Translations under genes and position numbers: made by a program | Notes under the pieces: model-generated | Database searches by the model: none | Told to the model about the DNA's origin: nothing | The model's input: only the letters and a program-made list of their open reading frames with translations | In this document: positions 1-64,000 of the stretch, piece by piece | Position numbering within the stretch: position 1 is the first letter of the stretch | Layout of the letters: every line of letters starts with the position of its first letter | NCBI GenBank assembly: GCA_965205955.1 | Contig: OZ242192.1 | Coordinates: 949,188-1,013,187 of the forward strand | Direction: 5' to 3' | Length of the DNA: 64,000 nucleotides | From: Gammaproteobacteria bacterium | GTDB taxonomy: Bacteria; Pseudomonadota; Gammaproteobacteria; Eutrophobiales; Eutrophobiaceae

Positions 1-537
<537 letters not shown>

Positions 538-613
538 TGCTGTATGAGGGCTTCATTTCCTTCCTGGCATAAGCTGTAGATTTTTTCCATTGAACTGAAG
601 CAGCATTCTGCAC

Positions 614-1267
614 ATGCCAAGCAATCGCTATCCAATTCTTGCCAGAGAGTCCTGGCCTATACTGCTGATTATTCTGATTCTGTTGATTGCCGCCAAAGTG
701 CAATTTGATTTCATCGGCTATACCCTGATCGCCTTTATTTTCATTCCGGTTCTGTTTTTGTTCAGGGACCCGCATCGGCATGTGCCGTCTGAGCCGCTGG
801 GCATAGTCAGTCCGGTGCATGGAGTGGTAACGCTAATCGAGGATGACTCCAAGGATGTGCGCTTGAAACGGACCGCCAAGCGTGTGCAAATCAGGGTGAG
901 GCTTTATGATATTTATTCGATCCGCAGCCCGATTGAGGGCAAGATTAGTGAGCAGTGGAGTTCCGCCCCGGATGCCCTTGAGTCAAAGTGTCACTTTGAT
1001 TTCTGGATAAAAACGGACGAAGGAGATGATATTGTTGTTGCCGTCAGGTTGAGGCGCTTTGTGCATCGATGCCGTATGTATCTGCATTCGGGCGAGCGGG
1101 TCGGCCACGGGCAGCGTTGCGGCTATATTTATTTCGGGGGCATTATCGATGTATTCATTCCCGTCAATTCCCGAATAGAGGTCAAGACCGGAGATACGCT
1201 GCTTTCCGGCTCGACGGTGATCGGACATTTGATCCACCCCGAAGTAGTCAGCGCGATAGAAACCTGA
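614..1267 (+). CDS. Phosphatidylserine decarboxylase-family protein lacking the catalytic residues (probable pseudo-enzyme)
   Basis: N-terminal TM segment, FRDP, IVSPVHG, GQRCGYIYFGG; ilvC-psd-pssA synteny; the FGS self-cleavage motif reads FGG. Confidence 0.8.
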   Translation: MPSNRYPILARESWPILLIILILLIAAKVQFDFIGYTLIAFIFIPVLFLFRDPHRHVPSEPLGIVSPVHGVVTLIEDDSKDVRLKRTAKRVQIRVRLYDIYSIRSPIEGKISEQWSSAPDALESKCHFDFWIKTDEGDDIVVAVRLRRFVHRCRMYLHSGERVGHGQRCGYIYFGGIIDVFIPVNSRIEVKTGDTLLSGSTVIGHLIHPEVVSAIET

Positions 1268-1305
1268 GCTATGGCCGGATTGGCAGCCGCTCAATGAGCC
1301 CGATA

Positions 1306-1325
1306 CGGTTCTTTCCCCCCTGACA
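1306..1325 (+). repeat. Degenerate copy of the CGGTTTTACTCCCCCCTGACA repeat end
   Basis: CGGTTCTTTCCCCCCTGACA, similar to 7231-7251 and 29590-29610. Confidence 0.45.
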
Positions 1326-1360
1326 TTTCCAAAAAATCAGCTCTTGCAACTCATTCCTTT

Positions 1361-1783
1361 TTATAAGGATGACTTCAAGGAGTGAAAAGTCAGAAATTCA
1401 TCTCTATCTCTCAAAATATACAAAGCAATAAGAGCGGAAAGCATCGGGAAGGCCGCATAAAATAAAATGTTGGGAGAATTCCAGGGATCTAAATATCTTT
1501 CCCAGGAACTCAAGGTCGAAACTCCATGCATAATCATCACGGCTGCATAAGTCCATTTTTTATACAAACCAAGTAAAAAACCGGTAACCAGGACAAGCTG
1601 AACCACCCCTACCCCATAAGAAGCCACAGCGCTCAAATTATCAATCATATAAAACGTCTTAAAAACTGCGGCTGTATGATCGGGATTGATAAATTTATCT
1701 ATCGTCCACATAATCATAACAATAAAAACACCTAAGCGAAGAACAAAAAGAGCATACCCTAATTTTTTATCTGAAGAAGTCAT
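1361..1783 (-). CDS. DoxX-like small integral membrane protein
   Basis: 140 aa with about 4 hydrophobic helices, LRLGxxxxMxxWxxDKF pattern; AT-rich; strong RBS (AGGAGG); lies antisense between psd-like and pssA. Confidence 0.7.
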   Translation of the reverse strand: MTSSDKKLGYALFVLRLGVFIVMIMWTIDKFINPDHTAAVFKTFYMIDNLSAVASYGVGVVQLVLVTGFLLGLYKKWTYAAVMIMHGVSTLSSWERYLDPWNSPNILFYAAFPMLSALIALYILRDRDEFLTFHSLKSSL

Positions 1784-1912
1784 ACGTCCTCCTTGTTGAA
1801 ACTATCGAGCCACGAATTTTGAAAAACACAATTTTTCCAATCATACCGATCGGACAATCCGATCTGAAACTCTAATGAATAAAGGCATGAATATCCAAAG
1901 AAGAATAAAAGT

Positions 1913-2656
1913 ATGAAGCGGCGCCGAGGCATTTATTTACTGCCCAATTTGTTTACTACTGCGGCCCTGTTTGCCGGGTTCTATTCGATTGTGTCGGCAA
2001 TGAATGGACACTTCAAGGCGGCAGCCATCTGTATTTTTATCGCCATGGTACTGGACGGCATGGACGGCAGAATCGCCCGCCTGACCAAGACGCAAAGTGA
2101 TTTTGGCATGCAGTACGATAGTTTGTCCGACATGGTATCCTTTGGTCTTGCGCCGGCGCTGATTGTGTATCAATGGTCGCTGTTCAGTCTCGATAAACTG
2201 GGGTGGCTGGCCGCATTCATTTATGCGGCGACGACGGCACTGAGATTGGCGCGATTCAATGCCCAGGCAGGCAGCGCCGATAAAAAATTTTTTCAAGGAC
2301 TTCCCAGTCCGGCGGCGGCCGCTCTAATTGCCGGCATGATTTGGGCGGTGGAAAGTTACAGTTCTTTTTATACAACAACCCCGGCGGCGCTTGCCTTTAT
2401 CATCACCGTGGCAGCGGCCCTGCTAATGGTCAGCAATATCCGTTTTCATAGTTTCAAGGAATTTGATTTACGCGGCAAAGTCCGGTTTGTAACGGTGTTG
2501 AGTATTGTGCTGATCTTTGTCTTTATCGCCCTCGACCCGCCGCTGGTATTATTCATAATGATATTGGGGTACGTGCTGTCAGGCCCGGTGATCACTCTGG
2601 TCACTATACGCAAGCACCGCCTGGCCAGAAACCGCCCCGAAGATACAGAGGGATAA
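1913..2656 (+). CDS. pssA: CDP-diacylglycerol--serine O-phosphatidyltransferase (type II)
   Basis: LPNLFT start; CDP-alcohol phosphotransferase motif DGMDGRIAR...FG.QYDSLSDMVSFG; RLARFN; FQGLPSP. Confidence 0.95.
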   Translation: MKRRRGIYLLPNLFTTAALFAGFYSIVSAMNGHFKAAAICIFIAMVLDGMDGRIARLTKTQSDFGMQYDSLSDMVSFGLAPALIVYQWSLFSLDKLGWLAAFIYAATTALRLARFNAQAGSADKKFFQGLPSPAAAALIAGMIWAVESYSSFYTTTPAALAFIITVAAALLMVSNIRFHSFKEFDLRGKVRFVTVLSIVLIFVFIALDPPLVLFIMILGYVLSGPVITLVTIRKHRLARNRPEDTEG

Positions 2657-2688
2657 CAAGCCGGCAATATGCCTGGTCGCCCAAAACC

Positions 2689-3876
2689 CTACTTGCTGAT
2701 CTGCTCCAACCCCGCTTGCAAATCCCCGATTAAATCGGATACATCTTCCAGGCCGATGGAAAGCCGGATGAGGCCGGGTTCAATGCCCGATTCCGCCCGT
2801 TGCGCATCCGTCAGGCGATGATGCGTGGTAGTCGCCGGGTGTGTGATCGTGCTCCTGGTGTCGCCCAAATTGGCGGTTATCGAAAATAACCGGGTGGCAT
2901 CGATCATTTTCCAGGCCGCCTGCTGTCCTCCCTTGAGCACAAAACTCAGTACTCCGCCAAAGTCTTCTTGCTGCCTTTTGGCCAATTCATGCTGTGCGTG
3001 ACATTTCAGCCCCGGATAATAAATACGCTCAATTTGCGGCTGCGATACCAGCCATTCGGCCACCTGCCGGGCATTCCGGCAATGGGCTTGCATACGTATA
3101 TCCAATGTTTCCAGCCCCTTTAAAAATACCCAGGCATTGAACGGGCTCATGCTGGTACCCGCCATTCGCAGCACCGCATAGACTTCCTCTCTGAGCAATT
3201 CTTCACTGCCTGCGACTGCGCCGCCGACGCAGCGCCCCTGTCCATCCAGGTATTTGGTCGCGGAATGAATTACCAGATCCGCACCCAGTTGCAGCGGTTT
3301 CTGCAGCACCGGAGTGCAAAAACAGTTGTCCACCACCAACAGACAATCCTTGCCGTGGGCAATATCAGCCAGCCTGCTTATATCGGCAATCTCGGTCAGT
3401 GGATTGGAAGGCGTTTCCATGAACAATAATTTCGTTTCCGGTTTGATCGCATCTTGCCAGGCCGAATAATCGGATAGCGGCACATAGTCGGCGCTCACGC
3501 CAAATTTTAAAAATATTTTATCGAACAGTTGGGTCGTGGTACCAAAGATGCTGCGTGAAGAGACAATATGATCACCGCTTTTCAACAGACCCAGGCAGGC
3601 GCTCAGGATAGCGCTCATCCCGGAAGAGGTGGCGATACAGCACTCCCCGTTTTCCATACTTGCCAGACGCTGTTCAAAAGTCCTGACGGTAGGATTGGTA
3701 AAACGCGAATAAATGTTGCCGCGGCTATCCCCGGAAAATCGTGCCGCCGCCTCGGCGGCATCCTTGAATACAAAACTGGAAGTCAGCATTATTGGTTCAC
3801 TATGCTCACCCTCGGCGCTGCGGTTTTGCCCCTCGCGCACTGCACGTGTGTTTGAACCATAGTCATCTTTGGACAT
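2689..3876 (-). CDS. metZ: O-succinylhomoserine sulfhydrylase
   Basis: YSRFTNPT, SSGMSAI, ETPSNP, HSATKYLDGQGR (PLP lysine); start moved to ATG 3876 behind AGGAGAG RBS. Confidence 0.93.
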   Translation of the reverse strand: MSKDDYGSNTRAVREGQNRSAEGEHSEPIMLTSSFVFKDAAEAAARFSGDSRGNIYSRFTNPTVRTFEQRLASMENGECCIATSSGMSAILSACLGLLKSGDHIVSSRSIFGTTTQLFDKIFLKFGVSADYVPLSDYSAWQDAIKPETKLLFMETPSNPLTEIADISRLADIAHGKDCLLVVDNCFCTPVLQKPLQLGADLVIHSATKYLDGQGRCVGGAVAGSEELLREEVYAVLRMAGTSMSPFNAWVFLKGLETLDIRMQAHCRNARQVAEWLVSQPQIERIYYPGLKCHAQHELAKRQQEDFGGVLSFVLKGGQQAAWKMIDATRLFSITANLGDTRSTITHPATTTHHRLTDAQRAESGIEPGLIRLSIGLEDVSDLIGDLQAGLEQISK

Positions 3877-3952
3877 AGTCTCTCTCCTGACAGAATATAC
3901 TCCAGAGACAGCCCGTTTACGCACAAAGTGAATGAAGGTTTTACGCAGACAC

Positions 3953-3987
3953 AAAAAAACCCGCATCAACTTGTGCTAAAGCAGGTT
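3953..3987 (-). terminator. Intrinsic terminator forming the riboswitch expression platform
   Basis: Minus strand AACCTGC-TTTAGC-ACAA-GTTGAT-GCGGG followed by 7 T; the 5' arm overlaps the CTTTAGC antiterminator strand. Confidence 0.75.
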
Positions 3988-3989
3988 GT

Positions 3990-4040
3990 CTCTTTAGCAG
4001 TATTTTTAGGCGCCCGCAAGCTGATTATCAAATCGGCGCA
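3990..4040 (-). ncRNA. SAM-II (SAM_alpha-type) riboswitch aptamer
   Basis: Minus strand GCGCCGATTTGATAATCAGCTTGCGGGCGCCTAAAAATACTGCTAAAGAG: GCGCC/GGCGC stem, GATTT, TTGC, AAAT and GCTAAA elements; upstream of a methionine-biosynthesis gene. Confidence 0.88.
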
Positions 4041-4052
4041 TATACGATACAT

Positions 4053-4081
4053 AATATAGATCAAATCAATATCGATGTCAA
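4053..4081 (-). promoter_or_regulatory. Sigma70 promoter for the SAM-II-metZ leader
   Basis: TTGACA (4081-4076), 17 bp spacer, TATATT (4058-4053); the predicted start falls just before the aptamer. Confidence 0.75.
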
Positions 4082-4134
4082 ATAGATTTACTTGTTATTG
4101 CTTTTATCCAATGCTGTAAAGCCTGAGGTGAGTT

Positions 4135-4521
<387 letters not shown>

Positions 4522-4572
4522 CTATAAAGTGTAAGACACCAACTAAAAATTGGTATGGCGGTAATTAGAGAG

Positions 4573-4587
4573 GCATTTATTGTGCCA
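4573..4587 (-). promoter_or_regulatory. Sigma54 (-24/-12) promoter of glnK
   Basis: Minus strand TGGCAC-AATAA-ATGC (GG-N10-GC), 100 bp upstream of the glnK start. Confidence 0.8.
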
Positions 4588-4663
4588 ACCGCCTGCTATC
4601 GATACCGTATAAGGGGATCCTTTTATCTACAGGGGGGCAGATAACCGGGAAAGGAATGCGATA

Positions 4664-4711
4664 TGCTTCATATTGGTGCAAAATAGGAGAGCGATGCGCC
4701 AAAATGTTCCC
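4664..4711. promoter_or_regulatory. Tandem NtrC-like binding sites
   Basis: TGCTTCATATTGGTGCA (4664-4680) and TGCGCCAAAATGTTCCC (4695-4711) versus consensus TGCACCAnnnTGGTGCA; 31 bp apart, upstream of the sigma54 site. Confidence 0.7.
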
Positions 4712-4764
4712 GGATTGTACGATTCAATCACGCTGTGCCTGAAACACGGATTTTCTGTTCGACA

Positions 4765-5103
4765 TTAGTCGCCGATTTTTTTGTTGATGTGTGGAATTGT
4801 CGAGGGATCATCGGCTTTCATATATCTTGCTTCTTCATCCAGTGCGGTGACATTTTCATATACTCCCTGATCGCGTTTGACCAGTTTGGTGAACCCTGCT
4901 TCCTTTAACCTGGAATTACCGATTGGAGTGCTGATGTACGGGGCGCCGATCAGCTTTTTGACCGGCGCATTAAAACCGGTCTCACCCAAGGCAAGCCGGG
5001 CTACATAACATATTTCGCCCCAGGTCTTCAAAACCACGTCCATGGGGTGGTTTACCTGGACTGTGCGGTCGTTTTCTTCACAAAAATAGTCATAGCTTGG
5101 CAC
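4765..5103 (-). CDS. FmdB-like zinc-ribbon domain protein
   Basis: GTG start after GAGGTG RBS; MPSYDYFC...TWGEIC...APVKKLI pattern of FmdB/CxxC_CxxC_SSSS-related small proteins. Confidence 0.65.
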   Translation of the reverse strand: MPSYDYFCEENDRTVQVNHPMDVVLKTWGEICYVARLALGETGFNAPVKKLIGAPYISTPIGNSRLKEAGFTKLVKRDQGVYENVTALDEEARYMKADDPSTIPHINKKIGD

Positions 5104-5162
5104 GAATCACCTCACCCTCTACCAGGGTCCAATAGATAGCATATACGGTATTTTCACAGGCG

Positions 5163-6092
5163 TCATTCCCATTCAAGCTCGGTAAAGGCGCGGGATACGT
5201 TGGCGCTATGCTGCTCCCGATGCAACAGCCAATTCGACCGATTGTCGGCATCAATTTCCAATGCGGCTTCGTTGAGGAATTTTCCTGCTGCGATGGCTTT
5301 GCGGGTATCCTGCAGCAGTCGCTCCAGATAATCGTGCTGCGGTTCCAGCGCCACGGTGAGCGAATCCGCCACACTGCCATGGCCGGGTATTACGGTTTTC
5401 ACGTTCAGTGTGCGCAATTTTTCCATTGCAGCCATCCAGCCCTTCAAACTGCCCGTCAAGGACGGTATGCGCTCCCTGAAGATCAGATCGCCTGACCAAA
5501 GTGTCCGGGTTTTTTCGTCAAGCACGATCAGGTCGTTATGGCTGTGCGATACCGGAAACGGGATCAATGTTAAAGCGCGATTGCCGAGATCGAGCTGTCT
5601 CGATTTTTCTATCAGCAGACCGGGGGCAATGATTGAATTTTTTTCGGCCCCGGCTCCAAGATTGGATTTGAATTGTGTCAGGAAGAAATCCCGGTTCTGT
5701 TCGATTGCCTCCGCGAGATTATGATGTCCTACGAAGGCAGGGTTTTCTGCGGTGAAGGCCTTATTGCCCAACAGATGATCGAAGTGAATATGAGTATTTA
5801 TAACGAAACAAATGGCTTTGTCGGAAATCGAACGTATTTTGCCGAGCAGTTGACTGCCGATATGTACCGAGCCGCCCGTGTCGATGACGGCAATACATTT
5901 GTCTCCGATTATGAAGCCGATATTGGCAATATCGTCATTGTCTTTATGCTCTATGGAAACATGTTTGCCGTAATGTACGAAAACGCCCGGGGCTGCTTCA
6001 GATAAATTGAAACCGCCGCCATCGGCTGCGCATAGCTCTGTGTTACATAGCAGGGCTAATAACGACAGGATGATCTTATGCAATACATTCAT
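5163..6092 (-). CDS. Exported metallo-beta-lactamase-fold hydrolase (SoxH/quinoprotein-relay zinc metallohydrolase type)
   Basis: Signal peptide, ANIGFIIG, IDTGGS, THIHFDHLLGN (HxHxDH), PGHG, C-terminal ELEWE; ATGA overlap with the upstream gene. Confidence 0.8.
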   Translation of the reverse strand: MNVLHKIILSLLALLCNTELCAADGGGFNLSEAAPGVFVHYGKHVSIEHKDNDDIANIGFIIGDKCIAVIDTGGSVHIGSQLLGKIRSISDKAICFVINTHIHFDHLLGNKAFTAENPAFVGHHNLAEAIEQNRDFFLTQFKSNLGAGAEKNSIIAPGLLIEKSRQLDLGNRALTLIPFPVSHSHNDLIVLDEKTRTLWSGDLIFRERIPSLTGSLKGWMAAMEKLRTLNVKTVIPGHGSVADSLTVALEPQHDYLERLLQDTRKAIAAGKFLNEAALEIDADNRSNWLLHREQHSANVSRAFTELEWE

Positions 6093-7000
6093 AGCTGTTT
6101 TACCTGATAGCCTCTTTTCCGCAACAGCTCCAGCAAACCATCCGGCCCTACCAGATGCCCTGCCCCTACCAGCACCAACTCGGTATCGCCATCTTCCAAC
6201 ATTTGTTCGATTTGTGGGATCCAATCCAGGTTTCGCTGCCGCAGCAGGGAATCGTAGAGCTCCGGCCATTCATTGCGCATCTCTGTTACGATCATATCGG
6301 CCAGGCGGTCTGCATCCCCCTCCCTCCAGGCACTGATCACATCTTCCATTACCTCCTCGATCCTGGCTATGTCTTTCAGCGATAACAGGATGAACTCACT
6401 CTCATTGCCTTCGCCCATTGACGCCAGAAATCCCAACTGTTTCTCTACGGTCTCCAACTGTCCGAGTGACTTGGCATCTTCAATCGCACGGGTATTGAAG
6501 TAGGCGTCTACTCCCTGAGGGGTAAAACCGATGCGCTGAAACTCAAGTACTTGCAGGCTCATAACCACCATGCCAGGCTTGAATTTCTCCATCAGCATCA
6601 GCGGCATGCCGACCTGCTCGGTGTATTCGGAAAGTGCGTTGTATACCTCGGCATTGAGAACGGTCTTCAAAGTGCGTTCATCGGCGTAACTGAGTTGTTG
6701 CAGCATCTGCACCTGCACCGCCGGATCGTTCATGGAATTGATATCGGTTTCAAAGTAGATTTCGGATGAGGCCTGATAGGCCTGTTCATATTCCTCCGGC
6801 AGCGGGTAGTCGCTCAGCCTTAAAAAATGCACCGTGCCACCGAGGTACACCGTGTTTGAATCAGCCTTTACTTCCCAGACTGAGGAATCCGCTCTTGCCA
6901 ACCCGTTGCAAGTGAGGACAGATACAAGCAGTACGCAGTAAAATACCGCTTTAGATGAGCAATACACCGTTATCGCTTTATATTTCATGGCAGTTTCCAA
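6089..7000 (-). CDS. TraB/GumN family exported protein
   Basis: YLGGTVH, GVD, LETVEKQL, RNxxW, VLVGAGHLVGPDG motifs; start may be ATG 6988. Confidence 0.88.
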   Translation of the reverse strand: METAMKYKAITVYCSSKAVFYCVLLVSVLTCNGLARADSSVWEVKADSNTVYLGGTVHFLRLSDYPLPEEYEQAYQASSEIYFETDINSMNDPAVQVQMLQQLSYADERTLKTVLNAEVYNALSEYTEQVGMPLMLMEKFKPGMVVMSLQVLEFQRIGFTPQGVDAYFNTRAIEDAKSLGQLETVEKQLGFLASMGEGNESEFILLSLKDIARIEEVMEDVISAWREGDADRLADMIVTEMRNEWPELYDSLLRQRNLDWIPQIEQMLEDGDTELVLVGAGHLVGPDGLLELLRKRGYQVKQL

Positions 7001-7230
7001 GGGTTACAGAAGGATCCGATGAAGGTAGCAGAACAGGGTTTCAGGTGCAAGGAACCTGTGTTGTAGAGAATGAATATCAGGACTTGCCTACTCTGCGATT
7101 TCAAGCTATGGTTATTATATGAGAAGTATAGTGTTTTACCTGAATGTACTCTGTTCCATCGGTGGTACTTTCCGGTTGTTTTTTCCATTTATTACTTAGA
7201 GAGAACCGCGCTTTATATTATTCAGATATG

Positions 7231-7417
7231 CGGTTTTACTCCCCCCTGACAAGGGGGGTTGGGGGGGTTGGAAGGCTGGCAGTGCGGCCTCACTGGTTTT
7301 AACCCCCCAAACCCCCCTTGACAGGGGGGCGATATGTGATCCCCCTTGTCAGGGGGCGATATGTGCTGTATTGGTCGCCGAAAGGAGGGGGGGAACATTC
7401 CTGTCCCCCCCTCCTTT
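7231..7417. repeat. Compound G/C-run palindromic element (REP/MITE-like)
   Basis: 29-bp inverted arms 7241-7269 and 7301-7329 (2 mismatches), tandem duplicate of about 25 bp at 7313-7338 and 7341-7365, second hairpin AAAGGAGGGGGGGA/TCCCCCCCTCCTTT at 7381-7417. Confidence 0.85.
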
Positions 7418-7496
7418 GACGGGCTGTACTATAAGTAATAATATGATAATTAATCAGAGCTGCCTTAGGTTTATTTCGTCATATAAAGGAGGATAT

Positions 7497-7727
7497 ATGT
7501 TTGAATTCGAGCAAGAAACGGTCGACTCACTACTGTCTGAAAATGATGAATTCAAGAGATTGTATGATAAATATTGTGACCTCAAGCAAAAGATCGAGAA
7601 AGCCAACAAACGCACCACGGACGTGGATAAATTTGCATTGGAAGATATGAAAAAAAAGAGATTGCTTTTGAAAGACAAGATGGCAACCATCATCGAGGAG
7701 TATAGAAAAAACCGGGCGGCTATGTAG
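7497..7727 (+). CDS. YdcH/DUF465 family small protein
   Basis: AAGGAGG RBS; MFE...LL.EN.EFKRLY...L..MKKKRLLLKD coiled-coil pattern. Confidence 0.8.
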   Translation: MFEFEQETVDSLLSENDEFKRLYDKYCDLKQKIEKANKRTTDVDKFALEDMKKKRLLLKDKMATIIEEYRKNRAAM

Positions 7728-7732
7728 CCTTC

Positions 7733-7883
7733 GAGACTGTAAAAAACCCTGTGTAACTGTCTATCATTAACCCCGGTAATGGGCAAGGACAGGCAGCTTG
7801 TGCATAAGAACTGGAAGCGTTTGCCCGCGAAGCGGCAAAATTGATCAAAAGCGACCTCAATGACTTTCGCCAGATGTTGACCA
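7733..7883 (+). mobile_element. IS256-family insertion sequence remnant (left end plus transposase N-terminal fragment)
   Basis: GAGACTGTAAAAAACCCTGTGTAACT resembles IS256-family terminal repeats; 7808-7882 encodes ELEAFAREAAKLIKSDLNDFRQMLT, like IS256 transposase N-termini; no continuation. Confidence 0.7.
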
Positions 7884-8096
7884 GCCCTGTGCTGTTGGGT
7901 ATTCCTGACATTCACGCATAGCCTGTGGCAGGCGTCCCGCCTTATGCAAAAGGCAGCTATCCCGGATATTGCCTGAGCGCCGGGGAAATGCAGAGATGGG
8001 GATGTCGCCGCCGTCGAATCTGGCTTGCAGGACGGGCCACCCAGAGGCATTTCGCTACCCTTCGACTGAGCGGGGCAAGGTAACAGGACAAAATTT

Positions 8097-10877
8097 ATGC
8101 GCTTGAGTTGGAACGAAATACGCGCCCGTGCGGCGAAGTTTTCCGAAGAATGGGAAAACGCCCATTATGAAAAGGGCGAGACGCAATCCTTTTACAATGA
8201 TTTCTTTCAGGTCTTTGATGTGAAACGGCGGCGCGTGGCCACGTTTGAGCAGCAGATCAGGAAGCTGAGCAACACGACCGGTTTTATTGATTTGTTCTGG
8301 CCGGGCGTGCTGCTGGTAGAGCAAAAGAGCGAGGGGCTTGATTTAGACAAAGCCTATCAACAGGCACAGGATTATGGCGTCAATCTGAAACCGGAAGAAC
8401 ACCCGCGCTATATTCTGGTCAGTGATTTTCAAAATTTCGGCCTTTATGATTTGGAAGAGCGCGATGAACTGCACTTCCTGCTGGCCGATTTGCACAAGCA
8501 CGTTGAGGCGTTTGGTTTTATAACGGGCGTGCAAAAGCGGGTGTTTCGCGACCAGGACCCGGTCAATATCAAGGCATCGAACTTGATGGCGCGGGTACAT
8601 GACGGCTTGGCGGCGGGGGGCTATGGTGGGCATGATCTGGAGCAGTTTCTTGTGCGGCTTGTGTTCTGCCTGTTTGCCGATGATACCGGCATATTTGAGC
8701 GCGATATTCTCTTGGATTATTTGCAAAACCGCACACAGGCAGATGGCTCTGATCTGGGCGGCAAGCTGGCTGAATTATTTCAGGTGCTGAACACGCCGGA
8801 GGACACCCGCCAGTCCATGCTGGATGAAGATCTGGCCGCCTTTCCTTATGTCAATGGCGAGCTGTTTAGCGGCGCATTGCGTATTCCGGCGTTTAATTCT
8901 ACTTTGCGCGACCATCTGATAACCGCTTGCCTGTTTGATTGGGGCAAAGTCTCGCCGGCGATTTTTGGCTCTCTGTTTCAAGGCGTAATGGATGCCGCTG
9001 CGCGCCGTCAAGAAGGCGCACATTACACGAATGAACAAAATATTCTAAAAGTCATAGAGCCGCTTTTTATGGATGACTTGCGGGCTGAATTTTCCCGCAT
9101 CAAACAACTCAAAACAAAACGCAAAGAGCGATTGCGAGCCTTTCAACAGAAACTGGGGCAGCTAAGCTTTTTTGACCCGGCCTGCGGCTGTGGCAATTTT
9201 CTGGTGATTGCCTACCGCGAGTTGCGGCAGTTAGAGATTGAGGTTTTACAGGCAATCTATCCGCACGGGCAGCAAGAGCTTGATGTTGCTACCTTGTCTC
9301 AGATTGATGTTGACCAGTTTTATGGCATTGAAATTGGCGAGTTTGCCGCCCGCATTGCCGAGACTGCCCTGTGGATGATGGATCATATTATGAATAATAA
9401 GCTCAGCCTTTCCTTTGGGCAGAGTTTTGCGCGTATTCCGTTAGAAAAATCGCCACATATTCTGCATGCCGATGCGCTGGAAACAGACTGGAGCGTCCAT
9501 CTGTCGCCCGCCAATTGCGACTATGTGTTTGGCAACCCGCCTTTTGGGGGGCAGAGCTTCCAAAGCAAAGCCCAGCGCGAGCAAATGCGTCTCATCATTG
9601 ACCCCACGGCCAAACGCGCAAACCCGCTTGATTATGTGACGGCGTGGTTTTTGAAGGCGGGGGCGTATGTGCAAAATGGCAAGGCAAAAATCGGCTTTGT
9701 GGCGACCAATTCCATCACCCAGGGCGAGCAAGTGGCAATGCTCTGGCCGCTTTTATTTGAACGCTGCAAATTAGAGATTGCCTTTGCCCACCGCACTTTT
9801 GCATGGGCGTCAGAGGCGCGCGGCGCGGCGCATGTGCATGTGGTGATTATCGGCCTTACTCGCGCCGATATGGAACCGAAAGAAAAGCGGCTTTTTTCTT
9901 ATCCCGATAGTAAGGGCGACCCGCAAGAAAGCCGCCATGCGGCACTCTCACCCTATCTGTTCGATGCGTCAAAATTAACAAACAGACATCTTGTTGCGAA
10001 GGATACGGCGAACCCGATAGATAATCGTTTGCGCATGATGCGAGGTGTGCAGTCTACCGATGGAGGGCATTATATTTTTCGCGGTGAAGAATATGATGAA
10101 TTTCTGAAACTGGAGCCGAAAGCCAAACAATATATGCGCCCCTATATCGGCGCAGAAGAGTTTATCAATGGCAAACAACGCTGGATTTTGTTTTTGCGCG
10201 ATATAGACCCCGCCGTTTTGAAAACAATGCCGCATGTGCAGGAGCGGGTGCAGCGCGTTAAAGAAATGCGCAGCCAAAGCCGCAAACCCGCAACGCAAAA
10301 ACTGGCCAATTATCCAACATTATTGGAAGGAAAAACTATCCCCCAAGCTCCCTTTCTCGTCGTGCCACGGGTCAGTTCGGAGCGACGCGAATATGCTCCG
10401 ATTGGTTGGCTTGAACCGCCTACAATTCCCAGCGATGCGACCACTATTATACCCGATACAAATTTGCCAGTTTTCGCCCTTCTCACCTCAGCGATGCACA
10501 TGGCGTGGCTACGTCATATCGGCGGGCGATTGAAAAGTGATTATCGTTATTCTGTTGGTATCGTGTATAACACCTTCCCGATGCCGCCCATGACCGAGCG
10601 GCAAAAGGTAGCGATTGGAGAGAAATCGCAAGCCGTGCTGGATGCCCGCGCAGCCCATGCAGACGCAACATTAGCCACCCTTTACGACCCCGATGTAATG
10701 CCCCCCGATTTGCGCCGCGCCCATACCGCACTCGACAAAGCCGTTGACCGCCTCTATCGCAAAGCCCCTTTCACCTCCGAACGCGAACGGGTAGAGCATC
10801 TCTTCACCCGCTACGAACAAATGACCTCCCCCCTCACCGCCCCCAGAAAAAAACGGCGGAAACGACAGGAAAAATAA
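8097..10877 (+). CDS. MmeI-like type IIL/IIG fused restriction-modification enzyme
   Basis: PD-(D/E)xK FIDLFWPGVLLVEQKS, GAHYT, FFDPACGCGNF (motif I), GNPPF (motif IV), C-terminal TRD and LYDPD..P..LR.AH..LD. Confidence 0.92.
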   Translation: MRLSWNEIRARAAKFSEEWENAHYEKGETQSFYNDFFQVFDVKRRRVATFEQQIRKLSNTTGFIDLFWPGVLLVEQKSEGLDLDKAYQQAQDYGVNLKPEEHPRYILVSDFQNFGLYDLEERDELHFLLADLHKHVEAFGFITGVQKRVFRDQDPVNIKASNLMARVHDGLAAGGYGGHDLEQFLVRLVFCLFADDTGIFERDILLDYLQNRTQADGSDLGGKLAELFQVLNTPEDTRQSMLDEDLAAFPYVNGELFSGALRIPAFNSTLRDHLITACLFDWGKVSPAIFGSLFQGVMDAAARRQEGAHYTNEQNILKVIEPLFMDDLRAEFSRIKQLKTKRKERLRAFQQKLGQLSFFDPACGCGNFLVIAYRELRQLEIEVLQAIYPHGQQELDVATLSQIDVDQFYGIEIGEFAARIAETALWMMDHIMNNKLSLSFGQSFARIPLEKSPHILHADALETDWSVHLSPANCDYVFGNPPFGGQSFQSKAQREQMRLIIDPTAKRANPLDYVTAWFLKAGAYVQNGKAKIGFVATNSITQGEQVAMLWPLLFERCKLEIAFAHRTFAWASEARGAAHVHVVIIGLTRADMEPKEKRLFSYPDSKGDPQESRHAALSPYLFDASKLTNRHLVAKDTANPIDNRLRMMRGVQSTDGGHYIFRGEEYDEFLKLEPKAKQYMRPYIGAEEFINGKQRWILFLRDIDPAVLKTMPHVQERVQRVKEMRSQSRKPATQKLANYPTLLEGKTIPQAPFLVVPRVSSERREYAPIGWLEPPTIPSDATTIIPDTNLPVFALLTSAMHMAWLRHIGGRLKSDYRYSVGIVYNTFPMPPMTERQKVAIGEKSQAVLDARAAHADATLATLYDPDVMPPDLRRAHTALDKAVDRLYRKAPFTSERERVEHLFTRYEQMTSPLTAPRKKRRKRQEK

Positions 10878-10929
10878 AAATGTTCCTATATTGTTCTTCT
10901 TTATAACTTGATAGCGGAAAATGCGCACA

Positions 10930-12027
10930 CTAATCGATCAGATTGGTATAGGCGTCATCGGACATGCTGCTCCAGATTTCATAGTTTTTTCTGAAAGAGT
11001 CATACGCCTGATAGATTTTTTTGAAATTAGCATTCTTGGCGGCTTCTTCGTCCATGGTGGCCTTGGTCAACGTTTTCAGTTCTTCCAGGATCTCGGCCGG
11101 GAACGGCAGAACCTCGACATTTTGTTTTTGTTCCAACTGCTGCAATGCCTTTTGGTTTTGATATTCCATTTGCGCATAAATCCGTTGGTTGGTTGCAATG
11201 GCGGTAATATCGACGATATGCTGTAAATCTTCCGGTAATTGCTGCCAATTGTTTATATTGATAATCAATTCAAAGGCGGTGCCAGGCTCGTGCCAGCCGG
11301 GGTAGTAATAGTAGTCGGCGGCGCGATTCAAACCCAGGCGCAAATCATGAAACGGGGCTACCCATTCGGTTGCATCAATCGCGCCCCGCTCAAGGGCGGT
11401 ATAAATTTCACCGCCGGCCATCAATACCGGGTTGCCGCCGGCTTTTTTGAGCACTTTGCCGCCAAGACCGGGGATGCGCATTCGCAGACCTTTCAGGTCG
11501 CTCAGCGATTCGATTTTTTTATTGAACCAGCCGCCCATTTGCACGCCGGTATTGCCCATGGGAAATGGAATGACGTTAAAGGGACGGTACACGTCCCGCC
11601 ACAGTTCAAGGCCGCCTCCATTGTAAAACCAGGCATTCGTGCCCCTTGCCGTCATGCCAAACGGCACCGATGAGAAAAATTGCGCCTCGGGGATTTTTCC
11701 CGCCCAGTAATAGGCGGAGCCGTGCCCCATCTGGACTATTCCCTGAGATACCGCATCGAATACCTGCAAAGCGGGGACGAGTTCGCCGCCGGCATATACT
11801 TGTATATCCAGCCGCCCCCGGCTCATTACTTTTACTTCCCGCGCAAAATTTTCCGCTTCTTCCTGAAAGATCGGAAAATTGGCCGGCCAGGTTGTAATCA
11901 TCTTCCATTTGAATACTTGATCCGCATTGGCAGCCGCTACCGGTGCGGTATTGGAATCAGGATTGCCACACGCCGCCGAAATGAGACAGAGTGTATATAC
12001 ACTTATTGCCCGAAATAATTTATTCAT
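10930..12027 (-). CDS. dctP: TRAP transporter substrate-binding lipoprotein (DctP/TakP-like)
   Basis: Lipobox LISAAC, WKMITTWP, GNTGVQMGGWF, LRMRIPGLGG, YYPGWHEPG. Confidence 0.9.
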   Translation of the reverse strand: MNKLFRAISVYTLCLISAACGNPDSNTAPVAAANADQVFKWKMITTWPANFPIFQEEAENFAREVKVMSRGRLDIQVYAGGELVPALQVFDAVSQGIVQMGHGSAYYWAGKIPEAQFFSSVPFGMTARGTNAWFYNGGGLELWRDVYRPFNVIPFPMGNTGVQMGGWFNKKIESLSDLKGLRMRIPGLGGKVLKKAGGNPVLMAGGEIYTALERGAIDATEWVAPFHDLRLGLNRAADYYYYPGWHEPGTAFELIININNWQQLPEDLQHIVDITAIATNQRIYAQMEYQNQKALQQLEQKQNVEVLPFPAEILEELKTLTKATMDEEAAKNANFKKIYQAYDSFRKNYEIWSSMSDDAYTNLID

Positions 12028-12072
12028 TGATTTTCCCTGTAACGGCTGGTTGATGGTTTTGGATTGCCACAT

Positions 12073-14241
12073 TTAAATACACTCGATTGTTTGCAAACCT
12101 GCATACGCTGCAACCAGCCATTTGCAGCCCGCCTGTTCAAAGTTGACCTGCACCCGGGTGTGACCACCGGCGCCTTCAAGGTTCAGTATGACACCTTCAC
12201 CGAATTTGGTATGCGCCACCCTTTGCCCCAGTCTCAATCCGCTTTCGGCAATCTCTTGCCCCTTGGTATTGGCAATCAAGGTGGATTGGATACCGCCGCC
12301 AAGCCGAATTTCATATAACAGGTCGGCGGGGATCTCCTTTAGAAATCGCGATACCTCCGGATAGTAATCGGAACCGTGCATGCGCCGATGCTGGGCATAG
12401 GTCAGGGTCAGATTTTTTTTGGCCCGGGTAATGCCAACATAACAAAGCCGCCGCTCCTCTTCCAGCTGAATCAAGTCCCCGCTACTACGCTGATGCGGGA
12501 ATAACCCCTCTTCCATGCCCACAAGAAATACCTGTGAAAATTCCAGTCCCTTGGCGGAATGCAGTGTCATCAAATGCACGCAATCGGTGTAACCGTCAGC
12601 CTGGGTTGCCCCGGATTCCAAGGCTGCATGCGCAAGAAAAGCAGAGAGTTCGTCTAACTGTTCTTCGTCGTCATCCACTCTAAAACCGCGTGCGGCCGTA
12701 ACCAGCTCTTCCAGATTTTCGATCCGGGTCAGACTTTTTTCGTCATTGTCCTTGCGAAAATGCTCTATCAAGCCGCTTTTCTGAATCACTGCATCCACGT
12801 GTTGATGGAGCGGGGCGGCCAGGCTGCTTCTTTCCATCGATTGGATGCGCTGCAGAAATCCTTCCAGGCAAGCCAGTGCACGGGCATTCATTAGTTTATG
12901 CCTCAGCGTCTGCTCGGTTGCACTCCATAGAGAGCAATTATTATCGCGCGCGGCGGCACGCAGTGTTTCAAGAGTGCGCTGCCCGATGCCGCGCGGTGGT
13001 GTATTGACGATTCGTTCAAATGAGGCATCGTCATCGTGAAACCGGCTCAGGCGCACATAGGCCAGCGCATCTTTGATTTCCGCTCGTTCGTAAAAGCGCA
13101 TCCCCCCATACACCCTGTATGGGATCTGTGCATACATCAGGGTTTCTTCAATCACTCGCGATTGGGCGCTGGTTCGATACAATATGGCATGCTCGCCGTA
13201 GGCCTTGCCGTCATCGCCGGATAATTTTATCTTGTCGATGACAAATTGCGCTTCGTCCTGCTCGTTGTATGCCATGTACAGGCCAATGCGGTCGCCCTCA
13301 TTTCCTGAAGTCCATAACTCCTTGCCCAGGCGGCTGCTGTTATTTGCGATAAGTTTATTCGCCGCTTTCAATATTGTTGCCGTAGACCGGTAATTCTGTT
13401 CAAGCCGCAATACTTTTACACCATTAAAATCTCTTTCAAACTGCTGCATGTTTTCGACTCGTGCGCCTCGCCAACTGTATATAGATTGATCATCATCACC
13501 GACGGCAAACAGGGTGCCATTCGAGCCGGTCAACAGCTTGAGCCAGCCATATTGCAGCGCATTGGTGTCCTGAAATTCATCTACCAGCAAATACTTGAAG
13601 CGTTGCCGGTAATGCTGCAATACCGCATCGTTATTGCGAAACAATTCATCGGCGCGCAATAGTAATTCGGCAAAATCTACCAGGCCGTTTCGATCACAGT
13701 GCTCCTGATAAGATTTATATACATGGACCAACCGCGATACATTCACCTCGCCGTCATCATTTATCTGATCCGGCCTCAACCCCTCATCTTTTCTGGCATT
13801 GATAAACCATTGTGATTCGCGGGCGGGAAAGCGTGCTTCGTCCAGCCCCATTGCTCTGATCACACGCCGTATTGTGCGCAATTGATCGTCACTATCGAGT
13901 ATCTGGAAGCTCTCGGGCAGGCCGCAATCCTGCCGGTGCGTGCGCAATAGCCGGTGGGCTAGGCCGTGAAATGTGCCCACCCACATGCCTCGGATCGACT
14001 GCCCCGCTAAATTCTCAATCCGTGAACGCATCTCCGCGGCGGCCTTGTTGGTAAAAGTAACGGCCAGTATTCCATATGCCGTGGCCTGCCCGGTTTCAAT
14101 ATACCAGGCAACGCGATGCGCCAACACGCGGGTTTTGCCGCTGCCGGCGCCGGCCAATACCAGTATATTGGTATTTTCGGCAGCGACAGCATCACGCTGC
14201 GCCGTATTCAAAGGATCGAGTATATGAGATACGTCATCCAT
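12073..14241 (-). CDS. uvrD: DNA helicase II
   Basis: AGAGSGKT, TFTNKAA, VDEFQDTN, VGDDDQSIY, TLHSAKGLEF, EERRLCYVGITRA, C-terminal Tudor-like region. Confidence 0.96.
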   Translation of the reverse strand: MDDVSHILDPLNTAQRDAVAAENTNILVLAGAGSGKTRVLAHRVAWYIETGQATAYGILAVTFTNKAAAEMRSRIENLAGQSIRGMWVGTFHGLAHRLLRTHRQDCGLPESFQILDSDDQLRTIRRVIRAMGLDEARFPARESQWFINARKDEGLRPDQINDDGEVNVSRLVHVYKSYQEHCDRNGLVDFAELLLRADELFRNNDAVLQHYRQRFKYLLVDEFQDTNALQYGWLKLLTGSNGTLFAVGDDDQSIYSWRGARVENMQQFERDFNGVKVLRLEQNYRSTATILKAANKLIANNSSRLGKELWTSGNEGDRIGLYMAYNEQDEAQFVIDKIKLSGDDGKAYGEHAILYRTSAQSRVIEETLMYAQIPYRVYGGMRFYERAEIKDALAYVRLSRFHDDDASFERIVNTPPRGIGQRTLETLRAAARDNNCSLWSATEQTLRHKLMNARALACLEGFLQRIQSMERSSLAAPLHQHVDAVIQKSGLIEHFRKDNDEKSLTRIENLEELVTAARGFRVDDDEEQLDELSAFLAHAALESGATQADGYTDCVHLMTLHSAKGLEFSQVFLVGMEEGLFPHQRSSGDLIQLEEERRLCYVGITRAKKNLTLTYAQHRRMHGSDYYPEVSRFLKEIPADLLYEIRLGGGIQSTLIANTKGQEIAESGLRLGQRVAHTKFGEGVILNLEGAGGHTRVQVNFEQAGCKWLVAAYAGLQTIECI

Positions 14242-14309
14242 GGCAGGATTGTATCAAACTATCACTGGTATATATCCGCTTTAGCGCAAAATGCTACTAT
14301 ACCCATCCA

Positions 14310-15674
14310 ATGGTTACTAATATCGTCAACAACTGCTCCGAATTATCCGGTGCGGATTTAAAAAATGAACAGGAGCGAATTATCCGGTTTGTGCTGGATG
14401 CGGCGCTGGAGCGTGGCGCAACCTCTGCGGAAGCGGCCATTACCAGCGGCACAGGATTATCCGTGACGGTGCGCATGGGTGAAGCGGATAAAATAGAACG
14501 CGAACAGGATAAGGCTCTTGCGTTAACGGTCTATATGGACGGACAGAAGGGCAGTATCGGCACTTCCGATTTCAGTCAAGGCTCGCTGGTAGAGGCAGTC
14601 AGCGCCGCCGCCGACATTGCAGGGCATGCGGGACAGGACAAGTGTGCCGGCCTGGTCGAAGCCGGCCTGATGGCAACAGAAATTGTAGATCTGGATCTTT
14701 GTCACCCCTGGGCAATCACTCCGGAGCAGGCCGTTGATCTTGCAATTGAGTGTGAAAATCATGCATTGAGCTATGATAAGCGCATCAATAATTCCGATGG
14801 CGCCGTTGTCAGCACCTACTCCGGGATGCATGTATATGGCAATACTCACGGCTTCATCAATGGCTGGCCATGGTCAAGCCATACCATCAGTTGTGCAGTG
14901 ATTGCGGAGGATATAAAAGGCATGCAGTGTGATGGCTGGTACAGCAAGAGCCGGGATCATCTTCAGCTACAGGAGCTGCGGGAAACAGGAGAAGAAGCGG
15001 GCAGAAGAGCGGTCAGCAGGCTTGGTTCGGAACGGCTGAGCACTCGCAACACACCGGTGATCTTTGAAGCGCCGGTTGCCTCCGGTCTGTTTTCCGCATT
15101 GATTACCGCCATTTCAGGGGGGAGCCTGTACCGCCGGGCGAGCTTTTTACTGGACCAAAAGGGACAGAAAATATTTTCCGACAACGTCCGGATAAGTGAA
15201 AACCCCCACCTGAAAAAGGCCCTGGGCAGCGCACCTTTTGATAATGACGGGGTAGCAACCAGAACGCGGGAAATCGTCACGGACGGCGTGTTGCAGGATT
15301 ATGTGTTGAGCGGTTATTCTGCTCGAAAACTTGGACTCGAAACCACCGGAAATGCCGGCGGCGTACATAACCTGGTAATTGAACCGGGTGAACATGATCT
15401 GTCAGGACTGCTGAAGATGATGGATAGGGGTGTGTTGGTCACCGATATGATCGGTTTTGGCGTGAACCAGGTAACCGGCGATTACTCCCGGGGGGCATCC
15501 GGATTCTGGGTCGAAAATGGAGAAGTCCGCTACCCGGTGGATGAGATCACAGTCGCCGGCAATTTAAAGGAAATGTACAAGAATATTATTGCGGTTGGCA
15601 AAGATGTCGATCCCAGAGGCAATATTTTAACCGGCTCGGTTCTGGTGGAAAATATGGCGGTTGCGGGTGAGTAA
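14310..15674 (+). CDS. pmbA: Metalloprotease PmbA (TldE)
   Basis: LDLCHPW, PFDNDGV, TGNAGG, GVNQVTGDYSRGASGFW; start placed at ATG 14310. Confidence 0.93.
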   Translation: MVTNIVNNCSELSGADLKNEQERIIRFVLDAALERGATSAEAAITSGTGLSVTVRMGEADKIEREQDKALALTVYMDGQKGSIGTSDFSQGSLVEAVSAAADIAGHAGQDKCAGLVEAGLMATEIVDLDLCHPWAITPEQAVDLAIECENHALSYDKRINNSDGAVVSTYSGMHVYGNTHGFINGWPWSSHTISCAVIAEDIKGMQCDGWYSKSRDHLQLQELRETGEEAGRRAVSRLGSERLSTRNTPVIFEAPVASGLFSALITAISGGSLYRRASFLLDQKGQKIFSDNVRISENPHLKKALGSAPFDNDGVATRTREIVTDGVLQDYVLSGYSARKLGLETTGNAGGVHNLVIEPGEHDLSGLLKMMDRGVLVTDMIGFGVNQVTGDYSRGASGFWVENGEVRYPVDEITVAGNLKEMYKNIIAVGKDVDPRGNILTGSVLVENMAVAGE

Positions 15675-15680
15675 ACCTGT

Positions 15681-16625
15681 ATGGATATAGCAAAGGAAAA
15701 AACAGAGCGATCACAGATAATAAAGAACCGCATCGATCAGATCGTCAATGCAATCGGGCAAATCATTGTCGGCAAGGAAACCAGTATACGTCTTGCGCTG
15801 GTTTGCATGATCGCACACGGACACCTGCTGATCGAAGATACTCCCGGAGTTGGCAAGACTACCCTGGCCCAGACCCTGGCAAAGGTATTGGGACTGGGCT
15901 ATCAGCGCATACAATTTACCAGCGATCTATTGCCGGCAGATATTCTGGGAGTTTCGATCTACGACCGCAATAACGGTGAATTTGAGTTCCGCCCGGGACC
16001 GGTATTTACCCAGATGCTGCTTGCGGATGAAATCAATCGCGCCACGCCAAGAGCGCAAAGCGCCTTGCTGGAAGCAATGGCCGAATACCAGATTACCGTT
16101 GAAGGCGAGACTCGTCCTTTGCCGCAGCCTTTTTTTGTTATAGCCACACAAAATCCCACCAGCCAGATTGGAACGTTTCATTTGCCCGAATCGCAGCTCG
16201 ACCGATTTTTGATGCGTTTGCGGCTTGGTTACCCGGATAATGCCGCGGAACGCACCCTGTTAAAAGGCACAGACCGGCGCAAACTGCTGTCCGGGCTCAA
16301 ACCGGTTCTAAGAAGCAACGAACTGATCGCCCTGCAAACACAGGCCGAAACAATCCATGTCTCCGATGCCTTGCTCGATTATATTCAGGCCCTGCTTGAG
16401 TGCAGCCGGCAATCCGCCGAGTTCAATGATGGCCTGTCTCCCAGAGCGGGCCTGGCGATTTTACACGGCGCGCGCGCATGGGCGATGGCACATGGCCATA
16501 AATATGTAATGCCGGAGGACGTACAGGCGGTATTGCCCAGTATAATTGGGCACCGTTTGTTCAGTAGCAGGCTGCATGAGCATGATCCCGCCGCGATGCT
16601 CATTCAACAAATCGCCGTACCGTAA
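15681..16625 (+). CDS. MoxR-family AAA+ ATPase
   Basis: GHLLIEDTPGVGKT, RIQFTSDLLPADI, LADEINRA, ATQNP, QLDRF. Confidence 0.95.
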   Translation: MDIAKEKTERSQIIKNRIDQIVNAIGQIIVGKETSIRLALVCMIAHGHLLIEDTPGVGKTTLAQTLAKVLGLGYQRIQFTSDLLPADILGVSIYDRNNGEFEFRPGPVFTQMLLADEINRATPRAQSALLEAMAEYQITVEGETRPLPQPFFVIATQNPTSQIGTFHLPESQLDRFLMRLRLGYPDNAAERTLLKGTDRRKLLSGLKPVLRSNELIALQTQAETIHVSDALLDYIQALLECSRQSAEFNDGLSPRAGLAILHGARAWAMAHGHKYVMPEDVQAVLPSIIGHRLFSSRLHEHDPAAMLIQQIAVP

Positions 16626-16628
16626 TCA

Positions 16629-17618
16629 GTGAGCGCCAACGCTGTCGTACTGGAGCGTCTGACATCCCCGGCGGACGACCTGGATTATGGTGCGACCGGG
16701 CTGACTCGAAATAGGGTGTTTATTCTGCCAACCAGGCAGGGGGTATTGTATGCCGTGATGCTGTTTGTCATGTTACTGGGGGCAATTAACTATAATAACA
16801 GTATGGGGTTTGTTCTGTGCTTTTTTCTTGCAAGCCTTGCGCTGGTTTGCATCCTGCATACGTACCGCAATCTGAGGGGATTGATATTGACCAGCGGCGA
16901 TCCCGAGCCCGTCTTTGCGGGTGAGATCGCCCAATTCCCCGTCACATTGAATAACCGCTCCGGCACAAAGCGCCATGCGCTGGAATTTTCATCGGTCAAG
17001 AAAAGATCCTTCCGGAAAAAGCGCGATCATCCCGCCGCATGGCAAGTGAACTTTGATATAGATGCAGAGAAGCAGGAACCCGTTTTTCTTCCGCTCCAAA
17101 CCAAATACAGGGGCCATCATTCTATCAATCGAGTCAGGATCGCCGGCAGATTCCCTCTGGGGCTGTTCCGGGCCTGGTCTTACTACGATATTGACAATAA
17201 ATGCCTGGTCTACCCCAGGCCGGCCGGCTCCGATCATTTACCGGAGCATAGTTTGCTTGCCAATGAGCAATGTGACGGCGGCATGAGCGGCGTCGATGAT
17301 TTCAGCGGCTTTAAGAAATACACGCCCGGCGATCCAATTAAAATGATTTCCTGGAAGGCGCTGGCCAGGGGACAGGAATTAATGGTCAAACAGTTTATTG
17401 GCAAAGGCGCGAGAAAGTTAATGTTCAACTGGCAGCTAGTCCGGCATCTGGAGAATACTGAAGCCCGTTTGTCGCAGCTATGCAAGTGGATCCTTATTGC
17501 GGAACAACAAGGGTTTCTCTACGGACTCGAATTACCACACATTGTAATCGAGCCAAAACAGGGCATGCCGCATAAGCGCCGCTGTCTTGAGGAGCTTGCT
17601 TTATTCAGAGGCCGATGA
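16629..17618 (+). CDS. DUF58 domain protein (MoxR partner)
   Basis: FILPT..G, NYNNS, FPLGLFRAW, LVYP.P, DFSG.K.Y.PGD..K.I.WK. Confidence 0.9.
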   Translation: MSANAVVLERLTSPADDLDYGATGLTRNRVFILPTRQGVLYAVMLFVMLLGAINYNNSMGFVLCFFLASLALVCILHTYRNLRGLILTSGDPEPVFAGEIAQFPVTLNNRSGTKRHALEFSSVKKRSFRKKRDHPAAWQVNFDIDAEKQEPVFLPLQTKYRGHHSINRVRIAGRFPLGLFRAWSYYDIDNKCLVYPRPAGSDHLPEHSLLANEQCDGGMSGVDDFSGFKKYTPGDPIKMISWKALARGQELMVKQFIGKGARKLMFNWQLVRHLENTEARLSQLCKWILIAEQQGFLYGLELPHIVIEPKQGMPHKRRCLEELALFRGR

Positions 17619-19597
17619 ATACCGCTACCGTCCGAATACCCTGGCAATTAATGATTTGGCTGGCGGCAGGCATCTTGTTTTCGGCGCTTCCGCATACCAT
17701 ACGCATATCCTCCTGGATATCGATAATGCATATCATGCTGGTTTTTGCGCGCATGCTATTGTGTATTTATTTTCCTTTATTCCATCTGCAAAAAACCTTC
17801 ATGGCACGGCTCCCCGTATTGCTGGTTTCCGGGCTGTCTCTTATCGGGGTTTATTGGAGTTACGGCACGGTGATGGGGCGCGATCCGGGGATCGCATTAT
17901 TAACCGTTCTCGCGGCGCTGAAATTATTTGAATGCGACAATGAGCGTGATTTTTACATTATTTGCTACCTGGGTTATTTTTCGGTCATTACAAATTTTTT
18001 CTACAGTCAGACAATCCCCATTGCAATCTACATGTGCTTCATCGTGATTCTTATGACGGCAATATTGATTTCTTTCAACGACAAGCAGCAAAGCATGAAT
18101 ATATTCGATCGCTTTCGACTGTCCGCCGCCTTATTATTGCAGGCATTTCCAATCATGCTTATAGTCTTTTTATTCTTTCCGAGAATAAACGGCCCAATAT
18201 GGGGACTGCCCAAAGACGCTCACACCGGCGTCACCGGCATCGATGATGAGATGTCAATCGGTTCCATAAGCAAGTTAACACAATCCGATGCGGTAGCATT
18301 CCGCGTCAAATTCAAGGAGCGCATCCCGGACCCCGCCATTCTTTATTGGCGCGGGCCGGTTCTTTGGCACACTGACGGACGCAAGTGGACGACCGGGCGG
18401 ATCGTCAGAGATGAAGCGCCGGCTATAGACTATCGGCGGGGAGAGATCGTGTATGAGGTTACCATGGAAGCCACGAACAGGCATTGGTTGTTTGCTATCG
18501 AGATGCCGGCCCGGCTGCCCGATGAATCATATTTGACCGCCGATTATCAATTGAAGTCGCATACACCCGTGCACCGGCAAAAACAATACACGCTCAGCTC
18601 GTATACCGATTTTAAAAATAATACGCTTCGTAAGTCCGATTTACAGCGTGCCCTTGCGCTGCCTTCGGGCAAACATCGGCGAACCGTTTCACTTGCCGAC
18701 AGCTGGCTTGCTCCCGGCCAGACACCCGAACACATCATTCGGAAGGCGCTGGATTATTTCCGCGATAATAATTTTTCTTATACGCTTGAGCCTGCTTTAC
18801 TGACGGGCGATCCTGTTGATGAATTTTTATTCGAGAAAAAACAGGGATTCTGTGAGCATTATGCGGCCAGTTTTACTCTTTTAATGCGGGCTGCGGGTAT
18901 TCCGGCCAGAATCGTTACCGGATACCAGGGCGGTGAAATAAATCCTCTGGGGGATTACCTGATTGTCAGACAATATCACGCCCATGCCTGGTCGGAAGTC
19001 TGGCTTGACGGCAAGGGCTGGGTCAGAGTCGATCCAACCTCCGCAGTTTCACCGGACAGAATCAGTTACGGGGTCGAAAGCGCGATTCTGGAATCGATTA
19101 TCGGCATACCTCTCGGCTTGGAAAATAGTATCCTGGCAGCTACTATCCGGCAAAAACTGCGAAACAGCTGGGATGCGATCAACTATCGATGGATGCAATG
19201 GATATTGGGATACGGCCCGGAGCGGCAAAAGGCATTTTTCGCAAGGTTGGGATTTGAAAAATTCGGCTGGAAAACCCTGGCTGTCGGAATGATTGCCACA
19301 GTATCTCTGGCCTTATTGGTCTGCGCATTATGGATATTCAATACACGGCCAAAACAGGCTGATCCGGCCCAAAAGCTTTATCTGCAGTTCTGTCGAAAAC
19401 TGGAAAAAACAGGCGTTCGAAAAAAAAGCAGTGAAAGCCCAAATGTTTTTGCCCGGCGCGCATCGAAAGCAAGACGGAAATTGCGATCCGATATTTTTGC
19501 CGTTACCGGAATCTATATGGATATCCGCTATGGATCCCAGGTTCACAAACTGCATCAGTTGAAAACACGGGTATCTGATTTTGCGGCGCGAGGGTGA
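17615..19597 (+). CDS. DUF3488 + transglutaminase-like membrane protein (TgpA family)
   Basis: Multi-TM N-terminus, LYWRGPVL, GFCEHYA (Cys), HAWSEVW (His), WVRVDPT (Asp). Confidence 0.92.
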   Translation: MNTATVRIPWQLMIWLAAGILFSALPHTIRISSWISIMHIMLVFARMLLCIYFPLFHLQKTFMARLPVLLVSGLSLIGVYWSYGTVMGRDPGIALLTVLAALKLFECDNERDFYIICYLGYFSVITNFFYSQTIPIAIYMCFIVILMTAILISFNDKQQSMNIFDRFRLSAALLLQAFPIMLIVFLFFPRINGPIWGLPKDAHTGVTGIDDEMSIGSISKLTQSDAVAFRVKFKERIPDPAILYWRGPVLWHTDGRKWTTGRIVRDEAPAIDYRRGEIVYEVTMEATNRHWLFAIEMPARLPDESYLTADYQLKSHTPVHRQKQYTLSSYTDFKNNTLRKSDLQRALALPSGKHRRTVSLADSWLAPGQTPEHIIRKALDYFRDNNFSYTLEPALLTGDPVDEFLFEKKQGFCEHYAASFTLLMRAAGIPARIVTGYQGGEINPLGDYLIVRQYHAHAWSEVWLDGKGWVRVDPTSAVSPDRISYGVESAILESIIGIPLGLENSILAATIRQKLRNSWDAINYRWMQWILGYGPERQKAFFARLGFEKFGWKTLAVGMIATVSLALLVCALWIFNTRPKQADPAQKLYLQFCRKLEKTGVRKKSSESPNVFARRASKARRKLRSDIFAVTGIYMDIRYGSQVHKLHQLKTRVSDFAARG

Positions 19598-19665
19598 ATT
19601 TATAGTATTGTCGGGTAATCAGTTGCTATACTACGTCTCTATGATTGAGAATTGAGTTTAGATAG

Positions 19666-20610
19666 ATGGCCTTAAGAGCAGAGGATATTAAAAATCAGGA
19701 ATTGCTGATGAATGTTGATATGGACGTTGTTCTTCCATCCCTGTTAGATTGTCCGGTGCGTGATTTCCAAAAAGATGAATTACTAATAAAAAGCGGTGAT
19801 GTCAATCATAATCTGTTTCTGGTACTGTCGGGAAAATTCAGAGTCCACCTTCCCTTCGACAGTACCAATCCGCTGGTAGTGGTTGAATCAGGGCACTGCA
19901 TAGGTGAAATATCGATCATCGATCATCAGCCGGTCTCCGCAGATGTTGTCGCCGATTGCGATTCAAGGGTTCTTGTCGCCGATGAAGCCGTATTATGGCA
20001 TCTCATTGAAATTTCACACACCGTTGCATCAAATTTATTAAAGATCCTGGCGCAGCGCCTGCGCTACGGCAATATTCTAATGAATAAGATAAAAGAGCTC
20101 GTCAAAGAGTATCAGCATGAGACAACCATTGATTATCTGACCAGTCTGTATAATCGCCGCTGGCTGGATAACACGATGGTCCGGATTATGCAGCGCTCTG
20201 CCGCCAGCAATCAGCCTCTATCGGTATTGATGATGGACATTGATTTTTTTAAGCAATACAACGATAAACATGGACATTTAGCCGGAGATCTTGCTCTACA
20301 CTTTGTTGCGCAAACCATCTCATATAGCATCAGGCCCCAGGACATGGTAACCCGCTACGGGGGGGAAGAGTTTTTTGCCCTTTTGCCCGGCCTTCACATT
20401 GATGGCACAATGGAGGTCGCAGAAAGATTGAGAAAAGCGGTAGCCAAAACGGAAATTATACAAGAAAACGGCGAGAAGTTTCCTTCCGTCACAATTTCAA
20501 TTGGAGTAGCGGAAATGCAGCCTGAGCAAACACCGCCGGAATTAATTTCCGCCGCCGATCAGGCCCTGTATAGAGCGAAACATGCGGGGCGCAATAGAGT
20601 GCTTAAATAG
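19666..20610 (+). CDS. Cyclic-nucleotide-binding domain + GGDEF diguanylate cyclase
   Basis: GEISIIDHQPVSADV cNMP motif; DIDFFKQYND, RPQD I-site, GGEEF. Confidence 0.9.
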   Translation: MALRAEDIKNQELLMNVDMDVVLPSLLDCPVRDFQKDELLIKSGDVNHNLFLVLSGKFRVHLPFDSTNPLVVVESGHCIGEISIIDHQPVSADVVADCDSRVLVADEAVLWHLIEISHTVASNLLKILAQRLRYGNILMNKIKELVKEYQHETTIDYLTSLYNRRWLDNTMVRIMQRSAASNQPLSVLMMDIDFFKQYNDKHGHLAGDLALHFVAQTISYSIRPQDMVTRYGGEEFFALLPGLHIDGTMEVAERLRKAVAKTEIIQENGEKFPSVTISIGVAEMQPEQTPPELISAADQALYRAKHAGRNRVLK

Positions 20611-22360
20611 CCTTCTCCAGATCATTGTGACCGCTTTTTAACTGTATTTGATATAAGCGGTGATAGAAACCATTTTTTTCAAGCAATGTGTCATGTGTTC
20701 CCATCTCCACAATATTGCCCTGATCAAGAACGATAATACGATCCGCCGACCTGATTGTGGACAAACGGTGCGCAATAATTATACAGGTCCTGCCACATTT
20801 AACATTTTCCAATGCGGACTGAATATGTCCTTCCGAATTTGTATCGAGAGATGAGGTTGCTTCATCCAGAATAAGGATCGGGGCATCCTTCAATAAAGCG
20901 CGCGCTATTGCAAGACGCTGCTGTTGCCCACCCGATAAGCGAGTGCCCGATTCGCCAATTATTGTATGAATACCCTGGGGTAATTTTTTTATAAATTCCG
21001 AGGCATAGGCTGCATCTGCGGCCTGCCATATTTTATAATCGTCCACTTCATTCGCCGAACCGTAAATGATATTTTTCTTTGCCGATTGATTGAAAAGTAC
21101 AGTGTTCTGACTGACGTAAGCGATTTTTTTTCGCAGTGATTCGAGATCGAATTCTCTAATATCCGTGCCGTTAATCGTAATTATGCCGTCAACCGGCTCA
21201 TAGAAACGCGGCAGTAAGTTGGCTAAAGTTGTCTTGCCGCTGCCGGATTCACCGACCAATGCGACCGTTTCTCCCGCGTTAATTTTGATTGAAACAGAAT
21301 TCAATGCAAACTCCGCGTCGGGTTGATATTGATGCGATACCTGCTTGAAGTTTATTGTTTCTCCGACGTGATCGAGCTGCCTGGTTCCGGGATCAGTTTC
21401 CGGTTCCGAATCAAGCAATTCAAAAATACTCTCACAGGCCGCCAGCCCTTGTTGTATATATTCATTCACCCTGGCAAGGCGTTTTACCGGACCAAACAGC
21501 ATGGCCATGGCCGAAAAAAACGAGACAAATTCGCCCACGGTCAGCAATCCCGCCTTTGCCTGTTGAGTTGCCGTATAAATAACAACGGCAAGAAAAATGG
21601 AAGCGACGATCTGAACAAGGGGGCTGTTGGCCTCCGCTGCCATGGTAAATTTCATTTGGGATTTTCTATGCGCATCTATCTTGCGTGAAAACCGCTCGGT
21701 TTCCGATTGGGTGCCGCCATACAATTTGATTATTTTCTGCGCCTTGAAGCATTCGTTCAGTATATGGTGCATATCTCCCATGGTGGACTGCACCAGGCGG
21801 CTCATCTTTCGCAAACGCCGCTGAATAATGGAGACAATCACTGCGATGAACGGGACCGATACCAGACAGATAAGCGTCAGTAGCCAATCGATATAAATCA
21901 TCCAGATAATCAGGCCAATAACCGCCAGAGAATCGGGAACAAGGATTAAAAGGGCTTTAGTCGCGGCTCCACGAATATTTGCCACATCGAAAGTAAAGCG
22001 GGAAATCAAATTCCCCGAAACGTGGTTGTCAAAATAACTGCTTGGGAGCGTCAGAAAATGGACAAACATCTCTTTTCTCAATGCCATAATGGCCTTTTGG
22101 GAAACCCAGCTCAATGAGACATTGCTTGCATACGATGCAAGTCCGCGAACTATGAACAAAGCAATACATAACAACGGAATAAGAACAATCGTTTTTTCGT
22201 CTTTGTGAATAAATGCGCCGTCCAGCATAGGCTTCATCAATGCGGCAGCAGCCGGAGCGGTCGCTGCCAGAACAATCATGCTAAGGACGGATAAGAGAAA
22301 AATACGCCAATATGGTATAATATACCGCAGTAATCTAGCGTATAGGTCTATATCTTTCAC
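20603..22360 (-). CDS. msbA: Lipid A export ABC transporter
   Basis: 6-TM domain, GESGSGKT, LSGGQQQR, ILDEATS, IAHRLST. Confidence 0.85.
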   Translation of the reverse strand: MKDIDLYARLLRYIIPYWRIFLLSVLSMIVLAATAPAAAALMKPMLDGAFIHKDEKTIVLIPLLCIALFIVRGLASYASNVSLSWVSQKAIMALRKEMFVHFLTLPSSYFDNHVSGNLISRFTFDVANIRGAATKALLILVPDSLAVIGLIIWMIYIDWLLTLICLVSVPFIAVIVSIIQRRLRKMSRLVQSTMGDMHHILNECFKAQKIIKLYGGTQSETERFSRKIDAHRKSQMKFTMAAEANSPLVQIVASIFLAVVIYTATQQAKAGLLTVGEFVSFFSAMAMLFGPVKRLARVNEYIQQGLAACESIFELLDSEPETDPGTRQLDHVGETINFKQVSHQYQPDAEFALNSVSIKINAGETVALVGESGSGKTTLANLLPRFYEPVDGIITINGTDIREFDLESLRKKIAYVSQNTVLFNQSAKKNIIYGSANEVDDYKIWQAADAAYASEFIKKLPQGIHTIIGESGTRLSGGQQQRLAIARALLKDAPILILDEATSSLDTNSEGHIQSALENVKCGRTCIIIAHRLSTIRSADRIIVLDQGNIVEMGTHDTLLEKNGFYHRLYQIQLKSGHNDLEKAI

Positions 22361-22480
22361 AATTGCAGGGTCCTCTTCTATTTATGCAGCCAAAGTAGCA
22401 TTATAATTGCGGAGCAGATTAAAATGTAGATCCCGGCACGGAATATAAAGTAACCAAAACAACGATATAAAATTCGAGCT

Positions 22481-23347
22481 ATGTCCGGCAAACATCCCAT
22501 CATTGCCGTCACCGGTTCTTCCGGGGCGGGAACATCCGACGTCAGGCGGGCATTTGAATGGATTTTTCATGCCGAGAAGATTAAGCCTGCCGTCATAGAA
22601 GGCGATTGCTTCCATCGCCATAACAGGAAGGAGATGGATCAGCTGGTCAAGCAAGCGGAAAGCGAGAATCGGCGCTTGACGCACTTCGGCCCGGAGGGCA
22701 ACCATTTCGATAAGCTTGAAATGCTGTTCAAGGAATATGCAAGCGCGGGAACCGGGCAAAAATGCCACTACATTCATAATGAATTCGAGGCATCCCTGCA
22801 TGGCTGCCCGGTAGGGGAGTTTACTCCCTGGGAGCCGCTTGAAGAGGATACAGATCTTTTGTTTTACGAAGGACTGCATGGAGGCCTGGTCACAGATACT
22901 GTCAATATTGCGCAATATGTTGATGTCCTGATTGGCGTAGCTCCCATCATAAACCTTGAATGGATGCAGAAGATACACCGCGACAAATCAATTCGAGGAT
23001 ACAGCAGTGAAGACGCAACGTCCATGATCCTGAGTCGAATGTATGATTATGTGCAATATATTACACCACAATTCAGCCGCACTACTATCAACTTTCAACG
23101 GGTGCCGACCGTTGATACCTCAAATCCTTTTGAACATAGCGCCGTCCCAACCGATGCGGAAAGCTTTTCGATCATTCATATAAGAGACCGCAATAAAATA
23201 CCGGTTGACTTTCGCTATCTGCTGGAAATGCTGTCAGGATCTTTCATGTCAAGACCCGACATGATTGTTGTTCCCGCCGAAAAGAAAGTCTTTGCAATGC
23301 AGCTGATCTTCACCCCTGTCATTTGCGCATTCAGCAACAAAAGCTGA
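22481..23347 (+). CDS. prkB: Phosphoribulokinase (proteobacterial PrkB type)
   Basis: HPIIAVTGSSGAGT, EGDCFH, LLFYEGLHG, NLEWMQKIHRD, FQRVPTVDTSNPF. Confidence 0.9.
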   Translation: MSGKHPIIAVTGSSGAGTSDVRRAFEWIFHAEKIKPAVIEGDCFHRHNRKEMDQLVKQAESENRRLTHFGPEGNHFDKLEMLFKEYASAGTGQKCHYIHNEFEASLHGCPVGEFTPWEPLEEDTDLLFYEGLHGGLVTDTVNIAQYVDVLIGVAPIINLEWMQKIHRDKSIRGYSSEDATSMILSRMYDYVQYITPQFSRTTINFQRVPTVDTSNPFEHSAVPTDAESFSIIHIRDRNKIPVDFRYLLEMLSGSFMSRPDMIVVPAEKKVFAMQLIFTPVICAFSNKS

Positions 23348-23387
23348 CCTGAAAAACACATTATCGCCGGGCTGCAACCGAGTGCCA

Positions 23388-24632
23388 TCAATTGTGACGT
23401 GCCTGGAACTCGAACAGATCCGGAGTTTGTTCAACATTATGCCTGTACGGCTGCTGGTTTTTTTTCGCCACAGCCACCCCTTTCTGATAGCACTCTATCG
23501 CAGCCTCTTTATTACCTTCCTGACCATACAATGCCGCCAACTCATAACAGGCTTCCGAATTGGGTTTGACGGAAATACTTTCCTCAAGATAACCCCTTGC
23601 CTTGCCCCATAACTCATTCCTTATTGACAGCCGCCCCAAGGTCAATAATAAGGCCGCATCATGTCCATGATCCTTGATAAATCGTTCCATATAGCCGAGC
23701 TTCTTCAGACTATCGCGCATAGCAACCAGGCCGTAAAGCCTGACCAGAGACTGATCCCAGTTATGCTTTAATGCACTGAGTAATAATTCATCACAATTGC
23801 CCGCATTCCCGATCCGTATCCGTTGCGTAACATAAACATTGAGCAGATAAGCGCTCTTTCTTAATTTAGACGGAATAGAATCCCAGATATCATTGATTTC
23901 CGTGACTTCGTCCTTATCGCCCGCCAAAATCAACAGTCCCGCATAAGCATTGAGCCGGCAGCGCAGCACATACTCATTATCAAGCGCCTGTTTTTTCTCC
24001 AGTTGGGATAAAATTGCCAATACCGGGTTCCATTCTTCCAGTCGACAATAGCTCTCCAGCAACAATTGCTGGATCCGGTTCTGTTGCGGATGTTTCACAT
24101 GAAGATCGCGCAATTTTGCCAGCGCCTGTTCATTTTGCTCACAGTCCAACTGCAATTCCGCCTGGGTGATCCCAACCGCCAGGGTGGCATTATCCCGATA
24201 AGCGCGACGCAAATATTCATCCCGCTGGTTCAATGCGGCTCGTTTTTGAGCCGCGCGGGCCGCCCATAAATAATTTATACAGGGAGAGCGGCTGTAATTC
24301 GCAGAGCGAAGGAAGGCATTTTCCGCGCTTTTCCATTTACCTTCAGCCATATCTGTCAGACCGCGGATCAGATACTTTTCAGCCCTGGATTGATGCCGCT
24401 GCTTCCGCCATATACGAAAATTTCCCGGCAGGCTGATAATTTTACCGAGCAATCGCAGCAATAAATAAAACAATATAAAAGCAATGAACAAAACAACCGC
24501 GGAAAATGTTACCGAGGTGTTGACGATCCAATCGGCAGCCGCTATTACCACATAACCATCACCGGCATCGGCAAAGGCGCCGAGCAGCACGGCAGCCAGT
24601 AATGCAGCCAGTATCACTAACAGCGTCTTCAC
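23388..24632 (-). CDS. hemY: Heme biosynthesis-associated TPR membrane protein HemY
   Basis: N-terminal TMs with GYV, EG.W..AE, TPR repeats, LGRL....LWGKA; last gene of hemCDXY. Confidence 0.88.
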   Translation of the reverse strand: MKTLLVILAALLAAVLLGAFADAGDGYVVIAAADWIVNTSVTFSAVVLFIAFILFYLLLRLLGKIISLPGNFRIWRKQRHQSRAEKYLIRGLTDMAEGKWKSAENAFLRSANYSRSPCINYLWAARAAQKRAALNQRDEYLRRAYRDNATLAVGITQAELQLDCEQNEQALAKLRDLHVKHPQQNRIQQLLLESYCRLEEWNPVLAILSQLEKKQALDNEYVLRCRLNAYAGLLILAGDKDEVTEINDIWDSIPSKLRKSAYLLNVYVTQRIRIGNAGNCDELLLSALKHNWDQSLVRLYGLVAMRDSLKKLGYMERFIKDHGHDAALLLTLGRLSIRNELWGKARGYLEESISVKPNSEACYELAALYGQEGNKEAAIECYQKGVAVAKKNQQPYRHNVEQTPDLFEFQARHN

Positions 24633-25675
24633 TGAGCCGTACCCGGCACGTCGCCGGAAACATCGGGGAGGTCTTCATAGCGAATATACGCGCGCAAGGT
24701 CTCCAATGAAGAAGTAATATCCGGAATAGGCGGTTGCAGATCCAAGGTCTCCATTTTGCTCAGCGAAGCGATCAGATTGCCTGCCACAGGCTGAGTACCG
24801 TCAAAATATTGCTCAAGCAAACCCAAAGCCAGCATGATCGATTCCCGCATATTTGCAGTATCCTTGTTTAACACCGCTTGACGGGCGTTAAGCAATTCAA
24901 TCTTTAAACTTTGATAGATATAATATTGTTCATCAGGCAACACCTTCATCGCTGCGGATCTTCTTTTTATCGACACCATTTTCGCCACTTTCTGCCGGAT
25001 TAATTCAATGATAGCGATCGAGTCCTGTTTCTCTGCAAGATCGCTCCCCTCTTCCGCTGCATCAAAATCCCCTGCTGTATTTTTCAACCTGAGCATATCA
25101 ACCCGTTTTGCCATATCCGCCAGGTATAATGCCAGCCCGGAAACATCCACCTCATTCACCGAACGCAGGGCTTTTGTATCTTCAACAAGCTGTTTACGGA
25201 CTTCGCCCAATCCGGGCTCATGCAAAGAAACAAGACGCTTCTCGGCTTCCTGCATAGCAGCCAGGGCGGTAGCGACATTCCTGTCTATATTGATCCGTTG
25301 CGAGGCGATGATCAGCAAATGCTCAACCTCGTTAATCGCAAGAACCGAATTAGTCGGCAATGGCCGATTGGCCACTCCCTCCAGGGTTTCAAGCAGGGAC
25401 GCATTTTCCCGGGTCAACGCATCCAGTCTCCCTTCCAGTACCGCCGTCCTTTCCTGCAGCAGGCTGATCTGCGAATTAAATTGCTCCATGAACCGTTTCG
25501 ATTCGCCGACTGTATTCCCGTACCCTCTATAAAGAAGAACCGCAACCGCGCCAATCACCAGTACCGATACAACCACAAAAGCAAGCCCTCGTTTGAATTT
25601 GCCCGGTACATTATTTTTATTCAATTCCTTATCATCAGCGCCGATTTCCTTATTGTCTTCTTGTGTCTTGGTCAT
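24629..25675 (-). CDS. hemX: HemX family protein
   Basis: Single TM plus coiled coil, EVEHLL..A.QR, position between hemD and hemY. Confidence 0.85.
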   Translation of the reverse strand: MTKTQEDNKEIGADDKELNKNNVPGKFKRGLAFVVVSVLVIGAVAVLLYRGYGNTVGESKRFMEQFNSQISLLQERTAVLEGRLDALTRENASLLETLEGVANRPLPTNSVLAINEVEHLLIIASQRINIDRNVATALAAMQEAEKRLVSLHEPGLGEVRKQLVEDTKALRSVNEVDVSGLALYLADMAKRVDMLRLKNTAGDFDAAEEGSDLAEKQDSIAIIELIRQKVAKMVSIKRRSAAMKVLPDEQYYIYQSLKIELLNARQAVLNKDTANMRESIMLALGLLEQYFDGTQPVAGNLIASLSKMETLDLQPPIPDITSSLETLRAYIRYEDLPDVSGDVPGTAQ

Positions 25676-26470
25676 TTACTCCTCTCTGTCAATCTGATAA
25701 AGCGCCTGCAACAAACCGAAATCCGATTTTTTATTGACGATACAGATTGTACTTTTAAATCCGAGTCTTGTCGCCAACTTTAAGGTCCTTTCACTCATGG
25801 CAACCACAGCGGAATTCAACAGGCGGTCGCACACTGATTGAGGGGTCAATCTAAGCAGATTTTTCAAACCTTCATTGCTGGTTACCACAACTACGTCGGG
25901 TTTACTCTTCCGCCATATATCGAGCAAATAACCAGCTTCATAAACCGGCATTATACGCTTATATACGCTCACAGTCTCGACAATCGCCCCTCTTTTCGCC
26001 AGGCTGTTCTGCAACATGCTCCGCCCCCCCTCTCCTTTTACAATAAGAATGCGGCGCGCCTTAATCCGCGCCGCTTGCAACCGGGGCAAATTGATCAATG
26101 CCTCGCTGCCTGCATCAGGGCCGGCATGCGATATTCGGGTAATTCCACGGTTCATCAGCTCTTCGGCGGAACCTGCGCCAATCGCAATGATATTCAGGTC
26201 CTCCAGATCGGAAGGCCGGTTGATAATCGTCTCGAATGCCCATATAACCGCGTTGCGACTGATAAAAATAACACTATCGAACTCAGCCCAATAATCCGGA
26301 GGTTTCCGGCAGAGCTCCCTGTTGGCAGGCGCCTCGATTTCAATTGTCGGCAATGACAGCGCCTTCCCACCTCGTCGAGTTATCAGACTGCACAGCGCCT
26401 TCGCCTGTAGCCTTGGTCTTGTCACCAAAACCACTTTACCCGTCAGAGAAGGTTCCGCCCGCACATTCAT
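25676..26470 (-). CDS. hemD: Uroporphyrinogen-III synthase
   Basis: VLVTRP, IFISRNAV, SEAL, G.GGR, VY.R, VTS. Confidence 0.92.
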   Translation of the reverse strand: MNVRAEPSLTGKVVLVTRPRLQAKALCSLITRRGGKALSLPTIEIEAPANRELCRKPPDYWAEFDSVIFISRNAVIWAFETIINRPSDLEDLNIIAIGAGSAEELMNRGITRISHAGPDAGSEALINLPRLQAARIKARRILIVKGEGGRSMLQNSLAKRGAIVETVSVYKRIMPVYEAGYLLDIWRKSKPDVVVVTSNEGLKNLLRLTPQSVCDRLLNSAVVAMSERTLKLATRLGFKSTICIVNKKSDFGLLQALYQIDREE

Positions 26471-27387
26471 GCCAGTAATTCATCCAATATCTTATCGGCT
26501 CCGTTTGCCAGTAACTCTTCGGCCAGTCCGACTCCGATTTGTTCGGCATCCGCCGCATTACCCTGTGTTTTGGAAACCACTATTTCACTGCCATCGATGC
26601 GGCCCACCAAACCGGATAATTGCAACAATGGTCCCTCCACACTCGCCTGGGCGGCTATAGGCAATTGACAGCCACCGTGCAAGCGCCCGCTGAATGCCCG
26701 CTCTGCGCGAATGCAGATAGAGGTCCGTTCATGATTCAAATGCTCGATCAGCGCCTGTATATCCCTGTCATCGGCGCAACATTCTATCCCTATTGCCCCC
26801 TGTCCAATGGCGGGAAGCAACAAATCATGCTGAAGAAATTGCGTCACTCTCCCCGCCAGCCCCAGCCTCTTCATGCCGGCGGAAGCCAGAATGATCGCAT
26901 CGTATTCCCCGGCATCCAGCTTTGCCAAACGGGTTCCAACATTGCCACGGGAAGCGACCACATTAAAATCACTGCATCTTCCCCGGAGCTGCGACTGTCG
27001 CCTCATACTTGAGGTTCCAATAGTGGCATTGCCGGGCAAATCATCTATCGATGCGTATTGGTTGGATATAAACACATCCCTGCTGTCTTCCCGTTCAAGT
27101 ATAGCCGATATCATCAGCCCGTCCGGCAGATCAATAGTAACGTCTTTCATTGAATGAACCGCTATATCCGCCTGACCGGACAACAACGCTTCTTCCAACT
27201 CCTTAATAAACACCCCCTTTCCCCCGACCGCCGCCAGGGCGGCATCCAAAAATCGATCGCCCTCGGTGTGAATCATAATCAGTTCAATAGACAAGTCCGG
27301 GAATACCTCCATTAAACGCTGCCGGACATGACGCGCCTGCCAAAGTGCAAGAGGGCTTTTACGGGTTGCTATGGTTAGCTTGTTCAA
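26467..27387 (-). CDS. hemC: Hydroxymethylbilane synthase
   Basis: IATRKSPLALWQ, GGKGVFIKELE, AVHSMKD, GGCQLPI; TTG start. Confidence 0.96.
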   Translation of the reverse strand: MNKLTIATRKSPLALWQARHVRQRLMEVFPDLSIELIMIHTEGDRFLDAALAAVGGKGVFIKELEEALLSGQADIAVHSMKDVTIDLPDGLMISAILEREDSRDVFISNQYASIDDLPGNATIGTSSMRRQSQLRGRCSDFNVVASRGNVGTRLAKLDAGEYDAIILASAGMKRLGLAGRVTQFLQHDLLLPAIGQGAIGIECCADDRDIQALIEHLNHERTSICIRAERAFSGRLHGGCQLPIAAQASVEGPLLQLSGLVGRIDGSEIVVSKTQGNAADAEQIGVGLAEELLANGADKILDELLA

Positions 27388-27496
27388 TTTTACCGCCCTG
27401 TTCTATTCTCAATTCCTTATTCATACTAATCGATATTCCGAATACTACCTCTTTTTGGGTGTAGTATTCACCGCTAAAGATAATTATCCTTACGCA

Positions 27497-28453
27497 ATGA
27501 ATCTCGGCATCATCATGGACCCCATTGAACGGATCGATATAAAAAAAGACAGCTCATTCGCAATGCTGCTGGCAGCCAAAGCGCGCGGCTGGGATCTATA
27601 CTATATGGAACTGTCCGATTTATATCTTGCCGGCGACAGGCTGTTTGCCAATACAGCCGAACTGGACGTATTCGACGATCCGGGCTGCTGGTTTCGGCGG
27701 GGAGAAACCAAAGAAACCGACGTCTCCTGTCTCGATTTTATTTTAATGCGCAAAGACCCTCCCTTCGACATGGAATATATTTACGCCACCTATATGCTCG
27801 ATCATGCGGCAAAAAACGGAACCCCCGTATTCAATGATCCCACCGGGATAAGAAACGCCAACGAAAAATTATTCATCAGCCATTTCAGCGATTGCATCGC
27901 GGCCACCCAGGTTTGCCGCACAGCTAATCAGATCAAAGCATTCATATCCATACATGATGAAATTATTCTCAAGCCGCTTGACGGGATGGGAGGCGCGTCT
28001 ATTTTCAAAACCGGCGCCCGGGATAAAAACCTCAATGTTATTATTGAAACATTGACCGCAGATGAAACCCGGTTTGTAATGGCGCAGAAATACATTCCTG
28101 AAATAAAAGAAGGCGACAAACGCATCCTGTTAATCGATGGAGAAATCATTCCGCACGTATTGGCACGGATCCCGGCTGAGGGGGAAATACGCGGCAATCT
28201 AGCCAAAGGCGGCACAGGCCAGGAAGGCAAACTCACGGAGCGGGACCGCTGGATTTGCCGGCGGGTTGGTCCCGCTCTCAAAGAAAAAGGACTGCTGTTT
28301 ACCGGCATTGATATTATAGGCGATTACCTGACCGAAATCAACGTTACCAGCCCAACCTGTATTCGGGAATTGGATACAATCTACCGAATTAACATCGCCG
28401 ATCAACTGATGGATACGATTTCCAACAAGATCAAGAAATTGGGTTACCATTAA
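27497..28453 (+). CDS. gshB: Glutathione synthetase
   Basis: IIMDPI..I..KKDSS, MRKDPPFD, KPLDGMGG, RGNLAKGG, EINVTSPTC. Confidence 0.96.
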   Translation: MNLGIIMDPIERIDIKKDSSFAMLLAAKARGWDLYYMELSDLYLAGDRLFANTAELDVFDDPGCWFRRGETKETDVSCLDFILMRKDPPFDMEYIYATYMLDHAAKNGTPVFNDPTGIRNANEKLFISHFSDCIAATQVCRTANQIKAFISIHDEIILKPLDGMGGASIFKTGARDKNLNVIIETLTADETRFVMAQKYIPEIKEGDKRILLIDGEIIPHVLARIPAEGEIRGNLAKGGTGQEGKLTERDRWICRRVGPALKEKGLLFTGIDIIGDYLTEINVTSPTCIRELDTIYRINIADQLMDTISNKIKKLGYH

Positions 28454-28529
28454 ATTTATTTGCCCATACTCCACACCCGCTTTGCAATACCGTTCTCGAT
28501 ATGAGACTTGAGAAAACCCAGGTTCGATT

Positions 28530-29540
28530 GTGTCTGTCTCCGCCCAGCTTGTAACAACGCCCGGTGACCGGCTCAGCCTGACATTGAGTCTGGCGATACT
28601 CGTACACGCGATGTTTATTTTAGGCATTACCTTCAGTGCGGAAGACGACCCCAAACCCCGCTTCGACACCATGGAAATCGTGCTGGTACAACAGCAAAGC
28701 CAAAAACCGGAAGAAGCCGACTTCCTGGCTCAGGCCAATCTGGAAGGAGGAGGAGCAAGCGAAGACAAGCTGAACCCGGCCACCCCGCTGCCCGCCCCAT
28801 TTCCACAGCAAAAGCCGGAAATCACCGCGCCCTCACCCGCAGAAAGCCGGCCGCCGGAGCCGGCAAAGCCGCAGGCTCCCGAAACACCGTTAACCCCGCC
28901 TGATCATCCCAACCCCTCGCAACCGGCAGAAAAATTGGTCGCAGAAAAAACAGACGCCAGGGAGTCCCTGGTCGAAAACCCCGGGAAACCGGAGCCCGAA
29001 CAAAAACCGTCTGAGCCGGAAACCCGGCCCGAATCGAAAACAAAACCCGAGCCGGAGCGGAAAAAACAGATCGATAAGACCGTTGCCAAACCGCCCACCC
29101 CCTCGGCGACAAAACTGTTGACCAACAGCTTCAAGATCGCCTCCCTAAGCGCGGAAATCAGACGCAAACTGGATGCCAGGGCAAAGCGGCCTCGGCGAAA
29201 ATTTATTTCGGCAAATACGCAAGAATACAAATATGCCTCGTACATGGATGCATGGCGGACCAAAGTGGAAAGAGTGGGGAATCTGAATTACCCGGAAGCG
29301 GCGCGCCGGCAAAATCTGTCGGGAAGTCTGGTGCTGGATGTTTCCTTGAATGTCGATGGATCGATCAATGACATTACCATTCGCAGTTCTTCAGGCCATA
29401 AAGTGCTCGATGACGCAGCCAAGAGAATAGTCAATCTTGCCTCGCCCTTTTCACCCTTCCCTGCTCAAATAGCCCAGGAAACCGACATATTGCATATAAT
29501 GCGCACCTGGCAATTCATAAATAATCGCAGTTTCAAATGA
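28530..29540 (+). CDS. tonB: TonB-family energy transducer (gshB-linked)
   Basis: N-terminal TM with His, Pro/Glu/Lys-rich linker, YP..ARR, SSG...LD.AA TonB_C domain. Confidence 0.85.
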   Translation: MSVSAQLVTTPGDRLSLTLSLAILVHAMFILGITFSAEDDPKPRFDTMEIVLVQQQSQKPEEADFLAQANLEGGGASEDKLNPATPLPAPFPQQKPEITAPSPAESRPPEPAKPQAPETPLTPPDHPNPSQPAEKLVAEKTDARESLVENPGKPEPEQKPSEPETRPESKTKPEPERKKQIDKTVAKPPTPSATKLLTNSFKIASLSAEIRRKLDARAKRPRRKFISANTQEYKYASYMDAWRTKVERVGNLNYPEAARRQNLSGSLVLDVSLNVDGSINDITIRSSSGHKVLDDAAKRIVNLASPFSPFPAQIAQETDILHIMRTWQFINNRSFK

Positions 29541-29589
29541 TTTTTATCAATCAGGATATTAATTGCGGTATTAAAGCCAAATGCCGCTC

Positions 29590-29610
29590 CGGTTTTACTC
29601 CCCCCTGACA
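29590..29610 (+). repeat. Exact 21-bp copy of the left end of the 7231 element
   Basis: CGGTTTTACTCCCCCCTGACA identical to 7231-7251. Confidence 0.7.
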
Positions 29611-29757
29611 TACCCCCCTGCATGTTACATCCCGCATGATCGCTCAAGACCTCGCCGGGCCTTGCGGCTATAATCCCTGATGCATATTATCAAGCTATGG
29701 AAAAAACGATATGATGGACAATAATGTAAACTGAATTTCCCTTGAAGGAGTGAGTGC

Positions 29758-30351
29758 ATGATTGAAACGGTAGACGTTAAGGTGTTTTTTAACTTCCGCA
29801 GCCCCTATTGTTATCTGGCGTCAAAACGAATGTGGCAGATATTTGATGAGTATCATGCCAATCTCATCTGGCGTCCCTTTGGCGGATGGGACGGCCGCTC
29901 ACCGCCGGAACGAGCTAAAGAAAAGCTCCCCCTGACTCGCGAGGACGTGGGGCGCTGGGCCAGGAAAATGGGGATACCGATGAATCCTCCGCCCATCACT
30001 ACAGACCCAACCAGGGCCGCTGCCGGTTCCTTGCTGGCCGAGGAGAAAGGGGTGTTGAGGGACTATATTACTGAGGTCATGCGCACTGAGTGGGCCGGAG
30101 GGCAGGACATTGGGCAGGATGATGTGTTGTTAGACGTGGGTGAGTCAATCGGGCTGGATAGAAACGAGTTGGCTGAAGCGATTGGATGCGAAAATCGCCG
30201 TAAACAACTGGAAATAACCAAACAGGAAGCCGATGAATCGGGGATCATCGGTGTTCCGAGTTTTATCGTTGGCGATGAGAAGTTCTGGGGCAACGATCGG
30301 ATTGATTTCGTTCTCGATCACCTGCGTGAATTGCGCGTGCGGCGCATTTAA
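29758..30351 (+). CDS. DsbA-like / 2-hydroxychromene-2-carboxylate isomerase (kappa-class GST) family protein
   Basis: FNFRSPYCYLA, GVPSF, FWGNDRI. Confidence 0.88.
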   Translation: MIETVDVKVFFNFRSPYCYLASKRMWQIFDEYHANLIWRPFGGWDGRSPPERAKEKLPLTREDVGRWARKMGIPMNPPPITTDPTRAAAGSLLAEEKGVLRDYITEVMRTEWAGGQDIGQDDVLLDVGESIGLDRNELAEAIGCENRRKQLEITKQEADESGIIGVPSFIVGDEKFWGNDRIDFVLDHLRELRVRRI

Positions 30352-30364
30352 AAGAGCGGTGTCA

Positions 30365-30967
30365 ATGGCTTTAAAACTCTTATCAAAGGAGCAATGCCCT
30401 TTTTGTTTGCAGGTTAAACTCGCCTTGCAATATTTTGATATTGCGTATGAATTAGAGGAATGGAAAACACCCGACAAGGATATGTTGCTGCGGTATTCGC
30501 CGCAGGGCTCCTCTCCGGTCTTGGTCGTGGACGACTTTTCAATCTGGGATTCCTCATCTATCATTTATTATCTGGAAGATGTTGCCGCCAATGGTAAAAC
30601 GCTGTTCCCGGGCAATGAAACCGAACGGGCCAAGGCCCGCTTGTTGCAGACCTACAGTAATTCCATCGTCGGCAAGGATCTGCGGGAAGTGATCTTTGAA
30701 AAGCGCAGTAAACCCGAATCCGAATGGGACCTGGAAAGGATTAAAAAGGGCGATCAGGGCTGGCGCAATGCGCTGGACTGGTTGGAAGCAAAGATAGAAT
30801 CTGACAACAGTTTTCTTTCTGCCGGTTTCTCTGTTGCAGATGCGGCCTTGTTACCCCGGTTTACGCTGGCCGAAAAATACGGTGTCGGAGTCGATGAAAG
30901 GCATAAAAAATTATTGCATTGGTTCCAAGGTTCCGGGAAACGGTGGAGCGGTTCAATCGCCGTTTGA
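30365..30967 (+). CDS. Glutathione S-transferase family protein
   Basis: CPFC, SPVLV, DSSSI..YLE, FSVADAA. Confidence 0.88.
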   Translation: MALKLLSKEQCPFCLQVKLALQYFDIAYELEEWKTPDKDMLLRYSPQGSSPVLVVDDFSIWDSSSIIYYLEDVAANGKTLFPGNETERAKARLLQTYSNSIVGKDLREVIFEKRSKPESEWDLERIKKGDQGWRNALDWLEAKIESDNSFLSAGFSVADAALLPRFTLAEKYGVGVDERHKKLLHWFQGSGKRWSGSIAV

Positions 30968-31025
30968 GCGAGACATTGCGTAGCAAGCCGCACATCCAAA
31001 GCAACTCGGGCAATATCCGGGCTAT

Positions 31026-31997
31026 TTATACGGACTCCATCGAACTGATATGGCGATGCACCGAAAGCCAGGAGCCGCCCAGACCCAGAATTACACTTAT
31101 GCCAAGCAGGATCATAAAATAGAAAAGGCTGGGGGGGGCAAGCTCGAATTGGCTGTTGTAGAGTGCGGCAAGCCGGTCAACTGGGGCCTTGAGTAGCTGC
31201 AATGAGGTTCTGATCAGTAGCCAGGCGATGATCGCCCCAAATACGCCATACCAGAGACCGCTGTACAGAAACGGTCGCCGAATGAATGCGTTGCTGCCGC
31301 CAAACAGTTTGGTAATTTCTATTTCCTGTTTGCGGTTGTAGATCGATAGACGAATGGTATTGCCGACGATCAGCAGTACCGCTATCGCAAGCAGTGCGAA
31401 TAAAATGAATATGGCCCGTTTAATTATATCCACCAGGGTGAATAGTCGTTGTACCCACTGCCTGTCATATTGCAGGAAATCGGTTTGTCTGAGGCCGGCC
31501 AATTCATCGAATACTTCTTCCTGCTGCGCCGGGTCCAAAACACTGTCGAGTCTAATCCCCAGGACATTGGGAAAGGGGTTTTCCTCAACCGCATCGAGCG
31601 CTTCGGAAAACCCGGATAAATGCCGGTATTCGTTCAGCGCATTGGCCCTGGATATTATGATCACTTCGGAAATTCTTTGATCTTTTTCCAAATCATCCGC
31701 CAGTTTTTTCGTGTCTTCATCCGGTATCTCCTGCTTCAGAAACAGTGTAATTTGTGCCGTGCCATCCCAATGGGAGGATATACGCAGCACGTTTTCCAGC
31801 AGCAGATAGAAACCGGCCGGCAGGGCCAGGGAAATGCCGATTACCGCGGCGGTAAGCAGATTGCTGAGTGGATTGCGCAAATACTGGCCCAGGCTGAATA
31901 CCAGGGCCTGTGCGTGCTGTATGAACCAGATGGATATTCTGCGCCGCAATTCTTGCGTAAAGCCCAGGCGTGAAGCATGTCTTTTTGTTGTTTTCAC
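31026..31997 (-). CDS. ftsX: Cell division permease FtsX
   Basis: IGISLALP, ENP.P, NTIRL.I..R..EI...KL.G....FIRRPFLY.G. Confidence 0.95.
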   Translation of the reverse strand: MKTTKRHASRLGFTQELRRRISIWFIQHAQALVFSLGQYLRNPLSNLLTAAVIGISLALPAGFYLLLENVLRISSHWDGTAQITLFLKQEIPDEDTKKLADDLEKDQRISEVIIISRANALNEYRHLSGFSEALDAVEENPFPNVLGIRLDSVLDPAQQEEVFDELAGLRQTDFLQYDRQWVQRLFTLVDIIKRAIFILFALLAIAVLLIVGNTIRLSIYNRKQEIEITKLFGGSNAFIRRPFLYSGLWYGVFGAIIAWLLIRTSLQLLKAPVDRLAALYNSQFELAPPSLFYFMILLGISVILGLGGSWLSVHRHISSMESV

Positions 31998-32671
31998 AAC
32001 TCTTTTGGTGTGCCGGCACTGGCCAGAATATGCCCCTGGCGCAGTGTAATAATGCGTTTTTTCATGCGCCTGATCAGGTTCAGGTTATGGGTGGCAATCA
32101 ATACCGTAACGCCGATGCGGTTGAAACTCTCAAATAATTGCATTGTGTCCCAGGACAGTATCGGATCGAGATTGCCGGTCGGTTCGTCGGCCAGCAGCAG
32201 TGCGGGTCTGTGTACCACGGCCCGGGCGACGCCGACCCGCTGCTGTTCGCCGCCCGACAGCGCCATGGGGCTGGCATTGATTTTTGGCAGTAAACTGACT
32301 TTCTCCAGTGCGGCGTTTACCCGTTTTTTTATATCGGTATGGCGATAGCCGGCAATGACCAGCGGCAAGGCGACATTGTCGAAAACACTGCGGTCGAACA
32401 GCAGGCGATGATCCTGAAATATGAAGCCAATGTTGCGTCTGAATAGCGATACACGGCGTCCCCGCACCCGTTCCAGGTTTTGTCCATTGATTATAAGCTG
32501 ACCGCGGGTATGGCGATCGATTAATGCAATCAATCGAAGCAATGTGCTTTTACCCGCCCCGGAACGGCCGGTGACATAGGCCATCGCCCCCCGTTCAATA
32601 TGCAAATTGATATTGTGCAGCGCCTCCTTGCCGCCGGGGTAGGTCATGGATACCTTGTTGAAAAGGATCAT
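31994..32671 (-). CDS. ftsE: Cell division ATP-binding protein FtsE
   Basis: G.SGAGKST, FQDHRLL, LSGGEQQRVG.ARA, LADEPTGNLD. Confidence 0.96.
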   Translation of the reverse strand: MILFNKVSMTYPGGKEALHNINLHIERGAMAYVTGRSGAGKSTLLRLIALIDRHTRGQLIINGQNLERVRGRRVSLFRRNIGFIFQDHRLLFDRSVFDNVALPLVIAGYRHTDIKKRVNAALEKVSLLPKINASPMALSGGEQQRVGVARAVVHRPALLLADEPTGNLDPILSWDTMQLFESFNRIGVTVLIATHNLNLIRRMKKRIITLRQGHILASAGTPKEL

Positions 32672-33633
32672 GAATCGGCTGCTAACAGCGCATCGACAAA
32701 TTCACCGGCGGTAAATGGATGTAAATCATTGATTCCCTCGCCGACGCCGACAAAGCGTATCGGCTTTGCCAATACGCTTGCCAGCGCCAGGACTATACCG
32801 CCTTTGGCAGTGCCGTCGAGTTTCGTCAGGATCAGGCTGTCTATTCCCACGGCATTATCGAATTCCCGCGCCTGCACCAGTGCGTTTTGTCCGGTGCCGG
32901 CATCCAGCGTCAATATCGTCTCGCAGCCGATGTGCTCATCGAATTTATTGATCACCCGTCTTATTTTTTTCAATTGTTCCATCAGATTGATGTGGGTGTG
33001 CAGGCGGCCGGCGGTATCGGCAATAACGATATCGATATTATTTGCCCGCGCCGATTGCAGACAGTCAAATATCACCGCGCCGGGATCTGCCCCGGACTGC
33101 CGGGCAGTGACATTGACGTTGCTGCGTCTGCCCCATTCCCGCAACTGCTCAACGGCGGCGGCGCGGAAGGTATCGCCCGCCGCAAGCTGCACGGTTTTGC
33201 CCAGCCCGAGCAGATGATGGGAAAGTTTGCCGATGGCGCTGGTCTTGCCGCATCCGTTGACGCCAACGATTAAAATGACATGCGGTTTTGGCGCCGCATC
33301 GGCAAATACCCACTGCTGCTGCATCGGGATGAGTTTCTGCAGCAGGATATTTTTCAGGACGGCGGCAATGCCCTCCCTGTCGAGTCCCGCGCTTGAATGC
33401 CGTTCGAGCGCAGCAGTGATGGTTTGCGTGGTCTGAATACCCACATCCGCCGTCAATAATCGCTCTTCAATCTCCTCGAGCATTTCCGCGTCCAGCTTTT
33501 GGCCGGCGGCGAAATGATCGAGCAGTTTTCCGAAAACACTCCTTTCGGTTCCGGCCAGAGCCTGTTCAAGTTGTGCCGGATTTTTTTGTTCGACAGGGGC
33601 GCTGGCAGTATTTTTTCTCTTTAATCCAAACAC
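32668..33633 (-). CDS. ftsY: SRP receptor FtsY (short form without long acidic A domain)
   Basis: GVNGCGKT, DTFRAAA, DTAGR, TKLDGTAKGG. Confidence 0.96.
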   Translation of the reverse strand: MFGLKRKNTASAPVEQKNPAQLEQALAGTERSVFGKLLDHFAAGQKLDAEMLEEIEERLLTADVGIQTTQTITAALERHSSAGLDREGIAAVLKNILLQKLIPMQQQWVFADAAPKPHVILIVGVNGCGKTSAIGKLSHHLLGLGKTVQLAAGDTFRAAAVEQLREWGRRSNVNVTARQSGADPGAVIFDCLQSARANNIDIVIADTAGRLHTHINLMEQLKKIRRVINKFDEHIGCETILTLDAGTGQNALVQAREFDNAVGIDSLILTKLDGTAKGGIVLALASVLAKPIRFVGVGEGINDLHPFTAGEFVDALLAADS

Positions 33634-33744
33634 CGAATAACCTCACAAGACAAAAGTATGAAAATTATTGTATCCTATCACTAACTTTCGTTGACTCATA
33701 AGGTCAAACTGACTCTAAAACAGATATTGGAACAAGTACCGATT

Positions 33745-35139
33745 ATGAAAATAATGAAGCGTCTGCACTATTTAACCGCCTTTTCTGCTTGCCTCTTGCT
33801 GTCTCCTCACAGTATGGCCGCAGTATCCGAATATAATCTGGCAAACGGGCTTACATTGCTGGTGAAGGAAGACCATCGCGCGCCGATTGTAGTATCCCAG
33901 GTGTGGTACAAGGTCGGTTCCAGCTATGAATATGATGGTATTACCGGCATATCGCATGCATTGGAGCATATGATGTTCAAGGGCACCGGAAAATATCCGT
34001 TTGGAGAATTTTCACGCATTATCTCCTCAAATGGCGGCCGGGACAATGCCTTCACCGGACAGGATTATACGACCTATTTTCAAACTCTGGAGAGTTCGCG
34101 CCTGGAGATCAGTTTTGCACTCGAAGCCGACCGAATGCGTAATCTCATTATACCGGAGCAGGAATTTCTGAAAGAAATAGAGGTGGTAAAAGAGGAGCGG
34201 CGCCTGCGCACCGAGGATAATCCGCAATCGTATATGTATGAAGTGGCAATGGCGACCGCATTTCAGACCAGTCCCTACCGCCAGCCGATCGTCGGCTGGA
34301 TGCATGATTTGGATGCAATGAATACCGCGCAGTTGAAATCCTGGTATAAGCAATGGTATGCGCCGAATAATGCCGTAGTTGTGGTAGCCGGCGATGTTGT
34401 GCCGGAAGGGGTGCGTGTGCTGGCCGAAAAATACTTTGCTCCAATCCCGGCGATGCGAATAGCGAAAAGCCCGCCGAGACCGGAAATGGAACAATCCGGC
34501 ATGAAACGGCTGAAGGTAAAGCGGCCGGCAAATCTGCCCTATCTGTTGATGGCTTACAAAGTCCCGACCCTGCCATTGGCGGCGAAAAATAATGATACGG
34601 CGCCTTGGGAAGCGTATGCGCTGGATGTGTTGGTCGGCATACTTGACGGCGGCAAAAGCGCCCGTTTAGCCAGCCGCCTGGTGCGCGGACAGGAAGTAGC
34701 TACCGATGCGAATGCCAGCTATAGCATGATTGCCAGGCTTGACCAGACCACTCTGTTGCTTAGCGGCAGCCCTTCGCAGGGGCATTCGGTAAAGGAATTA
34801 GAGGTGGCCTTCAGGCAGGAGATTGTTGACCTGCAATTGAATCCGGTTGATGAGGCCGAGCTGCAACGGGTGAAGACGCAGACGGTGTCCGAGGATATTT
34901 ATCAAAAAGACTCTATATTTTTTCAGGCCCTGATCCTGGGCTTTTTGGAGGCGGTGGGGCTTGATTGGGAAATAGCGGATGATTATGTGGACAACATTCA
35001 TGCCGTTACCGCAGAGCAGGTTATGGCGGTGGCAAAAAAATATCTGATTGATAACCGGCTGACCGTGGCGGAACTCGAGCCGCAGCTAATAGAAGCCGGG
35101 CAGCGTGTAACCAGCGGAGCGCCGGGACGTGCTCATTAG
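33745..35139 (+). CDS. M16 (pitrilysin-like) zinc peptidase, catalytic subunit
   Basis: Signal peptide, HALEHMMFKGT (HxxEH), NAFT, EERRLR; exact start uncertain. Confidence 0.92.
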   Translation: MKIMKRLHYLTAFSACLLLSPHSMAAVSEYNLANGLTLLVKEDHRAPIVVSQVWYKVGSSYEYDGITGISHALEHMMFKGTGKYPFGEFSRIISSNGGRDNAFTGQDYTTYFQTLESSRLEISFALEADRMRNLIIPEQEFLKEIEVVKEERRLRTEDNPQSYMYEVAMATAFQTSPYRQPIVGWMHDLDAMNTAQLKSWYKQWYAPNNAVVVVAGDVVPEGVRVLAEKYFAPIPAMRIAKSPPRPEMEQSGMKRLKVKRPANLPYLLMAYKVPTLPLAAKNNDTAPWEAYALDVLVGILDGGKSARLASRLVRGQEVATDANASYSMIARLDQTTLLLSGSPSQGHSVKELEVAFRQEIVDLQLNPVDEAELQRVKTQTVSEDIYQKDSIFFQALILGFLEAVGLDWEIADDYVDNIHAVTAEQVMAVAKKYLIDNRLTVAELEPQLIEAGQRVTSGAPGRAH

Positions 35140-36442
35140 ATACTGGCCTGTCCTGCTGGCGCTGGTTTCGAGCCCGCTGTCGGCAATCCCGGAAATCCAG
35201 CATTGGGAAACGGCAAAAGGCGCGCGCGTATTTTTTGTCGAAACGCACGAATTGCCGATATTGGACGTCAAGTTGATCTTCAGCGGGGGCAGTAGCCGTG
35301 ATGGCGAGTTGAACGGATTGGCCTTGTTGACCTCCAGCCTGTTGAATGAAGGTGCGGATGGCCTGAATGCCGATCAAATCAGCAGCGCTTTTGAATCGGT
35401 AGGCGCCGTCTATTCAGCGGACGCCGACAACGACTATACCGCGGTCAACTTGCGCATTGTGGTTGAGAGAAGCATGGTGATCCCCGCGTTCGAGAATTTC
35501 AAGCGCGTTATTTCGCGCCCCGATTTTCCTGCAAGCGCATTTGAACTCCAACGCAAACGTATGCTGCTGAATATACAAAAGAAGCAGCAGTCTCCATCCA
35601 GTCTTGCCAGAGATGCCTTTTACTCTTCGCTGTATGGCGAACACCCGTATGCCGCCCCGGTTGCGGGAACGGAGCGGTCTATAGAAATGATTGAGCGCAG
35701 TGATGTTATTGATTTTTACCGCAAGTACTATGTTGCCGCCAACACGACAATTGCGATTGTCGGCGACCTAAGCCGGGATCAGGCCGTGGCCCTTGCCGAG
35801 GAATTAACCAGCGAACTGCGAAAGGGCAAACGGCCGGAGGCGCTGCCAAAGGTGAGTAATCCGGAGCAATCTCAAACCCATGCCTTGCCGCACCCCTCAC
35901 AGCAAACTCATATTCTCGTGGGGCAGCTTGGCATAAAGCACAGGGATCCGGATTATTTTGCCTTATATGTCGGCAACCATATACTCGGCGGTAGCGGTAT
36001 GGTGTCGCGCCTGTTCGAGGAGATCAGGGAGAAGCGCGGCTTATCCTATACCGCATACAGCTATTTCGCGCCAATGCGCGAAGCAGGGCCTTTTCTGGCT
36101 GGTTTGCAGACTAAAAACAACCAGGTCAACGATGCGCTGGCGGTACTGATGAACAATTTGCGGCACTTTATCGAATTGGGGCCGTCGGAACAGGAGTTGC
36201 TGGCATCGAAGCAGAACATCACCGGCGGTTTTCCGCTGCGGTTGGACAGCAATGCCAAAATTCTCAATTATACCGCAGTGATTGGCTTTTATAATCTGTC
36301 GCTGGATTATTTGCATACCTTCAATAAAAAGGTGGAAGCGGTGACTGTTGCGCAAATAAAAGACGCATTCAAACGCCGCCTCGATCCGGATAAGTTGATT
36401 ACCATCATGGTGGGGCGGCAGCAGGAAGAGCAGGGGGGGTGA
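35129..36442 (+). CDS. M16 peptidase, non-catalytic partner subunit
   Basis: No HxxEH; SRLFEEIREKRGLSY (R/Y pair); overlaps the upstream gene. Confidence 0.9.
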   Translation: MLIRYWPVLLALVSSPLSAIPEIQHWETAKGARVFFVETHELPILDVKLIFSGGSSRDGELNGLALLTSSLLNEGADGLNADQISSAFESVGAVYSADADNDYTAVNLRIVVERSMVIPAFENFKRVISRPDFPASAFELQRKRMLLNIQKKQQSPSSLARDAFYSSLYGEHPYAAPVAGTERSIEMIERSDVIDFYRKYYVAANTTIAIVGDLSRDQAVALAEELTSELRKGKRPEALPKVSNPEQSQTHALPHPSQQTHILVGQLGIKHRDPDYFALYVGNHILGGSGMVSRLFEEIREKRGLSYTAYSYFAPMREAGPFLAGLQTKNNQVNDALAVLMNNLRHFIELGPSEQELLASKQNITGGFPLRLDSNAKILNYTAVIGFYNLSLDYLHTFNKKVEAVTVAQIKDAFKRRLDPDKLITIMVGRQQEEQGG

Positions 36443-36999
36443 GCACATTGTCCGGCCTCGGCAGGATCAGGGTTATAGGCGGCCAATGGCGCGGTCGGAA
36501 GCTCACGGTAAAATTATCACCCCGGCTCAGACCGACACCCAGTCGTTTGCGTGAAACCCTGTTCAACTGGCTGCAACCCTGTACGCAGGATGCCGACTGT
36601 CTGGACCTGTTCGCCGGAACCGGCTCCCTTGGTTTTGAAGCCGTTTCACGCGGAGCGGCGACGGCAACGTTGATCGAAAACAATACCGGGGTTTTTGCAC
36701 AACTGAAAATCCAATGCCGGAAATTCGATACCCGGAATGTATCTCTGATCAGGATGGACGCATTAGCATGGCTGCGGCAGAATAAAATACAATTTGACCT
36801 TGTCTTTCTTGATCCGCCCTTCAATCAGGATCTGGTGGCCAAAAGCTGTGCCAGTTTGATCGAAAACCGCGCATTGAAGCCCGGCAGTCTGGTCTATGTA
36901 GAATCCGAGCCGGGACTCGAAATGCCGGAGCGCTGGACCATCAGGAAGCAAAGCCGGGCCGGGCATGTTCAATGCGGCTTGATTGAATATAGCGGGTAA
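36439..36999 (+). CDS. rsmD: 16S rRNA m2G966 methyltransferase
   Basis: RVIGGQWRGRKL, RPT, LDLFAGTGSLG.EA.SRGA, FLDPPF. Confidence 0.95.
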   Translation: MSTLSGLGRIRVIGGQWRGRKLTVKLSPRLRPTPSRLRETLFNWLQPCTQDADCLDLFAGTGSLGFEAVSRGAATATLIENNTGVFAQLKIQCRKFDTRNVSLIRMDALAWLRQNKIQFDLVFLDPPFNQDLVAKSCASLIENRALKPGSLVYVESEPGLEMPERWTIRKQSRAGHVQCGLIEYSG

Positions 37000-37000
37000 C

Positions 37001-37483
37001 ATGAACATTATTGCGATCTATCCCGGAACCTTTGACCCGCTCACTACCGGCCACCGGGATGTCATTGAACGCGCCGGCCGATTGTTTACCCGTGTTATTC
37101 TGGCCGTTGCGGACACCCCCGACAAGCAAACCATGTTTACCTCCGATGAGCGCGTCGCACTGGCGCACAAGGTGCTTTCCGGAATGGATAATATCGAGGT
37201 ATGCGGATTCAATAAACTGGCAACCGATCTTGCGCGTGAAAAAAATGCCAATGTCATTATTCGCGGATTGCGGGCGGTCTCTGATTTTGATTACGAGTTT
37301 CAAATGGCCGGGATGAATCGGCAGTTATTCAAAGATGCCGAAACCATTTTTTTAACTCCTGCAGAGCACCTGAGCTATCTTTCATCCAGTCTGGTGAAGG
37401 AAGTCGCCCGCTTGGGCGGAGATATTTCCAGGTTTGTCGATCCCGTGGTGCTGGAAGCAGTGCATAAAAAACTGGGCAAATAG
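37001..37483 (+). CDS. coaD: Pantetheine-phosphate adenylyltransferase
   Basis: YPGTFDPLTTGH, RGLRAVSDFDYE, SSSLVKE. Confidence 0.96.
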   Translation: MNIIAIYPGTFDPLTTGHRDVIERAGRLFTRVILAVADTPDKQTMFTSDERVALAHKVLSGMDNIEVCGFNKLATDLAREKNANVIIRGLRAVSDFDYEFQMAGMNRQLFKDAETIFLTPAEHLSYLSSSLVKEVARLGGDISRFVDPVVLEAVHKKLGK

Positions 37484-37498
37484 CTGGTAGCATCGTCT

Positions 37499-39175
37499 AT
37501 GCGCCACCTTTTCTGTCTGCTCGTATTTCTCTGCGGTTTCAGCCTGCATGCCCAGGCCAAGACACCCCGGCAATTTGCCGTTGCAACCGCCCACCCCCTG
37601 GCTACCGAGGCCGGCGTTCAGATCCTGCAACAGGGAGGCAATGCCTTCGATGCGGCGGCGGCGATCAGTGCGGCATTGTCGGTGGTTGAACCTTACGGCT
37701 CCGGTCTGGGCGGCGGCGGATTCTGGCTCTTGCACCGGCAATCCGATCAAAGGCAACGCATGATCGACGGAAGAGAAACCGCGTCCGCTCTCGCCAGGCA
37801 TACCATGTATCTGGATAAGAACGGCGGCATTGTCAGCGGGCTTTCATTAAATGGTCCTCTAGCCGCCGGCATACCGGGGATCCCGGCCGGCATCGATCAT
37901 TTAATCAGGCAGTACGGGCGCATGCCGTTGAAACAAATTCTTGCGCCTGCAATCGCACTCGCAGACGGGGGCTTCCCGGTTACCGAGCGCTACCGAAAAC
38001 TGGCCGGTTTTCGCCTTGAGGTGATGCGACGCTATGCGGACACCGCCGCGATATTTTTAAGAGATAACGCCATTCCGCAACCAGGGGAGATGATCCGCCA
38101 GCCGGAGCTTGCCGACACACTGCGGCAAATGGCCGAGAAGGGGATAGACGATTTTTACCGAGGTGAAATCGCCGAACGGCTGATCGACGGGGTGAGTGGG
38201 GCCGGCGGTAATTGGCGGGCGCGGGACCTTGCCGATTACCGGATCAAGGAGCGCCCGCCGGTAATTTTCAATTATCACAACATGCGTATCGTTTCCGCGC
38301 CGCTGCCTTCTTCCGGGGGCGTGGTGCTGGCTCAGGCCCTGGGCATTCTGGAGCGCTTTGACCTGGACGAGTTATCCGAAAGCGACCGGCGGCATGTGGT
38401 AATCGAGGCAATGCGGCGGGCATACCGCGACCGTGCCGCATATCTTGGCGATTCGGATTACGTCCGGGTACCCGTTGACCGGCTGTTGCATAAAGACTAT
38501 CTGGAAGGCATGGCCATTGGTATAGAAATGCACCGGGCCACCACCAGCACCGAATTGTCCCGCAGCGATCCGGACTACCGCAAGCGGGGTGAAAACACCA
38601 CGCATTTCTCTGTTCTTGACACCGAAGGCAACCGTGTGGCCGCGACCTTGAGCATTAATTTGCCCTTTGGTTCCGGTTTTACCGTCCCCGGAACCGGGAT
38701 ATTACTCAATAACGAGATGGACGATTTCGCAATAAAACCCAATACGCCGAATGCCTACGGCCTGGTTGGTGATCACGCCAATCTCATCGAACCGGGCAAA
38801 CGGCCTCTGTCCAGTATGACCCCGACCTTTGTCGAAACCCCGGACAGGATCGGCATATTGGGCACGCCCGGGGGCAGCCGGATCATCAGCATGGTGTTAT
38901 TGAGTATATTGGACATGGCCAAAGGAACCCCGCCGGGATCCTGGGTGGCGGCGCCACGCTACCATCATCAATTTCTGCCCGATACGGTGCAATTTGAACA
39001 AGGCGGTTTGACCCCGTTGGAGCAACGTGCCCTGATAGACAGGGGGCATACACTGAGCGAAAAAAACCGGCGCTATGGTAATATGCAGGCCATTATGTGG
39101 TGGAAGCTGGGAAATCTGGTGTATGCCGCCAGTGATCCCAGAGGCGAAGGAGCGGCGGCGGTGCTGTGGCCCTAA
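37499..39175 (+). CDS. ggt: Gamma-glutamyltransferase
   Basis: GGNAFDAA, GLGGGGF, TTHFS (catalytic Thr), LNNEMDDF, KRPLSSM.P, GTPGGSRI. Confidence 0.95.
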   Translation: MRHLFCLLVFLCGFSLHAQAKTPRQFAVATAHPLATEAGVQILQQGGNAFDAAAAISAALSVVEPYGSGLGGGGFWLLHRQSDQRQRMIDGRETASALARHTMYLDKNGGIVSGLSLNGPLAAGIPGIPAGIDHLIRQYGRMPLKQILAPAIALADGGFPVTERYRKLAGFRLEVMRRYADTAAIFLRDNAIPQPGEMIRQPELADTLRQMAEKGIDDFYRGEIAERLIDGVSGAGGNWRARDLADYRIKERPPVIFNYHNMRIVSAPLPSSGGVVLAQALGILERFDLDELSESDRRHVVIEAMRRAYRDRAAYLGDSDYVRVPVDRLLHKDYLEGMAIGIEMHRATTSTELSRSDPDYRKRGENTTHFSVLDTEGNRVAATLSINLPFGSGFTVPGTGILLNNEMDDFAIKPNTPNAYGLVGDHANLIEPGKRPLSSMTPTFVETPDRIGILGTPGGSRIISMVLLSILDMAKGTPPGSWVAAPRYHHQFLPDTVQFEQGGLTPLEQRALIDRGHTLSEKNRRYGNMQAIMWWKLGNLVYAASDPRGEGAAAVLWP

Positions 39176-39183
39176 GCATCTTT

Positions 39184-40005
39184 TCAAATATAATCCTGGC
39201 AAGTCGGACAGCAATATGCCGCTCGTTGCCCCAGTCTGTAGCCTTCTATGACCGAACCGCAGCGCAGACACTCGCATCCTGCACGATTATATACCTTAAG
39301 CTGTTGACGAAAATAGCCGGGTCGGCCCTGATGATCGGAAAAATCCTTTAAGGTTGTGCCGCCAGCCTTGATCGCCAGCCGCAATATACGCTTGATCGCA
39401 CCGGACAGATCCGCGCATTTTTTCCTGGATATTTGGCCGGCCCTGCATTCGGGATTGATCCCGGCAAGGAATAATGACTCATTTGCATAGATATTCCCCA
39501 CCCCGGCCACAATATGCTGATTCATAATAAATGTTTTTATTGCCTGTGCGCGTCCGCGCGTTACCCGAAACAAATAACCGGCATTGAATTGACTGCTCAA
39601 CGGCTCCGGCCCGAGTTTTTCCAATAATCGATGCCGGTTCGGGTCGATTGCGCTCCAATGAATGGAGCCGAATTTTCTCGGATCCCTGAATCGCATGCAC
39701 CGCCCGGATGCAAAAATGAAATCAATATGATCATGACTGTTTGGCTGAACACCCTGGCTATTGATATGCAGCGAACCGGACATCCCCAGATGCACTACCA
39801 TGCAGCCCTTGTCGGTATGAAATAAGAGATATTTACCGCGCCGTGCTACCGCACGAAAGGATTGTCCGCGCAGCAAGGTGTTTAAATTTCGCGGTACCGG
39901 CCAGCGCAGACGGCGCTCACGCACAATAACCCTGTGTATGGTTTTATCGAGGATATGGCGCACAACTCCCCTGCGTATCGTTTCTATTTCAGGAAGCTCA
40001 GGCAT
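39184..40005 (-). CDS. mutM: Formamidopyrimidine-DNA glycosylase
   Basis: MPELPE start, RRGKYL, HLGMSG, GVGNIYANE, C-terminal zinc finger. Confidence 0.96.
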   Translation of the reverse strand: MPELPEIETIRRGVVRHILDKTIHRVIVRERRLRWPVPRNLNTLLRGQSFRAVARRGKYLLFHTDKGCMVVHLGMSGSLHINSQGVQPNSHDHIDFIFASGRCMRFRDPRKFGSIHWSAIDPNRHRLLEKLGPEPLSSQFNAGYLFRVTRGRAQAIKTFIMNQHIVAGVGNIYANESLFLAGINPECRAGQISRKKCADLSGAIKRILRLAIKAGGTTLKDFSDHQGRPGYFRQQLKVYNRAGCECLRCGSVIEGYRLGQRAAYCCPTCQDYI

Positions 40006-40186
40006 TGGGTACCTCCGGTCAGATGAAATCCTCGCCGTCGGTAAGTATATCGAATAGATCCGACTCATCCAAATACGGTGGGGTTTACCGAGCAGCCCAT
40101 TCAGGGTATGTTTGGGGGATGACTTCCAAATTGCCTGTGATACCGTGGCACACCTGCGCGACGGCATCCGCATAAATCTGAGTACT

Positions 40187-40426
40187 ATGAAAACAATGAC
40201 TTGTAAACAACTGGGTGGAGCATGTGATAAAGAATTTCACGCCCACACTTTTGAGGAAATGGCAGAAATGAGCAAAAAACATGGTATGGATATGTTTCAA
40301 AAGGGTGATGAATTACATCTTAGAGCGATGAATGAAATGCAAGAGCTTATGAAATCTCCTAATGCAATGAATGAGTGGTTCGAAAACAAAAGGAAGGAAT
40401 TTAATGCGCTGCCTGAGAAGGAATAG
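40187..40426 (+). CDS. Small Cys/His/Met-rich protein (DUF1059-like)
   Basis: MKTMTCKQLGGACD...F.EMAE.SK.HG pattern; AT-rich insert. Confidence 0.7.
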   Translation: MKTMTCKQLGGACDKEFHAHTFEEMAEMSKKHGMDMFQKGDELHLRAMNEMQELMKSPNAMNEWFENKRKEFNALPEKE

Positions 40427-40479
40427 CTGTTACAGGAAAAAGTGTATGTATAGTGGAAAGAGTTGGTAACTTTTAAATA

Positions 40480-41436
40480 ATGATAGAAGAACCCATTAAA
40501 GGAATAATAGAACAGCTCTACACAAGGGAGGGTCAAATGATTTTTGGCGACACTTACAAAACGTTGAGATCATTTGAGGATAAAAAATTTGACCTTGTAA
40601 TTACCTCTCCTCCTTATAACATAGGGAAGGAATACGAAACAAAACAGTCTATTGAAAAATATCTTGAGCAACAAGAGGATGTCATAGAAGAATTAGTTCG
40701 GGTAACCTCCGACCGTGGAAGTATTTGCTGGCAAGTTGGAAACTATGTGGACAAGGGCGAAATATTTCCACTTGATATTTTCTATTATCAAATATTTAAG
40801 AAGCACGGACTAAAACTCCGAAACAGAATAATATGGCATTTCGGACATGGGCTTCATGCTTCGAATCGCTTTTCAGGTCGCTACGAGACAATCTTGTGGT
40901 TTACTAAATCTGATGACTATATTTTTAACCTTGATGATGTGCGAGTTCCTGCCAAGTATCCTGGCAAGCGACACTTCAAAGGACCAAAAAGAGGAGAGCT
41001 TTCGGGAAATCCAAAAGGGAAGAACCCCTCAGATATTTGGGAAATCATTTTAAGTGATTGGGAAAATGAGCTTTGGGATATCCCAAATGTAAAATCCAAT
41101 CATCCGGAAAAAACGGACCACCCCTGCCAATATCCTGTAGAACTTGTAGAGCGTTGCGTATTGGCATTAACCGTCAAAGACAGTTGGGTGCTTGACCCGT
41201 ATGCAGGAGTTGGTTCGACAATGCTTGCATCAATCAAAAATGATCGAAACGCGATCGGTATTGAAAGAGAAAAGAGATATATTGACATTGCTAAACAGCG
41301 AATAAAGGACTTGAAAGCAGGGGATCTGAAGTTGAGACCAATTAATAAACCTCTCCACAAGCCCAAAGCAACGGACAAAATCGCCAAAATACCAGAAGAA
41401 TGGCAAAACGGATCACTATTGGAAAACATTAGATGA
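40480..41436 (+). CDS. Beta-class N4-cytosine/N6-adenine DNA methyltransferase
   Basis: TSPPY (motif IV) precedes DPYAGVGST (motif I); HPCQYP; AT-rich. Confidence 0.92.
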   Translation: MIEEPIKGIIEQLYTREGQMIFGDTYKTLRSFEDKKFDLVITSPPYNIGKEYETKQSIEKYLEQQEDVIEELVRVTSDRGSICWQVGNYVDKGEIFPLDIFYYQIFKKHGLKLRNRIIWHFGHGLHASNRFSGRYETILWFTKSDDYIFNLDDVRVPAKYPGKRHFKGPKRGELSGNPKGKNPSDIWEIILSDWENELWDIPNVKSNHPEKTDHPCQYPVELVERCVLALTVKDSWVLDPYAGVGSTMLASIKNDRNAIGIEREKRYIDIAKQRIKDLKAGDLKLRPINKPLHKPKATDKIAKIPEEWQNGSLLENIR

Positions 41437-41460
41437 AAATAGCTCATAAATACTCACATC
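41433..41460 (+). pseudogene. 5' stub of a BglII/BstYI-family restriction endonuclease
   Basis: ATGA-coupled start reading MKIAHKYSH, like the MKI...YSHLNG N-terminus of this family; composition reverts to host-like DNA at about 41461. Confidence 0.55.
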
Positions 41461-41533
41461 CCAGGGAAATGGCTATATGAAGGGTCTAATCATGCAAGAG
41501 ACAGCGGCGCAGGTATTCCGCTATAATGTGTGC

Positions 41534-43366
41534 ATGCGCTTGTCGATCCTGTTTTTGTTTTCCCTGATTTTTACCGGGTGTGCATCCAAAGTCCCCCCGG
41601 TTGCTGAGCAGCAGGTTATGGTTCACCAGGATCGGGCGAGGGAGCTGATGCAAAACGGCGATTATCCGGGTGCCGCCGAGGAATATCTGCGCCTGGCCAG
41701 GCTGGACGCACGGCATGCGGTTACTTTCCAATTAAAAGCCGCCAGCGCCTATATCAAGGCGGGCTCCCATGCAGATGCGCAAAATATTCTCGATGCAGCT
41801 GAAATCGATTCGGGGGAGCGGACGCAAATACTGCGCCGCTCTGTTCTTTATGCGTATCTGGAATTGGAGCAGGGCCGTCCGGAGAGGGTCTTGCAACAGC
41901 TAGGTCAAACACCGGGGCCGGATACTCCCAGGGAATTGCTCATATTATGGTATGAAATCCGTGCCGAGGCGCAGGTGCGGACCGGCGCTCATGCGGAGGC
42001 GGTTCGGGGGCGTCTGGAGTTGGATCGCTATCTGAATTCCTTGCCGGAAAAAGAGTATAACTACCGGAAGATATGGGGGGCGCTGAAGGCTTTGTCTCTG
42101 CAGATGCTGGAGAGCCGGCGCGCTGAATCGGAAGGCGGTCGGGCAAGCTGGTATGAGCTGGGCATTTTGTATAAAACCATGCGCTATGATGCGCAGAAGT
42201 TCCGCCATGCCGTTGATGGCTGGATACAACGCTATCCCGATCACCCGGCTTATGCGGATATAGTCCCGATGCTGATTGCCGAGAGTGAGCGGCTCGGCAA
42301 ACAACCCGAGCATATTGCCGTGTTGCTGCCTTTCTCCGGACCGTATCTGAAGGTATCCAAAGCGATACGCGACGGCTTTATTGCCGCCTGGTATGAACAG
42401 GGGGACAAGCGTCCGCAGCTCAGCGTTTATGACGCGGATTCACTCAATGTTGTCGGGCGCTACCGGCAGGCCATTGAGGCCGGCGCGGATTTTGTTGTCG
42501 GCCCGCTTGAAAAAGAGGCGATTCGCAAATTGGCCGAGACCGATCTGCCGGATACAGGCATATTGACATTGAATCATATCGACGATGCGCCTGAGTCCAT
42601 CCAATCGAAATTGATTCAGTTTGGTCTGGCGCCTGAAGATGAGGCCGAGCAGGTGGCCGAGCGCGCCTGGTTTGACGGTCATGCGCTGGCACTGGTTCTC
42701 ACACCGAATAACCTCTGGGGAGAGCGCATATATTCGGCCTTCAAGGCACACTGGGAGCGCCTGGGAGGAAAGATCCTGGAGCATGGAAATTTTACAAGTT
42801 CGGCCCAGGATTATGCCGAGACCGCAAAACGGATATTGAATATCGACAGCAGTGAATTGCGGCTAAAGCAGTTGAAAAACCGGTTGCGCCTGCCGCTTAA
42901 GTTCGAAATTCGGATCAGGGAGGATGCCGATTTTATCTTTCTGGCCGCGACGCCGGATGCCGCAAGACAATTGGTGCCGCAATTGCAGTTCTACCGCGCC
43001 GGCCGGATTCCGGTTTATTCGACCTCGCATGTTTTCAGCGGCGTTGTCGATGCCGGAAAGGACATCGATATAGACGGAATACGGTTTGTCGATATTCCCT
43101 GGTTATTGGATATCGAGAGTGGGTTTTCCTCGGTGCGGGATAGTTTGAATAAAAACTGGAATGTGGATGAATCGAATTACCGCCGCTTATATGCGCTGGG
43201 AATCGATGCATACCGGCTGATCCCGCTGTTGGGGCGGTTATCCGAGCAGCGGGATTTTTATCTGGAAGGGGAAACGGGGGATCTATCCATGACGGAAGAT
43301 GGGAAGATAAAACGCAGGCTTCGCTGGGCGCGGTTTTCCAACGGCAGCCCGGTGCTGAGTGAGTAA
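41534..43366 (+). CDS. lpoA: Penicillin-binding protein activator LpoA (lipoprotein)
   Basis: Lipobox FTGC, TPR N-domain, IAVLLP.SG, VVGPL.KE, RLYALG.DA; lpoA-yraN-gmhA-BON synteny. Confidence 0.92.
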   Translation: MRLSILFLFSLIFTGCASKVPPVAEQQVMVHQDRARELMQNGDYPGAAEEYLRLARLDARHAVTFQLKAASAYIKAGSHADAQNILDAAEIDSGERTQILRRSVLYAYLELEQGRPERVLQQLGQTPGPDTPRELLILWYEIRAEAQVRTGAHAEAVRGRLELDRYLNSLPEKEYNYRKIWGALKALSLQMLESRRAESEGGRASWYELGILYKTMRYDAQKFRHAVDGWIQRYPDHPAYADIVPMLIAESERLGKQPEHIAVLLPFSGPYLKVSKAIRDGFIAAWYEQGDKRPQLSVYDADSLNVVGRYRQAIEAGADFVVGPLEKEAIRKLAETDLPDTGILTLNHIDDAPESIQSKLIQFGLAPEDEAEQVAERAWFDGHALALVLTPNNLWGERIYSAFKAHWERLGGKILEHGNFTSSAQDYAETAKRILNIDSSELRLKQLKNRLRLPLKFEIRIREDADFIFLAATPDAARQLVPQLQFYRAGRIPVYSTSHVFSGVVDAGKDIDIDGIRFVDIPWLLDIESGFSSVRDSLNKNWNVDESNYRRLYALGIDAYRLIPLLGRLSEQRDFYLEGETGDLSMTEDGKIKRRLRWARFSNGSPVLSE

Positions 43367-43390
43367 CCAATTATTACCAGCGCAAGCCTG

Positions 43391-43738
43391 TTGGTCGGTG
43401 GTGCGGCCGAAAGAGCCGCCGAACAATTCCTGCTGGATCAGGGCCTGTCATTGCTGGAGCGAAATTTTCGACATAAGTACGGTGAAATCGATCTAATCAT
43501 GCGGCAGGCCGACGGCATTGTGTTTGTCGAGGTGCGTTACCGGAAGAACAAGCGATGGATGGAGACGGCCGAGTCCATCGATCACAAAAAACGCGCGCGT
43601 ATCATAAAGACCAGCCTGTATTATCTGCAAAGCAACCAGCATTTGGGCGAGCCGGCCTGCCGGTTCGATGCCGTGCTGATTGGCGGTCAATCCCCGAATT
43701 GGCAGATAGATTGGATACAAAACGCATTTCAGGCATAA
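43391..43738 (+). CDS. yraN: YraN family protein (UPF0102)
   Basis: G..AE..A...L...GL..LERN, GEIDLIM, FVEVRYR, CRFD. Confidence 0.92.
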   Translation: MVGGAAERAAEQFLLDQGLSLLERNFRHKYGEIDLIMRQADGIVFVEVRYRKNKRWMETAESIDHKKRARIIKTSLYYLQSNQHLGEPACRFDAVLIGGQSPNWQIDWIQNAFQA

Positions 43739-43761
43739 TGCTCTTTTTGACCGGGAATTAA

Positions 43762-44370
<609 letters not shown>

Positions 44371-44376
44371 TGCAGT

Positions 44377-44967
44377 ATGAAATACATTTACCTGCGCTAT
44401 ATGTTTATCGTTCTTGTCATTCCGGCCCTGCACGGTTGTGCCGCGGTAGTCGTCGGGGGGGCCGCCACCGCCACCGGCGTCGGTGTGGCCGTCAGCCCCA
44501 GGACGGTGGGCACTTTTGTCGAGGATGAGGCGATTGAATTAAAGGCTCTGAAAGGCTTCTATGCCGATAAAGATATCCGTGCTCAGGCGCATATCAACGT
44601 TACCAGCTATAACAATATCGTGTTGGTTACCGGCGAAGCCCCCACCGAGGAAATTCGGGCGCGAGTGATTGGCATCGTGCGAAACATAGCCAAGGTGCGC
44701 CACGTGCATAATGAAGTAACCATCGCCGCCCCCAGTGCGCTGATCTCGCGCAGCAGCGATACCGTGGTTACCGGCAAGGTGAAATCAAAAATTCTTGCCA
44801 GGGAAAAACTTGGCGGACTGAATATCAAGGTCGTGACTGAAAAAGGCGTTGTCTATCTGATGGGCGTGGTCAACCGTACCCAGGCTGACGATGCGACCGA
44901 GATCGCAAGGAAGACCGGCGGCGTGCAAAAGGTAGTGAAATTATTTGAATACACCGATGCCGAGTAA
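44377..44967 (+). CDS. Dual BON-domain lipoprotein (YraP/DolP-like)
   Basis: Lipobox LHGC, two BON repeats (VLVTGEAP..VHNE; V.LMG.V...GV.KVV.LFEY). Confidence 0.9.
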   Translation: MKYIYLRYMFIVLVIPALHGCAAVVVGGAATATGVGVAVSPRTVGTFVEDEAIELKALKGFYADKDIRAQAHINVTSYNNIVLVTGEAPTEEIRARVIGIVRNIAKVRHVHNEVTIAAPSALISRSSDTVVTGKVKSKILAREKLGGLNIKVVTEKGVVYLMGVVNRTQADDATEIARKTGGVQKVVKLFEYTDAE

Positions 44968-44984
44968 TGCGGGGCGGCTCCCCC

Positions 44985-45485
44985 TCAGCATGATCCCGGC
45001 AACAATAAACGCTCATAAAACTCCTTGTCTTCCTCCAGGAAACAACTGGCGATAATCCGGTCAAAATCCGCTTCATAGCGTTTCATCGTCCTGATCGCGA
45101 CCGCCGCCGCCGGCTCCCTGGGATAGCCGTAAACGCCGGTACTGATCGCCGGGAAGGCTATGCTTCCAAGCCGTTTTTCCAGTGCAAGTCGAAAACAGTC
45201 CAGGTAGCAATTTTCGAGTAATTCCGGTTCATTATGGGTGCCGCCCCGCCAGACGGGCCCAACGGTATGGATGATCCACTTTGCCGGACAGTTAAACCCG
45301 GGCGATATCTTTGCCTGCCCGGTCTCACAACCTCCCAGGCTGCGATTGAATTCCAGTAATTCCGGCCCTGCGGCGCGATGGATTGCCCCATCCACACCGC
45401 CACCACCCAGCAGGGAATTATTGGCGGCATTCACAATGGCATCTGTTTCAAGCGTTGTTATATCGGCAATTATGATTTCTATCAT
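44985..45485 (-). CDS. Macro-domain O-acetyl-ADP-ribose deacetylase (YmdB-like)
   Basis: [42 protein letters not shown]. Confidence 0.93.
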
Positions 45486-45607
45486 CTTTTGCTGCTTCCC
45501 GCTTTCAAGTATATTGCAAGATCGCTATAATTTCTTAATTCCCGAATTTCATGGCGCTGTTTTGGTCGATACTTTAATTACAAAATCATATCTTATGGTA
45601 GAAAAAC

Positions 45608-47944
45608 TTGGTAGCCGCTAATTCAGTGTTTAATCACGATGCGGAATTGAAACGCCGATTGTATGCCGCCTATACGGACAAGGGAGGCGATTACCGGCCG
45701 CGCACCCGTCACCTGGATGAACAGAATCAAGCTATTTATATCAACCGCCTGATTCTGGAAGACTCACCTTACCTGCTGCAACATGCCCATAATCCGGTTG
45801 ATTGGCATCCCTGGGGACGCGAGTCCTTTACGCGAGCCGCAACCGAAAACAAGCCGGTATTTCTCTCCATCGGCTACTCGACCTGTCATTGGTGCCACGT
45901 AATGGAAGCCGAAAGTTTTGACGACGAAACCATTGCCGGGTATATGAACGAGCACTTTATTCCGATAAAGGTAGACCGCGAGCTGCATCCGGATATTGAC
46001 GCTTTCTATATGCTCGCGGTGCTGATGATGGGCGGCCAGGGTGGCTGGCCGATGAGCAGTTTTTTGACCACGGAAGGCAAGCCTTTTTTTGGCGGCACAT
46101 ACTATCCGCCGCAGCAATTTATGAGCTTGTTGCAGCAGATATATGCGGCATGGATGGAAAAACCGGACGATGTGCTCAAACAGGCCGGGTTGGTTACGAA
46201 CAGGATCGATCTTGCGATGTCGACCAGACGGCAGGCCGCCGACGTTGGCAATGCAACGATAAAAAAAGCGCTGGAGGGCATAGTGCAGTCATTCGATCAG
46301 TCTTTCGGCGGTTTTGGCCAGGCGCCAAAGTTTCCCAATGAGCCCTGTTTATTTCTATTGCTGGAGGCGGAAATTCACTTCAATAGCGCATCCAATCTGA
46401 ATGTGCTGAATAAAACCCTGCAATCAATGGCTCAGGGCGGGATCTATGATCATGTAGGCGGAGGGTTTCACCGCTACGCTACCGACCGGCACTGGCTGGT
46501 TCCGCATTTTGAGAAGATGCTTTACAACCAGGCCAATCTTTCACGCATTTACCTGCGCGCCTACCAACTCACCGGACTGGGGTTTTACCGGCAGGTCGTG
46601 ACCGAAACCCTGGACTATATTCTGCGGGAAATGACCGACGAGCAAGGCGGCTTCTATTCTGCTACCGACGCCGACAGCGAGGGCCGTGAAGGAGCCTTCT
46701 TTACCTGGACCCATGCGCAACTGAAGGCCTGCCTGAGTCAAGCCGAGTACACACTGGCGGTAGGGTTATTCGGCGCTACCGAGGGCGGCAACTTCGAGGG
46801 GGAGAATATCTTGTTCCTGGCCGAAAGCTATGCCGAATATGCGGATAACAACGATCTGATATTGGCCGATCTGCTGCAAACCGTCGCTACGATAAAACAA
46901 AAATTATTGAGCGCCCGCAATCAGCGCGTACCGCCACTGCGGGACGACAAGATCATTACCGCCTGGAACGGCATGATGATCAGCGCATTCTCCGATGCCG
47001 GCAAAGTCCTGGGGCGCAAAGACTATGCCCGCGCGGCCATCGAGGCGGCAAATTATCTGTTGCACAAACATCGGGGGCCGGACGGTTCCTTATCCCGGGC
47101 CAGCCTGCGCGGCCATTGCAACATTGCCGCCGCACAGGAGGACTATGCCTTTCTGTCCGAAGCGCTGATCCAGCTTTATGACGACACCGATGATGCGCAC
47201 TGGCTACAGGAAGCGCAGGCGATCACCGATGCCATGTTGGCACAATTTCTGAGCGAACAGGACGGCGGCTTTTATATGGCGGCTGAAGAATCGGCCCTGC
47301 CCGTCCGGCTGAAGGAACTCGATGATAATGCAGTGCCTTCCGGCAATTCCGTGGCCCTGCGCATACTGGCAAAGATGGCAAGACGCACAGGCAAGGAACA
47401 GTATAACGATACTGCCCGGGCGTTGATCTCCGGCTTTTCCGAAAAAATCAATCAATACCCGCATGCCTTTGCCTATTTCCAGACCGGCCTGCTGGAATTT
47501 CTCCACGATGAATACGGCCCCCGGCAATATGCCGCCGGCGGTAATGTGCTGATTGACGCGCAGATCAATAATCAGGACCCGCAGATGGAATTGAATATCG
47601 CCATCACCATAAAATCCGGATGGCATATCAATGCCGGCGGCAGCCCGGACGGCGGCCTGACTGCAATGGAACTCAGCGCCGATGCGGACGCATCCTGGCA
47701 GATAAGCGCAATTGACTATCCCGCCCCGGTCCGCGGATATCTGTCCTTTGCGTCGGAAGAAATCCCGCTGTACAAAGACCGGATAGCGATCACCGTACGA
47801 CTCAAAAGAAAAGGGCACGCCGCTCCGTTGAAACTGATCCGGCTCGAATTACGGCTACAGGCCTGTAACCAGGACACCTGCCTTACCCCGGAAACCGTGC
47901 CACTGATTGTTTCCGAAACAAGCGGCCGCTCGCACCCACAATAG
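45608..47944 (+). CDS. DUF255/YyaL thioredoxin + (alpha/alpha)6 barrel protein with C-terminal DsbD-N-like domain
   Basis: [38 protein letters not shown]; C-terminal GWHINA...[10 protein letters not shown]. Confidence 0.88.
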
Positions 47945-47948
47945 CCCC

Positions 47949-50900
47949 ATGATCCGACTCTTCCGGTTTACCGGCTTTCTCCCTTACATCCTCATGGTAT
48001 TTTTCAATGCCTTTGTCGATCTTGGCCACAAGATTATTATCCAGAATTCTGTTTTCAAGGTGTATGACAATCAGGCGCAGATCATCCTGACCGCTATAGT
48101 CAACGGGCTTATTCTGCTCCCCTTCATCATGATGTTCTCGCCCGCAGGATATTGTTCGGACAAGTATCCCAAGAACAAGGTAATGCGGATCAGCGCCTGG
48201 GTTGCCGTGGGCCTGACCTTGCTGATCACTTTATTTTATTATCTGGGCTGGTTTTGGCCGGCATTTGCCATGACCTTCATGCTGGCGCTGCAAAGCGCGT
48301 TTTATTCCCCGGCAAAATACGGCTATATAAAAGAGCTGGTCGGCAAGGAAAATCTGGCGGGGGGGAACGGACTGGTGCAGACGGCAACGACGATCGCCAT
48401 TCTCAGCGGGATCTTTGTTTTTTCCATCCTGTTCGAGGCTCGTCTTGCCGGGGTAAGCTACGACGGGAAATCATCGTTACTGACTCACATTGCCCCGCTG
48501 GGCTGGTGCCTGGTCGGATTCAGCCTGATCGAACTTGCGCTGGCATATGCCCTGCCGCAAAAGAAGGAAACGGACCGGGAAATGTATTTTGACTGGGAGA
48601 AATACAGGCGGGGGCAATACCTGCGCGACAATCTCACGGTTGTGCTGCGCCATGAAGTTATTTTTCTTTCAATAATAGGGCTGTCGGTTTTCTGGGCCGT
48701 CTCCCAGGTGGTGCTGGCGGCTTTTCCCGCACATGCAAAGGAAACGATGTCCATTACCAATACGGTTATTATTCAGGGCACGATAGCCTGTGCCGGTTTC
48801 GGAATTATGCTCGGGTCACTGGTAGCCGGCCATATTTCCAAAACGCATATTGAAACAGGTTTAATCCCCATCGGCTCCGTCGGCATTGCCTTATGTTTGT
48901 TCGTTTTGCCCAGGTTGCACGATGTTGTCGCCCTGGCGGTAAATTTTCTTTTCTGGGGCATGGCGGGCGGCGTGTTGATTATCTCGTTAAATGCGCTAAT
49001 TCAATTCCACGCCGTAAAGGATCAGGCCGGGCGGGTGCTGGCCGGAAATAATTTTATTCAAAATCTGACAATGTTCAGCTTCCTTGTTCTGACCGTTGTT
49101 TTTGCATTGGTCGGCATCGGCAGTTACGGCTTATTTATGCTCCTTTTTATTGTCGCCCTTGGCGGCGCGATCTATACCGTCTATAAATTACCCCAATCCC
49201 TGCTCAGGTTCATGATCGGCCACCTTATCGGCTATAAATACCGGCTGGAAGTGCTCGGCTTGAAAAACCTTCCTGAATCTGGCGGAGTGCTGATGCTTGG
49301 CAACCATATAAGCTGGCTGGACTGGGCCATCGTGCAAATGGCCTCGCCCCGCCCGATACGATTCGTGATGATCCGCGATATTTATGAGCGCTGGTATCTG
49401 AAATGGTTTTTTTCTATTTTCGATGTAATTCCAATTTCCACCGGAGGGAGCCTCACTGCATTAAAGGAAATCAATGCCAGCCTGGGTAAGGGCGACGCGG
49501 TTTGCCTGTTTCCGGAAGGGACAATAAGCCGCACGGGGCAGATGACCAAATTACAGAAAGGGTTTGAAAAGGCCGGCAAGGGTACCCATGCCGTTATCCT
49601 GCCCTTTTATCTTCGCGGCTTATGGGGAAGCCGGTTTTCACGTTCCAGCAAAAAACTGAGGGGCATGCGCGATGCCGGAGTAAAGAGGGATATTATCGTC
49701 ACATTTGGCGAAACTTTGTCTATAGATTCTTCCGCAGAGACCGTGAAAAAGCGTATTTTCGACCTTTCCATCGATTCATGGCAGTGCTATGCCCAGACAC
49801 TCCAGCCGATTGCTTCTGCGTTTGTCGATTCCAGCAAGCGGGATAAAGGGGAACCGGCTATTATCGATCCGTTGACCGGAACGCTGAGCCGGTCTGCATT
49901 GCTGGCGGGAGTGATCTGTTTTTCACGATTGATTAAGCGCTATTCTCCCGAGCCGAATATTGGGTTGTTATTGCCCATGGGTAGCGCCGGAGCCATAGCC
50001 AATATGGCCGCGCTAATGCGCGGCAAGACGGTGGTCAATCTGAACTTTACCGCCGGGCGTGAGGCCCTGCGGGCGGCGGTGAAAAAGGCGGATATTAAAA
50101 CCATATATACCTCGGAGAGATTTCTGAAAAAATTAGTCAGCCGGGGTATAGACGTGCGCGAAATATTTCCTGATGCAACCCTGCTGTATATGGAAAGACT
50201 GCGGGGAGAAATCAGTAGCACGGCCAGGCTGGTCGCGTTTGTCATGGCAGTGATATTGCCGGCGCGACTGCTGAAATTGCTTTACTGCAAATCTGTAGAT
50301 ATCGAGAAGCCGGCCGCGATTTTGTTTTCCAGCGGCAGTGAGGGCGAGCCCAAAGGCGTTATGCTGAGTCATAAAAATATCATGGCGAATCTGAAGCAGA
50401 TCTCCGATGTGTTGAATACGCAGGACACCGATATTGTCATGGCAACCCTGCCCTTGTTTCATGCTTTCGGTCTGACCGTTACGACGATGATGCCGCTGGT
50501 CGAGGGGGTGCCGATAGTTTGTCATCCCGACCCAACGGATGCGGTGAATATTGCCAAGCTCATTGCCGAATATCGGGCGACGATTTTCTGCGGAACCTCG
50601 ACATTTTTGCGTTTATATATCAAAAATAAACGGGTGCACCCGCTGATGCTGGAGTCGTTGCGCATCGTTGTGGCGGGCGCGGAAAAATTGAGTCCCGAGG
50701 TGCGTGAAGCCTTCAAGTTGAAATTCAACAAGGATATTTATGAAGGCTATGGCGCCACCGAGACGACGCCGGTTGCCAGCGTGAATGTTCCGGACGCACT
50801 GGATGTCAATTATTGGCAGGTACAGTTGGGCAGCAAGGCGGGAACTGTCGGCATGCCGTTGCCCGGTTCCAGTTTTCGCATTGTCGATCCCGAATCAATG

Positions 50901-51395
50901 GAAGAGTTGCCCGTCAATCAGGATGGCTTGATATTGATTGGCGGGGCGCAGTTGATGCTGGGTTATCTGAAAGATGAGGGAAAAACCGATGAGGTGATTA
51001 CCGAGATCGACGGCCGGCGCTGGTATAAAACCGGCGATAAGGGCCACCTCGATGAGGATGGCTTTTTAAGCATTGTCGACCGCTATTCCCGCTTTGCAAA
51101 ACTTGGCGGTGAAATGATTAGTTTAACCGCTGTCGAGGAGCAAATACGCACCGCATTGCAGCAACCCGAACTGGAATTGGCGGCAATAAACCTGGCCGAT
51201 GAGAAAAAGGGAGAAAAGATCATGGTAATTGTTGCCGATGAGTATGATCTTGAAACCGTCAGAAAGGCCATGCTTGAAAGTAACAGCAATCCGCTAATGA
51301 TTCCCAGCGAGCTGAGGGTCGTGGAGGAGGTGCCCAAACTGGGTAGCGGGAAAACGGATTTTATCGCTGCCAGAAGACTGTTGCTCGGTGATTGA
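47949..51395 (+). CDS. aas: MFS (LplT) + acyltransferase + acyl-ACP synthetase fusion
   Basis: N-terminal MFS (SPAKYG), NHISWLD and FPEG (PlsC), FSSGSEGEPKGV, YGATE, TGD, GSGK. Confidence 0.92.
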   Translation: MIRLFRFTGFLPYILMVFFNAFVDLGHKIIIQNSVFKVYDNQAQIILTAIVNGLILLPFIMMFSPAGYCSDKYPKNKVMRISAWVAVGLTLLITLFYYLGWFWPAFAMTFMLALQSAFYSPAKYGYIKELVGKENLAGGNGLVQTATTIAILSGIFVFSILFEARLAGVSYDGKSSLLTHIAPLGWCLVGFSLIELALAYALPQKKETDREMYFDWEKYRRGQYLRDNLTVVLRHEVIFLSIIGLSVFWAVSQVVLAAFPAHAKETMSITNTVIIQGTIACAGFGIMLGSLVAGHISKTHIETGLIPIGSVGIALCLFVLPRLHDVVALAVNFLFWGMAGGVLIISLNALIQFHAVKDQAGRVLAGNNFIQNLTMFSFLVLTVVFALVGIGSYGLFMLLFIVALGGAIYTVYKLPQSLLRFMIGHLIGYKYRLEVLGLKNLPESGGVLMLGNHISWLDWAIVQMASPRPIRFVMIRDIYERWYLKWFFSIFDVIPISTGGSLTALKEINASLGKGDAVCLFPEGTISRTGQMTKLQKGFEKAGKGTHAVILPFYLRGLWGSRFSRSSKKLRGMRDAGVKRDIIVTFGETLSIDSSAETVKKRIFDLSIDSWQCYAQTLQPIASAFVDSSKRDKGEPAIIDPLTGTLSRSALLAGVICFSRLIKRYSPEPNIGLLLPMGSAGAIANMAALMRGKTVVNLNFTAGREALRAAVKKADIKTIYTSERFLKKLVSRGIDVREIFPDATLLYMERLRGEISSTARLVAFVMAVILPARLLKLLYCKSVDIEKPAAILFSSGSEGEPKGVMLSHKNIMANLKQISDVLNTQDTDIVMATLPLFHAFGLTVTTMMPLVEGVPIVCHPDPTDAVNIAKLIAEYRATIFCGTSTFLRLYIKNKRVHPLMLESLRIVVAGAEKLSPEVREAFKLKFNKDIYEGYGATETTPVASVNVPDALDVNYWQVQLGSKAGTVGMPLPGSSFRIVDPESMEELPVNQDGLILIGGAQLMLGYLKDEGKTDEVITEIDGRRWYKTGDKGHLDEDGFLSIVDRYSRFAKLGGEMISLTAVEEQIRTALQQPELELAAINLADEKKGEKIMVIVADEYDLETVRKAMLESNSNPLMIPSELRVVEEVPKLGSGKTDFIAARRLLLGD

Positions 51396-51500
51396 ATTAA
51401 GGGAGCTTCAAATGGCAAAACTTGTGCGTGACACTGTAGCGAAATATAACACGTAAGATGACCCTCGTTGAGGACCTGGCTTAAATCGGGAAATAGGCAT

Positions 51501-52142
51501 ATGAATCGTAATCCAACCCAAGACAATGAAGACCGTATCCGTCGTGCGCGCAGTTGGTGCCAACAGGCAGAGCGGGCAACGGTGTTGGAAGAGCGTTTTT
51601 TGTTTTTTTGGATTGCCTTTGATGCCGCTTACGGCCAGGCCCAAAGCCAGGATAAAGATAAGAAGGCCACGGCATCCGAAGCACGCGCGCAATTCATTGA
51701 ACGCATTGTTGCCCATGATGCGCAAAAGAAACTATACGCATCCATCAGCGGGATGCTGGATGGTCCCGTGCGCGTCTTGATGAAAAACAAATATATTTAC
51801 GAACCGTTTTGGGAGGCGCATAGAGAAAATCAGGGCAATGAATGGGAAAAGGGATTTAAGGATCACAATAAGAGAACATACAGAGCATGGGTAAAAGGTA
51901 AAACCGGTCGTATGCTGCAAGAAATTTTGTGGCGGCTTTATACGCTGCGCAATCAAATGGTGCATGGCGGTATGACTTATGGCGAAAGCTGGGGGCAAGA
52001 CCAACTGCGTGACAGTAATCAAATTTTGTCTAAACTCGTTCCTCTGATTATTGAAATCATGGCCGCCGATATAGCCGGCAACCCTGGCACTGAAGAGTGG
52101 GGGATGGTTGCCTATCCCAGGTTTGAAAAATTGCCGCAATAA
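51501..52142 (+). CDS. Solo HEPN-domain protein (ApeA-like HEPN family)
   Basis: FLFFWIAFDAAY and LYTLRNQMVHGG (RxxxxH RNase motif). Confidence 0.8.
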   Translation: MNRNPTQDNEDRIRRARSWCQQAERATVLEERFLFFWIAFDAAYGQAQSQDKDKKATASEARAQFIERIVAHDAQKKLYASISGMLDGPVRVLMKNKYIYEPFWEAHRENQGNEWEKGFKDHNKRTYRAWVKGKTGRMLQEILWRLYTLRNQMVHGGMTYGESWGQDQLRDSNQILSKLVPLIIEIMAADIAGNPGTEEWGMVAYPRFEKLPQ

Positions 52143-52309
52143 CCCCGCCGCTTTTTCTTAAGGCTGTTTTCAGCAGCTGAGTTGATCAATCTATACGTAT
52201 GAGCGTTTCGGGTATGGAATACTCCATGCCCGCGCTTATTCTTATGGCCTCAGGCCAATCTGACGGTTGCCTTATTATAACCGATTTTGGAAGGCTCTTA
52301 GAGGTCCCT

Positions 52310-53686
52310 TTAAAATTCAAGGTGTTTCGGCACTCTTGGAAAGGGGATCACATCACGGATGTTGCCGATCCCGGATATCAGCATCAGCAGGCGTTCAAAA
52401 CCGAGACCGAATCCAGCGTGTGGGACTGTGCCGTATTTGCGCGTATCCAGATACCACCAGTAATCCTTCTCATCAAAACCGCATTCATTGATCCTGCCCT
52501 TCAATACCTCGTATCTTTCTTCACGCTGACTGCCGCCTATGATCTCGCCAATCACCGGAACTAATATATCCATTGCCGCGACTGTTTTTCCATCATCATT
52601 GAGACGCATATAGAATGCCTTGATGTCCTTTGGATAGTCATGCACGATCACCGGCCGTTTAAAGTATTCTTCGGTCAGATAGCGCTCATGCTCCGACTGT
52701 AAATCCTTGCCCCAATCCGGTTTGTATACGAATGGCCGGTCCGCCTTTTGCAGCAACTCGATTGCCTCGGTATAGGACAAACGGATAAAGCTGCCGCTCA
52801 CTATATTTTCCAGTGTGTTCATCAGGTCCCGGTTGACAAATTTTGCGAATAATTCCAGGTCTTCGCCGCATTGCGCCATCGTGTAGCGGACCAGATATTG
52901 AATAAATTCTTCTCCCAGATCCATGTCATCACGCAGATCGGCGAACGCCATTTCCGGCTCTATCATCCAGAATTCTGCCATGTGCCGGCTGGTGTTGGAA
53001 TTTTCCGCCCGGAATGTGGGGCCAAATGTATATACATTGCCGAGACTCAGGCAAAAGGTTTCTACCGAAAGCTGGCCGGAAACCGTCAGCCCTGCCTGTT
53101 TGCCAAAAAAATCCTCGCTGAAATCCGTCTTGCCCTCTTTTTTCGGCACATTATCCAGGTCCAGCGTGGTTACCTGAAACATCTCACCCGCGCCTTCACA
53201 ATCGGAGCCGGTAATAATCGGCGTGTGTATCCAGTTAAACCCCCGTTCCTGGAAAAACCGGTGTATGGCAAAGGATAGTTTTGAACGGATGCGAAAGATT
53301 GCGCTGTATTTGTTGGATCGAGGGCGCAGGTGCGCAATCGTTCTCAGGTATTCGTCGGTATGGCGCTTTTTTTGCAATGGGAAGTCTTCCGGCGCATGGC
53401 CGATAATTTCAACAGAGGACGCGCGCATTTCCCATTTTTGCTTTTTGCCCGGTGAAGCGAGCAGGCTTCCGCAGACTGCGATGGAGGCGCCCGTCGAGAC
53501 CTCGGCAATCCTCTGATAGTTTTCGGTATTATTATCTGCGATGATTTGTATGTTCGACAGGCATGAACCGTCGTTCAGTTCGATGAATGAGAAATCCTTG
53601 CTGTCGCGCCGTGTTCTCACCCAGCCGGCAACGGAGACTCGCTCCCGCGCCTCGGTGGATGCCAGTAGTTCCTCAATCCTTGTCAT
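52310..53686 (-). CDS. asnS: Asparagine--tRNA ligase
   Basis: [49 protein letters not shown]. Confidence 0.97.
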
Positions 53687-53735
53687 TGTCTGGCAAGGGG
53701 GCATATAAGGCCGGGTAAAATATGCCGGATCATCT

Positions 53736-54674
53736 TCATGGTTCGATTTTAATATATTCTTTTTTAGCGGCGCGACTGGTGCCCACGAGCAACCGTTTTT
53801 TCCCGGCGGCATCTTCCTCGATATGTCCCGCCGCCGCAATGCGTTCGCCCACCACAGCCTGACCGATGTATGTTGATGTGTAACTTACAATTTCGGAAAT
53901 ATCGGCATAATCAATTGTATACCGCGCCGGATAATCGTAGCTGTATCGATCATTGATGACCATTGCGCTTAATGCAATGAACCCCCGCTTTTTAAATGGC
54001 CCCTTGTCCACGGGGCATTCGCTGGCAAGAGGGATCAGGCTGATATCGACTTTGCTGGATTTACAGATGAATTTGTTGAATTTTCGCTTCTCATGGGCGT
54101 AATACTCGTCGAAGCTGAGTTCGCAATCACGGCGTTGATATGTAATGCGCCAGTCTGCATCGCTGAGCGGAGATAGTTTTCCGTCTTTCAGCAATTGTTT
54201 GCAGTGCTCCCGTACTGTGAGATGGTGATCGCGCCCGTACACGAGCAGGTCAATGTCCGACCGTTCATTGTGGGCGTCGATCAGCAGGGAGCCGGTTATT
54301 CCCAGCCGTTCTATCGGAACACCGCTGTCCAGTAGCAGCCTTATGCAATGACGGGCATCGCACTGTTTTGCATCATTCGCCCCCGATTGCAATAATCGCC
54401 GCAGTCCCGACTCCGGCCGCAGGATGGTCTTTATGTCCCCCACGGGAACGGCATGCATCAGCACGTCGGCAAACTTGCTGTGGTAAATGTATTCTGGATG
54501 TTTCCGCTTGAGAAAGGCGTCCGCCGCCTCGTCCTCCAGTTTGTGAAATTGATTTTGTTTATCCCGGTAATATCTGCATGTAACGAGCGCGCAATTATTC
54601 TCGATAATACTGCTGACGACCGCGCAAAACAGGTCATCTTCGGTTTGTATATAATCTTTTGGGCGCAAGTCCAT
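53736..54674 (-). CDS. Predicted nucleotidyltransferase (pol-beta superfamily, resembles archaeal COG1665-type proteins)
   Basis: LGITGSLL...SDIDLLVYG (GS...DxD); C-terminal OB-like region Y.GQA..GE.I...G. Confidence 0.7.
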
Positions 54675-55261
54675 CAGGATATACGCAATTTTTTTATTTG
54701 TTCATGCCTAAAACAGGATGTTATATGATCATTTACCATGCCGGTTGCCTGCATGTGCGCATAGCAAATTGTCGAGCCGACGAAGTTGAAACCGTGCCGC
54801 TTCAAGTCTTTGGACATTGAATCCGACAGCTCGGTTTTTGCCGGTATTTCTTCCCGGGTTTTATGTTTGTTCTGCAGCGGCTTGCCGTCCACGAATTGCC
54901 ACATATATCTGTTGAAGGTGCCGAATTCTTTGCGCACTTCGATAAATGCCTTTGCATTGCGCACCGCACTGCGTAGTTTCAGTTCATTTCTGATTATGCC
55001 CGGGTTATCCAATAACGATTGAATTTTTTCCTCGCCATACAATGCAATTTTCTTGTAATCAAATTTATCGAATGCCTTGCGATAGGCCTCCCGCTTGCGC
55101 AGCACGGTTATCCAGCTCAGACCGGCTTGTGCCCCTTCGAGGATCAGAAACTCGAACCATTTGCGGTCGGAAGTTACCGGCAGGCCCCATTCCCGGTCAT
55201 GGTATCTTCGGTACAAAGGGTCCTGTCCGCACCATTCACAGCGCTTTTTCGTTACCGCCAT
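54674..55261 (-). CDS. tag: DNA-3-methyladenine glycosylase I
   Basis: RCEW, YHDREWG, LEGAQAGLSW, F.FVG.TICYA.MQA.G.VNDH..C. Confidence 0.96.
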   Translation of the reverse strand: MAVTKKRCEWCGQDPLYRRYHDREWGLPVTSDRKWFEFLILEGAQAGLSWITVLRKREAYRKAFDKFDYKKIALYGEEKIQSLLDNPGIIRNELKLRSAVRNAKAFIEVRKEFGTFNRYMWQFVDGKPLQNKHKTREEIPAKTELSDSMSKDLKRHGFNFVGSTICYAHMQATGMVNDHITSCFRHEQIKKLRIS

Positions 55262-55668
55262 CGTGATTGATTCTGATGAAAGATGTGTTTGCAATCCTTA
55301 TTAATAGTACCAAATCTGCAAGCGCGGGCAAGCGGCAAGTGCGGGTATGTGTCCGGTAAACCGATTATTTGTCTGAATCCGTGCGGCAATCTGCATTGGG
55401 AATTTGGGGCTAGAGCTCAGTCTATCCTCTAATGCAGAGAGCGTTATAACCATGTTCTTTGCAGGGAGTAGCGGCAGGCTGCCCGCACCCGTCTCTGCCA
55501 CAGTGGCAGGTGAATAATGCGCTGGACTTGAATCGCTTTGGTGGGCAATATGAGTGGGTAGATACGAGTACTGGATTGAGATTATGAGGGGGAATTGCGT
55601 TCGTACTGGCCGCCTCTCTATTCATATTGGGGAGGCACGTGGTTGGCCATCTCCTTGTAGGCGCAAGA

Positions 55669-55703
55669 CCCCCTCACTCTGGCCTTCTCCCAGAGGGAGA
55701 GGG
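55669..55703. repeat. Short palindromic intergenic repeat (CCCTCACxCTxxCCxTCTCCC...GGGAGAGGG type)
   Basis: CCCCCTCACTCTGGCCTTCTCCCAGAGGGAGAGGG; pyrimidine tract followed by a TCTCCC/GGGAGA hairpin. Confidence 0.65.
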
Positions 55704-55819
55704 TGATATCTTTGGTAAAGGGCAGGCCAAGGCTATTTTGAGTGGCGAGGGCCTGTTATGCCGGGGCTATCATGAAGACCGGAAGATTTCCTGATTCTTT
55801 AAGATATAATTTAGTTGTT

Positions 55820-55880
55820 GTAAATAATTCTTATTTGTGTTATCATTCTTATCTGTGTTATCATTCTTATTTGTGTATTC
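55820..55880. promoter_or_regulatory. Fur-box-like operator with three tandem 18-bp repeats upstream of bfd
   Basis: ATTCTTATTTGTGTTATC / ATTCTTATCTGTGTTATC / ATTCTTATTTGTGTATTC (55827-55880); the reverse strand reads (A/G)ATAAGAATGATAAC, built of GATAAT-like hexamers. Confidence 0.7.
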
Positions 55881-55906
55881 ATCCCGTATCATCGAGAGGA
55901 TAGTTG

Positions 55907-56086
55907 ATGTATGTGTGCGTCTGTAATGCGGTTACCAGGAAGGATATCGAGGTAGCGATTGCCGAGGGGGCGAACTGCCTGGAACATTTGTGTGAGCGGC
56001 TGGATGTTTCTCTTTGTTGTGGCGCCTGTGCCGAGGCGGTCAATGCGTGTCTGGAGGAGGGCTTGCCGGGTAAGGCAGACAGGTAA
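55907..56086 (+). CDS. bfd: Bacterioferritin-associated [2Fe-2S] ferredoxin
   Basis: MYVCVCNAVT...CCGAC; GAGAGGA RBS. Confidence 0.9.
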   Translation: MYVCVCNAVTRKDIEVAIAEGANCLEHLCERLDVSLCCGACAEAVNACLEEGLPGKADR

Positions 56087-56124
56087 CTAAAATGCTGTAT
56101 TGCAGGGCTTGAATTTGTAAATAT

Positions 56125-56145
56125 AAATAAGAATAATTCTTGTTT
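56125..56145. promoter_or_regulatory. Fur-box-like palindrome
   Basis: AAATAAGAAT-A-ATTCTTGTTT, near-perfect inverted repeat upstream of the porin-like gene. Confidence 0.7.
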
Positions 56146-56178
56146 AGATTAGTTTTATAATTTTTATATTAATAGGGG

Positions 56179-56976
56179 GTGCTGATGAAATATAAATCAA
56201 GTACATTGCCCGATTGGGGTGTTGATCTGGGGAGGGTTTCCCGAATCGTACCGGGGTTCTGTGGTGCGCTTGTGCGCATGTTGTGTGTCTTGTTGCTGTC
56301 GGCCTGGATGGGGCCGGCGGTGGCTTGGGAGTTTGAGGGTGTGTTGTCGTATGACAGCCGCTATATAGGCGCCGGCAACACTAATGAGCTGACGCACGGC
56401 GGTATCGGAACCCTGGAACTGGGGCTGGAGAAGGAAACCGAATGGGGCCGCTTCAGCCATGGTATCGAGCTGATTTTGGCGACTTCCGTAAATTATAAGG
56501 AATCCGTGCTCTCGGTCGGATATGGGCGGGATATCGGCGCTTTTGACCTTTCACTTTCCTACGCACACCTCGAATTTGACGGCGATGCCGGCGAGGATGG
56601 GGCCGAAGATAAGGAGGGAGATAATGAATGGGCGGCGGAACTCTCCTGGACAGGGTGGGAGGCCGTAACGCCAAATCTCGAATACCTCTACTCGGATAAT
56701 GCCAAAGGTGGGCTACTGACCTTCACCTTGGAAGGCGAGATCGAGATCGCCGGGCAGAGCCTGTCGCCGTATCTGCTGATCGATTTTGACTATGATTACG
56801 TGTCGCCGGAATACGAAGGCCTGAACAGTATTGGAGGCGGTGTTGCATGGAGCATGCCGCTGGGAAATCATCTGGAAATGACGGTTCACCTTTCCTACGC
56901 AAACGCGCAAAGGAACCTGCGCCTGGAGGGTGAAGACCGCGATTACTTTTGGGGAGGTGTGAGTTTTTCGCTATGA
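56179..56976 (+). CDS. Putative acidic outer-membrane beta-barrel (porin-like) protein
   Basis: Signal-peptide-like segment ending AVA-W, alternating amphipathic strands rich in G/Y/W/F, SRYI near the mature N-terminus, C-terminal YFWGGVSFSL; true start uncertain (56185 or 56278). Confidence 0.6.
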   Translation: MLMKYKSSTLPDWGVDLGRVSRIVPGFCGALVRMLCVLLLSAWMGPAVAWEFEGVLSYDSRYIGAGNTNELTHGGIGTLELGLEKETEWGRFSHGIELILATSVNYKESVLSVGYGRDIGAFDLSLSYAHLEFDGDAGEDGAEDKEGDNEWAAELSWTGWEAVTPNLEYLYSDNAKGGLLTFTLEGEIEIAGQSLSPYLLIDFDYDYVSPEYEGLNSIGGGVAWSMPLGNHLEMTVHLSYANAQRNLRLEGEDRDYFWGGVSFSL

Positions 56977-57037
56977 AACATATCAAAACATTATTTTTGA
57001 GGAGGTCTAATTTCGCTATGAAACATATCAAAACATT
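56966..57037 (+). repeat. Direct duplication (45-bp period) of RBS plus first codons
   Basis: TTTCGCTATGAAACATATCAAAACATT exact at 56966-56992 and 57011-57037, each preceded by GGAGGT. Confidence 0.9.
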
Positions 57038-57584
57038 TCTAATTCCGCTCGTCGCTGCTATCCCACTGTGGCTGTCGGCTTGGCCAGCGCAGGCGCTTGA
57101 GCTGGTGATCGGCGAAGAGACCGTGAAGCCGGGCATTGTTTTTATCTTTGAAGGGGCGATCAAGGACACTGTATCACCCGCGGCGCAACATCTGGATGTG
57201 AGTCAGACCGACGTGCATATCGAGGCGCGGGTGAACTGGGATGAGTCGGGCTCGGTGCCGGAGGGTACGCCGCGCGGGGGGTTTGTGCCATATCTGCAGA
57301 TCAATGCGGTGATTACCAGTGAGACGACCGGGGAGTCGGTGCATGCGACCTTGGTGCCGCATGCGAATCTGGTTGATAATTTCCACTACGCGCGCAATAT
57401 CGCGTTGCCGTCGGCGCTCACCGACAAATATGAAGTGGTCTTTCATGTGCATCCGCCGGGCGAGTTCGATCTGGCCTTTCATAAGGATTGGGTGAGCGCC
57501 CACGGTACGCCGTTGATGCAGCCGGAATCTTTCCGCTACCGTGGCGTAAATTTCGAGGCGATTGCCAAGGCGACGCGCGAGTAG
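57018..57584 (+). CDS. P19/Tp34/FetP-like periplasmic metal-binding iron-transport protein
   Basis: Signal peptide (AQA), DVHIEA, FVPYL, HYARNI, FHKD align by eye with P19 DIHLEA, WMPYL, HYGANI, RHVD; alternative in-frame start at 56973. Confidence 0.8.
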   Translation: MKHIKTFLIPLVAAIPLWLSAWPAQALELVIGEETVKPGIVFIFEGAIKDTVSPAAQHLDVSQTDVHIEARVNWDESGSVPEGTPRGGFVPYLQINAVITSETTGESVHATLVPHANLVDNFHYARNIALPSALTDKYEVVFHVHPPGEFDLAFHKDWVSAHGTPLMQPESFRYRGVNFEAIAKATRE

Positions 57585-57616
57585 TGTGTCTGCCCGTGCG
57601 GGTATTTGTGAAATAT

Positions 57617-57643
57617 AAATCTAATTTATTCTCATTTTCATTT
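57617..57643. promoter_or_regulatory. Fur-box-like site upstream of fbpA
   Basis: Reverse strand AAATGAAAATGAGAATAAATTAGATTT. Confidence 0.6.
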
Positions 57644-57679
57644 AGAGTCTGTATGTAAGATAGCGGGGTTAGCAAGGAT

Positions 57680-58681
57680 ATGCAGAGACTGTTGTTGTTA
57701 TTATCGATCTTTCTGTCCAATGGAATGGCGGCGGAAGTGAATGTTTATTCTGCGCGCAAGCAGGCGCTGATTGAACCGTTGCTGGATCAGTTCACGCAGC
57801 AGACCGGTATAGCGGTGAATCTGGTGACCGGCGAGGCCGATACCTTGATTAAACGGTTGGAGGCCGAGGGGCGCCATTCGCCGGCGGATGTGTTGATCGC
57901 AACCGATGTCGCCCGTCTTTACCGGGCCGCCAGGCTGGAATTGTTCCAGCAAATCGATTCGGAGCTTTTGCGCTCTTCTGTTCCGGCGCAATATCGTGAT
58001 GTGAATAACAGTTGGTTTGGTCTGTCGCTGCGGTCGCGGATTATTGTTTACTCTCCCAAGAGAGTTGGCACGGACGAACTGCGGGATTATCTGTCCCTGA
58101 GTGATGCAAAATGGCACGGGCGCATCTGCGTACGTTCTTCATCCAATTCCTACAACCAATCGCTGGTGGCGGCCCTCATTGCGCGCCATGGTATGCAAAA
58201 AACAGAGCAATGGGCGGATGATTTTGTAAAGAATTTTGCTCGACCTCCCACGGGGGGAGATCGCGATCAGATCCGCGCCGTTGCATCCGGGGAATGCGAT
58301 ATAGCTCTGGTAAATAATTATTATCTGGCGGGCATGCTGGACTCGAGCAGAAAACAGGAGGTCGAGGTTGCACAGGCTGTTGATTTATTCTGGCCCAATC
58401 AGGACACCAACGGCGCCCATGTCAATATCAGCGGAGCGGGCGTAGCGCGCTATGCAAGGAACAAGGAAAATGCTGTCAAGCTGTTAGAATTTTTAGTCGG
58501 CGATGTGGCGCAACATTGGTTTGCCGCTGCAAATCACGAGTATCCCGTCAAGCCGGGCATACAGGCCAGTAGCATTCTAAGTCAATGGGGTGAATTCAAA
58601 CCGGACAATATTGAACTGAACCGGCTGGGTATGCTGAACAAACCGGCCGTTTTGTTAATGGACCGCGCGGGATGGTGGTGA
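57680..58681 (+). CDS. fbpA: Fe(III) ABC transporter substrate-binding protein (FutA/FbpA type)
   Basis: VYSARK, SPAD, SNSYNQSL, GGDRDQI, NNYYL, HVNISGAG, N.EYP. Confidence 0.93.
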   Translation: MQRLLLLLSIFLSNGMAAEVNVYSARKQALIEPLLDQFTQQTGIAVNLVTGEADTLIKRLEAEGRHSPADVLIATDVARLYRAARLELFQQIDSELLRSSVPAQYRDVNNSWFGLSLRSRIIVYSPKRVGTDELRDYLSLSDAKWHGRICVRSSSNSYNQSLVAALIARHGMQKTEQWADDFVKNFARPPTGGDRDQIRAVASGECDIALVNNYYLAGMLDSSRKQEVEVAQAVDLFWPNQDTNGAHVNISGAGVARYARNKENAVKLLEFLVGDVAQHWFAAANHEYPVKPGIQASSILSQWGEFKPDNIELNRLGMLNKPAVLLMDRAGWW

Positions 58682-58752
58682 TTTTCTTACAAAAGCCCAT
58701 TGGGATCTCTTCGCCTGACCGTTATTTTGCATAGTTAGCGCGGGCTTCAGCA

Positions 58753-60393
58753 ATGCGAGAGAAATGGTTGTGGTTTGCAAATTTATTGCTGGTCTCGCTA
58801 CTGTCTATTCCGCTGTTGACGGTGTTGTCTTCCTTGTTGCAGCCGGACTGGGATGTGTGGCAGCATCTCTACGATACGGTATTGAGCGATTATGTGGTAA
58901 ATTCCCTGGCGCTGATGGCGGGGGTCGGTGTGCTGGCGCTGATATGGGGGGTGTTGCCCGCCTGGTTGCTCACCATGTATTCTTTTCCTCTGTCGCGGGT
59001 ATTCGGCTGGGGCTTGTTGTTGCCCGCATCCATACCGGTCTACATTATTGCCTATGCCTATACCGGTATGCTGGACGCGGGCGGGCCGTTGCAGGCCGGG
59101 TTGCGTGCGATTAGCGGCCTGCCCTACGGTGGGTATTGGTTCCCGGAAGTGCGTTCGATGCAGGGGGCAATGTTATTGATGTCGCTGGGCTTGTATCCGT
59201 ATGTGTATCTGCTGTCGCGGGCGGCATTCATTGAGCAATCGGCCTGTGTGCTGGATGCGGCGCGAACCCTGGGGTGTCGGCGAACGGATGCGTTTCTGCG
59301 AGTGGCCCTGCCGTTGGCGCGACCGGCAATAATTGTCGGGTTGTCGCTGGTATTGATGGAAACCCTGGCGGATTATGGCACGGTGCAGTATTTTGGCATA
59401 CCGGTTTTCACCACCGGTATATTTCGCACCTGGTTCGGTCTTGGGGAGGAGTTGGCGGCCGCTCAATTGTCCGCCTTGATGGTGGTTTGTGTTTTTGTCC
59501 TGGTGGCGGTGGAGCGCCGGTCAAGGAGAAGGCGGCGTTATTATCAGACCAGCGGGCGGTATGGCAGGATCGACAGGCAACAGTTGCGCGGGTTCAAGGC
59601 GGTGGCGGCAATGGTATATTGTGCGTTGCCGCTGTTCGGCGGTTTTGTCATCCCGGCCGGCTATCTCTGCCTGCTGGCATTCGATTCGGAGGCGCTGATT
59701 TTCGACCGGGGGTTTATTGTGTTGTTTTGGCATAGCGTGTTGCTGGCCCTGGGGGCATCGGTTTTGGCGGTGATGTTGGCGTTGTTGATTGCCTATGCGC
59801 ACCGCCTGTATCATTCGGCGTTCACTGCTTGCGCCTTGCGTTTCGTCGGCATGGGGTATGCGATACCGGGCACGGTGATCGCCGTCGGTGTGCTGATCCC
59901 TTTCGGCTGGTTTGATAACCGGCTGGATGGCTGGTTGCAGGCCCAGTTCGGCGTGGGCAGCGGGCTGTTGTTGTCCGGCAGTTTGTTTATTCTCGTGTTT
60001 GCCTATCTGGTTCGCTATTTGGCCGTTTCACTGAATACCGTTGCTGCCGCGCTGGAGAAAATAAAGCCGAGCATGGATGAGGCGGCGCGATCGGCCGGGA
60101 TGAATGCGGTGTATATCATACGGGACATCCATATGCCGATTATGAAGGGTAGCTTGCTTACCGCGCTGTTGCTGGTGTTTGTGGATGTGCTGAAGGAGTT
60201 GCCCGCCACGCTGATTTTGCGGCCGTTCAATTTCAATACGCTGGCAGTGCGGGCCTATGAACTGGCGAATGAGGAAAGGCTGGCCGAGGCGGCGGCGCCG
60301 GCTCTGGCAATTGTTTTGGCGGGCATCGTTCCGATATTGTTTGCCGCCACGATGATCTCGCGTATGCGGTCGGGCTATGAACCGGGCAATTGA
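58753..60393 (+). CDS. fbpB: Fe(III) ABC transporter permease
   Basis: Duplicated permease domain, YPYVYL, LPLARPA, ME.LADYG, KELPATL.LRPFNF.TLA. Confidence 0.93.
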   Translation: MREKWLWFANLLLVSLLSIPLLTVLSSLLQPDWDVWQHLYDTVLSDYVVNSLALMAGVGVLALIWGVLPAWLLTMYSFPLSRVFGWGLLLPASIPVYIIAYAYTGMLDAGGPLQAGLRAISGLPYGGYWFPEVRSMQGAMLLMSLGLYPYVYLLSRAAFIEQSACVLDAARTLGCRRTDAFLRVALPLARPAIIVGLSLVLMETLADYGTVQYFGIPVFTTGIFRTWFGLGEELAAAQLSALMVVCVFVLVAVERRSRRRRRYYQTSGRYGRIDRQQLRGFKAVAAMVYCALPLFGGFVIPAGYLCLLAFDSEALIFDRGFIVLFWHSVLLALGASVLAVMLALLIAYAHRLYHSAFTACALRFVGMGYAIPGTVIAVGVLIPFGWFDNRLDGWLQAQFGVGSGLLLSGSLFILVFAYLVRYLAVSLNTVAAALEKIKPSMDEAARSAGMNAVYIIRDIHMPIMKGSLLTALLLVFVDVLKELPATLILRPFNFNTLAVRAYELANEERLAEAAAPALAIVLAGIVPILFAATMISRMRSGYEPGN

Positions 60394-61414
60394 AATCAAT
60401 AACTTGTCGGTCAAGATTGAAAATCAGCCGATTATTCAGTCGGTTTCCTTCGACCTGAAGGAAGGTGAAATCGGCTGTCTACTGGGGGCGAGCGGCTGCG
60501 GCAAATCGACGCTGCTGAGAGCAATCGCCGGGTTCGAGCGGCCGGCCGCCGGAGAAATCCGGGTGAAGGGGGTGCGGGTCAGCAATGCCAGACACCTTGT
60601 TCCGGTCGAACAGCGGCAGATCGGCATGGTGTTTCAGGATTACGCGCTGTTCCCGCATATGACGGCGGTCGAGAATATTACCTTCGGTATGCGCAATGCA
60701 TCCAAACAGACAAAGCGTGAGCGCCTGCTGGAGTTGATTGAATTGCTGGATCTGGAAGGGTGCGGCGATAAATATCCGCATCAGCTTTCGGGCGGTCAGC
60801 AGCAGCGCATTGCGCTGGCCAGGGCAATGGCCCCGCGGCCGGCGATATTATTGCTGGACGAGCCGTTTTCAAATCTGGATGTCGAATTGCGGGAGCAGAT
60901 TGCCTATCAGATCGGGGCAATTCTCAGGAAAGACGGTGTTACTGCGCTGCTGGTCAGCCATAATCAGTTGGAGGCCTTTGCAATGGCGGATAGGGTCGGC
61001 GTCATTAATCATGGTTCTCTATTGCAATGGGATACCGCGTTCAATCTCTATCACGAACCAAAGTGCGTGTACGTCGCCGACTTTGTTGGTGAGGGGGTGT
61101 TTATCGGCGGCGAGGTGGTGGATGCGCACACCGTCGATACCGAGTTGGGGCATATCGTCGGCAAGCGGGCGCACGGGCGTCCGCCCGGCAGCCGGGTGAA
61201 TGTATTGATACGACCGGACGATGTTTTGCATGACGATGCAAGCCCAATGCAGGCAAAGGTATTAAAAAAGGCATTCAGAGGCGCCGAGTTTTTATATACT
61301 CTGGAATATAATGGAGGTACCCGCCTGTTGAGTCTGGTGCCCAGTCATCATAATCATCCGGTGAATGAGCCGATAGGGATCCGGCTGGAAATAGACCATC
61401 TGGTGGTTTTTTGA
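60377..61414 (+). CDS. fbpC: Fe(III) ABC transporter ATP-binding protein
   Basis: GASGCGKST, FQDYALFPH, LSGGQQQR, LLDEPFSNLD, C-terminal TOBE region. Confidence 0.92.
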   Translation: MNRAIEINNLSVKIENQPIIQSVSFDLKEGEIGCLLGASGCGKSTLLRAIAGFERPAAGEIRVKGVRVSNARHLVPVEQRQIGMVFQDYALFPHMTAVENITFGMRNASKQTKRERLLELIELLDLEGCGDKYPHQLSGGQQQRIALARAMAPRPAILLLDEPFSNLDVELREQIAYQIGAILRKDGVTALLVSHNQLEAFAMADRVGVINHGSLLQWDTAFNLYHEPKCVYVADFVGEGVFIGGEVVDAHTVDTELGHIVGKRAHGRPPGSRVNVLIRPDDVLHDDASPMQAKVLKKAFRGAEFLYTLEYNGGTRLLSLVPSHHNHPVNEPIGIRLEIDHLVVF

Positions 61415-61698
61415 GCGGTATTGCGCCATCCGGCCGCATCAGCCGACTGGTCCCGCTCAAGTACCAGATTAAAACGAAGCCCAATTCATTAAAAATCTAG
61501 GGAATTATATACTTTAATACACAAAATTAGGAGAAAGAAATACATTATTATAATTATTTTTGAATAGACTAGCCAAACTTTATTTTGTTCTATAAAGGGT
61601 GTGAGTTCCGGTTCAATCATCGCTATGATAAAATCTATCAAATACTACTGAAATCATGCAGAAAAACCCCGCTCAAGTTATCATGACCAAAAAGTAAA

Positions 61699-62679
61699 AT
61701 GAAAAAGGAAATATCAAATAAGAATTTGCACAAGGCAAACATCGCTAAAAAAGATGAATTTTATACCCAGCTACCGGATATTGAAAAAGAGTTGAAGCAT
61801 TATAAAGAGTACTTTAAGGGCAAGGTTGTTTTTTGTAATTGTGATGATCCTCGTATCAGTAATTTCTTCAATTATTTTTCCTATAATTTTGAATATTTAG
61901 AGCTAAAAAAATTGATTACGACCTGTTATAAAAATCAAAATATTAATCTGTTCAGCCAAAACAATGCAGAAAAGGCAATTTATTTAGAGTACGAAGGCGA
62001 TAAAAATGATAATAAAGTTCCTGACCATGAAGAAATTGGCATTCAACACTTAGCCGGTGATGGCGATTTTAGAAGCAAGGAATGTATTGCACTTTTGAAA
62101 AAGGCGGATATTGTAGTCACCAATCCGCCTTTTTCTCTATTTCGATACTATGTTGCTCAGTTAGTGGAATATGATAAAAAATTTGTCATCATCGGCAATC
62201 AAAATGCCATAACCTACAAAGAGATTTTTAAACTCATAAAAGAAAATAAAATTTGGTTCGGACATAGTATCCATAGCGGAGATAGAGAATTTGGAGTTCC
62301 TAATGATTATCCATTAAACGCCGCTAGTAGTAGAATTGATGAAAATGGGAATAAATATATTAGAGTTAAAGGGGTTCGCTGGTACACCAATTTAGACTAT
62401 AAAGAAAGACATGAAGATTTAATACTTTACAAAAAATACAATGAAAGTGAATATCCTAAATATGATAACTATGATGCCATAAATATTGATAAAACCAAAG
62501 ATATTCCGATGGATTATAAGGGAGCTATGGGTGTGCCAATTACCTTTATGGATAAATATAATCCTGATCAATTTGAAATTATGGGCAATGAATATGATTT
62601 AAATATAGATAAAGGTCGTGGATACGTTAATGGCAAGAGGAAGTACAGTAGGATTTTTATTAAAAAGAAAAGAATTTAA
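61699..62679 (+). CDS. EcoRI-family adenine-specific DNA methyltransferase
   Basis: KKDEFYT, VFCNCDDP, GDGDFRS, VTNPPFSLF, MGVPITF; very AT-rich. Confidence 0.92.
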   Translation: MKKEISNKNLHKANIAKKDEFYTQLPDIEKELKHYKEYFKGKVVFCNCDDPRISNFFNYFSYNFEYLELKKLITTCYKNQNINLFSQNNAEKAIYLEYEGDKNDNKVPDHEEIGIQHLAGDGDFRSKECIALLKKADIVVTNPPFSLFRYYVAQLVEYDKKFVIIGNQNAITYKEIFKLIKENKIWFGHSIHSGDREFGVPNDYPLNAASSRIDENGNKYIRVKGVRWYTNLDYKERHEDLILYKKYNESEYPKYDNYDAINIDKTKDIPMDYKGAMGVPITFMDKYNPDQFEIMGNEYDLNIDKGRGYVNGKRKYSRIFIKKKRI

Positions 62680-62698
62680 CTATAAACTATATTTACTT

Positions 62699-63781
62699 AT
62701 GAAAATAAAACTTAAAGAAATTCCAATTAGGGATCTATCCCATGGATACGTCAATGACAATGAGGAGGGCGTTATTGGTTATAGTGGAAAATTAAACATT
62801 CGCCCCAAATATCAACGTGAGTTTATCTATAAAGACCAGCAAAGAGATTCTGTCATAAACAGCATTAACAAGGATTTTCCGCTCAATGTAATGTATTGGA
62901 TAAAAAACCAAGATGGCGGTTTTGAGGTGTTAGACGGACAACAAAGAACGATTAGTATTTGTGAATATGTATCTGGTAAATTTTCACTCAATAATTTGTA
63001 TTTTCACAATCTCCAAGATACGGAACAAGAAAAAATTCATGATTATAAATTGATGGTGTATTTTTGCGAGGGAACGGATAAGGAAATACTAGATTGGTTT
63101 AAAATCATTAACATAGCAGGGGAAAAACTTACCGATCAAGAGTTGAGAAATGCAATTTATACCGGCACTTGGCTGACTAATGCTAAAAGGCATTTTAGCA
63201 AAACCGGTTGCCCTGCTTACGGTATCGCAAATAATTATTTAAAAGGGGTAGCAATCCGTCAGGATTATTTAGAGACCACAATAAAATGGATAAGCAATGA
63301 TGCCATTGAGCAATATATGGCTAAACACCAACACAAGCCAAACGCAAACGAGCTATGGTTGTATTTTCAAAGTGTTGTCAACTGGATCAAAGCTATTTTT
63401 CCAAAATATCGCAAAGAAATGAAAGGCGTGTCTTTTGGTGTTTTATATAACGAATTTAAAGACAAACAATACGATTCTGAAAAACTGGAAGAAGAAATAA
63501 CAACATTAATGCAAGACGAAGATGTAACTAAAAAAGCAGGTATTTATTCCTATGTTCTCACTAGAGATGAAAAATATTTAAGCATTCGTGCCTTTAGCGA
63601 GAACCAAAAAAGAGAAGCATACGAAAAACAAAAAGGAATTTGTAGAAAGTGTGGAAAAAAATTTAAAATAAATGAAATGGAAGCTGACCATATAACACCT
63701 TGGCATGAAGGAGGTAAAACTACCGCTGATAATTGTCAAATGTTATGCAAACAAGATAATAGAACAAAGTCAGGAAAATGA
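62699..63781 (+). CDS. DUF262 (GmrS-like) + HNH endonuclease
   Basis: PKYQREFIY, VLDGQQR, F..IN..G..L (DUF262); C..C, EADHI.PW.EGG.T...NCQMLC...N (HNH). Confidence 0.9.
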   Translation: MKIKLKEIPIRDLSHGYVNDNEEGVIGYSGKLNIRPKYQREFIYKDQQRDSVINSINKDFPLNVMYWIKNQDGGFEVLDGQQRTISICEYVSGKFSLNNLYFHNLQDTEQEKIHDYKLMVYFCEGTDKEILDWFKIINIAGEKLTDQELRNAIYTGTWLTNAKRHFSKTGCPAYGIANNYLKGVAIRQDYLETTIKWISNDAIEQYMAKHQHKPNANELWLYFQSVVNWIKAIFPKYRKEMKGVSFGVLYNEFKDKQYDSEKLEEEITTLMQDEDVTKKAGIYSYVLTRDEKYLSIRAFSENQKREAYEKQKGICRKCGKKFKINEMEADHITPWHEGGKTTADNCQMLCKQDNRTKSGK

Positions 63782-63878
63782 AAAATGTGGGGAATTGAAT
63801 ACCCGATTTAAATTAAAGCGCAAATAATGTTGTATTTTGTGTATTTAGGTATATAATTCCCAAAATCTAAATCAATTT

Positions 63879-64000
63879 TCAGTTCTTGTTGTATCCAAAT
63901 TCTCTGGATTGGAATACGTTTTTCCAATAGGTCTCTCGATCAATAATCACCCGATCCTCTGTTTTCATGGATCTGTATTCGAGTAGGGCTAACTTGAAGT
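63879..64000 (-). CDS. C-terminal fragment of a probable GIY-YIG nuclease family protein (runs off window)
   Basis: Manual translation FKLALLEYRSMKTEDRVIIDRETYWKNVFQSREFGYNKN*; the LE...RE..WK......GYN pattern is typical of GIY-YIG C-termini. Confidence 0.6.
   Translation of the reverse strand, partial: FKLALLEYRSMKTEDRVIIDRETYWKNVFQSREFGYNKN

Follow-up and report, generated by a model that had tools for sequence, protein, structure and literature searches.

Proteins of the P19 family share the PF10634 domain and a common fold across P19/Ftr1 of Campylobacter jejuni, FetMP of E. coli, FtrABCD of Bordetella, Brucella and Rubrivivax, and HftA/Tp34 of Treponema, and the P19 systems described so far use an FTR1 permease, according to an eLife paper (PMC8238504). 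For unchelated iron in cyanobacteria, a route from a porin to FutA and on to FutBC is a published model, with FutA2 receiving inorganic Fe from porins or TonB-dependent transporters (review PMC7676907). The idea that iron crosses the outer membrane passively to reach a ferric binding protein in the periplasm, the point of likeness to the locus presented here, is thus already in print. The preliminary description of this locus did not recognise it as a described system; full-text literature searches indeed returned no description of the whole gene combination, but the porin–FutA–FutBC route itself is published.

Within the window, the whole 64-kb stretch of DNA that was analysed, six co-directional genes lie on the + strand, as first proposed, and encode a Bfd-like protein, a barrel, a P19-like protein, FbpA, FbpB and FbpC. 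The genes and the elements between them are arranged as follows:

55818..55882, + strand: promoter-like site (55818-55846) overlapping three tandem 18-bp AT-rich repeats (repeat search, family D1; sigma-70-like scan)
55907..56086, + strand: Bfd-like [2Fe-2S] ferredoxin, 59 aa from ATG (Pfam Fer2_BFD); the ORF opens with TTG at 55904
56109..56170, + strand: region before the barrel gene with two promoter-like sites, AAATATAAAT (56119) and ATAAGAATAAT or its near-palindrome (56127-56143)
56185..56976, + strand: predicted acidic 12-stranded outer-membrane barrel, 263 aa from ATG (AF2, Foldseek); GTG at 56179 is also a possible start
56966..57037, + strand: exact 27-nt direct repeat with a 45-nt period (repeat search family D4, 100% identity)
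57018..57584, + strand: P19/FetP-family periplasmic protein, 188 aa (Pfam PF10634, PDB, AF2, Foldseek)
57600..57642, + strand: region before fbpA with GAAATATAAAT and reverse-strand ATGAGAATAAA (repeat search D3, D5)
57680..58681, + strand: FbpA/FutA-type periplasmic Fe(III)-binding protein (PDB matches)
58753..60393, + strand: FbpB, fused double permease (two BPD_transp_1 stretches, Pfam)
60377..61414, + strand: FbpC ATPase with a TOBE domain (ABC_tran 1.2e-36, TOBE_2 2.4e-9)

The P19-like protein is secreted and periplasmic, like its counterparts in the P19/FetP/FtrA systems. It matches Pfam Iron_transport (PF10634, E 2.8e-30) and FetP in the PDB (3nrp, E 1.9e-10), and its AF2 model (pLDDT 87.9) aligns in Foldseek with FetP, P19, HftA, FtrA and Tp34 at TMt 0.75-0.80. 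Residues H67, E69, H115, D120, H123 and H155 are invariant across 32 sequences. Specifically, three of the four Cu-site ligands of P19/FetP are conserved, whereas the fourth, a methionine in P19 (M88) and FetP (M90), aligns with H115 and is an invariant His across the clade, giving four His instead of three His and a Met; the 'variant P19' of the preliminary description is accordingly a real family variant. The acidic residues aligned to P19 E44 and D92 are kept and invariant in this clade, which is large and chiefly marine, whereas the Asp of the P19/FetP 'HLEAD' motif is replaced by Arg. Unlike P19/Ftr1, FetMP and FtrABCD, the locus places no FTR1/FetM permease, cupredoxin or polyferredoxin next to the P19-like gene, which is instead partnered by an outer-membrane barrel and followed by fbpABC.

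The P19-like reading frame is open from 56949 to its end at 57584, with ATGs at 56973 and 57018. The barrel stop overlaps the first of these as ATGA (56973-56976). The preliminary description calls the two genes translationally coupled, but this coupling is blurred by the exact 27-nt duplication (56966-56992 and 57011-57037), whose first copy overlaps the barrel stop codon and which duplicates the ribosome-binding/start region of the P19-like gene, thereby creating the second in-frame ATG at 57018. A public copy of the protein (P0135, 188 aa, 100% identical) begins at the 57018 ATG.

The product of the second gene (56179/56185-56976) is predicted with confidence to be an outer-membrane β-barrel of unusual acidity, in keeping with its earlier porin-like reading: the AlphaFold2 model (pLDDT 88.1, pTM 0.77) has 12 strands and a long signal-like helix at the N-terminus. 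No Pfam or NCBIfam family was matched, which sets the protein apart from the CopB, KdgM and porin families. Foldseek places it closest to the solved folds of OmpG, KdgM, NanC and the copper channel PcoB (E 1e-6 to 1e-7; TMt 0.67 for PcoB, 0.72-0.78 for KdgM and 0.60 for NanC), with sequence identities of 10-11% to PcoB, KdgM and NanC. The predicted barrel is similarly small to PcoB/CopB and KdgM/NanC and, like PcoB/CopB, is linked genetically to a metal protein of the periplasm. The cargo of KdgM and NanC, acidic sugars, does not suit the predicted acidic lumen here. The mature protein carries 39 D/E against 10 K/R, and the acidic stretch EFDGDAGEDGAEDKEGDNE, already noted in the preliminary description of a protein rich in Asp/Glu, is present and maps to the loop predicted to join strands 5 and 6. 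Among 74 residues that would face the lumen, judging from strand parity, 23 are D/E and one is K/R. This acidity extends to the family (134 relatives at E<=1e-3), with a median net charge of -21, a median pI of 4.2, and acidic positions at E108 (54/55 members), D148 (51/55), E150 (52/55) and D204 (48/55).

The barrel–P19 pair looks conserved, probably, among its closest relatives. Taking contigs of identical bp size as a proxy for the same contig (for the two largest, for the same genome only), barrel and P19-like relatives are matched on contigs of 13,482 bp (P0002 and P0418), 588,371 bp (P0255 and P0140), 6,922 bp (P0004 and P0152) and 1,833,960 bp (P0006 and P0173). The four closest barrel relatives checked represent three protein clusters, all three contig-matched to a close P19-like relative, and the window barrel falls in a clade with P0002, P0255, P0003 and P0004 (SH-aLRT 98). 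For 11 of the 14 barrel clusters looked up there was no contig match to a P19-like protein among the best 120 of 1091 matches, which is weak evidence because the comparison covers those best 120. Neither the best 120 of 6533 FbpA relatives nor the cluster members looked up included one contig-matched to the close relatives of the P19-like protein or the barrel; the nearest FbpA relative among the matches listed is only 68% identical, whereas some P19-like relatives reach 75-86%. The proposed co-conservation thus survives in part, in that the nearest barrel and P19-like relatives appear to travel together, but it was not seen to extend to fbpABC, and the pair was observed together with fbpABC in this window alone. 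Among distant barrel relatives, none of five loci adjoins P19 or fbpABC and the contexts are non-iron; at two of them an ABC system of the PedA1A2BC type comes immediately after the barrel relative, and each of the four NCBIfam models scores over its cut-off. Such a system is reported to be necessary for lanthanide uptake (PMC6839425), and this placement fits a cation-gate role for periplasmic/ABC uptake.

The remaining genes are more conventional. FbpA resembles FutA of Trichodesmium and Synechocystis and FbpA of Mannheimia, with E values from 1e-83 to 1e-93 (best PDB matches 6g7n, 1.4e-93; 2pt1, 7.1e-93; 1q35, 4.2e-83). Residues Y158, Y214, Y215, R26 and R118/R120 were located at putative ligand positions, and the tyrosine positions, through which FutA/FbpA had been said to bind Fe(III), are retained; the N-lobe 'RHY' of FutA differs, being 'RKQ' here, like the Mannheimia-type 'YRQPY'. 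FbpB and FbpC are typical of FutABC/FbpABC, with the fbpC start overlapping the fbpB end by 17 nt, and FbpC scores 248.5 bits against the NCBIfam ferric ABC ATPase PRK11432, under its cut-off of 496. The difference from FutABC/FbpABC systems lies directly upstream, in the dedicated small acidic barrel and P19-type protein. The Bfd-like protein shares with Bfd–Bfr pairs a Fer2_BFD domain (Pfam E 6.9e-8, 33.1 bits, cut-off 26) and a Cys pattern of C4, C6, C38 (or C37) and C41 (Cys at 4, 6, 37, 38 and 41 from the ATG), but reaches just 24.5 bits against the NCBIfam Bfd equivalog (cut-off 75), and no bacterioferritin gene follows it or was found in the window. In line with the absences first noted for the locus, FTR1, bacterioferritin, cupredoxin and TonB-dependent receptors were not found among the long ORFs scanned in the 64-kb window, where a TonB C-terminal domain protein is encoded at 28530-29540. 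The terms 'TonB-independent' and 'no FTR1' apply to this window alone; beyond the 64 kb there may be genes for an FTR1 permease, Bfr and receptors of the TonB-dependent type.

Two AT-rich motifs occur exclusively or preferentially in the three intergenic regions. The 18-bp tandem repeats at 55824, 55842 and 55860 (span 55824-55882) lie within a putative operator (55818-55882) ahead of the bfd-like gene. AAATATAAAT occurs three times in the window (56119, 56188 and 57611; 0.36 expected) and is common to the upstream regions of the barrel gene and fbpA only, and the barrel promoter region also shares GAAATATAAAT and reverse-strand ATGAGAATAAA with the region before fbpA. The core ATRAGAATWAT, derived from the same three intergenic regions in which it was counted, has 7 of its 19 window matches (<=1 mismatch) there, against a whole-window expectation of 5.5. 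The Fur-like sites once placed before genes 1, 2 and 4 were not confirmed. Against the canonical 19-bp Fur consensus, no window match was found at <=3 mismatches, and the best scores in the three regions (11, 12 and 12 of 19) were reached by 1489, 685 and 307 of 2000 shuffles, no better than chance. The hairpin just upstream of 57600-57642 is weak and not significant (-6.3 kcal/mol, z -0.29), and no significant terminator was found between the genes, including between the P19-like gene and fbpA.

Tentatively, these features are best explained as a three-module iron-acquisition locus in which unchelated iron would pass from the barrel to the P19-like protein and on to FbpABC. The modules would be the small Bfd-type [2Fe-2S] ferredoxin; the conserved pair of a monomeric-porin-sized 12-stranded barrel, its lumen and third outer loop apparently packed with Asp/Glu, and a periplasmic 4-His P19-family protein; and a standard FbpABC ferric ABC importer, with AT-rich upstream motifs common to all three. 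The acidic barrel would let unchelated iron cations across the outer membrane, the P19-like protein would trap them in the periplasm so that the gradient stays inward, and FbpA would receive the iron for FbpBC to pump in. We infer this barrel-to-P19-to-FbpA relay as plausible. Bfd would most simply be a co-regulated iron-starvation gene mobilising stored iron outside the import path; its adjacency to the other genes makes it a candidate electron donor for releasing imported iron.

It is also possible, if somewhat unlikely, that adjacency reflects a shared iron-starvation regulon without any relay. The barrel–P19 pair would then be self-standing and serve an inner-membrane permease elsewhere (FTR1/FetM-type or other), FbpABC would act independently, alongside general porins or receptors of the TonB-dependent type, and a bacterioferritin encoded elsewhere would be the partner of Bfd. 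The FTR1 dependence of described P19 systems (PMC8238504) agrees with this, as do the AT-rich region upstream of each module, the promoter-like sites before bfd and the barrel gene, and the mutual contig matches of close P19-like and barrel relatives with no listed FbpA relative. However, FbpB is the only permease found in the locus or the 64-kb window, the gaps are short with no significant terminator from the P19-like gene to fbpA, and AAATATAAAT stands only upstream of the barrel gene and fbpA.

The Met-to-His change raises the question of the metal, since a site made of four His might bind Cu(II), Zn or Ni in preference to Fe. That the pair serves to import Cu, Zn, Ni, Mn or a lanthanide, or to buffer it in the periplasm, and simply neighbours an iron importer is unlikely, even though Ni and Cu complexes are among the solved structures of FtrA/P19 (PDB titles), the barrel resembles PcoB, the language-model look-alikes include a cluster named 'putative Copper resistance protein B', and PedA1A2BC-type lanthanide-linked transporters follow two of the five distant relatives. 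The invariant acidic residues aligned to P19 E44 and D92, the upstream motifs shared with bfd and fbpA, and a 64-kb window in which no copper, zinc or PQQ genes were found argue against it. Some 12-stranded barrels are structural proteins, anchors or enzymes of the outer membrane, and it is quite improbable that this barrel is one of these, with acidity owed to divalent cation or LPS binding. Autotransporter barrels, FapF and LpxR are also among its Foldseek matches, and MipA and LpxR among the weak Pfam matches of its family, but the many small residues and conserved acids at positions predicted to face the lumen, and the genetic pairing, in two distinct contexts, with solute-binding proteins of the periplasm, argue against this reading.

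Overall, this stretch probably serves iron uptake and sets an ordinary ferric ABC importer beside a conserved, uncharacterised gene pair, with the iron relay as the tentatively preferred reading.

The six genes claimed for this locus in the preliminary description indeed run in one direction, all on the + strand between 55.8 and 61.4 kb, and are arranged as follows.

55904/55907-56086, +, gene 1, Bfd-type [2Fe-2S] protein of 59-60 aa, Pfam Fer2_BFD
56179/56185-56976, +, gene 2, predicted acidic barrel, without a Pfam or NCBIfam family
ATG at 56973 or 57018, end at 57584, +, gene 3, P19-like protein, PF10634 'Iron_transport'
57680-58681, +, gene 4, FbpA, PDB matches 6g7n (1.4e-93), 2pt1 (7.1e-93) and 1q35 (4.2e-83)
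58753-60393, +, gene 5, FbpB, fused double permease
60377-61414, +, gene 6, FbpC, ATPase with TOBE domain

The FbpABC and Bfd components of this locus are ordinary. Gene 1 scores 33.1 bits against Pfam Fer2_BFD (cut-off 26) and presents the four-Cys ligand pattern at Cys 4, 6, 37/38 and 41 (numbered from the ATG), remaining below the Bfd equivalog level with 24.5 bits against the cut-off of 75 for NCBIfam PRK10509. FbpA belongs to the class of periplasmic Fe(III)-binding proteins, matching solved FutA and FbpA structures at E values of 1e-83 to 1e-93; its residues Y158, Y214 and Y215 align with tyrosines of 6g7n, 2pt1 and 1q35, and we take them to be the Fe(III) ligands. The fused two-domain permease and the TOBE ATPase in one operon reproduce the FbpABC/FutABC layout, with no NCBIfam equivalog cut-off reached. 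The stated lack of FTR1, bacterioferritin and TonB-dependent receptor genes holds for the scanned long ORFs of the 64-kb window: no bfr accompanies the bfd-like gene in the window, and neither the locus itself nor any other scanned ORF of the 64 kb encodes an FTR1/FetM-type permease. A TonB C-terminal domain protein is encoded at 28530-29540, beside glutathione synthetase, and the organism therefore has at least one TonB-like protein.

The flanks of the locus are unrelated to its genes. Upstream, the opposite strand carries a 3-methyladenine glycosylase, a nucleotidyltransferase-like gene and asnS, and the roughly 600 bp preceding the bfd-like gene (55295-55903) contain a G+C-rich hairpin at 55682-55704, with no Pfam-matching ORF and no Rfam match. 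Directly after fbpC, a low-GC island (31-33%, 61699-63781) encodes an adenine methylase of the EcoRI type together with a GmrSD-N/HNH protein; this is probably a cassette for restriction or defence that was acquired. None of the small ORFs on either side of the locus matches Pfam, and scanning the window with Rfam at gathering thresholds and for tRNAs found nothing. Elsewhere in the window, an MmeI-type fused restriction-methyltransferase of 926 aa with all five MmeI domains occupies 8097-10877, and at 47907-51395 a single protein of 1162 aa fuses MFS transporter, acyltransferase and AMP-binding enzyme.

The gene 2 product was described as a β-barrel, and AlphaFold2 prediction with the family alignment as input agrees, yielding 12 strands behind a signal-like helix (pLDDT 88.1, pTM 0.77). 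Outer-membrane barrel channels of the KdgM/NanC/PcoB type carry a signal peptide, amphipathic strands in even number and an aromatic-rich final strand at the C-terminus; the window protein agrees, with 12 strands, an N-terminal helix at residues 18-44 and the C-terminus YFWGGVSFSL, the family C-terminal consensus being W.G....F. The nearest structures found by Foldseek are OmpG, KdgM (TMt 0.72-0.78), PcoB, which is a copper channel (TMt 0.67), and NanC (TMt 0.60). By sequence, the barrel falls into no named porin family, with zero Pfam and zero NCBIfam matches; 55 family members scanned singly give only weak outer-membrane barrel matches, 8 of them to Porin_4 and 4 to OMP_b-brl, for example, and a profile search of the PDB with the family gives none. 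A word-based homologue search recovers only the barrel's own cluster, and exhaustive HMMER searching returns 134 representatives at E<=1e-3, 39 at <=1e-10 and 4 at <=1e-30. These relatives are about 200-320 aa long, a few truncated matches aside, the closest being 53%, 42% and 39% identical, and tblastn against phages and plasmids gives no match. Language-model look-alikes, which serve as leads only, are mostly TorF/Gcw_chp putative porins (19 of 30 named matches) and include a 'putative Copper resistance protein B' cluster.

The acidic character ascribed to this porin-like protein is likewise evident, the mature barrel containing 39 D/E against 10 K/R and the family having a median net charge of -21. 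The Asp/Glu-rich loop singled out earlier corresponds to the loop predicted to join strands 5 and 6, which ends family-wide in DNE and reaches 22 D/E in one member. Lumen-facing residues, assigned by hydrophobicity and parity of the strand faces as an estimate standing in for pore analysis, comprise 23 D/E against 1 K/R (n=74). At positions E108, D148, E150 and D204, between 48 and 54 of the 55 members have an acidic residue. All four sequences of the window's clade have replaced a loop 1 Arg that 47 of 51 other members retain.

Sequence and fold matches together place the gene 3 product in the P19 family: it scores 105.9 bits against PF10634 (cut-off 21, E 2.8e-30), its AF2 model adopts the immunoglobulin-like P19 fold (pLDDT 87.9), and Foldseek aligns this model with FetP, P19, HftA, FtrA and Tp34 at TMt 0.75-0.80. 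Searching identifies 1091 proteins at E<=1e-5, the best 120 of which all contain PF10634, with 51-100% identity to the window protein; the few named proteins among these best 120 come from marine and other environmental sources. Against plasmids, tblastn retrieves only FetP-type matches below 60% identity.

Its metal site bears out the claim of a variant P19. Residues H67, E69, H115, D120, H123 and H155 are invariant in all 32 aligned members, so that the position of the Cu-site Met is occupied by His115 in 32/32 and the three His (H67, H123, H155) are kept. In alignments to solved FetP and P19, H115 aligns with FetP M90 and P19 M88, while E69 and D120 align with P19 E44 and D92, retaining the acidic residues by the Cu site; Arg71 replaces the neighbouring Asp of 'HLEAD'. 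PDB variant entries name M90I, E46Q, M88I, E44Q and D92H. We take the P19 Cu site to consist of H42, M88, H95 and H132, where M88 and M90 follow PDB titles and the His numbering is assumed, and P19 E44 and D92 are presumably Fe ligands. The Met ligand is a defining feature of P19, FetP and FtrA, whereas it is replaced in the window protein; these proteins also have a neighbouring FTR1 permease, whereas none stands beside the P19-like gene within the window. A perfect direct repeat of 27 nt, with a period of 45 nt (56966-57037), duplicates the start region of the gene and gives two in-frame MKHIKT starts, the first overlapping the barrel stop codon; it appears to be a recent tandem duplication at a junction where the two genes are translationally coupled.

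The barrel and the P19-like protein probably form a conserved module. Linkage among the closest relatives was judged indirectly, source contigs of equal size being taken as one shared contig; by this match, barrel P0002 and P19-like P0418 derive from a 13,482-bp contig, P0255 and P0140 from one of 588,371 bp, P0004 and P0152 from one of 6,922 bp, and P0006 and P0173 from one of 1,833,960 bp. Such matches occur for 3 of the 14 barrel clusters looked up, those 3 being among the 4 nearest, and the other 11 have no contig match among the best 120 of 1091 P19-like proteins; because only these 120 were compared, the 11 misses carry little weight. In a 63-row family tree, the window barrel clusters with its relatives P0002, P0255, P0003 and P0004 at SH-aLRT 98. 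Complex prediction with barrel residues 48-265 and P19-like residues 27-188 gives a score of 0.00, counting neither for nor against binding.

The proposed co-occurrence with fbpABC did not emerge from the same comparison. FbpA relatives (120 listed, plus looked-up cluster members) show no contig match with close P19-like or barrel relatives; the nearest non-self FbpA is 68% identical, followed by a plateau at 58-65% among the 120 listed. Linkage of the barrel-P19 pair to fbpABC is seen in this window only. A genome scan with the four closest barrels yielded five distant loci at 31-41% identity, the window's own locus not among them, and none of the five adjoins P19 or fbpABC. At two of these five, in 'candidatus Porisulfidus' MAGs, the barrel lies directly ahead of a PedA1A2BC-type ABC system, identified with NCBIfam models.

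L001 7992-13031, barrel homologue and PedA1A2BC-type system
L003 7476-12520, barrel homologue and PedA1A2BC-type system

The Ped-type genes of both loci score above the cut-offs of all four models, TIGR03863, TIGR03866, TIGR03864 and TIGR03861. PMC6839425 reports that Pseudomonas putida requires this type of system for growth at nanomolar lanthanide concentrations. Divergently upstream in L001 and L003 are a MotA/ExbB-like gene and a DsbC-like gene. In a Verrucomicrobia locus (L004, 2978-8603), the barrel-family homologue comes immediately after a cluster of MoxR, DUF58 and transglutaminase genes. A similar cluster at 15681-19597 of the window consists of a MoxR ATPase, an unnamed ORF of 329 aa and a transglutaminase of the TgpA type.

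Fur-like sites had been claimed before genes 1, 2 and 4, and here the canonical consensus performs no better than on shuffled sequence. In the three intergenic regions it scores at most 11, 12 and 12 of 19, levels that 1489, 685 and 307 of 2000 shuffles of the same AT-rich regions also reach, with a canonical 19-bp consensus that may differ from this organism's own Fur motif. The canonical Fur box was dropped as evidence, no window site having three or fewer mismatches. Ahead of gene 1 lie three tandem 18-bp repeats (55824-55882), and promoter-like sites overlap the repeats ahead of genes 1 and 2. Of the 19 matches to the core ATRAGAATWAT in the window, 7 lie within the three intergenic regions, with a whole-window expectation of 5.5, a count that is partly circular because the motif was derived from those same regions. 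AAATATAAAT occurs three times in the window, where 0.36 would be expected, once before gene 2, once at the gene 2 start and once before gene 4. Between the locus genes there is no significant terminator, the hairpin after the gene 3 stop being non-significant (-6.3 kcal/mol, z -0.29). Common control of the locus genes is plausible, and we infer that Fur may be the regulator.

Among the readings, that of an iron-starvation locus with three modules is best supported. In it, the barrel would admit unchelated metal cations through a putative channel, the P19-like protein would trap them in the periplasm and may hand them over to FbpA, and FbpABC would import ferric iron. Bfd is more simply regarded as a co-regulated iron-mobilisation gene than as part of the import path, and the six genes as a complete 'system' are not yet established. 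One rival explanation treats the modules as independent, with the permease encoded elsewhere, and another denies that the barrel is a channel. In a third, the barrel-P19 pair serves another metal, as favoured by the four-His site of the P19-like protein, by the barrel's likeness to PcoB and by the Ped link of its distant homologues.

To our knowledge, P19-family proteins have so far been understood solely as partners of FTR1 permeases. PMC8238504 ties the described P19 systems to FTR1. The earlier statement that this combination is undescribed stands in part: the full-text literature outside subscription journals and supplements yielded no paper on a P19 protein with FbpABC or a dedicated barrel and no description of the barrel family, the four-His P19 clade or their pairing, but passive porin entry of inorganic iron to FutA2 and FutBC is already a published cyanobacterial model (PMC7676907). 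The barrel family, the four-His clade as a distinct type and their pairing appear new.

The route by which unchelated iron passes the outer membrane on its way to ferric ABC importers is only partly settled. These importers are described in PMC7676907 as the most abundant iron transporters of marine prokaryote genomes. A conserved pairing of the acidic barrel with the P19 variant would provide a testable candidate for the outer-membrane route of unchelated iron, and would also assign a role to an outer-membrane family without a Pfam model. A broader reading, which we regard as rather unlikely, is that acidic 12-stranded barrels constitute a so far undescribed family of gates through which hard metal cations (Fe, lanthanides) pass the outer membrane, each co-encoded with an ion-receiving periplasmic protein, the window's clade employing a four-His P19 receiver that, with no FTR1, feeds an ABC importer. 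If this were true, it would represent an iron path that needs neither TonB nor siderophores and might be common among marine bacteria.
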